Source of the DNA: an uncultured Methanosarcinales archaeon
GTDB taxonomy: Archaea > Nanobdellota > Nanobdellia > Woesearchaeales > GW2011-AR4
DNA: 27,464 bases
Direction of reading: 5' to 3'
Assembly (NCBI GenBank): GCA_964459665.1
Contig: CAYWNO010000002.1
Span: 1 to 27,464, forward strand
Part shown: in pieces, positions 1-27,464 of the stretch
Layout of the letters: every line of letters begins with the position of its first letter
Numbering within the stretch: position 1 is the stretch's first letter
Notes under the pieces: generated by a model
What the model was told of the DNA's origin: nothing
Database searches by the model: none
Seen by the model: only the letters and a program-made list of their open reading frames with translations
Made by a program: the position numbers and the translations under genes

Positions 1-189
1 CACCTCAGCTTATTTTTAATCTCAAATGCTTAAAAGAATTCTCATCGCTTCACAGTTCAAAATTCCGCAACCTTTATAAATAACTGTATAATTCTTTTTA
101 TAATGATATATAATCCTTCTTAAGACACAATAAATGGTTTCATTGTTAATTGTGCTAAAGAGGGATTGCTATGCCTTTTCAAGCTATAC

Positions 190-356
190 GCCCTGGTAGT
201 GTAGCCTGGATCAGCGTAAAAGGCATTAATTAATGCGGATTGCTGCAGGAACTATCATGAAGCCCTGTCGTGTGTGAGGCAAGTTCTGCCCGTACGCAAA
301 AAGGCTTCGACTCGGGTTCAAAAAACTTTGTCGTGGTGAAAATCCCGACCAGGGCG
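190..356 (+). tRNA. tRNA-Asp(GTC) with three BHB introns: 211-251 (D-loop, 20/20a), 271-301 (37/38), 323-342 (T-loop, 59/60)
   Basis: Removing the introns gives GCCCUGGUAGUGUAGCCUGGA-CUAUCAUGAAGCCCUGUCG-AGGCUUCGACUCGGGUUCAAA-UCCCGACCAGGGCG. Acceptor stem 190-196/349-355; anticodon GTC at 267-269. Each junction has a BHB-type central helix (CCUG/CAGG; CUGU/GCAA, imperfect; UUCA/UGAA) flanked by 3-nt bulges. Confidence 0.93.
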
Positions 357-421
357 CTCTTATATTGAAAATAAAAATGAAAGCAAAGTTGCATCATCAC
401 TCACGTCACACGCATCTTAAT

Positions 422-585
422 GGGCCGGTAGCTCAGCCTGGTAATTTGCTCAAATTGGGCAATAGAGCACCTGTTTTTTAGATAATGTCGGGTGAAACTT
501 TTAATCAGGTGGTCGCGAGTCCGAATAACTAAAGGGAAAAATCCGCTTGGCGCGATTTTTTCATTTGGAAGTCTCGTCCGGCCCA
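422..585 (+). tRNA. tRNA-Lys(TTT) with three BHB introns: 442-462 (19/20), 474-496 (30/31), 526-571 (59/60)
   Basis: Spliced form GGGCCGGUAGCUCAGCCUGG-UAGAGCACCUG-ACUUUUAAUCAGGUGGUCGCGAGUCCGAA-UCUCGUCCGGCCCA. Acceptor stem 422-428/578-584; anticodon TTT at 500-502. Central helices GCCU/GGGC, CACC/GGUG and UCCG/UGGA each have 3-nt bulges. Confidence 0.92.
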
Positions 586-595
586 CCTTGTCATA

Positions 596-626
596 AAAAT
601 TTTTTCGCTACGGGCGAAAAATTTTT
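596..626. repeat. AT-flanked palindrome (AAAATTTTTTCGC-TACGG-GCGAAAAATTTTT) between tRNA-Lys and rpoH
   Basis: Near-perfect inverted repeat; the A/T tract plus CGC...GCG core resembles the family-1 palindromes elsewhere in the window. Confidence 0.7.
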
Positions 627-654
627 CATTTGTGTCATGGGCAATAAGGGGAAT

Positions 655-900
655 ATGAAAAAACCGAAATTTAAGTTTGACAAGCATATGCTGATTCCGA
701 AGCATTCCAAGCTTTCCGAAAAAGATAAGGCCCAGTTATTTGAAGATTATCACGCAACTCCAAAGGAGCTTCCAAGGATTATGAAGACCGATTCTGCCAT
801 AAAAGAGATGGAAGCAAAGCCGGGCGATGTTATCAGGATAATAAGAAAAAGCCCGACAGCCGGCGAGTCTGCATTCTACAGGGTGATAGTTGATGTATAA
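655..900 (+). CDS. rpoH: DNA-directed RNA polymerase subunit H (Rpo5)
   Basis: HMLIPKHSKL...LPRIMKTD...KPGDVIRIIRKSPTAGESAFYRVIV. ATG at 655 follows AAGGGG and gives 81 aa (alternative ATG 637). The ORF-track start at 547 lies inside tRNA-Lys. Confidence 0.95.
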   Translation: MKKPKFKFDKHMLIPKHSKLSEKDKAQLFEDYHATPKELPRIMKTDSAIKEMEAKPGDVIRIIRKSPTAGESAFYRVIVDV

Positions 901-2380
901 ATACGGAAAGACACTCATACAAAAATACTTCGAGGAGCAAAGCTTTGTAGACTCCGACATAGACTCATTTAATAATTTTATCGACAAGGAGCTTGTGAGA
1001 ATAATAGATGAAAACAGGGAGATAATACCGACAATAATACCACATAACATTGATGAGTTCAAGATAAAGCTTGACAAGATTTGGGTTGAAAAGCCCAAGA
1101 TGATTGAAGCCGACGGCTCTAGTAGGAACATATATCCCATGGAGGCCCGACTTAGAAAAATAACTTATTCTGCTCCGACTTGGATAACCGTCAGCGCCCA
1201 CATAAACGGCGTGCAGCGTGAAAGTTTTGATACCCAGATAGGAAACCTCCCTATAATGTTAAAGAGCAGGTGGTGCCATCTTTACAAGCTAAACCGGGAT
1301 GAGCTCATATCCAAAGGCGAAGACCCCGACGAGCCGGGCGGCTACTTCATAATCAACGGTACGGAAAAAGTTCTCATAACAATAGAGGATTTGGCTTCGA
1401 ACAGGTCGCTTACGGAGAGGGATTCTACGGGCCCAAGCGAGATAGTGGGCAAGTTATTTTCTGAATATGGCTCTTTCAAGATTCCGCATACGCTTGAAAA
1501 AATGAAAGACGGGATATTCTACCTTACTTTCACGAGGGTAAAAAGAATACCGATTATAGTAGTCATAAAATCCCTTGGCCTGCTAAAAGACGAGGAAATA
1601 ACCAAGCACATCTCTTCGGAAAGGCAGTTTGATGAGGTCATAATAAACCTGCTTGAGTTCGTGGACATAAAAAACGAGGAAGAAGCTCTCGACTATATTG
1701 CAAAAAGGATAGGCATAACCCAGTCAAAGGAAGTGAGGATTGAGAGGATGAAAGAAATCCTCGATAAATACCTTCTTCCGCATCTTGGCATAAAGCAGGA
1801 AGATAGGATATTAAAGGCATACAACCTGTGCAAGATGCTCAAAAAGTATATCCCTGTTTCCAATAACGAGCTTTCAGTAGACGACAAGGACCATTACATG
1901 AACAAGCGCCTTAAGATGAGCGGCGATTTGCTTGCAGACCTTCTAAGGCTTAACCTCAAGGTCCTCATAGGAGACTTGCTTTACAATTTCCAAAGAATCG
2001 TAAAAAGGGGAAAATTCCCGTCAATTAAAGTCATCATAAGGGACAAGCTTCTTACGCAAAGGATTTATTCCTCGATGGCAACGGGAGTATGGGTTGGCGG
2101 CAGGAAAGGGATAAGCCAAAGAATCCAGAGGCTCAACTATCTCGAGACACTGTCGCATCTTCAAAGGGTCGTAAGCCCGCTAAGCGCCTCGCAGGAAAAC
2201 TTTGAGGCAAGGGAATTGCACCCAACGCATCTTGGAAGGCTCTGCCCGATTGAGACTCCTGAAGGAACAAACATCGGGCTAAGAAAGAACCTTGCATTGC
2301 TCTGCAAAATCTCAGGCGAATCCAACCAAGACGATATTTTAAGGTCATTGAAAGAATTGGGATTGAAGACGATAAGGTAA
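893..2380 (+). CDS. rpoB2: DNA-directed RNA polymerase subunit B'' (Rpo2N)
   Basis: GGYFIINGTEKV and LGRLCPIETPEGTNIGL motifs; GGTGA RBS; ATG overlaps the end of rpoH. Confidence 0.96.
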   Translation: MYKYGKTLIQKYFEEQSFVDSDIDSFNNFIDKELVRIIDENREIIPTIIPHNIDEFKIKLDKIWVEKPKMIEADGSSRNIYPMEARLRKITYSAPTWITVSAHINGVQRESFDTQIGNLPIMLKSRWCHLYKLNRDELISKGEDPDEPGGYFIINGTEKVLITIEDLASNRSLTERDSTGPSEIVGKLFSEYGSFKIPHTLEKMKDGIFYLTFTRVKRIPIIVVIKSLGLLKDEEITKHISSERQFDEVIINLLEFVDIKNEEEALDYIAKRIGITQSKEVRIERMKEILDKYLLPHLGIKQEDRILKAYNLCKMLKKYIPVSNNELSVDDKDHYMNKRLKMSGDLLADLLRLNLKVLIGDLLYNFQRIVKRGKFPSIKVIIRDKLLTQRIYSSMATGVWVGGRKGISQRIQRLNYLETLSHLQRVVSPLSASQENFEARELHPTHLGRLCPIETPEGTNIGLRKNLALLCKISGESNQDDILRSLKELGLKTIR

Positions 2381-2407
2381 ATAATAATTCATCGATAAAC
2401 AAAATTA

Positions 2408-2438
2408 AAAAAATTTCATCCCGAAGATGAAATTTTTT
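2408..2438. repeat. 13-bp perfect hairpin AAAAAATTTCATC-CCGAA-GATGAAATTTTTT (TTTCATC family)
   Basis: Perfect inverted repeat; the same TTTCATC/GATGAAA core occurs at 18299-18329 and 18416-18449. Confidence 0.8.
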
Positions 2439-2443
2439 GAATG

Positions 2444-2537
2444 AAAAGCTTGACAAAAAATCAGTGGGCTTTAGCCCACCACGCCTGTGGCGTGTTTCTT
2501 TTTGGTCAAGCTTTTTCTTTTTAAAAGAAAAAGGTTG
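2444..2537 (+). promoter_or_regulatory. Structured leader/repeat directly upstream of rpoB'
   Basis: AAAAGCTTGAC (2444-2454) pairs with GTCAAGCTTTT (2505-2515) and encloses two GC hairpins. The 3' 42 nt nearly match 4786-4825. A regulatory role is inferred. Confidence 0.55.
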
Positions 2538-2543
2538 GAAAAA

Positions 2544-4349
2544 ATGACAGCAGAAGTATACCTCAACAGCAGATTTTTGGGAACTATTGACAATCCGATA
2601 GAATTTACGAACAAGATAAGGGACGAAAGAAGGAAAGGATTGCTTACGGATAACCTTAATGTTTACTACAACGAAAAGACAAATGAAGTGCAATTGGAAA
2701 GCTCCAAGGGAAGGGCGAGAAGGCCATTGATAATAGTAAAGGACGGCGTGCCTTTGCTTACCGAGAGGCACATAAAGCAGCTCGAGAAGAATGAAATTTC
2801 ATGGTCGGACCTGATAAAGCAGGGCGTAGTTGAGTATCTGGATGCCGCCGAGGAGGAAAACACCTTGGTTGCATTTTTTGAAAATGAGCTAACGCCGGAA
2901 CACACCCATCTTGAGATAACCCCGCTTGCGATGCTTGGATACTGCACTTCTCTTGTGCCGTACGGAAATTTTAACCAGTCCACGAGGCTTAATGCGGGCT
3001 CGAAAAACCAAAAGCAGGCTCTGGGCTTTTATGCATCGAATTTTGCAGTAAGGATGGACATGGACGTAAATATCCTGCATTATGCGCAAAGCCCCATAGT
3101 CAACACAATCATCAATGACATTTCTGATTACAGCAAGCATCCTGCCGGCCAGAATCTTGTAGTTGCGATAATGAGCTACAAGGGCTACAATATGGAAGAC
3201 GCAATAATCCTCAATAAAGGCTCCATAGAAAGAGGCCTTGGAAGGTCAACCTACTACAGGCCAAGCATCGCAGAGGAGCTTAGGTACTCGGGCGGCTTGA
3301 TCGACCAGATATGCATTCCCGATAAGGACGTAAAAGGATACAAGACAGAAAAAGATTATCGGTTTTTAGAGGATGACGGCATTATTTATCCGGAAGCGAA
3401 GGTAAAAGAAGGAGATGTAGTTATAGGAAAAACTTCTCCTCCGAGATTCTTAAGCTCGATGGAAGAGTACAGTTTGGCATCGAGCACAAGGCGTGAAAGC
3501 TCGGTAAACTTAAAGCACGGCGAAGAGGGTGTCATTGATTTTGTTTTGATAACTGAAAATGAAGAGGGCAACAAGCTTATTCAGGTAAGGATAAGGGACG
3601 AAAGGGTGCCTGAAATCGGCGATAAGTTCACGAGCAGGCACGGGCAAAAAGGAATTGTAGGATTGATTGTGCCGCAAAGCGACATGCCTTTTTCAGCAAA
3701 CGGGATTATTCCCGACCTGATATTCTCGCCTCACGGGGTTCCGTCAAGAATGACTATATCTCATCTTATCGAGATGCTTGCAGGAAAGGTTGGCTCTCTT
3801 GCAGGAAGGTACATCAATGGGACAACTTTCGACGCTGAGCCTGAAGAGAGGCTAAGAAAAGAGCTTTTATCTCTTGGATTCAGGGAAAGCGGCGTTGAGG
3901 TTTTATACAGTGGCCAGACAGGAGAGCAGCTTCAGGCAAAAATTTTCATCGGAAATATGTACTACTTAAAATTAAAGCACATGGTTGCAAACAAGATACA
4001 CTCGAGAGCAAGAGGCCCTATACAGCTTTTGACGAGGCAGCCTACTGAAGGAAGGGCAAAAGAAGGCGGCTTAAGGCTAGGGGAGATGGAGAAGGATACT
4101 TTCGTTGCGCACGGCGCATCGCTTCTGCTAAAGGAAAGGTTCGACAGCGACAGAACGGTAGTTCCTGTATGCGAGAATTGCGGAATCATCGCGATAAAAG
4201 ACAACTACAAAAACAAGTCATACTGCCCTGTCTGCGGCGAGAACGTGGAAGTAAGGGACATTGAAATAAGCTACGCTTTTAAATTGATGCTTGATGAGTT
4301 TAAGTCACTTGGCATATATCCAAAATTGCAGCTTGAAAGCAAGTATTGA
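2544..4349 (+). CDS. rpoB1: DNA-directed RNA polymerase subunit B' (Rpo2C)
   Basis: GYNMEDA, GDKFTSRHGQKG, QPTEGRAKEGGLRLGEMEKD and a C-terminal CxxC...CxxC. Start placed at MTAEVYLN (2544) because the upstream extension is repeat-derived. Confidence 0.96.
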   Translation: MTAEVYLNSRFLGTIDNPIEFTNKIRDERRKGLLTDNLNVYYNEKTNEVQLESSKGRARRPLIIVKDGVPLLTERHIKQLEKNEISWSDLIKQGVVEYLDAAEEENTLVAFFENELTPEHTHLEITPLAMLGYCTSLVPYGNFNQSTRLNAGSKNQKQALGFYASNFAVRMDMDVNILHYAQSPIVNTIINDISDYSKHPAGQNLVVAIMSYKGYNMEDAIILNKGSIERGLGRSTYYRPSIAEELRYSGGLIDQICIPDKDVKGYKTEKDYRFLEDDGIIYPEAKVKEGDVVIGKTSPPRFLSSMEEYSLASSTRRESSVNLKHGEEGVIDFVLITENEEGNKLIQVRIRDERVPEIGDKFTSRHGQKGIVGLIVPQSDMPFSANGIIPDLIFSPHGVPSRMTISHLIEMLAGKVGSLAGRYINGTTFDAEPEERLRKELLSLGFRESGVEVLYSGQTGEQLQAKIFIGNMYYLKLKHMVANKIHSRARGPIQLLTRQPTEGRAKEGGLRLGEMEKDTFVAHGASLLLKERFDSDRTVVPVCENCGIIAIKDNYKNKSYCPVCGENVEVRDIEISYAFKLMLDEFKSLGIYPKLQLESKY

Positions 4350-4354
4350 TTAAA

Positions 4355-4594
4355 ATGGTTGATAATCAAGAAATAAAACCACATTTAAAGAGTTTAGAAC
4401 AATTAGATACTTTATTAGGACATTTACCCAAAAGAACTGCAGTTTCTTTGATAAAAGTAATACAAGAAATTACAGGAAACACTATGATTTTAAGAGACCA
4501 GATATACGGATTGTCATATTTAGTGAATGAGGATAATGCGGTAAATCTTAATCTATTGCGGAATGAAGATATTGCAATACAGAATACTGAATAA
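4355..4594 (+). CDS. Small AT-rich hypothetical protein inside the rpo cluster, possibly frameshifted (a +1 frame stays open to 4658)
   Basis: 79-aa ORF rich in A/T-ending codons. An overlapping frame at 4563-4658 reads MKILQYRILNNQLDEIGLKLKQLNDKYIQFE. Confidence 0.45.
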   Translation: MVDNQEIKPHLKSLEQLDTLLGHLPKRTAVSLIKVIQEITGNTMILRDQIYGLSYLVNEDNAVNLNLLRNEDIAIQNTE

Positions 4595-4755
4595 CCAGTT
4601 AGATGAAATTGGATTAAAACTTAAGCAATTAAATGACAAATATATACAATTTGAATAAAATCATCAATAAAAACACATTGACGATTGGGCATTAAAGGAA
4701 ACACAATAAAAACAATTCAAAAAAATTCATTAAAAAAATGACAACGAGAAAAATA

Positions 4756-4825
4756 GGGGCTTTATGCCCCTTCAAGCTTGACGAGTTCTTTTTGGTCAAG
4801 CTTTTTCTTGTTAAGAAAAAGGTTG
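4756..4825 (+). promoter_or_regulatory. Structured leader/repeat directly upstream of rpoA''
   Basis: GGGGC-TTTAT-GCCCC hairpin, AAGCTTGAC/GTCAAGCTT stem and CTTTTTCTT-GTT-AAGAAAAAGG hairpin; shared with the rpoB' leader. Confidence 0.55.
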
Positions 4826-4826
4826 T

Positions 4827-7520
4827 ATGGTAGACATAATATCTGAATACAAGGGCAAGCTTCCTTCCAAGATACTTCAGGAAGTCGAAAAAAATCTGCC
4901 TAAAGCTACAAGCGACACTAAGCTAAGAAAGATTATGGAAGCGGTTTATGAAGAGTACAAGAATGCTTGTGTCAATCCGGGAGAAGCTGTCGGGCTGATA
5001 TCCGCTGAATCAATCGGAGAGCCGGGAACGCAGATGAGTCTTGACTATGAAGAGAAAGTAATTGTAAAAAGCCAGAATAAAATAAAAATAGTAAAAATCG
5101 GAGAATTTATTGATAAAATAATGAGCAAGGCTGGTTATGTGAAATATAAAGATACAGAAGTATGTAAGATAAATAATGCAGAATTATTTGTGCCTGCCTT
5201 AAGCCAAAATGAAAGAATAGAGTGGAAAAAAGTAACTGCGTTAAGCAGGCATAATCCCCCAGAGAAATTGCTGAAGATTACCACAAGATCCGGCAGGCAG
5301 ATAACTGCAACGCCTTATCATTCATTTGTTATAAGGAAAGACAATTGTATCATGCCTGTAGCAGGCTCAAGCCTAAAAATTGGGGATAGGACGCCTGTTG
5401 TAAGAAAAATGGTTAATTTAACAAATAATGAATTCCTTAAATTAGAGGATTATCTTCCTAAAAATCGATATATCTATGAAAGCGAGTTAAGAAAAGCCAT
5501 TAACAAGGAAGGGAATTTTGAGCTGCCAATAAAAAGCTATGAGCAAATAAACAATTATGCACAAGGCAATAATAAGTTTCAGATAAAGCAAAACTGTGTT
5601 TATATGTACCAAAACCATAGTGCCGGGCAAATACCTGAGGTTATGGAGTTAGATAGCTTATTTGGGTTCTTTATAGGAGCATATCTTGCAGAAGGAACTC
5701 ATACAGAAAATTATATTGGAATATCTAATGTTTCTGAAGAGTATTTACAGCAAGTAATAAAGTTTACAGAAAAATATTGCATAAATTACAAAATAAGGCA
5801 TGAAATAGGAGAATATGGAAAAAGCACAACCTTGCTTTTATACTCAACTTTGATTGCAGACTTGTTAAGGAAAGCCTGCAACAAGGGAGCATATAACAAG
5901 CATATCCCTGACTTTGCGTATTCTGCCAAATCCGAGTTTGCCAGCGCATTATTGAATGCTTATTTTTGTGGAGACGGGAATATCAGCGTTTCACGTAAAG
6001 TTATAAGGGCAAGCTCCTGCTCTAAACAGTTAATTGACGGTATTTCAATATTGCTTTCGCAGTTTGGCATATTTGCCGCAAAATTTGTTGGCAAAAGAAA
6101 TCAATATGCTTTATCAATCTCTTATCGCTATGCTGACCAATTTAAAGAAAAGATAGGGTTAGCCATACCGCAAAAAATGGATGCGCTTGAAAAGCTGACT
6201 CAAGCTCTAAGTTCAGGGACAAGCTATGACTCAATAGAAATGGTAGCAGGTTACGGCGATATTTTATCTAAAACAGGCAAGAAGCTTGGCGTACCGAGCA
6301 GGCTGACAGGCAAATTTACAAAAAAACAAAAAATTGGAAGACAGGCGCTTAAAAAATATATTGCCCTATTTGAAAGAAAAGCCGAAGATAAAAGCATTGC
6401 AATAGAAGAGGAATTAAAAATTTTAAAGAGAATGGCTGATTCTGACGTTGTTTGGGACGAAATCATAAAATTAGAGCATACTTGCACAACAAACGAATAT
6501 GTATATGATTTTTCTGTTGAAGATTTAGAGACATTTACGACTTTTGATGGAATTATTACCCATAACACTCTCAATACATTCCACTTTGCAGGGGTCGCAG
6601 AGATGAACGTTACTCTTGGGCTTCCTAGGATAATCGAGATACTCGACGGAAGAAAAGAGCTTGATAACCCAATGATGGAGATATACTTAAAAAAGCCTTA
6701 TGCAAGCGGCAAAAAAGTAGAGGAGCTAAGGCAGCTTGCACTGCAGATAAAAGAGACAAAATTAAGGGAAGTATCGAGAGAGCTTTCAATAAACATCGCC
6801 GATTTTACCATAGAAATAAAGCTAGACAAGGACAAGATGAAGGAGCTGGACTTAACAATCGGCAAGGTCATAGACTCAATCTCAAAGCAATTGAAGGGCT
6901 ATAACATAAGAGACAACAAGGATTCAATCATTCTTAAATCGAGAAGCAAGGAGGACACATTCAACGAGGCATACAAGACCAAGGAAAAAATCAAGAATGT
7001 GCATGTAAAAGGCATACCTGGAATTTTGCAGGTTTTGCCGGTAAGAAGAGAAAACGAATTCATAATAATAACGGCAGGCTCTAATCTTTCCGATGTGCTT
7101 CAATTGGAGGAAGTTGACGCTTACAGGACAACGACAAACAACATATTCGAGATTGAGCAGGTTCTTGGAATAGAGGCCGCGCGCCAGTCAATAGTAAATG
7201 AAATATTCAAGGTCATAGAGAGCCAGGGCCTCAATGTGGATGTTAGGCACATAATGCTTGTTGCCGATACCATGTGTGTTAGCGGAACCGTCAAGGGAAT
7301 AACAAGATATGGCGTGATAAGCGACAAGTCAAGCGTGCTTGCCCGCGCGTCTTTTGAAACCCCGATAAAGCACATAATCAATGCAGCCCTCGTCGGCGAA
7401 GTTGATAACCTAGACTCGGTTGTAGAAAACGTCATGATAAACCAGTGTATTCCAATCGGGACTGGACTTCCGAGTTTGGCGGTTAAGGCGCCTGTACAAA
7501 AACCTGTTAAGGAAAAATAA
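4827..7520 (+). CDS. rpoA2: DNA-directed RNA polymerase subunit A'' (Rpo1C) precursor with intein; spliced product 387 aa
   Basis: GEAVGLISAESIGEPGTQM | intein | TLNTFHFAGVAEMNVTLGLPRIIEI; DVRHIMLVAD; SVLARASFE; IPIGTG. Confidence 0.96.
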   Translation: MVDIISEYKGKLPSKILQEVEKNLPKATSDTKLRKIMEAVYEEYKNACVNPGEAVGLISAESIGEPGTQMSLDYEEKVIVKSQNKIKIVKIGEFIDKIMSKAGYVKYKDTEVCKINNAELFVPALSQNERIEWKKVTALSRHNPPEKLLKITTRSGRQITATPYHSFVIRKDNCIMPVAGSSLKIGDRTPVVRKMVNLTNNEFLKLEDYLPKNRYIYESELRKAINKEGNFELPIKSYEQINNYAQGNNKFQIKQNCVYMYQNHSAGQIPEVMELDSLFGFFIGAYLAEGTHTENYIGISNVSEEYLQQVIKFTEKYCINYKIRHEIGEYGKSTTLLLYSTLIADLLRKACNKGAYNKHIPDFAYSAKSEFASALLNAYFCGDGNISVSRKVIRASSCSKQLIDGISILLSQFGIFAAKFVGKRNQYALSISYRYADQFKEKIGLAIPQKMDALEKLTQALSSGTSYDSIEMVAGYGDILSKTGKKLGVPSRLTGKFTKKQKIGRQALKKYIALFERKAEDKSIAIEEELKILKRMADSDVVWDEIIKLEHTCTTNEYVYDFSVEDLETFTTFDGIITHNTLNTFHFAGVAEMNVTLGLPRIIEILDGRKELDNPMMEIYLKKPYASGKKVEELRQLALQIKETKLREVSRELSINIADFTIEIKLDKDKMKELDLTIGKVIDSISKQLKGYNIRDNKDSIILKSRSKEDTFNEAYKTKEKIKNVHVKGIPGILQVLPVRRENEFIIITAGSNLSDVLQLEEVDAYRTTTNNIFEIEQVLGIEAARQSIVNEIFKVIESQGLNVDVRHIMLVADTMCVSGTVKGITRYGVISDKSSVLARASFETPIKHIINAALVGEVDNLDSVVENVMINQCIPIGTGLPSLAVKAPVQKPVKEK
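5037..6566 (+). mobile_element. Intein with LAGLIDADG homing endonuclease (aa 71-580, 510 aa)
   Basis: Starts SLDYEEKVIVK, ends ITHN followed by Thr. Block B ITATPYHSF; endonuclease blocks FIGAYLAEGT and LLNAYFCGDGNI. Confidence 0.95.
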
Positions 7521-7597
7521 AATTAAACTATACGCATTGACGAAAAAAACATTAACGGCTGAACATTAAACGAAAAACTTAAAATTATTGAACAAAA

Positions 7598-8116
7598 ATG
7601 AACTATAAACTATCACTTACAACTTTGGCTTTAGCTGGAAGTTTGTCTTTAGGTGGAAATGCTTTAGCACAAAGTTCTGGTTCATCTTCTATAGAAACTG
7701 TTTTAGATCATATAGCTAAGAATGGAAGAGTCAAAACTACATTTTCTCAAGTAGGCTACTTTTTTAATAAAAATTCTGGAAATGCTGATGGAAAAGCAAT
7801 CATTAACCAAAATGGAGAACTTTTTGTTCAAACATTAGGTGAAGATGCTAAAATGAACTTGATATATGGTCCACAAAGAAAAATAGGTAATGTATTTGAG
7901 ACAAGACGTCCAGATGGAAATTATATTGTTACAGGTATTTATGCTGTGGATTTAAATCAAGATGGATTAGATGACATTGTTGTAGATGTGACTGATATGA
8001 CTGGTGTTTCAGCAGTTCCAATAGACACTAGAACAACTAAAGATTTCTATTTCGCAACAGGAAATGGTAAATTTTCAAAAGGAAAATCTAAAGTTTATTT
8101 CGAAAGGAGAGAATGA
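7598..8116 (+). CDS. AT-rich secreted protein with an FG-GAP/VCBS-like acidic loop
   Basis: Signal peptide MNYKLSLTTLALAGSLSLGGNALA; AVDLNQDGLDDIVV (DxNxDGxxD). Codon usage is visibly more A/T-ending than in the flanking rpo genes. Confidence 0.75.
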   Translation: MNYKLSLTTLALAGSLSLGGNALAQSSGSSSIETVLDHIAKNGRVKTTFSQVGYFFNKNSGNADGKAIINQNGELFVQTLGEDAKMNLIYGPQRKIGNVFETRRPDGNYIVTGIYAVDLNQDGLDDIVVDVTDMTGVSAVPIDTRTTKDFYFATGNGKFSKGKSKVYFERRE

Positions 8117-8153
8117 AGTTCACTTTTAAACCTAAATTTTTTTTGAGGACAAA

Positions 8154-10868
8154 ATGACAGAACAAACAAAAGAACAAGCAAAGGAACAGGCAGAAGATAA
8201 AACAACAGAAGAAGAAATAAAGGAAGTAAAGGAAGCCATCGAAGGTAAGCAAGAAAAGCTTGAAAGAATAGAGCAGGAAGAGCAGCATATTTACAAGCAG
8301 GTGAGGAGCATTGCGTTTTCGGTTCTCAGCCCGAAGATGATTAAGAAAATGGCGTCTGCAAAAATAGTAACCCCTGAGCTTTACGACAAGGAAGGCTACC
8401 CTGTTGACGGCGGCCTTATGGATATAAGGCTTGGCGTTATTGACCCGGGATTAAGATGCAAGACCTGCGGCTCAAAGCTAAAGGAGTGCATAGGGCATTT
8501 TGGATATATAGAACTGGCAAGGCCAATCATACATATAAAATTCGTAAACATAATCATGACTTTGATGAAATGCACCTGCAGGGAATGCGGAAGAATATTG
8601 ATACAGGAGAGCAAGATAAGCAAAATAAAAGAAACTCTTGACCAGATTGAAAAAGGCAGCGGCGTTGAGGAAAGAAGGCAGAAAATCAAGGAGATTATTG
8701 CAAGCTTAAAGACGGTAAACAAGTGCCCGCACTGCAAGAGCAAGCAGAAGAGATTAAGCCTTGAAAAGCCAACCACATTCATAGAAGAGGAAAAAAGGAT
8801 CAGCCCCATTGAAATAAGGGCGAGGCTCGAGAAGATTCCTGATGCAGACTGCGAGATATTTGGATTAAGGGTTCCGCATGTAAGGCCCGAATGGATGATT
8901 TTTATGGTTCTTCCGATACCTCCTGTAACCATGAGGCCCAGCATAACCCTTGAGAGCGGGGAGAGAAGCGAGGATGACCTTACGCACAAGATGGGGGATA
9001 TTGTGAGGATAAACCAAAGGCTGTTTGAAAACATAAATGCAGGAGCGCCTGAAATAATAGTCGAGGATTTGTGGGACTTGCTCCAGTATCACGTAACGAC
9101 TTTTTTTGACAATAATGTTGCGCAGCTTCCGCCGGCAAGGCACAGGAGCGGACAGCCATTAAAAACCCTCACAGAGAGGATAAAAAGCAAGGAGGGAAGA
9201 ATAAGGCATAACCTTGCAGGCAAAAGAACGAATTTCTCCGCAAGGACAGTAATAAGCCCGGACCCAATGCTTGAGCTTTTTGAAGTCGGTGTGCCTTTTG
9301 TTATCGCAACAAAGCTTACAGTTCCTGAAAGAGTAAACGAATGGAACATCCAATACCTCAAGGCTTTTGTAGAAAGAGGGCATGACAAGTATCCCGGAGC
9401 AAACTACATAATAAGGCCCGACGGGAAGAAAAAGAAGATAACAGAGGAGACAAAAGAGGCTTCAATTGAGGAATTGCAGCCTGGCTACATTGTTGAGAGA
9501 CATTTGATGGACGGCGACATTGCCATATTCAACAGGCAGCCGTCGCTGCACAGGATGAGCATGATGTGCCATCGGGTAAAGGTATTGCCCGGAAAGACAC
9601 TAAGGCTTAATCCTGCCGTATGCACTCCCTACAACGCAGACTTCGACGGGGATGAGATGAACCTTCACATACCGCAGACAGAAGAAGCGAGGGCAGAGGC
9701 AGAAATCCTGATGGAAGTGCAAACGCAGCTTATATCATTAAGATACGGGCTTAGCATAATAGGGTGCACACAGGACGCAATCTCGGGCAATTACACTTTA
9801 ACCAAAGAGGATTCAATAAAAAGGGAAGAAGCCATAGACTTGCTGTCTGCAGTTGGCATCAGGGATTTCTCGAAGCTTCCAAAAAAAGCCATTGTCACGG
9901 GCAAGGAAGTTTTCGGATCCTTGCTGCCGGATGATTTTAGCTACAGCGGACACTCGCGATTATGTGACAGGTCAAAGGATAAGTGCGACAAAGATACCCA
10001 TGTCGTGGTTGAAAGCGGAAAAATGATTTCAGGAGTTATGGATAGGAGCTCTATTGGAGAGGAATCGGGATTGATGCTAAGGAGCCTTCATCAAAAATAC
10101 GGCAAGGACCGCAGCATTGATATGCTCGGAAAGATTTTCAGGCTGGGCATAGAGTATCTTTTCAGGAAAGGATTCACATCAGCATTGTCAGACACGGATT
10201 TGCCCGAGTCCGCAAAATTGAAAATGAATGAAGATCTCGATGCTGCCAAGAAGGAAGTGGACAGCCTGATTGCGCTTTTCAGGGAAGGCAAGCTCGATAC
10301 ATTCCCGGGAAAGACAATGCAGGAAACATTGGAGCTTAGGATACTTGAAGTTTTGAACAAGGCGAGAAACGAGACAGGAAGGACGGTTGCAACATACGCC
10401 GACAAAAAATCAAACACTATGGTCATGGCGGAATCGGGAGCAAGAGGCAACCTTCTAAACCTTGCCCAGATGGCTGCGTGTGTAGGCCAGCAGGCAATGA
10501 GAGGAAAGAGGATAGAAAAAGGGTTCGAGCGAAGAACCACTTCTCATTTCAAGAAAGATGATTTAAGCCCGGAAGCCCGCGGCTTTATAAGGAACGGATT
10601 CAAGACTGGGCTTACGCCTGCAGAATTCTTCTTCGGAGCAATGACCGGAAGGGACTCTTTAATGGATACAGCCTTAAGAACGCCAAAAAGCGGCTACTTG
10701 TACAGAAGGCTTGCAAACTCAATGCAGGACTTGAAAGTTGAATATGACAATACCGTAAGGGACTCTTCCAGAAAAATAATCCAGTTCGAGTACGGCGAGG
10801 ACAGCATTGATGTCTCGAAATCAGAGAATGGGGTTATTAATGTGAAGAGGATTATAAGCTCGGTTTAG
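8154..10868 (+). CDS. rpoA1: DNA-directed RNA polymerase subunit A' (Rpo1N)
   Basis: CKTC...CIGHFG Zn site, catalytic YNADFDGDEMN, bridge helix DTALRTPKSGYLYRRL; GAGGA RBS. Confidence 0.97.
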   Translation: MTEQTKEQAKEQAEDKTTEEEIKEVKEAIEGKQEKLERIEQEEQHIYKQVRSIAFSVLSPKMIKKMASAKIVTPELYDKEGYPVDGGLMDIRLGVIDPGLRCKTCGSKLKECIGHFGYIELARPIIHIKFVNIIMTLMKCTCRECGRILIQESKISKIKETLDQIEKGSGVEERRQKIKEIIASLKTVNKCPHCKSKQKRLSLEKPTTFIEEEKRISPIEIRARLEKIPDADCEIFGLRVPHVRPEWMIFMVLPIPPVTMRPSITLESGERSEDDLTHKMGDIVRINQRLFENINAGAPEIIVEDLWDLLQYHVTTFFDNNVAQLPPARHRSGQPLKTLTERIKSKEGRIRHNLAGKRTNFSARTVISPDPMLELFEVGVPFVIATKLTVPERVNEWNIQYLKAFVERGHDKYPGANYIIRPDGKKKKITEETKEASIEELQPGYIVERHLMDGDIAIFNRQPSLHRMSMMCHRVKVLPGKTLRLNPAVCTPYNADFDGDEMNLHIPQTEEARAEAEILMEVQTQLISLRYGLSIIGCTQDAISGNYTLTKEDSIKREEAIDLLSAVGIRDFSKLPKKAIVTGKEVFGSLLPDDFSYSGHSRLCDRSKDKCDKDTHVVVESGKMISGVMDRSSIGEESGLMLRSLHQKYGKDRSIDMLGKIFRLGIEYLFRKGFTSALSDTDLPESAKLKMNEDLDAAKKEVDSLIALFREGKLDTFPGKTMQETLELRILEVLNKARNETGRTVATYADKKSNTMVMAESGARGNLLNLAQMAACVGQQAMRGKRIEKGFERRTTSHFKKDDLSPEARGFIRNGFKTGLTPAEFFFGAMTGRDSLMDTALRTPKSGYLYRRLANSMQDLKVEYDNTVRDSSRKIIQFEYGEDSIDVSKSENGVINVKRIISSV

Positions 10869-10897
10869 ATTTGAAAGGAAACTGTGAAACTTCAGTA

Positions 10898-10917
10898 ATA
10901 TAAAAACATATAAAAAC
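10898..10917 (+). promoter_or_regulatory. Tandem ATATAAAAAC x2; the distal copy is a candidate TATA box for tRNA-Gln
   Basis: TATAAAA at 10909-10915 lies about 26-32 nt upstream of the tRNA 5' end. Confidence 0.5.
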
Positions 10918-10940
10918 AAATACTTATTCTTTTTGCCTGC

Positions 10941-11034
10941 AGCCCCGTAGTGTAGCGGTCAATCTCCCGTTAAGGAAGACTAAGCATACGAGCCTCTGGA
11001 GCTTGTGACGGCAGTTCGAATCTGCCCGGGGCTA
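10941..11034 (+). tRNA. tRNA-Gln(CTG) with a 21-nt D-loop intron (10963-10983, 21/22)
   Basis: Spliced 73-mer AGCCCCGUAGUGUAGCGGUCAA-GCAUACGAGCCUCUGGAGCUUGUGACGGCAGUUCGAAUCUGCCCGGGGCUA; anticodon at 10996-10998; central helix GGUC/GACU with 3-nt bulges. Confidence 0.92.
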
Positions 11035-11253
11035 TTTTTTGGAGATGAACAACTATTGGTTGCTATCCGATTGATAGAAAATGTTATTGAAAACCATTAT
11101 TCTATCCAAAGCAAAATTCAAAATTTAAAATCAAGAAAATTTAATAAAAAGACTACCTGAGTAAAATTATTCTTTGGGTATTATAATTAGACATATTACT
11201 TGACCCAAATCCTCTTATTTACCTGCTCGTGCATACCTTTTATCTGGCAAATC

Positions 11254-11319
11254 TTAAAAATCCTTCCTGCTTATTTTTAAGTCGTGTTTGACTATTTTAT
11301 TGAGGAGTCCTCTGTCTAA
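11254..11319 (-). pseudogene. C-terminal remnant resembling a HicA-family toxin
   Basis: Reads LDRGLLNKIVKHDLKISRKDF*, similar to the recalled HicA C-terminal pattern (ELDRGxLxxIxKxxxISREEF); no start codon or N-terminal half. Confidence 0.4.
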
Positions 11320-11344
11320 TCTGTCGCCGCAAAGGCGACGGATT
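11318..11344. terminator. GC-rich hairpin between convergent tRNA-Gln and lhr
   Basis: AATCTGTCGCC-GCAAA-GGCGACGGATT followed by a T-rich tract on the + strand. Confidence 0.45.
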
Positions 11345-11391
11345 AAAATTTTTATTTTTTGTATTAACCTTAATGTTGATTACTAATAGCG

Positions 11392-13986
11392 CTAAACCTT
11401 TTTCTCCATCTTAATCCTCGCCATCACCTGCTCGTGCATCCTTTTTATGAACTCTGTTTTGTCCTCTATCTTCATGATATCGGTAAATCCCTGAAGTATC
11501 AGGTTGAATGCGAAAGGCGATGGCATGCTGGTGTGCGTTTCTTTTAGGAGAATCATCTTCTTTTCCATTCCTTCTATGACTTTTGCGGCATTTTCCACAT
11601 CCATCAAATCCTCTAAAACTTCCCTTCTTGCCTCCTTTAGTATGCAAAAATTCGCATCTATCTGCCTTACGGCATTAAGAAGAATCATTGAGCTTACCTG
11701 CTGCCTTCCGACTCTTTTTTGGTGCCCCTTGTAGTTTCTTAGTATCATCATTGCGCGCGATGCGCAGTGCCTGAATCTTCTTTTAAGAATTTCCGTATTC
11801 TCGATTGCCATATCCATAATCTTTCTTGCGTCTTTTGACTTTATCAGGCTAAGCGCATGCATCACGTTCACGCTTTTCTCCGAGCCCACATAAAACCCGT
11901 TGTCGTTGATTCCTATCTCCACATCCCTGTGATGGGTCCTTGCAATCGCAAATGCAACCGCCCTCGAGAGGCAGTCATTGACCCTCCTTCCGAAAAGCGT
12001 GTGGAATATCACGTATTTTCTCTTGCTTTTTTCATCAGAATAATGCTCTGCTATGATTCTCGAATGCGACGGCACTTCCGAATAATTGAACTGCTCGTAG
12101 AAATACTCATAGATTGATTCGGCGGAATTATCATCAACATACAAATATCCAAAAATGAAATCCAAAATTTCATTTTTGGCTTTATTTGAGCAGAAAAGCT
12201 CATTCATAAGCTTCCTGAACCTGCCTATGTCCAATGCAAGCTCGAAGCTCAAAGGCAGCATTTCCGAAAACCAAGACGGGATTGTAGGCGGCCTTATTAC
12301 CGAGGCATTTACATAAGCTACCATCCCCTTTGCATACAAGAATTCGTATTTTTCCCCACCAAGCACAAATACATCCCCTCTTTTTAATTTTTCAAGAAAC
12401 CCCTCGTCGATTGCCCCAATCGGCTGCTGTCCGACTTTTACGGTTATGTAAGACTCTTCGGGAATCGTTCCTATGTTTGTCATGTAAATTACCCTGCTCA
12501 TCTTTCCCTTCTTTCCAAGCTCGCCTGTTTCCTCGTTGTACCATACCTTTGCATAGATGTGCCTATCTTCCAGTGAGATGTACCTTCCTGCAAGATATTC
12601 CACGACCTGCATAAAATCCTTCCATTCAAGCTCGTGATAAGAGTAGCTTTGCTTTATCAGGCTGAACAATTCCTTCAAGTTCCATTTCTGCTCAAGCGAC
12701 ATTCCGTGAATCTGCTGCGCCAGCACATCAAGGCAGTTTCTCGGTATGTGTATTTTATCAATTCTTTTTTCAATGGCTGATTTTAGAAGAATTGCGCACT
12801 CAACCAAATCATCCCTGTCTACAACTATTATTCTTGCCTTTACAGTTTCATGCAGCTTATGGCCTGACCTTCCCGCCCTCTGCAGGAACCTTGCAACTGA
12901 TTTTGGGGAGCCAAGGCAAATAACAAGGTCTATGTAGCCTATGTCTATTCCAAGCTCAAGGGACGTGCTCGAAACAATTGCCTTTAGCTCTCCTTTCCTT
13001 AGGCGATTTTCAATATTTTGCCTTAGCTCCTTTGATAAAGAGCCGTGATGCGCCCCGATATTTTCCGTGTATTTTTTCGGATATTTCTCTTTTAAGTGAT
13101 GGATGACCCTTTCAGTTGCAGACCTTGTGTTCGTAAAAATCAGGGTTGTGCTGTGGCTTTGGATTAAATCATCAATCAATGTGTACATTGAGTTGTGCAT
13201 TATGGCGTGCTCGATTCCAACAAGGCTTGGAACCGGAGATAAAACCTTCAGGTCCATCTCTTTTATGAACTGCACGTCAACAATCTTGCAGCCCCTCAAT
13301 TTTCCGTTTTCATAGCCAACGAGGAATTTTGCAATCTCCTCCAAAGGCGCAATAGTTGCGCTAAGCCCGATTCTCGTCATTGACGGCGACATATTATTGA
13401 GCCTCTCGACAGACAATGACAAGTGAACGCCCCTCTTGTTTTCAGCCAGCGCATGAATCTCGTCTATTATGAGCCATTCGACATTTTTTAAAAGCTCCCT
13501 GAATTTTATCGAGGTTATCATTATGGCAAGGCTTTCAGGAGTTGTTATCAGTATATGCGGCGGGTGGGCAAGCATGCCTGCCTTTTCGGAAGCGGACGTA
13601 TCGCCTGTCCTAACGCTTGCCCTTATGTTCAGTTTCTTTCCTGCAATCTTTTCCATTTCCTTTAGGGGTTCTACAAGGTTTACGTGAATATCGTTGCTTA
13701 GCGCTTTCAGTGGGCTTACATAAACGCAGTAAACCCTGTTTTCAAGGATTCCTTTTTCGCTTGAGTCAACCAACTCGTTTAATATGGACAAGAATGCAGT
13801 AAGGGTTTTTGTAGCGCCTGTTGGCGCGCTTACAAGAATATTATTTCTCGAATGAATCTGCATGACGCCAAAAAGCTGCGGCAGCGAAAACTCCCGAAAT
13901 CTTGTAAAGAACCATTTATCTATCAGGGGATTAAGTATGTGCCTTACTTCCTGCGGTTTGAATGGCTGTTCTATGCGCTCTATCAT
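11392..13986 (-). CDS. lhr: ATP-dependent SF2 helicase Lhr (Lhr-core size)
   Basis: VYVSPLKALSNDI, ILITTPESL, DEIH, GLSAT, HHGSLS, TSLELGIDIG, QRAGRSGH; variant Walker A SAPTGATKT. Confidence 0.93.
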   Translation of the reverse strand: MIERIEQPFKPQEVRHILNPLIDKWFFTRFREFSLPQLFGVMQIHSRNNILVSAPTGATKTLTAFLSILNELVDSSEKGILENRVYCVYVSPLKALSNDIHVNLVEPLKEMEKIAGKKLNIRASVRTGDTSASEKAGMLAHPPHILITTPESLAIMITSIKFRELLKNVEWLIIDEIHALAENKRGVHLSLSVERLNNMSPSMTRIGLSATIAPLEEIAKFLVGYENGKLRGCKIVDVQFIKEMDLKVLSPVPSLVGIEHAIMHNSMYTLIDDLIQSHSTTLIFTNTRSATERVIHHLKEKYPKKYTENIGAHHGSLSKELRQNIENRLRKGELKAIVSSTSLELGIDIGYIDLVICLGSPKSVARFLQRAGRSGHKLHETVKARIIVVDRDDLVECAILLKSAIEKRIDKIHIPRNCLDVLAQQIHGMSLEQKWNLKELFSLIKQSYSYHELEWKDFMQVVEYLAGRYISLEDRHIYAKVWYNEETGELGKKGKMSRVIYMTNIGTIPEESYITVKVGQQPIGAIDEGFLEKLKRGDVFVLGGEKYEFLYAKGMVAYVNASVIRPPTIPSWFSEMLPLSFELALDIGRFRKLMNELFCSNKAKNEILDFIFGYLYVDDNSAESIYEYFYEQFNYSEVPSHSRIIAEHYSDEKSKRKYVIFHTLFGRRVNDCLSRAVAFAIARTHHRDVEIGINDNGFYVGSEKSVNVMHALSLIKSKDARKIMDMAIENTEILKRRFRHCASRAMMILRNYKGHQKRVGRQQVSSMILLNAVRQIDANFCILKEARREVLEDLMDVENAAKVIEGMEKKMILLKETHTSMPSPFAFNLILQGFTDIMKIEDKTEFIKRMHEQVMARIKMEKKV

Positions 13987-14022
13987 TTTAATTGCACTTC
14001 ATTTAGAATTGGATTATTCTTT

Positions 14023-14069
14023 AGAGAACTTTGAAAAATTCGCTTTTCAGGCAAATTTTTCAACTTATA
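14023..14069. repeat. Family-1 palindrome AGAGAACTTTGAAAAATTCGCTTTTCAGGCAAATTTTTCAACTTATA
   Basis: Its reverse complement matches 25439-25485 at 44/47 nt. Confidence 0.9.
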
Positions 14070-14079
14070 ATCTACATAA

Positions 14080-14493
14080 TTATTCATCATTGCTTTTTTT
14101 CTTCTTGCCTGATTTTAGCTTCTTGGTAAGCCCAATCTTCTCCTTGCATTTCTGGCATTCAAAAATATAGGACGGCACGCCTTCAAAATTTTTTCTCTCA
14201 TATTTGGATGTGGTTTTTCCATCATTTCCGCAGTGCGGGCATTTGTATTCAACATTAATGGTGAGGCTGCTTTCAACATCTTCATTTTTCTCCTCGTAAC
14301 TGCAGCTTTTGCATACATAAATCGGGGATTTTTTATCAGGCTTTCCGCTTTTGGAAGATGGCTTTCTTAGCGCATCCTTGCCGCATTTTGGGCATTCTTT
14401 GCGAAGAACCCATGCCATAGCCCTGCCTGAACCTATTGTCCTGTTCGTGAAGTACACGCAATCTTCCATGCTAGTTGGCTTCTTTAATTCCAT
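14080..14493 (-). CDS. Basic Zn-ribbon protein with four CxxC pairs
   Basis: CPKC, CKSC, CPHC and CQKC in 137 aa; Lys-rich tail. Confidence 0.85.
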   Translation of the reverse strand: MELKKPTSMEDCVYFTNRTIGSGRAMAWVLRKECPKCGKDALRKPSSKSGKPDKKSPIYVCKSCSYEEKNEDVESSLTINVEYKCPHCGNDGKTTSKYERKNFEGVPSYIFECQKCKEKIGLTKKLKSGKKKKSNDE

Positions 14494-15169
14494 TTTCGTC
14501 TATCCCACTTTCTTTTTTCCATATACCAACCGCTTCGTCATAAGTCAGGCTTTTTATTTTATCTTCGCTTAATCCCCCTTCTTTTTTAAATTGCTGCCTG
14601 TATATTTCAAGTGTTACATTCTCCGGGCAAAAATAATCTATTATATTTGAGTCCTTACTGGCATCTTTTGATATCTGGTAAAAAGTTGCATTGAGAAACA
14701 AGGCGTTTTTCTCCGATAAGCCTGCGAGCTTTGATTCCTTAGGATACTTGCCGACGAACTCTATTAGCAAACCAACCGCTTCAAATCCTTTTAAGGCTGA
14801 CTGGTTTCTTAGGTGCGCCGACTCCAATATGAGCGGCCTTAATTTGCACCCAAAGCCTTTTTTTGTGGTTCCTGCATCTCCATACTTCTGGCTTTGTATG
14901 TAAATTTTTTCAGCTTCAAGGTTAAGCTCCCTGTAGCCAATGGCATAATCAAACTGCTCCTGTCCGGATCTTAATTTAGCAGACTTCAGGCGCGACAAGT
15001 CACCTAGCATCTGCTCAATATCCTTTATGTTTTTAGGGTAGATTTCTGAGCTTGAATTATACTTTGAGTCCAGGCCATCAATCTGCTTCATCCCGTAATC
15101 AAAGTCTTTTGCCTGAGCGCATCCTGCAATAAGCAGCAATATGGCAATTAAAAAATTTTTCCTCTCCAT
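14471..15169 (-). CDS. Putative lipoprotein / secreted hypothetical protein
   Basis: MERKNFLIAILLLIAGC lipobox-like N-terminus; TTTATAAA about 32 nt upstream. Confidence 0.75.
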   Translation of the reverse strand: MERKNFLIAILLLIAGCAQAKDFDYGMKQIDGLDSKYNSSSEIYPKNIKDIEQMLGDLSRLKSAKLRSGQEQFDYAIGYRELNLEAEKIYIQSQKYGDAGTTKKGFGCKLRPLILESAHLRNQSALKGFEAVGLLIEFVGKYPKESKLAGLSEKNALFLNATFYQISKDASKDSNIIDYFCPENVTLEIYRQQFKKEGGLSEDKIKSLTYDEAVGIWKKESGIDENGIKEAN

Positions 15170-15269
15170 TTTTGCCCAATAAACAAAGAATTTTTAGCCA
15201 TTTATAAATCTTATGAGGGCTTGTATGTATTAAGCTAAAGGGAAAGCCGGCATTTAGATGCCTATTATA

Positions 15270-15356
15270 TATAGAGGACTTTGAATAACCCCCTGTATTT
15301 ATAAAGTAAATGCAGTTTATTTATAAATGGAATAGGGTTATTCAAAACTCTCTATA
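15270..15356. mobile_element. 87-bp MITE-like element, TATA-bounded, ~22-bp imperfect TIRs
   Basis: Left end TATAGAGGACTTTGAATAACCC, right end GGGTTATTCAAAACTCTCTATA; 86/87 identical to the reverse complement of 19871-19957. Confidence 0.8.
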
Positions 15357-15376
15357 GCTTAATACATACGAGGGCT

Positions 15377-15409
15377 TTGAAAAATTCGCCTGAAAAGCGA
15401 ATTTTTCAA
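15377..15409. repeat. Family-1 palindrome TTGAAAAATTCGCCTGAAAAGCGAATTTTTCAA
   Basis: Same core as 17434-17466; contains the TGA stop of the MNT-HEPN gene. Confidence 0.9.
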
Positions 15410-16248
15410 CTATGCTCAATAATCTTTCTCATCCTGTGCACGAAGTCTTCTGCAATCTTGTAGCGCCTGTCGAATTCCTCGCCCTTGATTTCGACAATTT
15501 CGCGATGCGTAACCATCTTCATCAGCTTGTAGAAATCCCTCATTATCACAACGTACTTGTGCTCAAGCATTCTGTGCCTCACGAGCTTTTGCTCCATGAG
15601 ATCTGCTACATGCTCCGGCGTCGGAGGAATCTCTCCTATCTTCATCAATGCGGCATGCGCCGCATCTATCACTGCCCAGTACAGGTCAATTACTCCCTGA
15701 AGCAGGTGCCATTTTGAATTATGCAGCGTATTGGGCGCCCTTGCATAGTAGGTCCATATGCTCTCCTGCGTTGGCCTTACTCTGCCTCTCTTAAGAAGCG
15801 CCTGCATCGGATCAAAAAACCCGGAATCGATCAAGGCTACCCCGTCCCGAAGAAGGTTTATTGCTATAGGGTCGCCGTTTCTCATGTATTCCCAAAACGA
15901 AGTGAACCTCATAGTTGTTATGTGCAGTTTAGTGGAAACCCTTACAATGGATTTTTGGACAATCAGCCTGTATGCCTCGACTAATTCAGGAGATATGCTC
16001 ATCATAATATCATCTATGATGATAAGAATGTCTATATCCCCTCCCGCTCCCTTGGTTCTTCTTGCAGTCGAGCCGAATATTACAACTGCCCTTATGAATC
16101 CGCCAAGCTCTTTATAGATTTCATTCGCAAACCTATATGAGACTTCAATATCCTCTTTGTAATACCTTTCAAGATTTGGATGCTCTTTTTTAGGAATGTC
16201 GAATTTCATGGAAAAAATCAGCTCTTTTGGAGTTGATTTTTTCCCCAT
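15406..16248 (-). CDS. Minimal nucleotidyltransferase (MNT) fused to a HEPN-like domain
   Basis: FGSTARR...GDIDILIIIDD Pol-beta-type motif; helical C-terminal domain (AAHAALM...FYKLMKMVTH). Start at 16248 or 16209. Confidence 0.8.
   Translation of the reverse strand: MGKKSTPKELIFSMKFDIPKKEHPNLERYYKEDIEVSYRFANEIYKELGGFIRAVVIFGSTARRTKGAGGDIDILIIIDDIMMSISPELVEAYRLIVQKSIVRVSTKLHITTMRFTSFWEYMRNGDPIAINLLRDGVALIDSGFFDPMQALLKRGRVRPTQESIWTYYARAPNTLHNSKWHLLQGVIDLYWAVIDAAHAALMKIGEIPPTPEHVADLMEQKLVRHRMLEHKYVVIMRDFYKLMKMVTHREIVEIKGEEFDRRYKIAEDFVHRMRKIIEHS
16211..16243. repeat. Family-2 short palindrome GAAAAAATCAGCTC-TTTTG-GAGTTGATTTTTTC
   Basis: Arms match those of 25347-25383 and the 16.3/25.7 kb elements. 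Confidence 0.75.
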
Positions 16249-16305
16249 CTTTAAAATGTTTTGTTGTTGTTCGGGAATGATGACACAAATGTTTAAAAGC
16301 AACTA

Positions 16306-16411
16306 AAGAGAACTTTGAAAAAATCAATGTTTTTAGTCGAACGCGTGCGAGCGAACCCGATTCGCTCGCATGTCCCAAAATTGATTTTTCAGCGAATTTT
16401 TCAAACTTCTC
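16306..16411. repeat. Composite element: family-1/MITE-type ends around the family-2 60-bp core
   Basis: Left end AGAGAACTTTGAAAAAATCAAT; 16330-16389 identical to 25739-25798; right end AGCGAATTTTTCAAACTTCTCT as at 25464-25485. Confidence 0.88.
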
Positions 16412-16452
16412 TTAAACATAAAATTATAAACACAACAAAAAGACTTTTTAGC

Positions 16453-17289
16453 ATGCTCCAGCAATTACAGCAGGTTTTTCATTCAATAACCAAATCCCTC
16501 GAAGTGTTTTATGTAATCGAAGGGGTAAAGCCCTGCGCAAGAATACTTTTTCCAGAGGATGAGCTAAAAAAAGTTACCGATTTCCTGTCTGAAAAAAGCG
16601 TCCATGCATTTTTTTCTGACTTCAAGGTTGCAAAGCAGAATGCGCAAAGCGAATTCTATTCCGATAAATCAATTAAAATTCCAAAAAATGCACCGCAAAA
16701 AGGGCATTTTTTGGCGTATTTATCAAAAAACAGAGATATTGCGCAGAAAGCAAAGCTTGCAGAGCAAAAAAATAACCACAAGGAATTGGGATTATTGCTG
16801 GGCTATCCGGAATGCTGCTGTAATTTTTTTGCCGATAATTTTGACGATAAAAATACGGATTTGACCTTAAAAGTTTTGGAGAATTCTAAGGGATATGAAT
16901 TTTCGTTTTACAACAACATAGGGGCGAGGCATTTTGATGTATCTTTGCTGAGCCATTTTCCGCACAGCTTTGGCTGCAGGCCTTCCATTAAGACAGCAGA
17001 ATCCAACCTGAAGATACTTTCAGAAAACTCTTTGCCATTGGCGGAAATTTTTCCCAAGATACTAAAATCTGTTTTGGTTTATACAACCGATGAAGGAATA
17101 TTCCTGTTGAAGAACTGCGAAAAGATTGGCGAAGAGATAGCGTACAATGAAGTATTGACAACGACTAAAAACAAGCTGTATTTTCTGCTTTCGTCAAACA
17201 GGAAATTAAGGATTGAAAGCAAGAAAAGCTTTTTTGTGGACGATATAAACATAAAAGGCAGAAGATATGGAATTTGCATATTTAATTGA
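16453..17289 (+). CDS. DUF483-like hypothetical protein
   Basis: ELGLLLGYPECCCNFF and SLLSHFPHSFGC motifs recalled as DUF483-like. ATG at 16453; the frame stays open upstream through the repeat to 16315. Confidence 0.65.
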   Translation: MLQQLQQVFHSITKSLEVFYVIEGVKPCARILFPEDELKKVTDFLSEKSVHAFFSDFKVAKQNAQSEFYSDKSIKIPKNAPQKGHFLAYLSKNRDIAQKAKLAEQKNNHKELGLLLGYPECCCNFFADNFDDKNTDLTLKVLENSKGYEFSFYNNIGARHFDVSLLSHFPHSFGCRPSIKTAESNLKILSENSLPLAEIFPKILKSVLVYTTDEGIFLLKNCEKIGEEIAYNEVLTTTKNKLYFLLSSNRKLRIESKKSFFVDDINIKGRRYGICIFN

Positions 17290-17300
17290 ATCTGCTCATT

Positions 17301-17429
17301 CCACTGGTGTGTTCACCAGTGGCGAAAATATCGAATTAACACACCAGTTACATTCGTGAGCCAAGAACCGCCTGAATGTACTTGTAACTTTCCTCATGCC
17401 GCCCATCTATTGATGGGCGGTTCTTGACT
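17301..17429. other. Structured GC-richer intergenic segment between convergent genes (ncRNA or IS-end remnant)
   Basis: CCACTGGTG-TGTT-CACCAGTGG hairpin; CCGCCCATC-TATT-GATGGGCGG hairpin; AGCCAAGAACCGCC (17359-17372) is complementary to 17416-17429. Confidence 0.5.
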
Positions 17430-17432
17430 GAT

Positions 17433-17473
17433 GTTGAAAAATTCGCCTGAAAAGCGAATTTTTCAAAGTTCTC
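17433..17473. repeat. Family-1 palindrome overlapping the trmB stop codon
   Basis: GTTGAAAAATTCGCCTGAAAAGCGAATTTTTCAAAGTTCTC. Confidence 0.9.
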
Positions 17474-18272
17474 ATTGAGGCTTTTGCTGGCTGCTCTCGA
17501 ACAGGATATTGACTGCGCTTACGAAGAAAGGGCTGCTTATCCATATTGCAACCTCGTAATCCGGAACCACGCTTTGGTTTGATACTATAAAAATCATTTC
17601 TTTTCCGTCAACGCTTGCGAACCTTGTGCTCGGGTTGCATTCAATATACTCTACATTCTGGAGCTTTTTGATGACTGCCTTGTTGTAAGGCGAGTAAAGC
17701 CTTGCTTTTACCCCTTTTTTTGCAAATGCCTGCGCAAATCCTCTTAGCAGCTTGGCGCTCCTTTCAACCTGCTCATCGGTTGTTGCAAAAACAAGATTTG
17801 ATTTGGCATTTGAAAGCATCTTCTTTAAGTGCTTGTTGATGCTTGTCCTTCCTATTATTGATTTGGAAATGCTGGAAATATCTACCTGCTGAACTCCGCT
17901 CTTGTGCAGCAATTCTAGCTCTCTGAATTCATCAGTTTCCTTTATGCCTTCGAACTGGATGGAGAGCACATCGGCTTCTTGATTTATGTTATCCTTGACT
18001 CTTTCCAGAATTGCATCCGGATTTACGGCAAGATATTTTATTGGCTTTCCTATGCTCATTATTATGAATCCTTTCTTTTCGAGCGACTCAAGAACATCGT
18101 AGCACCTGCTTCTTGGCACCCCGGAAATATCAGACAGCTCGCCTGCGGAAGCAATCCCTCTGCTTAGCAAAGAAGCCCATATTTTTACTTCATAAATATT
18201 CAGCTTGAAATGTTTTTTCAGCTCGGATAAAAAATGGTTTTTTAAAAACTGGTTATTATTTTGTTCTTTCAT
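17472..18272 (-). CDS. trmB: TrmB-family transcriptional regulator / chromatin protein
   Basis: LNIYEVKIWASLL...AGELSDISGVPRSRCYDVLESLEKKGF...GKPIKYLAVNP winged HTH; GGAGA RBS upstream of ATG 18272. Confidence 0.9.
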   Translation of the reverse strand: MKEQNNNQFLKNHFLSELKKHFKLNIYEVKIWASLLSRGIASAGELSDISGVPRSRCYDVLESLEKKGFIIMSIGKPIKYLAVNPDAILERVKDNINQEADVLSIQFEGIKETDEFRELELLHKSGVQQVDISSISKSIIGRTSINKHLKKMLSNAKSNLVFATTDEQVERSAKLLRGFAQAFAKKGVKARLYSPYNKAVIKKLQNVEYIECNPSTRFASVDGKEMIFIVSNQSVVPDYEVAIWISSPFFVSAVNILFESSQQKPQ

Positions 18273-18455
18273 GAGGCTTATCTCCTTTTGGCTTTTGGAA
18301 ACAAATTTCATCTTTGAGATGAAATTTGTTTTATCAAGCTTCGCTATCTGCGGCAGCTTTCCGAGTTTTTTTAAATGGCTGCGCTAACAGTAAAAACAGG
18401 CAGCGAAGCAATCTGAAAAATCTTTCATCCTTGTGGATGAAAGATTTTTATTTAG

Positions 18456-18494
18456 GTATTTAAACTTTTCTATATAACACCACTTTAAAGTGGT
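18456..18494 (-). promoter_or_regulatory. BRE-TATA (GAAAAGTTTAAATAC, 18470-18456) plus upstream 16-bp perfect palindrome ACCACTTTAAAGTGGT (18479-18494)
   Basis: Matches the archaeal BRE/TATA consensus and points toward trmB. Confidence 0.6.
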
Positions 18495-18508
18495 TATCTA
18501 ATATTCAC

Positions 18509-18554
18509 TTGAAAAATTCGCCTGAAAAGCGAATAATTGATTTTTTCAAAGTTT
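18509..18554. repeat. Family-1/family-2 hybrid palindrome next to the stop of 18556-19659
   Basis: TTGAAAAATTCGCCTGAAAAGCGAAT followed by AATTGATTTTTTCAAAGTTT. Confidence 0.8.
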
Positions 18555-18555
18555 T

Positions 18556-19659
18556 TTATTTTACCGGGCTCTTCTTCCTGAATATATAAGCAATCAGGAA
18601 AACTCCCGCTATCACCGCAATTATTTCGGCTATTGCTATTCCTGCAACAAACGCATTGCCGCTTAGAAATCCTTCCTGAGTAACGATTGCGTCTTCAGCA
18701 GGCGTTGAGTCGGTGTTTGTCTGCGTTGCAGATGCATTGTTTTTTCCGATCTTAGGCATTATGACTTCAACGCCTGAGCTTTCTTCAGAAGGATTTATAG
18801 GGCTTGCAGGCGGCTTTGCGCAATTGTTGACAATCAGCATAGCTGTGTTTTCTGTTGATTTGCGGTCGTTGTTGTATAATGCTTTTAATGTAATCAGGTA
18901 GTTGCCGGCTTCCGCATCCTTTGGCACATTGATGGCATATGTTTTTGAAAATTTGCTTTCAGGCTCGTTTGGCCTGGAAAATATCGTCCCGATTTTGTCG
19001 TTTATGCTTATTCCCAAATCACGGTTTGATACCTGCACAGACACTCCATCCTCGTCAAGATTGCCTATGTTCAGTATGCTTGTGCTAATCTGGACATTTT
19101 TCCTGTTGCATGAAACCTGCTCAGGAGTAAGTGACATTTTAACAATCTTTAGCAGGTGATTGTCATTTATTACTTCGAGCTTTAGCTTCATCTCTGAGGT
19201 TTCGCTTGTCCCATCTTCGTCCTGGCCTTCTGCCGTTATAACCACATTGTAAGTTTCTTCCCTTACCTGCAATGGAATGTCAAACTTCAAAAATGATTTT
19301 CTTTCGGTGTTGGCACTCAAGTCGAACCTGTCAGATTCTATATCGACGTCTTCTCCACCGTCTATTCCTTCAATGGTTGTCTTGACAGTTATATCCCTTA
19401 TTTTTAAGTCCTGCGACCTTGTAAAGTTATTTCTCACTTCGACCCTGAATTCAACCGTATGGTCGGGCCTTGCCTCCTCGCTTATAGTATCGCCGTTGCT
19501 TAAATTCCTCAGTGTCTTGCTGCTTACCTTTACGTCGACATTGGATATAACAAGATTCTTAGCGCTTGCAGCAGATGCCTGCAGAGAATTATTCATCAGT
19601 ATAACTATGACAAATACAATTAAGCCCACCATTAATGCCTTTATCTTGATTTTAATCAC
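18556..19659 (-). CDS. Secreted, C-terminally membrane-anchored S-layer-like protein with Ig/CARDB-type beta domains
   Basis: N-terminal hydrophobic signal, beta-rich domains (EAGNYLITLKALY), Pro/Ser/Thr linker, C-terminal TM helix followed by RKK. Confidence 0.75.
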   Translation of the reverse strand: MIKIKIKALMVGLIVFVIVILMNNSLQASAASAKNLVISNVDVKVSSKTLRNLSNGDTISEEARPDHTVEFRVEVRNNFTRSQDLKIRDITVKTTIEGIDGGEDVDIESDRFDLSANTERKSFLKFDIPLQVREETYNVVITAEGQDEDGTSETSEMKLKLEVINDNHLLKIVKMSLTPEQVSCNRKNVQISTSILNIGNLDEDGVSVQVSNRDLGISINDKIGTIFSRPNEPESKFSKTYAINVPKDAEAGNYLITLKALYNNDRKSTENTAMLIVNNCAKPPASPINPSEESSGVEVIMPKIGKNNASATQTNTDSTPAEDAIVTQEGFLSGNAFVAGIAIAEIIAVIAGVFLIAYIFRKKSPVK

Positions 19660-19683
19660 CTTAAGCCTGATAAAAGTCTTTAG

Positions 19684-19698
19684 TATTTAAATTTTTCG
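19684..19698 (-). promoter_or_regulatory. BRE-TATA promoter CGAAAAATTTAAATA
   Basis: Near-consensus archaeal promoter 25 nt upstream of the GTG at 19659. Confidence 0.7.
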
Positions 19699-19765
19699 TT
19701 ATTTAGTAATAGTAACATTAATGGGATTATTGTCAAACAGACCTAAAATAGTATTGTTTGTATAT

Positions 19766-19874
19766 TATAGAGAACTTTGAATAACCCTCTGAAAATAACA
19801 ATTTATTATTTGCGCATCGTCGAGACTGAAAATCAAAACAATTCAAAAAATGGGGTTATTCAAAGTCCTCTATA
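19766..19874. mobile_element. 109-bp MITE-like element with the same TIRs but a different interior
   Basis: TATAGAGAACTTTGAATAACCC...GGGGTTATTCAAAGTCCTCTATA; shares TATA 19871-19874 with the next element. Confidence 0.75.
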
Positions 19875-19957
19875 GAGAGTTTTGAATAACCCTATTCCAT
19901 TTATAAATAAACTGCATTTACTTTATAAATACAGGGAGTTATTCAAAGTCCTCTATA
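19871..19957. mobile_element. 87-bp MITE-like element (inverted copy of 15270-15356)
   Basis: One mismatch in 87 nt. Confidence 0.8.
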
Positions 19958-20252
19958 TGTCATTTGCTTATTACGAACGGACAACAATTGTCTAATTATT
20001 TTTGTCCGTGAGTATAGTTCATCTTTTGCAAAGCATACCGACTAATTTTTTGTAACTTCTTAGTCATTTGTGCATATTTTCGCAGCCTTTGCTTCTCATT
20101 TTTGTCCGTGGCGTTGAATTTCTTTATCTCATCAAAAAGTGCAGAAATCTTGGCTAATTATTAAAGTGTAAACTAATAATCAAATTAAACATTGGCGCAT
20201 GTGAACCGAAACAATTAAATACCTTTAATATTATTAAATATTATTTAATATT

Positions 20253-20405
20253 ATGAAAAGCAAAGAAGCTTTTGTAAGGTACATACGAAAGACGGGGACA
20301 AGCCTTGGCATAAACATACCTCTTGAAGTAGTGGAGATTCTTGGTATCGGCGAAAATGACATGGTGAGGGTTACAGTTGAAAAAATCAGGAAAAAATCCA
20401 AATAA
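20253..20405 (+). CDS. AbrB/MazE/SpoVT-family DNA-binding protein (50 aa; absent from the ORF track)
   Basis: MKSKEAFVRYIRKTGTSLGINIPLEVVEILGIGENDMVRVTVEKIRKKSK fits the RKxGxSLxIxIPxE...LGIxExDxVxV pattern; CGAAACAATTAAATA promoter upstream. Confidence 0.85.
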   Translation: MKSKEAFVRYIRKTGTSLGINIPLEVVEILGIGENDMVRVTVEKIRKKSK

Positions 20406-20454
20406 AGTGCAATGCCTTATGCTAAAAGGGCATTTTGATAGGTGCAAGACTCTA

Positions 20455-22032
20455 ATGCAAAAAAGCTTTTTTAAAACAAAAATTTTCATAGTGTTTCTTG
20501 CGGCAGTCTTATTATCGGCGCAGGCAAGCTCATTTACGGCAAACAGCAGCGAAAAATCATTTGATTTTGTAATTGCCTCCGGCAAAGGCGCTAACCTATC
20601 CTCTTCTAATTTCGAGGCTCATTACTCTATCGGAGACGGCTCAATTGGCGCTTTAAACTCTTCAGGCTTTAAGGCCCAGATGGGATTTTCAAGGGCTTTG
20701 CCCTATTTGGATGGCGAATCATGCAATGCGGGCATTGAATGCCTTGTAGGCAATTGCTGCAGCGGCATATGCCAAAGCGCTGCATGCGCAAGTAAAACAA
20801 CACCATCTTCCAGCGCAGCCGCTTCCGCATCCACAGGGAGCGTTAGCAGCGCGGGCGGCGGAAGCGCTCTTTTGAATCCAAGCTTTAGCCTGGACAAATC
20901 CGTATTGAAATTTGTTTTATTGAGCGGAGAATCTTCCGGAGAAATGCTTGAAATAGAAAATAACGGCGATGTCAGGCTAACATTTAATGTAAGCGTGGAA
21001 GGAATTGAAGATTTAGTGATAATAAATGAGCAATCATTCACGCTAAAGCCAAATGAAAGCAAAATGATAAGGTTAGACGCATTCGCTCCTGAAAACCACG
21101 CTCCGGGAACATATGCCGGCAGAATCTCATTTGACGCAGGCTTTGTTAGGAAAATCATAAACGTCATTATAGACATCAAGCAGAGGCAAGCATTATTCGA
21201 CATAAAGGTTGTGCCAAAAAAAACCACGATAAGCCCGGATGAAAACGCAGAAGCGGACATAATCCTCTACAACCTTGGCACTTTAAAGCCTGTTGACGTG
21301 ATTGTGTTCTACTCCTTAAGGGATCTTGACGGCAACGACTTAGCTTATGGAGAGGAAACTGTTGCGGTCAGGGAACAAACGCTGCTTAACAGGAAATTAA
21401 GGCTGCCTGAAAACATAAAACCCGCAAATTACCTCTTTTATTCGAGGCTGAGCTATAGCAACCAGACTGCAGTCAGCAGCAGCCTTCTAACTGTGATTCG
21501 AAGAGAATCTAAGGCATCAGAGCCTAAGGCAACGCAAAAATCAATCAATCAGATTCCGATTTATTTATCATTTATTCTGCTTGCCGCATTAGCGATTGCA
21601 GCAGGGCTAACCGCATTTTATCTCAAAAGAAATCAGCAGATTACAGTTAAAGTCCCAAAAGAAAGGTCTCAGGAAACGCAGGAAAAAGAGATTCAGATAG
21701 TTTTAGAAGACGAGAATGAAGTTGGCAAGATTATAGAAACAATCAGTTTCCTGCCAAAACAAAAGCCCGGGCGGACAGCAAAAAGAGTGCCAGAAGGGAA
21801 AGACAAAACAAGAAAGCTTTTGAGCCAAATCAAGCATTGGAAAAAACAGGGCTATGATACCTCGCTGTTAGAGCTGGAAATCAAAGCCCTGAAAAACACG
21901 CAATTAACAAATGAGACACAAAAGATAAAAGATTGGAAGAGAAAAGGCTACAATACCCTTATGCTGGAAGAGGAATTAAGGAGATTTAGAATAGAAAAAA
22001 ATAGAAAAAGATTTAAAGGGCTAATCAAATAA
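20455..22032 (+). CDS. Secreted/membrane surface protein: Cys-rich motif, Ig-like domains, TM helix, cytoplasmic tail
   Basis: Signal MQKSFFKTKIFIVFLAAVLLSAQA; CNAGIECLVGNCCSGIC; Ser/Ala linker; PGTYAGRI; TM LSFILLAALAIAAGLTAFYL; two WKxxGY repeats. Confidence 0.75.
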   Translation: MQKSFFKTKIFIVFLAAVLLSAQASSFTANSSEKSFDFVIASGKGANLSSSNFEAHYSIGDGSIGALNSSGFKAQMGFSRALPYLDGESCNAGIECLVGNCCSGICQSAACASKTTPSSSAAASASTGSVSSAGGGSALLNPSFSLDKSVLKFVLLSGESSGEMLEIENNGDVRLTFNVSVEGIEDLVIINEQSFTLKPNESKMIRLDAFAPENHAPGTYAGRISFDAGFVRKIINVIIDIKQRQALFDIKVVPKKTTISPDENAEADIILYNLGTLKPVDVIVFYSLRDLDGNDLAYGEETVAVREQTLLNRKLRLPENIKPANYLFYSRLSYSNQTAVSSSLLTVIRRESKASEPKATQKSINQIPIYLSFILLAALAIAAGLTAFYLKRNQQITVKVPKERSQETQEKEIQIVLEDENEVGKIIETISFLPKQKPGRTAKRVPEGKDKTRKLLSQIKHWKKQGYDTSLLELEIKALKNTQLTNETQKIKDWKRKGYNTLMLEEELRRFRIEKNRKRFKGLIK

Positions 22033-22049
22033 ATCGAAGGTGAGGGCTA

Positions 22050-23660
22050 ATGAATATAGAAGAGCTGAAAAAAGATTTTGATGTTTTTAGCAAGGGAATA
22101 GAAAGGCTCGAGGAGCTCAAAGCGGAATTTGAGAAAATTGATGTTTCCGGGCGCGAAAAAGAGGCTGATGAAATAAGGCCGATGCTAAAAAATGTCTCGG
22201 CCATACCCCAGCTTGAAATTAAAATAGCCGGCTTGAGGGATGCCGTCAATGGGAAGGATAAAAACACGCATAAGAAGCCAATGGCGGGATTAAAAGAGCT
22301 TATTCTCAAAAAAAGACATTCGCATCCTAAACCGCAAATCACTGGCAAAGATCTGGAATACATACATGAAATCCCGCTTTTGGAAAAGCAGATAGCTGAA
22401 ATAAAAGAATTGGGCAAGCTGAAATTAAAGGAAGGCATTGACAAGTCAGAGGAAAGGCTCAGAAAGAAACTCGAAGACGAATTTGACAGGAAAAAATCCG
22501 CATTTCTTGAAAGGTATGATTTGGATTACAAAAACAAGATAAAAGAGATTGAATCAAAAAACAGCGGGATTCTTAAAGACAAGGAATTTCATATCAGGGC
22601 AAAATTGAGGCAGGAATTTGAAGCCAAGGAAAGGCTGATGCGGGCTGAATTGTCGGATGAGCTTCAAAATCAGATGAGGCATTTTAGTGGGAAAGTTACT
22701 GCCGCCGAGTTAGAGAATAAAAACCTTGAATATTTAAAAATAAGGGAAGGAGCTATCAGAAATGAAATATTTTCAGAGTTGGAAAAAAAACTGGAAAGCG
22801 AAAAAGCCGATTACATCAAAAAGCGCGAGCATGAGCTAAAGGAGGAATTTGGGAGAAGGCTGGAGCAGAAAGAAGCAGAGAGCCGCAAATACATCAAGGA
22901 AAAAGAAAGCGCAATCAAGCAGGAAGCGATGAATGAACTTGAAAAGGGAAAGGACATCTTAAGGAGAAAATACGAATTGGAAATAAGCGGCGCTCTAAAA
23001 AAACTGGAAAGCGAAAAAGCCGATTACATCAAAAAGCGCGAGCATGAGCTAAAGGAGGAATTGGGCAGAAAGCTTGCGCAGAAAGAGGCAGAGAGCAATA
23101 AGCACATCAGGGAAAAAGAAAGCGCAATCAAGCAGGAAGCGATGGCTGATCTTGAGAAGTCAAAGGATATATTAAGGAAAAAATATGAACTGGAAATCAG
23201 CAGAGAGATAAAAGAATCTGAAAGCGAAAAAGCTGACTACATCAAAAAGCGCGAGCATGAGCTAAAGGAGGAATTTGGGAGAAGATTAGCCCAGAGAGAG
23301 GCAGAGGGCTACGAATATCTGAAGGAAAAAGAAAGCTCAATCAAGCAGGAAGCGATGAATGAACTTGAAAAGGGAAAACGCCTCTTAAGGGAAAAATACG
23401 AATTGCAAATAAGCAGCGAGCTAAAAGAACTTGAAAGAGAAATGGAAAATGAAAAATCTTCCTACATCAAAAAGCGCGAGCATGAGCTAAAGGAGGAATT
23501 TGGGAGAAGGCTGGAGCAGAAAGAAGCAGAGAGCCGCAAATACATCAAGGAAAAAGAAAGCGCAATCAAGCAGGAAGCGATGGCTGATCTTGAGAAGGAA
23601 AAACGCATCTTTAAGGAAGACGTAAAAGATTCAATCAAGCATTTATTGGAAAAGGAGTAA
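22050..23660 (+). CDS. Lys/Glu-rich coiled-coil protein with four ~71-aa tandem repeats
   Basis: GAAGGTGAGG RBS; repeat units start at 22785, 22998, 23211 and 23436. Confidence 0.85.
   Translation: MNIEELKKDFDVFSKGIERLEELKAEFEKIDVSGREKEADEIRPMLKNVSAIPQLEIKIAGLRDAVNGKDKNTHKKPMAGLKELILKKRHSHPKPQITGKDLEYIHEIPLLEKQIAEIKELGKLKLKEGIDKSEERLRKKLEDEFDRKKSAFLERYDLDYKNKIKEIESKNSGILKDKEFHIRAKLRQEFEAKERLMRAELSDELQNQMRHFSGKVTAAELENKNLEYLKIREGAIRNEIFSELEKKLESEKADYIKKREHELKEEFGRRLEQKEAESRKYIKEKESAIKQEAMNELEKGKDILRRKYELEISGALKKLESEKADYIKKREHELKEELGRKLAQKEAESNKHIREKESAIKQEAMADLEKSKDILRKKYELEISREIKESESEKADYIKKREHELKEEFGRRLAQREAEGYEYLKEKESSIKQEAMNELEKGKRLLREKYELQISSELKELEREMENEKSSYIKKREHELKEEFGRRLEQKEAESRKYIKEKESAIKQEAMADLEKEKRIFKEDVKDSIKHLLEKE
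22785..23657 (+). repeat. Intragenic tandem repeat, 213/213/225-bp units plus a partial fourth
   Basis: 22812-22931 and 23463-23582 are identical over 120 bp. Confidence 0.92.
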
Positions 23661-23676
23661 TTATTTTTGGGATTTT

Positions 23677-25338
23677 GTGAAGCAGCCAAAATATTATAAA
23701 AAGCGGTTGAATAGGCATTTAAATAGCTATATCAGGAAAAATATAGGCATTGGATATTCTCTTAAATCAATTGAAAAAGCCCTCATAGTTTATGGCTATG
23801 AGCGCGGCTTTGTTAACAATCTGATGAGGACATATAAATTAAATAGCGCCATAGCAAAAAATATCCCTTTGCTCCTCATTATTATTGCATTAGCGTCAAT
23901 ATTGTTGCTAATCAAGCCCGCAACAGTCGGGCGCATTGTAGCGGAAAAATCATTCAATTTTACTGACAAGGTAGGGTTAAGCGCCAATGAAAGCGGCGCT
24001 TATGCATGGAATTTAGAGAATGAAGGGCAATTAAAATCAGTTAAGATTAATGGAAGGATAAAAAACAGCGGGCTCGTAAAAATCTATCTGGAGCATGAAA
24101 ACAGCACATACCTGATTTTTGACAGCAGGAAACTGGAGATTAGCGGTTTAGAGAAATTTACGGCCCTTGCAATCAAAGAAAAAGAAGATGAAAAAGAAGA
24201 TAAGGGCAAAGAGAATAATAAGACAAAAAAAGAGGATATAAAAGAAAAAAAAGAGGATATAAACGATACAGAGATTATAAATGAAACCATAAACCAAACT
24301 GCTGAAAATGAAACAAAAGACAATGAAAGCGCCATAAACGAGACAGGACAGATAAATGAAACTATGGCGAATAATACGGCATATAACGAAACCATAAACC
24401 AAACTGCTGAAAATGAAACAAACGAAAGTATAAATAAATCAATAAAAATAAGCCTCGAGTACAACAAAGGAACCCCATACGATGAAGATGATGACGGTGC
24501 AGATTCTATTACGAATGCAATAGACTTTAGCGTTGCCAACACTTCATTTAGCTGGGCGTATGATGATTCTAGCCTTTGCTCAAGATGGGAAATTTTTTCT
24601 GAGGATGAAGCAAAAAGCACAATAGTGTGCTACGGAAGCGAGCAGTGCTGCAATTTAGTCGGCTTGTCTCCTGCAAGGGAAAAATGGGATGGGCCGCTTT
24701 ATCTTTCTTATGGCCAGTATGGGGCATCTTTGAGCAATATAATCTTAGCGCAGGTTCTTTATGTAAGCTATAACCTAAGCTTGGATACCCCTTTTTCTGA
24801 GATTTATTATTCTGAATGGAAAAACCTTACCGCCAGATTCTATCAGGAATCTGTAAGCTTTGAAAAAATATGCATCGAAACCTGCATTTTGCCGAATTTG
24901 AATTATACTTCCTATAAGATTAAATTTGAAATATACAACTCCAGCCTGTTTCTAGACAGCATTAGCTACGAAATATTGCCCAATAAAACAATAAACCACC
25001 CGCCTATTTTGCAAAAAAATATTTCCGACATATCTTTTTTTAATCATGAGAGCTACACATTAAACTTAAGCGATTATTTCTATGACGAAGAAAATGACGC
25101 TTTGGCTTACAGCTTCTATAACAACAACGAGATAGGCATAAGGATAACCAGCCAAACTGCTAATTTAACTGCCCCTGCCAACTATACGGGCATTGAATAC
25201 ATGTTTATTCTGGCAAACGATTCTTCATCTACAGCCCAATCAAACATCTTCAGGGTTGAAATAAAAGAAGAGAAGAAAGAAAACAAGAATACATCCCTAA
25301 AATCCTTGAGGCAGATGATTCAATCAATATTAAAATAA
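23677..25338 (+). CDS. Type II membrane surface glycoprotein-like protein
   Basis: Basic N-terminal domain, TM LLLIIIALASILLLI, acidic NET-rich linker (35-bp direct repeat at 24283/24388), Cys-containing beta domain, many N-x-S/T sequons. Confidence 0.75.
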   Translation: MKQPKYYKKRLNRHLNSYIRKNIGIGYSLKSIEKALIVYGYERGFVNNLMRTYKLNSAIAKNIPLLLIIIALASILLLIKPATVGRIVAEKSFNFTDKVGLSANESGAYAWNLENEGQLKSVKINGRIKNSGLVKIYLEHENSTYLIFDSRKLEISGLEKFTALAIKEKEDEKEDKGKENNKTKKEDIKEKKEDINDTEIINETINQTAENETKDNESAINETGQINETMANNTAYNETINQTAENETNESINKSIKISLEYNKGTPYDEDDDGADSITNAIDFSVANTSFSWAYDDSSLCSRWEIFSEDEAKSTIVCYGSEQCCNLVGLSPAREKWDGPLYLSYGQYGASLSNIILAQVLYVSYNLSLDTPFSEIYYSEWKNLTARFYQESVSFEKICIETCILPNLNYTSYKIKFEIYNSSLFLDSISYEILPNKTINHPPILQKNISDISFFNHESYTLNLSDYFYDEENDALAYSFYNNNEIGIRITSQTANLTAPANYTGIEYMFILANDSSSTAQSNIFRVEIKEEKKENKNTSLKSLRQMIQSILK

Positions 25339-25346
25339 TAATTATT

Positions 25347-25383
25347 TGAAAAAATCAATTTTTTCGCAAAATTGATTTTTTCA
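25347..25383. repeat. Family-2 'empty' palindrome with a perfect 16-bp stem
   Basis: TGAAAAAATCAATTTT-TTCGC-AAAATTGATTTTTTCA. Confidence 0.85.
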
Positions 25384-25438
25384 CTGATTTATCGCTTAAT
25401 AGGCTTATCTTCTTTAAAGCGCAAGCTTTGTAGACGGA

Positions 25439-25485
25439 TATAAGTTGAAAAATTCGCTTGAAAAGCGAATTTTTCAAACTTCTCT
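25439..25485. repeat. Family-1 palindrome
   Basis: Inverted near-copy of 14023-14069. Confidence 0.9.
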
Positions 25486-25545
25486 ATTCTTTTTATAATT
25501 TCAAAATAGAAATATTTAAATATTACTATTAAAATAATATTATTT

Positions 25546-25716
25546 ATGGCGAAAATCTCAAGCACCGGAAAGCAGTTTACTATTACAGTTCCAAAAGAAT
25601 TGATGAAAATAATGGGATGGGATGAGCATACTGAAATTATAATCAGCAAGTATCCTCAGAAAAGCGTAGTGTACATAGAAAAGATTGGAGATGAAAAGCA
25701 AAATGCCAAAAAATAA
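25546..25716 (+). CDS. AbrB/MazE/SpoVT-family DNA-binding protein (56 aa; absent from the ORF track)
   Basis: MAKISSTGKQFTITVPKELMKIMGWDEHTEIIISKYPQKSVVYIEKIGDEKQNAKK fits the Q-x-x-I-T-V-P-K-E...GW pattern. Confidence 0.8.
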   Translation: MAKISSTGKQFTITVPKELMKIMGWDEHTEIIISKYPQKSVVYIEKIGDEKQNAKK

Positions 25717-27464
25717 CGAGGACTTTGGAAAAATCAATTTTTTAGTCGAACGCGTGCGAGCGAACCCGATTCGCTCGCATGTCCCAAAATTGATTTTTTC
25801 ACATTTTATTCTTGCATTAGTGCTGGCAAGCTCCGCCTTTGGAGCGCCTAACTCAATGAGCGTGCAAGGCAGGCTTACGAATCCTTCCGGGGTAATACAG
25901 ACAGGAGCTTTTAATTTTACTTTCAGGATTTATGACAATTTCACAGGCGGAAATATGCTCTATGAGACGAACATATCATCAGCTACCGATTCAAGAGGCA
26001 TTTATGACCTTGTCCTTAAGGATGTAAATGTTACATTTGAGAACCAGCTTTACCTTGCCGTCAAAATCAACAATGATTCCGAGATGGAGCCAAGAGCCAA
26101 CCTAACCAGCGTGCCTTACAGCTTTAGGGCCAATATCTCCGAAGACTTAAATAGGAATAAAAGCTATACAGTAGCAGGCTTGAATACAACTGGAAATTTA
26201 AGCGTGGGCGATAAAATAGTCTTTAGCCTGGGCCAGCTTATTGACAATTTGGTTAGCGGATGGGTAAAGCTAACAGGTGCGCTTAACATAACAGGCGGAT
26301 TATTTGTCGGAGGGGGCTTGAATGTATCCGGGGATTTTGGGGTTAATCAAAATCTAAATATATCCTCTGCAACGGGAGATTTGCGCACATCCGGCTCTAT
26401 AAACGCCTCAGGCACGATACAGGGCGCAACCTTATCCGACGGAAGCGCGACAATCACAGGAGGCGCTGTAAGGGCAAGCCAAGTACATGTTGGCGGAGGC
26501 TTTTCAACGGGCGGCTTAACAATCCAAAGCGACGGAAACATATTGACTCAGGGCGATGTGCTGTTTTCCGGAAACGTAACCATCCTTAATGTGACTTTAT
26601 TGAGCGTTAACGGAAGCGTAATTCCGGGAGTTGATAATTCCTTTGACATAGGCAATTCAAGCTTCAGGTGGAGAAATGCAAACTTCTCGGGAACGGTAGG
26701 CGCCGCAACTCTGGACGGGCTTAATGTCCTTGTTAACGGAAACAGCGTGCAGGTTGAATCAAGCGCATTCAAAACAAGCAATTTTACCTCATCTTATGAT
26801 GCAAGAAGCGAAAGGTTTTCCTATCAAAACCTAACAAGGATAGGAAGCATAGACATCAACTCAAGCGGAAGCCTTAACATATCCGGAAACATTACATTTA
26901 TCCAGCTAAAAAACTGCAACACAATAGACACCGACTCGAATGGAGTTCTTACCTGCGGAATTGACGCATCCAGCGACTCTGTTGGCTTTAATTTGGCTAA
27001 CTATTCTGCCGAGTACGCTTCAACAGGATTTAAGATTTCCAATGGAACTGCCTTGCCTTTCAGCAATTTCTTGCTTTCCAATGTGAGCAACGATACTTTA
27101 AGGATAAGCGGCAACGCTTCAGTCTCTTTGTGGAATGCAAGCGGAAGCAATATTTATCCAAGGGATATAAGCGGCAACGTCGGGATTGGGACGACGGGAC
27201 CTCAGAACAGATTAGAGGTAATTGGAGCGACTACTTTGGCTGGCGGGGTAAATGCCTCTTCATTAAACGTTACAGGCTTCAGCATTACCGATGATAGCTT
27301 GGTAACACTTGCAGATGGAAGCAAGAAAAAAATAAAAGACATTATTGCTGGAGAAGAAGTGCTGACTTTGGATGAAAAAACCGGCAAGCTTGTTGCGAGG
27401 AAAGTAAATGCTTTGCTTGACCACGGCATTAAGCCGATTTATGAGATGGCTACAGAGGATGGAA
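25703..27464 (+). CDS. Large secreted fibre/adhesin-like protein with a Hint domain, 3'-truncated (absent from the ORF track)
   Basis: Hand translation finds no stop over 587 codons. Signal FILALVLASSAFG-A; QGRLTN...FRIYD...LTSVPYSFRA domain; Gly/Asn/Ser beta repeats; GNVGIGTTGPQNRLEVIG; SITDDSLVTLADG...GEEVLTLD...GIKPIYEMATEDG from 27281. Start codon uncertain. Confidence 0.85.
   Translation, partial: MPKNNEDFGKINFLVERVRANPIRSHVPKLIFSHFILALVLASSAFGAPNSMSVQGRLTNPSGVIQTGAFNFTFRIYDNFTGGNMLYETNISSATDSRGIYDLVLKDVNVTFENQLYLAVKINNDSEMEPRANLTSVPYSFRANISEDLNRNKSYTVAGLNTTGNLSVGDKIVFSLGQLIDNLVSGWVKLTGALNITGGLFVGGGLNVSGDFGVNQNLNISSATGDLRTSGSINASGTIQGATLSDGSATITGGAVRASQVHVGGGFSTGGLTIQSDGNILTQGDVLFSGNVTILNVTLLSVNGSVIPGVDNSFDIGNSSFRWRNANFSGTVGAATLDGLNVLVNGNSVQVESSAFKTSNFTSSYDARSERFSYQNLTRIGSIDINSSGSLNISGNITFIQLKNCNTIDTDSNGVLTCGIDASSDSVGFNLANYSAEYASTGFKISNGTALPFSNFLLSNVSNDTLRISGNASVSLWNASGSNIYPRDISGNVGIGTTGPQNRLEVIGATTLAGGVNASSLNVTGFSITDDSLVTLADGSKKKIKDIIAGEEVLTLDEKTGKLVARKVNALLDHGIKPIYEMATEDG
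25723..25800. repeat. Family-2 'filled' palindromic element (78 bp), within the reading frame of the next gene
   Basis: Contains TGCGAGCGAA-CCCGA-TTCGCTCGCA; 60 bp identical to 16330-16389. Confidence 0.9.

Follow-up and report, generated by a model that had tools for sequence, protein, structure and literature searches.

Two adjacent tRNA genes near the start of a contig, each broken into four pieces, raise the question whether they are functional genes and, if so, by which enzymes their transcripts could be spliced. The window, i.e. the whole stretch of 27,464 nucleotides that was analysed, is contig C2 of a genome of 1.56 Mb (193 contigs, 92% complete, 40% G+C). The nearest relatives by RpoB'' are MAGs labelled Woesearchaeota, Nanoarchaeota or Nanoarchaeia, and the DNA runs that contain the locus are exclusively groundwater metagenomes. 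Because the spliced products form cloverleafs, orthologs exist, the introns covary, no other copy was found, genes for EndA, RtcB and archease are present and a strict screen solves both loci, we favor the view, at a probability of about 90%, that these are functional single-copy genes with three BHB introns each, whose transcripts would be cut by an alpha-type EndA and joined by RtcB.

Structure of the locus

The features at the start of the window are the following.

190-356, plus strand: tRNA-Asp(GUC), exons 190-210, 252-270, 302-322 and 343-356, discriminator G356
211-251, plus strand: Asp intron 1, 41 nt, D-loop, position 20/20a, relaxed HBh' (H 4/4, h 1 bp, h' 5 bp)
271-301, plus strand: Asp intron 2, 31 nt, canonical position 37/38, near-strict hBHBh' (H 3/4, h 7 bp, h' 5 bp)
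323-342, plus strand: Asp intron 3, 20 nt, T-loop, position 59/60, hBH (H 4/4, h 5 bp from the T-stem, h' 0)
422-585, plus strand: tRNA-Lys(UUU), exons 422-441, 463-473, 497-525 and 572-585, discriminator A585
442-462, plus strand: Lys intron 1, 21 nt, D-loop, position 19/20, HBh' (H 4/4, h 0, h' 5 bp)
474-496, plus strand: Lys intron 2, 23 nt, anticodon stem, position 30/31, hBH (H 4/4, h 4 bp, h' 1 bp)
526-571, plus strand: Lys intron 3, 46 nt, T-loop, position 59/60, strict hBHBh' (H 4/4, h 5 bp, h' 2 bp)
590-640, strand not given: A/T-rich hairpin with oligo-T runs between tRNA-Lys and rpoH, from reading the sequence a likely terminator
655-900, plus strand: rpoH (Rpb5 C-terminal domain; Pfam PF01191, E=1e-25)
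890-2380: rpoB'', which together with rpoH was the synteny anchor for finding orthologs

Only 189 nt of the contig precede tRNA-Asp; the gene upstream of it in relatives is usually glyA-like, as identified by eye, and accompanied by variable small ORFs. Downstream, the RNA polymerase genes (4827-7520 and 8154-10868 included) follow in the order rpoH, rpoB'', rpoB', an rpoA''-like ORF (Rpb1 domain 5), a 172-aa ORF without a Pfam match and rpoA' (Rpb1 domains 1-4). The A'' part thus precedes A', the inverse of the usual archaeal order, and the rpoA''-like ORF contains an intein with a LAGLIDADG domain.

Standard gene finders were blank at the locus, as the initial annotation had predicted: ARAGORN reported nothing at 190-585, and Rfam did not match a tRNA anywhere in 100-700 with the cut-off relaxed to E<=10. 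The six introns were located exactly at the positions proposed in that annotation by a BHB scan, by ARAGORN on the spliced products and by the orthologs described below, and their excision yielded clean cloverleafs. The spliced Asp product of 75 nt was called Asp(gtc) by ARAGORN and is a regular cloverleaf; inspection by hand and the BHB scan identified the acceptor stem GCCCTGG/CCAGGGC, the anticodon stem AAGCC/GGCTT and the T-stem TCGGG/CCCGA as well as U8, A14 and the D-arm. Likewise, the spliced Lys product of 74 nt was called Lys(ttt) with a regular cloverleaf, an acceptor stem GGGCCGG/CCGGCCC and A as the discriminator.

The T-loop of tRNA-Lys (520-526) reads TCCGAAT with C55 replacing U55, the pseudouridine-55 site, which is nearly universal. 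C55 is present in tRNA-Lys of 17 of 19 close relatives; more distant Lys orthologs have a T-loop of TTCGAAT. An assembly error is not the cause, since the close clade has C55 fixed, genes lacking the T-loop intron included.

BHB geometry of the six introns

A BHB motif was defined on the 5' side by h, a 4-nt strand of the central helix H, a 3-nt bulge that is cut after its second base, and h', with the mirrored arrangement on the 3' side. All six introns have this geometry. The central helix is fully paired (4/4 bp) between two 3-nt bulges in five of them, the exception being Asp 37/38 (3/4) with one mismatch, C32.A. An outer helix h or h' of at least 2 bp is present in every case. When a perfect 4-bp H and two outer helices of at least 2 bp are required (strict hBHBh'), only Lys 59/60 fully qualifies. 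Asp 37/38 falls short by its H of 3/4, and the remaining four lack a full h or h' and thus are relaxed motifs. Five of the six introns are at non-canonical sites (20/20a and 59/60 in Asp; 19/20, 30/31 and 59/60 in Lys), which agrees with the initial annotation. The two 59/60 introns had been described as unrelated and indeed have no similarity to each other. A blastn-short search for paralogs of the six introns elsewhere in the genome was negative; thus there is no sign of recent transposition.

In each primary transcript the three short introns would fold with flanking exon bases into BHB motifs. The D-loop introns have central helices CCTG/CAGG (Asp 20/20a) and GCCT/GGGC (Lys 19/20). Just past an A14.A21-type mismatch lies the D-stem, which could serve as a distant outer helix of an HBh' motif, in Asp across mismatches and in Lys by stacking past A14.A21. 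In the T-loop introns (H = TTCA/TGAA in Asp and TCCG/TGGA in Lys) the intron's 3' end pairs with positions 54-57, the outer helix is provided by the T-stem and the 5' cut site is open towards the intron loop; they would be presented as hBH motifs with little or no inner helix.

The Lys 30/31 intron differs in that its H (CACC/GGTG, positions 25-28 with the intron) is flanked by an h of AGAG/CTTT, in which positions 21-24 pair with 32-35. Cleavage at this site would need an alternative, non-cloverleaf fold of the pre-tRNA that competes with the D-stem, and from this motif splicing would be expected to be sequential, with refolding.

Several observations count against functional genes: the relaxed motifs of four of the six introns, the mismatch in Asp 37/38, C55, the approximately 8% of the genome that is unassembled, and two T6 runs within Lys introns 2 and 3 (474-479 at the start of intron 2, and 556-561). 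Judged by their sequence, the T6 runs could be archaeal termination signals that attenuate transcription. Furthermore, alpha4-type enzymes are regarded in the literature (PMC5829648) as poor at cutting relaxed motifs.

Orthologs of the two genes

A search with RpoB'' yielded 80 loci, among which tRNA-Asp was found in 72 and tRNA-Lys in 74, upstream of rpoH/rpoB with order and orientation kept. Hence the Asp-Lys-rpoH layout recurs in more than 70 Woesearchaeota genomes; each gene has zero to three introns, which fall on seven recurrent sites, and gene lengths range from 73-74 nt up to 316 nt.

The intron-less orthologs scored 54-72 bits against the Rfam tRNA model. For Asp, the intron-less genes of L075 and L027 (54 bits) match the spliced product at 67/75 and 66/75 positions, respectively; for Lys, those of L025 and L059 (72 and 69 bits) match at 68-69/74. 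Among the close relatives (clade L001-L020) the spliced Lys exons are identical at 74/74 positions in 17 of 19 genomes, and the same Lys genes carry one to three introns in different sets and with unrelated interiors. Relatives without Lys intron 1 read AGCCTGGTAGAGC, which fixes its splice junction.

The 282 insertions collected from the orthologs were examined for BHB pairing. For Asp, 26 were at 20/20a in the D-loop, 40 at 37/38 and 63 at 59/60; for Lys, 42 were in the D-loop, 22 at 30/31, 32 at 37/38 and 47 at 59/60. A fully paired central helix (4/4) was present in about 79% of the 282, compared to 22% upon random placement with the same nine allowed shifts. Among orthologs, the ends of the introns that contribute to H and the bulges are conserved.

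The pairing was also counted at the individual sites. In the 26 orthologs with the Asp 20/20a site filled, H2-H4 and h'1-h'4 were paired in 26/26. The Asp 37/38 intron of 40 orthologs had h'1 paired in 36/40 by five pair types, i.e. compensatory variation, and the Asp 59/60 site, filled in 63 of 72 orthologs, had H1-H3 paired in 63/63. Among 41 distinct Lys D-loop introns H1-H3 were paired in 41/41 and H4 in 40/41, with h' covarying over up to six pair types. All eight H and h positions of the Lys 30/31 intron were paired in each of the 22 orthologs that have it, and this intron and the Lys 37/38 intron never occurred together in one ortholog. Taken together, the inner helices of D-loop and canonical introns stay paired via four to six pair types; h' of the T-loop introns is near-random, which makes them consistently of the hBH type.

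The orthologs also bear on the possibility that the cloverleafs are an artefact of choosing six splice sites freely in an AT-rich intergenic region. A free choice is indeed permissive. An unconstrained SPLITS-like screen produced 581 solutions accepted by ARAGORN at 38 of 331 anchored loci, many of them spurious and at random anchors and some absurd, such as a four-intron 'tRNA-Stop'. This screen was dropped and replaced by a strict cloverleaf filter, whose yields are a lower bound. The filter left one anticodon solution per locus, and the Asp and Lys loci were each solved uniquely. Because of the permissiveness of free splice-site choice, the argument for more than chance rests on the orthologs: 72-74 other genomes have the exon blocks in unchanged order and orientation, with other insertions or none. 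This series effectively refutes an artefact, to which we assign next to no probability.

Copy number and the tRNA set of the genome

The initial annotation had named intron-less Asp(GTC) and Lys(TTT) genes elsewhere, together with no spliced product from this locus, as the finding that would refute it. Such a refutation did not emerge. Searches of the 92%-complete assembly with blastn, intron-allowing ARAGORN and Rfam found no second Asp(GUC) or Lys(UUU) gene, and the mature sequences matched only the exon blocks of contig C2 in blastn; strictly speaking, the approximately 8% of the genome that is unassembled could hold one.

This bears on whether the two loci are decaying pseudogenes, with the working tRNAs either located in the missing part of the genome or provided by a host. 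DPANN archaea are host-dependent, ~8% of the genome is missing, and C55 as well as the T6 runs of the Lys gene would fit with decay. Yet the exons are invariant or nearly so across more than 70 species while the introns drift, BHB pairing is kept by compensatory change, and in other species the genes at this syntenic position are tRNAs without introns. C55, too, is fixed in the close clade irrespective of the T-loop intron, which speaks against decay. Thus we consider pseudogenes very improbable and retain the view that both genes are functional.

Genome-wide, 16 tRNAs were above the gathering score of Rfam, and ARAGORN reported 20, several of which were miscalled. The strict screen uniquely solved 17 loci, a lower bound, with at least one intron in 15, at least two in six and three introns in three, i.e. 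Asp, Lys and Ser(GGA). An intron at 59/60 was present in seven of these 17 loci, again as a lower bound. Two essential decoding functions, and probably more than half of the tRNA set of this genome, escape standard annotation. Hidden tRNA genes of this kind distort estimates of completeness and claims of 'missing tRNAs' for DPANN genomes.

An example of a miscalled gene is located in the window at 10941-11034, where ARAGORN called tRNA-Leu(aag). A better reading is tRNA-Gln(CUG), which has A as the discriminator and pairs A1 with U72. In its D-loop an insertion of about 19 nt (approximately 10964-10982) shows a weak BHB, with an H of 3/4 and an h' of 3, and the Rfam score of the gene, 21 bits, is below threshold.

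The splicing endonuclease

The initial annotation had expected an endonuclease of the broad-specificity (alpha-beta)2 or epsilon2 type. The genome encodes EndA by a single ORF of 202 aa (G000:C113), in which the only PF02778 and the only PF01974 match are both located. A paralog was not found in the genome by phmmer --max, although the same query detects the beta subunit of N. equitans EndA in the PDB at 2e-13. A weak PF01974 match on contig C20 (E=0.24) was considered as a second subunit and rejected; by eye it is an aRF1-like ORF adjoining a methyltransferase-like ORF.

The closest solved structures are the alpha subunit of N. equitans (3IEY_A, 3e-35) and the alpha4 EndA of M. jannaschii (1A79, 2e-30). 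Pairwise sequence alignment with 1A79 was ungapped over residues 54-202 and showed that the Tyr-His-Lys triad is kept, with Y138, H148 and K178/179 aligning with the M. jannaschii enzyme. In the alignment with S. tokodaii EndA (2CV8) there was a 10-residue gap at the presumed crenarchaeal loop (CSL), the position of which was assigned by reading. In the alignment with 3IEY_A six Lys-rich residues ahead of the catalytic His are absent, which correspond to the loop at 90-98 of the N. equitans alpha subunit (PMC3488258).

EndA thus has the one N-terminal and one catalytic C-terminal domain in a single polypeptide that are characteristic of alpha4-type enzymes of about 170-200 aa; two subunit genes or a three-unit protein of ~390 aa, and a specificity loop, as in (alpha-beta)2 and epsilon2 enzymes, were not found. 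By its sequence EndA is alpha4-like and neither (alpha-beta)2 nor epsilon2, and from the gene count it presumably is a homotetramer. The expectation of the initial annotation therefore was abandoned.

That expectation would be preserved if EndA were heteromeric, either (alpha-beta)2 or a three-unit epsilon2 enzyme, and its second subunit had been missed. Relaxed BHB motifs are known to be cleaved by such enzymes (PMC3239211, PMC5829648), and a genome that is 92% complete could lack the gene of a second subunit. However, both Pfam matches fall into the same ORF and the phmmer query is sensitive enough to detect a beta subunit. In addition, EndA was found in 35 of 40 relatives searched in the genus and order, with ORFs mostly of ~180-250 aa and exactly one in each genome, including a closed one-contig genome that is 100% complete. 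A missed subunit therefore appears unlikely, albeit less so than pseudogenes. We favor the single alpha-type EndA, which would cut in both bulges of the BHB motifs; RtcB, with archease encoded alongside, would then join the exons to give tRNAs of 75 nt and 74 nt.

In Woesearchaeales the highly conserved core of EndA is preceded by a Lys/Glu-rich N-terminal tail of very variable length, from 0 to ~70 residues (L081:1180-1278; L082-L087). This tail may be an RNA-binding extension.

An insertion in rtcB

The genes of rtcB and archease are adjacent on contig C48. The rtcB gene is interrupted by an insertion of 33 nt with an in-frame TAG (G000:C48:11169-11201, minus strand). It separates the H codon from the W codon in the conserved motif MPDGH|WGYGFPIGGV, and its removal restores the frame exactly. 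The insert has a BHB-like fold with an H of 3/4, 3-nt bulges and an h' of 5 bp. At the same site, three other genomes of the genus have a 33-nt intron with compensatory changes in h'. Seven nucleotides downstream, five genomes of the genus have an HBh' intron of 30-33 nt; two of these introns are 31 nt long, so that read-through is not possible. At codon 100, two genomes of the genus carry an insert of 12 nt; seven are without any insert. By sequence, the 33-nt insertion is a candidate tRNA-type intron, located in the very mRNA that encodes the splicing ligase. The nearest published case that we found is the intron of crenarchaeal cbf5 (PMC2738675).

Comparison with known systems

Multiple non-canonical BHB introns in archaeal tRNA genes are a known phenomenon; the present case is a Woesearchaeote, for which the comparative support is exceptionally good. 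In Thermoproteales, tRNA genes with multiple introns were reportedly described by Sugahara in 2008. Thermoproteales have up to three BHB introns per tRNA at recurrent non-canonical sites (D-loop, anticodon stem, 59/60) with relaxed motifs, and the genes are missed by standard finders (PMC4033280, PMC4390854), all of which resembles the locus described here. Their EndA belongs to the (alpha-beta)2 class with a Crenarchaea-specific loop, however, and intron transposition between genes has been reported, whereas here we found a single alpha gene without the loop and no intron paralogs.

ARMAN-2 (Ca. Micrarchaeum; PMC3239211, PMC3488258, PMC12397907) likewise belongs to the DPANN and has relaxed T-loop BHB introns that a permissive EndA must cut. 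Its epsilon2 EndA is a three-unit protein of 395 residues with an ASL loop, in contrast to the 202-aa enzyme, which has no insertion at that position compared to M. jannaschii. In M. kandleri, a D-loop HBh' intron and a 37/38 intron share one tRNA, and EndA lacks a specificity loop. This EndA, however, is an (alpha-beta)2 enzyme and cuts the D-loop intron poorly in vitro, and the relaxed intron is the one exception in M. kandleri, while here relaxed introns are the rule.

A close precedent is the work of Kaneta et al. 2018 (NAR, PMC5829648), which links the alpha4-type EndA of DPANN to many disrupted tRNA genes, includes one Woesearchaeota genome in its survey and attributes broad specificity to an 'L3' loop. 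The single-subunit alpha4-type EndA, the many non-canonical or multiple introns and the incomplete tRNAscan-SE tRNA sets reported there are all like our findings. On the other hand, the EndA described here, as judged from our pairwise alignments, is without the 6-residue Lys-rich insertion of the N. equitans type. That paper contains neither the ortholog series nor the turnover counts given here.

We tentatively propose, at slightly less than even odds, that Woesearchaeales remove relaxed HBh' and hBH introns from the D-loops, anticodon stems and T-loops of tRNA, and apparently from rtcB mRNA, with a plain, loop-less, single-subunit alpha4-type EndA whose range is set by an undescribed determinant. 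If so, this determinant might be the variable Lys/Glu-rich N-terminal tail, subtle changes of the active site or a non-homologous partner, and intron proliferation would not be tied to loop insertions in general, contrary to the accepted view. The model of EndA/intron co-evolution can be tested concretely on this combination of abundant relaxed introns with an EndA that is loop-less and encoded by a single gene.

Intron turnover

Turnover was estimated by unrooted parsimony on a FastTree of RpoB'' with 81 rows, a quick tree of a single gene. The minimum numbers of presence/absence changes for Asp were 11 at the D-loop site, 18 at 37/38 and 4 at 59/60; for Lys they were 17 at the D-loop site, 4 at 30/31, 21 at 37/38 and 19 at 59/60. 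The total minimum over the seven sites was 94 changes, a count that is inflated by errors of the single-gene quick tree. Turnover is fast, since genomes with RpoB'' sequences that are ~90% identical differ in intron content. The initial annotation had postulated a high rate of intron gain. High turnover with at least 94 changes is borne out by the data, but not gain in particular, because unrooted parsimony does not tell gain from loss. With its invariant exons, the Asp-Lys-rpoH locus provides an unusually clean natural series for the turnover of BHB introns and for what a BHB must retain.

Compared to a median of ~33 nt, some orthologous T-loop introns are far longer, with 131-212 nt at Asp 59/60 in L001, L016, L038 and L006 and at Lys 59/60 in L039. 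Their length may be due to nested introns or to elements inserted into them.

A palindrome of 29 nt that is found genome-wide has a diverged copy in the Lys 59/60 intron, whose interior (536-562) it makes up. Without this copy the intron would be ~19 nt long, similar to relatives. Among the 282 ortholog introns the palindrome occurs in two, the other being the Asp 59/60 intron of L016. The perfect palindrome has the arms GAAAAATTCGCTT and AAGCGAATTTTTC; further copies in the window are at 15379-15407, 17436-17464 and 25447-25475, and the family has 53 copies in the genome versus 0 in shuffled sequence. Possible identities of the palindrome are a bidirectional terminator and a REP-like element with an occasional insertion into T-loop introns.

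What the first reader, a model, noticed from the sequence alone, without database searches (positions are those of the whole stretch)
16211..25800. Palindromic element read in frame at protein N-termini (Rickettsia RPE-like behaviour in an archaeon)
Seen: the 78-bp element at 25723-25800 lies between ATG 25703 and the signal-peptide core, giving MPKNNEDFGKINFLVERVRANPIRSHVPKLIFSHFILALVLASSAFGA. Every start that keeps the whole hydrophobic core (25703, GTG 25754, TTG 25790) uses element sequence. The second copy (60 bp identical, 16330-16389) is open in the same frame into the DUF483-like gene (FLVERVRANPIRSHVPKLIF). A short version at 16211-16243 sits between two in-frame ATGs of MNT-HEPN (MGKKSTPKELIFSM). 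An 'empty' version exists at 25347-25383. In all three genic cases the element's TGA falls out of frame. Established: RPEs add peptides to Rickettsia proteins. Inference: a nested palindrome system that targets gene starts and either donates peptide or controls initiation through a hairpin.
Basis: partly seen in the sequence, partly recalled or inferred. Interest (0 to 1): 0.8.

Follow-up and report, generated by a model that had tools for sequence, protein, structure and literature searches.

The report
Mobile palindromic repeat inside signal peptide
The palindrome is one module of a family of tiny jumping DNA repeats (MITEs) that has multiplied in this groundwater Woesearchaeota archaeon; most copies lie between genes, but one has landed in frame in the signal-peptide codons of a surface-protein gene, as happens in Rickettsia and other bacteria.

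Summary
The sequence observations are real. The 60-nt identity, the hairpins and the open frames are all there, but only one of the three "genic" cases is coding.

The element is an 85-nt module, and the genome holds 30 near-identical copies of it. It belongs to a modular MITE superfamily sharing the terminal repeat GAGRACTTTGAA. Two sister families, of 79-80 nt and 101 nt, carry 4-bp target duplications, mostly TATA, so they moved by real transposition.

- **Copy 16307-16412:** an intergenic insertion between two divergent promoters. All orthologues of the downstream gene start at ATG 16453.
- **Palindrome 16210-16244:** it lies upstream of the conserved start of the nucleotidyltransferase gene (ATG 16209-16207).
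- **Copy 25718-25802:** it abuts the hydrophobic core of a signal peptide. Homologues have short ordinary signal peptides, so this is most likely an 84-nt in-frame insertion.

Genome-wide there is no frame bias (about 6 of 26 adjacent genes are in phase) and no preference for gene starts. A sister element adds exactly 35 residues to a glycosyltransferase that eight homologues lack.

So RPE-like behaviour is real here, but as an occasional by-product of transposition, not a system aimed at N-termini. The scan has already reported similar in-frame repeats in other DPANN genomes. Interest is moderate.

The parts
25718..25802 (+). 85-nt 'C' module of the MITE. It comprises the left terminal repeat (GAGGACTTTGG), the A/T-rich outer hairpin and the GC-rich inner hairpin. 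Positions 25718-25801 (84 nt, 28 codons) are read in frame between MPKNN and the hydrophobic core HFILALVLASSAFGA.
   Evidence: The right junction to the gene is seen in independent Logan contigs.
25703..27463 (+). Surface-protein gene with a Hint module at the contig end. The candidate starts are ATG 25691, ATG 25703, GTG 25754 and TTG 25790.
25546..25716 (+). AbrB/MazE-like small gene. Its last codons overlap ATG 25703, and its stop lies just before the element.
16307..16412 (+). 106-nt composite MITE copy. It comprises the left terminal repeat, the filled hairpin (C module, 16308-16392), half of the A hairpin and the right terminal repeat. It is intergenic, between two divergent promoters.
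   Evidence: The syntenic spacer is 125-129 nt in five congeners and 237 nt here.
16453..17289 (+). DUF483-like gene. Its true start is ATG 16453, and a TATA-like box lies at about 16420-16431.
16210..16244 (-). 35-nt B-like palindrome directly upstream of the conserved start codon of the nucleotidyltransferase gene. It lies between the in-frame ATGs 16248-16246 and 16209-16207.
15406..16209 (-). Nucleotidyltransferase (MNT-like) gene. It is a conserved core gene of the genus and starts MKFDIPKK.
25340..25486 (+). Composite MITE without the C insert. It comprises the empty B hairpin (25347-25383), an internal segment, the A hairpin (25444-25484) and the right terminal repeat.
15274..15352 (+). 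D1 MITE copy (79 nt) flanked by a TATA duplication. It has the same terminal repeat as the C module.
19770..19953 (+). D2 MITE (19770-19870, 101 nt) and D1 MITE (19875-19953) in tandem, sharing one TATA.
14022..14069 (.). A-type palindrome with the same termini, next to a gene end. Further copies lie at 15370-15410, 17433-17473 and 18508-18548.

Best explanation
The element is one module of a non-autonomous transposable repeat (a MITE) that has multiplied in this Candidatus Woesearchaeota (DPANN) genome.

**The superfamily (shown).**
- All its families share the terminal inverted repeat GAGRACTTTGAA.
- Two families (D1, 79-80 nt; D2, 101 nt) carry 4-bp target-site duplications, mostly TATA.
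- The A/T-rich 'B' hairpin and the 'A' hairpin are formed by a terminal repeat and an internal inverted copy of it.
- The 39-nt GC-rich 'C' hairpin is a secondary insert in the B loop, and this filled version then spread to about 30 sites.
- Copies are mostly intergenic.

**Why copies are intergenic (inferred).**
- The target is A/T-rich (TATA-like), and most insertions into genes are lost.
- Each orientation of the C module has one open frame. A copy next to a gene therefore extends that gene's ORF by chance about one time in three. This explains the case at 16.3 kb.

**The copy at 25718.**
- Shown: the copy abuts the hydrophobic core of a signal peptide.
- Inferred: the insertion fell inside the first codons of the gene. 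It added 84 nt (28 codons) with no stop, so the frame survived. The protein, if made from ATG 25703 or 25691, would have a long, net positive n-region.
- Inferred: the hairpin may also slow or modulate initiation.

Whether the protein is still exported is untested.
For: **Copy number and identity.**
- 30 copies at 89-100% identity in G000; none of 42 congeners carries the module as such.

**Shared termini.**
- The motif GAGRACTTTGAAWAAYC occurs 147 times in G000 and 0-14 times in congeners.

**Transposition.**
- 79 of 83 D1/D2 copies have identical 4-nt flanks.
- 17 of the 21 copies with a non-TATA flank carry the same 4-mer on both sides.

**Modularity and nesting.**
- About 44 empty B hairpins and 26 filled ones were counted.
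- An alignment shows filled and empty versions of the same composite element.

**Intergenic habit.**
- About 14 of 121 copies lie inside ORFs, although roughly 86% of the genome is ORF.
- Spacer classes are hit in proportion to their length.

**No frame bias.**
- About 6 of 26 adjacent genes are in phase, and good ATGs follow the element in all cases but one.

**Empty orthologous sites.**
- The MNT/DUF483 spacer is 125-129 nt in five congeners and 237 nt here.

**Signal peptide.**
- 15 congener homologues and 10 public proteins have 0-17 residues before the h-region. Here there are 34, of which 28 come from the element.

**Second clean in-frame case.**
- D2 plus its duplication is 105 nt, giving 35 residues in a GT2 enzyme that are absent from eight homologues.
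Against: - No autonomous transposase with these terminal repeats was found. The DDE_Tnp_1 and DDE_3 genes of G000 and 30 congener DDE_Tnp_1 loci lack them.
- The C-bearing copies mostly lack a matching target duplication. Only 2 of 13 composites with both termini have identical flanks, and about half have no right terminal repeat. Their mode of spread may therefore differ from that of D1/D2.
- No duplication can be recognised at 25718, and no empty allele was seen. The pre-insertion sequence is therefore inferred, not observed.
- The left junction at 25718 is not covered by the public contigs.
- The insertion is recent (98.8% identical to the consensus), so an intact ORF does not show that the gene still works.
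Confidence: 0.78

Rival explanations
1. One reading: a nested palindrome system that homes to gene starts. There it either donates an N-terminal peptide or controls initiation through its hairpin, as a selected function.
For: - Three copies or relatives lie at 5' ends in one window.
- The hairpin at 25718 would bury GTG 25754 and TTG 25790.
- The palindrome at 16210-16244 ends directly at the AUG.
- A C-like hairpin also lies just upstream of the ATG of a homologous surface gene in congener G019.
Against: - The frame is random (about 6 of 26 in phase).
- Copies lie as often at gene ends, with a median of 12 nt to 3' ends and 53 nt to 5' ends.
- Orthologues place two of the three starts outside the element.
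- Copies are species-specific and near-identical, which marks recent spread, not conserved regulation.
Confidence: 0.07
2. The palindromes are primarily host-functional sequences that were copied around the genome, for example bidirectional oligo-T terminators, protein-binding sites or small RNA genes. They are not selfish transposons.
For: - The hairpins are flanked by T5-T7 runs on both strands, and many abut stop codons.
- Similar hairpin modules occur in 32 of 43 genomes of the genus.
Against: - Target duplications show transposition.
- There is no Rfam match.
- Presence and absence differ between congeners at syntenic sites.
- Copies occur inside coding sequences.
- Domestication of some copies as terminators is not excluded and is compatible with the main explanation.
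Confidence: 0.1
3. The copy at 25718 destroyed the 5' end of the gene. The surface-protein gene would then be a fresh pseudogene (or now lack a signal peptide), and the open frame across the element would be luck.
For: - The insertion is young (98.8% identical to the consensus), so the ORF has had no time to decay.
- No target duplication is recognisable.
- The strong hairpin could block initiation.
Against: - Removing 25718-25801 leaves MPKNN followed by the h-region. This matches the short K/N-rich n-regions of homologues.
- The added segment keeps a net positive charge next to the h-region (read from the sequence).
- Only one frame in three is open, and it is the one used.
Confidence: 0.2
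4. Integron-like cassette array, in which the palindromes are attC-type recombination sites spaced about 1 kb apart.
For: - A-type palindromes are spaced at 995-1346 nt through 14-18.5 kb.
- Their ends contain AAC...GTT.
- A nucleotidyltransferase gene of toxin-antitoxin type is present.
Against: - The genes between them point both ways.
- These are conserved syntenic core genes of the genus, with 39 and 33 of 42 congeners carrying them.
- The ends AGAGAAC/GTTCTCT do not fit RYYYAAC/GTTRRRY.
- The elements are scattered over nearly all contigs and carry target duplications.
Confidence: 0.01

Closest known systems
Rickettsia palindromic elements (RPEs; Ogata et al. 2000, as reviewed in PMC10969869)
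   Same: - Small palindromic repeats with one open frame.
- They can sit in frame inside protein-coding genes and add a peptide without breaking the gene.
- There are two good cases here: the signal peptide at 25718 and 35 residues in a GT2 enzyme.
   Different: - There is no sequence relation, and the host is archaeal.
- Here in-gene copies are the exception (about 5-10% of copies), whereas nearly half of the RPEs of three families lie in ORFs.
- The sister families here show clear terminal repeats and 4-bp target duplications.
Prokaryotic MITEs, including the census that lists a Woesearchaea genome among the MITE-densest archaea (PMC11602168)
   Same: - Short size (49-240 nt), terminal inverted repeats and target duplications.
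- Many near-identical copies with no coding capacity.
- Intergenic habit and taxon specificity.
   Different: - The structure is modular and nested: several internal modules sit behind the same termini.
- The TATA-like 4-bp target is unusual.
- The partner transposase was not identified.
- The C-bearing copies often lack one terminus and a duplication.
REP/BIME elements of bacteria (PMC3733652)
   Same: - Short palindromes, often just after stop codons.
- They are combined into composite arrays.
   Different: - REPs carry GTAG or CGTC heads and depend on RAYT (Y1) transposases.
- These elements have different termini, and no IS200/IS605-type gene was found (OrfB_IS605 search negative; Y1 not searched).
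In-frame palindromic repeats found earlier by this scan in other DPANN archaea (ProRS, SufS, UbiA, NMD3 and aEF-2 cases)
   Same: - The same kind of host (groundwater Woesearchaeota and relatives).
- The same behaviour: small palindromic repeats tolerated in frame inside genes and also present between genes.
   Different: - The sequences and genomes differ.
- This case concerns a signal peptide.
- It comes with a genome-wide census showing no frame or gene-start preference.

Membership tests
MITE | Terminal inverted repeats | tested here: met
   GAGRACTTTGAA occurs at both ends of the D1, D2, A, B and composite elements. The copy at 25718 has only the left terminus.
MITE | Target-site duplication | tested here: met
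   Met for D1/D2: 79 of 83 copies have identical 4-nt flanks, including matched non-TATA flanks. For C-bearing copies only 2 of 13 match, so this feature is inconclusive for that subfamily.
MITE | Small, non-coding, many near-identical copies | tested here: met
   Elements are 49-240 nt long. There are 30 C, 60 D1 and 31 D2 copies at 89-100% identity.
MITE | Autonomous partner element with the same termini | tested here: not met
   No DDE_Tnp_1 or DDE_3 locus in G000, and none of 30 congener DDE_Tnp_1 loci, carries these termini. The genome is an incomplete draft of 193 contigs, so absence is not shown.
Rickettsia palindromic elements (as a behaviour class) | Repeat inserted in frame in a protein-coding gene and absent from homologues | tested here: met
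   GT2 gene on contig 47: a 35-residue gap in eight homologues. Surface protein: homologues lack the 28 residues.
Rickettsia palindromic elements (as a behaviour class) | High proportion of copies inside ORFs | tested here: not met
   About 14 of 121 copies overlap predicted ORFs, and several of these are chance ORF extensions.
Rickettsia palindromic elements (sequence family) | Sequence homology to RPE-1 to RPE-10 | not tested
   No RPE sequences were available to compare. The host and composition make homology unlikely (inference).
REP/RAYT system | GTAG/CGTC-headed 20-40 nt palindromes with a Y1 (RAYT) transposase | tested here: not met
   The termini differ. OrfB_IS605 is absent. A Y1 domain was not searched.
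Integron attC sites | RYYYAAC...GTTRRRY core sites, an adjacent IntI and co-oriented cassettes | tested here: not met
   The ends are AGAGAAC/GTTCTCT. The genes between them point both ways and are conserved core genes. IntI was not searched.
Known RNA families (Rfam 15) | Match to a covariance model | tested here: not met
   No match above the gathering score in 13900-26000, nor in four congener loci.

The most novel reading that the evidence does not exclude
In-frame landing of these repeats may be a recurrent and selected source of new peptide segments in DPANN archaea. On this reading the C module at 25718 has been co-opted. Either it serves as an extended, positively charged n-region, or it acts as an RNA hairpin switch that sets how much of a host-attachment surface protein is made. 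The multiple-of-three length of some families (101+4 nt; 84 nt) would be maintained because it lets copies survive inside genes.
Probability: 0.1. Interest if true: 0.65.

Novelty: new member of a known kind. Interest (0 to 1): 0.4.

Why it matters
- **Correct gene starts.** The result explains why this draft genome is so fragmented and why its ORFs grow false N-terminal extensions. Two gene starts in the window should be set downstream of the element.
- **Archaeal examples of a bacterial phenomenon.** It gives two clean archaeal examples, with empty homologues, of a mobile repeat being carried inside a protein. One sits in a signal peptide and one in a glycosyltransferase. Such cases are documented mostly for bacteria such as Rickettsia.
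- **A possible wider habit.** Together with similar cases the scan found in other DPANN genomes, it suggests that small-genome archaea tolerate such insertions regularly. That would be a cheap route to new loops and tails in surface proteins.
- **A transposon that tends to land at promoters.** The TATA-like target means each insertion duplicates a possible archaeal promoter box, which is worth testing for effects on transcription.

Tried and rejected
- **Integron attC array.** Rejected. Gene orientation is mixed, the genes are conserved syntenic core genes, the core sites do not fit, and copies are scattered across the genome.
- **Known RNA family.** No Rfam match.
- **Autonomous partner.** DDE_Tnp_1, DDE_3 and OrfB_IS605 were searched in G000, and DDE_Tnp_1 was searched across the genus. 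None has the terminal repeats. Terminal-repeat pairs 600-3500 nt apart with matching flanks were only neighbouring MITEs.
- **Empty-site allele for 25718.** An exact-flank scan of metagenome contigs found nothing. Logan contigs of three groundwater runs break at the repeat; they show the right junction only and no skipping joint.
- **Nearer relatives of the surface protein.** The best public hit is only 66% identical.
- **Synteny of the AbrB-like gene.** It is not upstream of the homologues in congeners, so the pre-insertion junction cannot be reconstructed.
- **Giant ORF on contig 23.** It reads through a 110-nt composite near its C-terminus. Homologues diverge just there, and the length plus duplication is not a multiple of three, so this case stays open.
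- **GT2 orthologues in five close congeners.** None found. The case was solved with the global protein search instead.


Full report
**What is in the window**

The window is the whole of contig 2 of a 1.56-Mb draft genome (193 contigs, 40% G+C). Titles of records that carry the conserved neighbouring gene name the group as Candidatus Woesearchaeota, which are DPANN archaea from groundwater. Three groundwater metagenome runs hold the stretch.

- 16330-16389 and 25739-25798 are identical over 60 nt.
- The element at 25.7 kb folds into a two-storey hairpin, with a 16-bp A/U-rich outer stem and a 13-bp G/C-rich inner stem. The free energy is -40.9 kcal/mol for 25700-25830, z -4.7.
- The frame from ATG 25703 runs through it into HFILALVLASSAFGA.

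**What the element is**

The genome holds 30 copies of an 85-nt unit, 28 of them at 95% identity or more. The left end of the unit is GAGAACTTTGAA and the right end is TTTTTTCAC.

The same left end, and its inverted copy at the right end, bound several other repeat families:
- D1, 79-80 nt, 60 copies.
- D2, 101 nt, 31 copies.
- 49-nt 'A' palindromes.
- 55-nt 'B' palindromes.
- Composites of 100-240 nt.

D1 and D2 are flanked by identical 4-nt words in 79 of 83 copies. The word is usually TATA. Of the 21 copies with another word on one side, 17 have the same word (AATA, TATT, TATC, TAGC) on both sides, so these are true target-site duplications.

An alignment of composites shows one architecture. 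It runs from the left terminus through a B hairpin and a variable middle with deletions to an A hairpin and the right terminus. The B loop is either 3-5 nt or filled by a 39-nt GC-rich hairpin. The window's 25340-25486 is the unfilled version of the same composite that is filled on contigs 156, 41 and 43. The 'nested palindrome' reading is therefore right.

- The terminal motif occurs 147 times in this genome and 0-14 times in 42 congeners.
- None of the 42 congeners carries the C module as such.
- Congeners have their own multi-copy hairpin modules of similar build: 32 of 43 genomes match.
- No Rfam family matches.
- No transposase gene with these termini was found, so the partner element is unknown.

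**Do the copies aim at gene starts, or at a reading frame?**

No, on both counts.

- **Location.** On a crude ORF map about 86% of the genome is coding, but only about 14 of 121 C, D1 and D2 copies lie in ORFs.
- **Spacer type.** The intergenic copies fall in 5'-5', tandem and 3'-3' spacers in proportion to spacer length. They are at least as close to gene ends as to gene starts.
- **Frame.** The C module has one open frame per orientation. About 13 genes begin within about 150 nt downstream in each orientation, and three per orientation are in phase. That is at or below the one-third expected by chance.
- **Real starts.** In five of these six in-phase cases a convincing ATG follows the element. 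Examples are MKINKNN on contig 62, MKEFVML on contig 1 and MPPYKTF on contig 13.

**The three cases of the finding**

1. **16307-16412.** The DUF483-like gene has orthologues in 33 of 42 congeners, and nearly all align from residue 1 of the protein that starts at ATG 16453. The gene is divergent from the nucleotidyltransferase gene. The spacer between the two genes is 125-129 nt in five congeners and 237 nt here. The difference is the 106-nt element, which lies between the two conserved promoter regions. A TATA-like box remains about 25-30 nt before ATG 16453. The ORF extension through the element is a chance in-phase case.

2. **16210-16244.** The nucleotidyltransferase gene is 77-92% identical in its orthologues across the genus (36 of 42 congeners carry one), and every orthologue examined begins MKFDIPKK. 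That corresponds to ATG 16209-16207, with AAAAAGAGG a few bases upstream. In this genome the 35-nt palindrome replaces the segment that holds TTTATAAA in relatives. It folds to -16.6 kcal/mol, ending at the AUG. The upstream ATG 16248 follows a TTTTAAAG box directly, so it is probably not in the transcript (inference). The palindrome is best read as leader or promoter DNA, not as codons.

3. **25718-25802.** Here the h-region follows the element directly.
   - Homologues in 15 congeners and in 10 public proteins share the mature N-terminus (PN-S-x-x-x-QGKLT). They have ordinary signal peptides with 0-17 residues before the h-region.
   - This gene has 34 such residues, 28 of them encoded by 25718-25801.
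   - Without the 84 nt the protein would begin MPKNN-HFILALVLASSAFGA (or MKSKMPKNN from ATG 25691). That matches relatives such as MGNKK... and MQAKNK....
   - The added segment is net positive (six K/R against three D/E, read from the sequence), so it may be tolerated in a signal peptide.
   - GTG 25754 and TTG 25790 lie inside stems, which leaves the upstream ATGs as the accessible starts (inference).
   - Independent Logan contigs confirm the junction from the element into the gene (25773-26400, no differences). The left junction is not covered and no empty allele was seen.

   I put about 75% on a tolerated in-frame insertion and about 20% on a fresh knock-out. A misjoin at the left junction, which one search does not cover, takes the remainder.

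**RPE-like behaviour elsewhere in the genome**

D2 plus its duplication is 105 nt. On contig 47 it sits inside a GT2 glycosyltransferase gene. Eight homologues (42-54% identical in the alignment) show a clean 35-residue gap exactly there, between conserved blocks.

Further candidates are:
- D2 near the end of a 177-residue ORF on contig 49.
- An 80-nt D1 variant in a small membrane-protein ORF on contig 82.
- A 110-nt composite in the tail of a 1750-residue protein on contig 23, which stays unresolved.

**Comparison with what is known**

In-frame MITE fusions are described as 'not unusual' in bacteria, and RPEs are the extreme case (PMC10969869). A census of MITEs already lists a Woesearchaea genome among the densest in archaea (PMC11602168).

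This scan has itself reported in-frame palindromic repeats in other DPANN genomes. I did not re-test those notes.

The present case is therefore a new member of a known kind. Its particular points are the signal-peptide position, the TATA-like target and the modular nesting.

**Verdict**

The element is a mobile repeat whose coding appearances are occasional by-products. One copy in this window is a real contribution to a protein N-terminus.

Noticed in passing
G000 contig 47, 742-1824 (locus L061); element at 1401-1501: A 101-nt D2 MITE plus its 4-nt duplication adds exactly 35 residues to a GT2 glycosyltransferase. Eight homologues lack them.
   Followed up: yes
window 15264-15357 and 19870-19963: Two D1 copies lie in opposite orientation 4.5 kb apart (94 nt, 97% complementary). 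They could mediate inversion of the segment between them.
   Followed up: no
window 15370-15410, 17433-17473, 14022-14069, 18508-18548: A-type palindromes with T-runs on both strands overlap or abut the stop codons of four genes. They may serve as terminators.
   Followed up: partly
loci L052, L053, L059, L049, L057 (congeners G008, G013, G003, G046, G005): In five congeners the spacer between the nucleotidyltransferase and DUF483-like genes carries unrelated inserts that bring it to 521-889 nt (against 125-129 nt in others), at least one carrying an ATG-started reading frame. The spacer is an insertion hot spot.
   Followed up: partly
locus L032 (G019 contig 48), about 50 nt before the ATG of a homologous surface-protein gene: A hairpin-like module resembling the C insert lies between the stop of the upstream gene and the ATG of a homologue of the 25.7-kb gene. 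It too is open in frame. This is a second species with such a module at the 5' end of this gene family.
   Followed up: partly
G000 contig 23, 12064-12173 (locus L062 5565-5674): A 110-nt composite with the C module is read through near the C-terminus of a 1750-residue ORF, and 56 more open codons follow it. Homologues diverge at this point, so the case is unresolved.
   Followed up: partly
many contig ends of G000 (for example contigs 32, 38, 41, 64 and 80, within about 50 nt of an end): Contigs often end in the D-type terminal repeat. The MITEs are therefore a main cause of the fragmented assembly, and true copy numbers are higher than counted.
   Followed up: no
window 22784-23667: Four tandem repeats of 213-233 nt (76-86% identical to the first copy) lie inside a 536-residue coiled-coil ORF (22050-23660) of the surface-protein locus.
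   Followed up: no
One intron has a stem resembling the A-type palindrome. I did not examine this.
   Followed up: no
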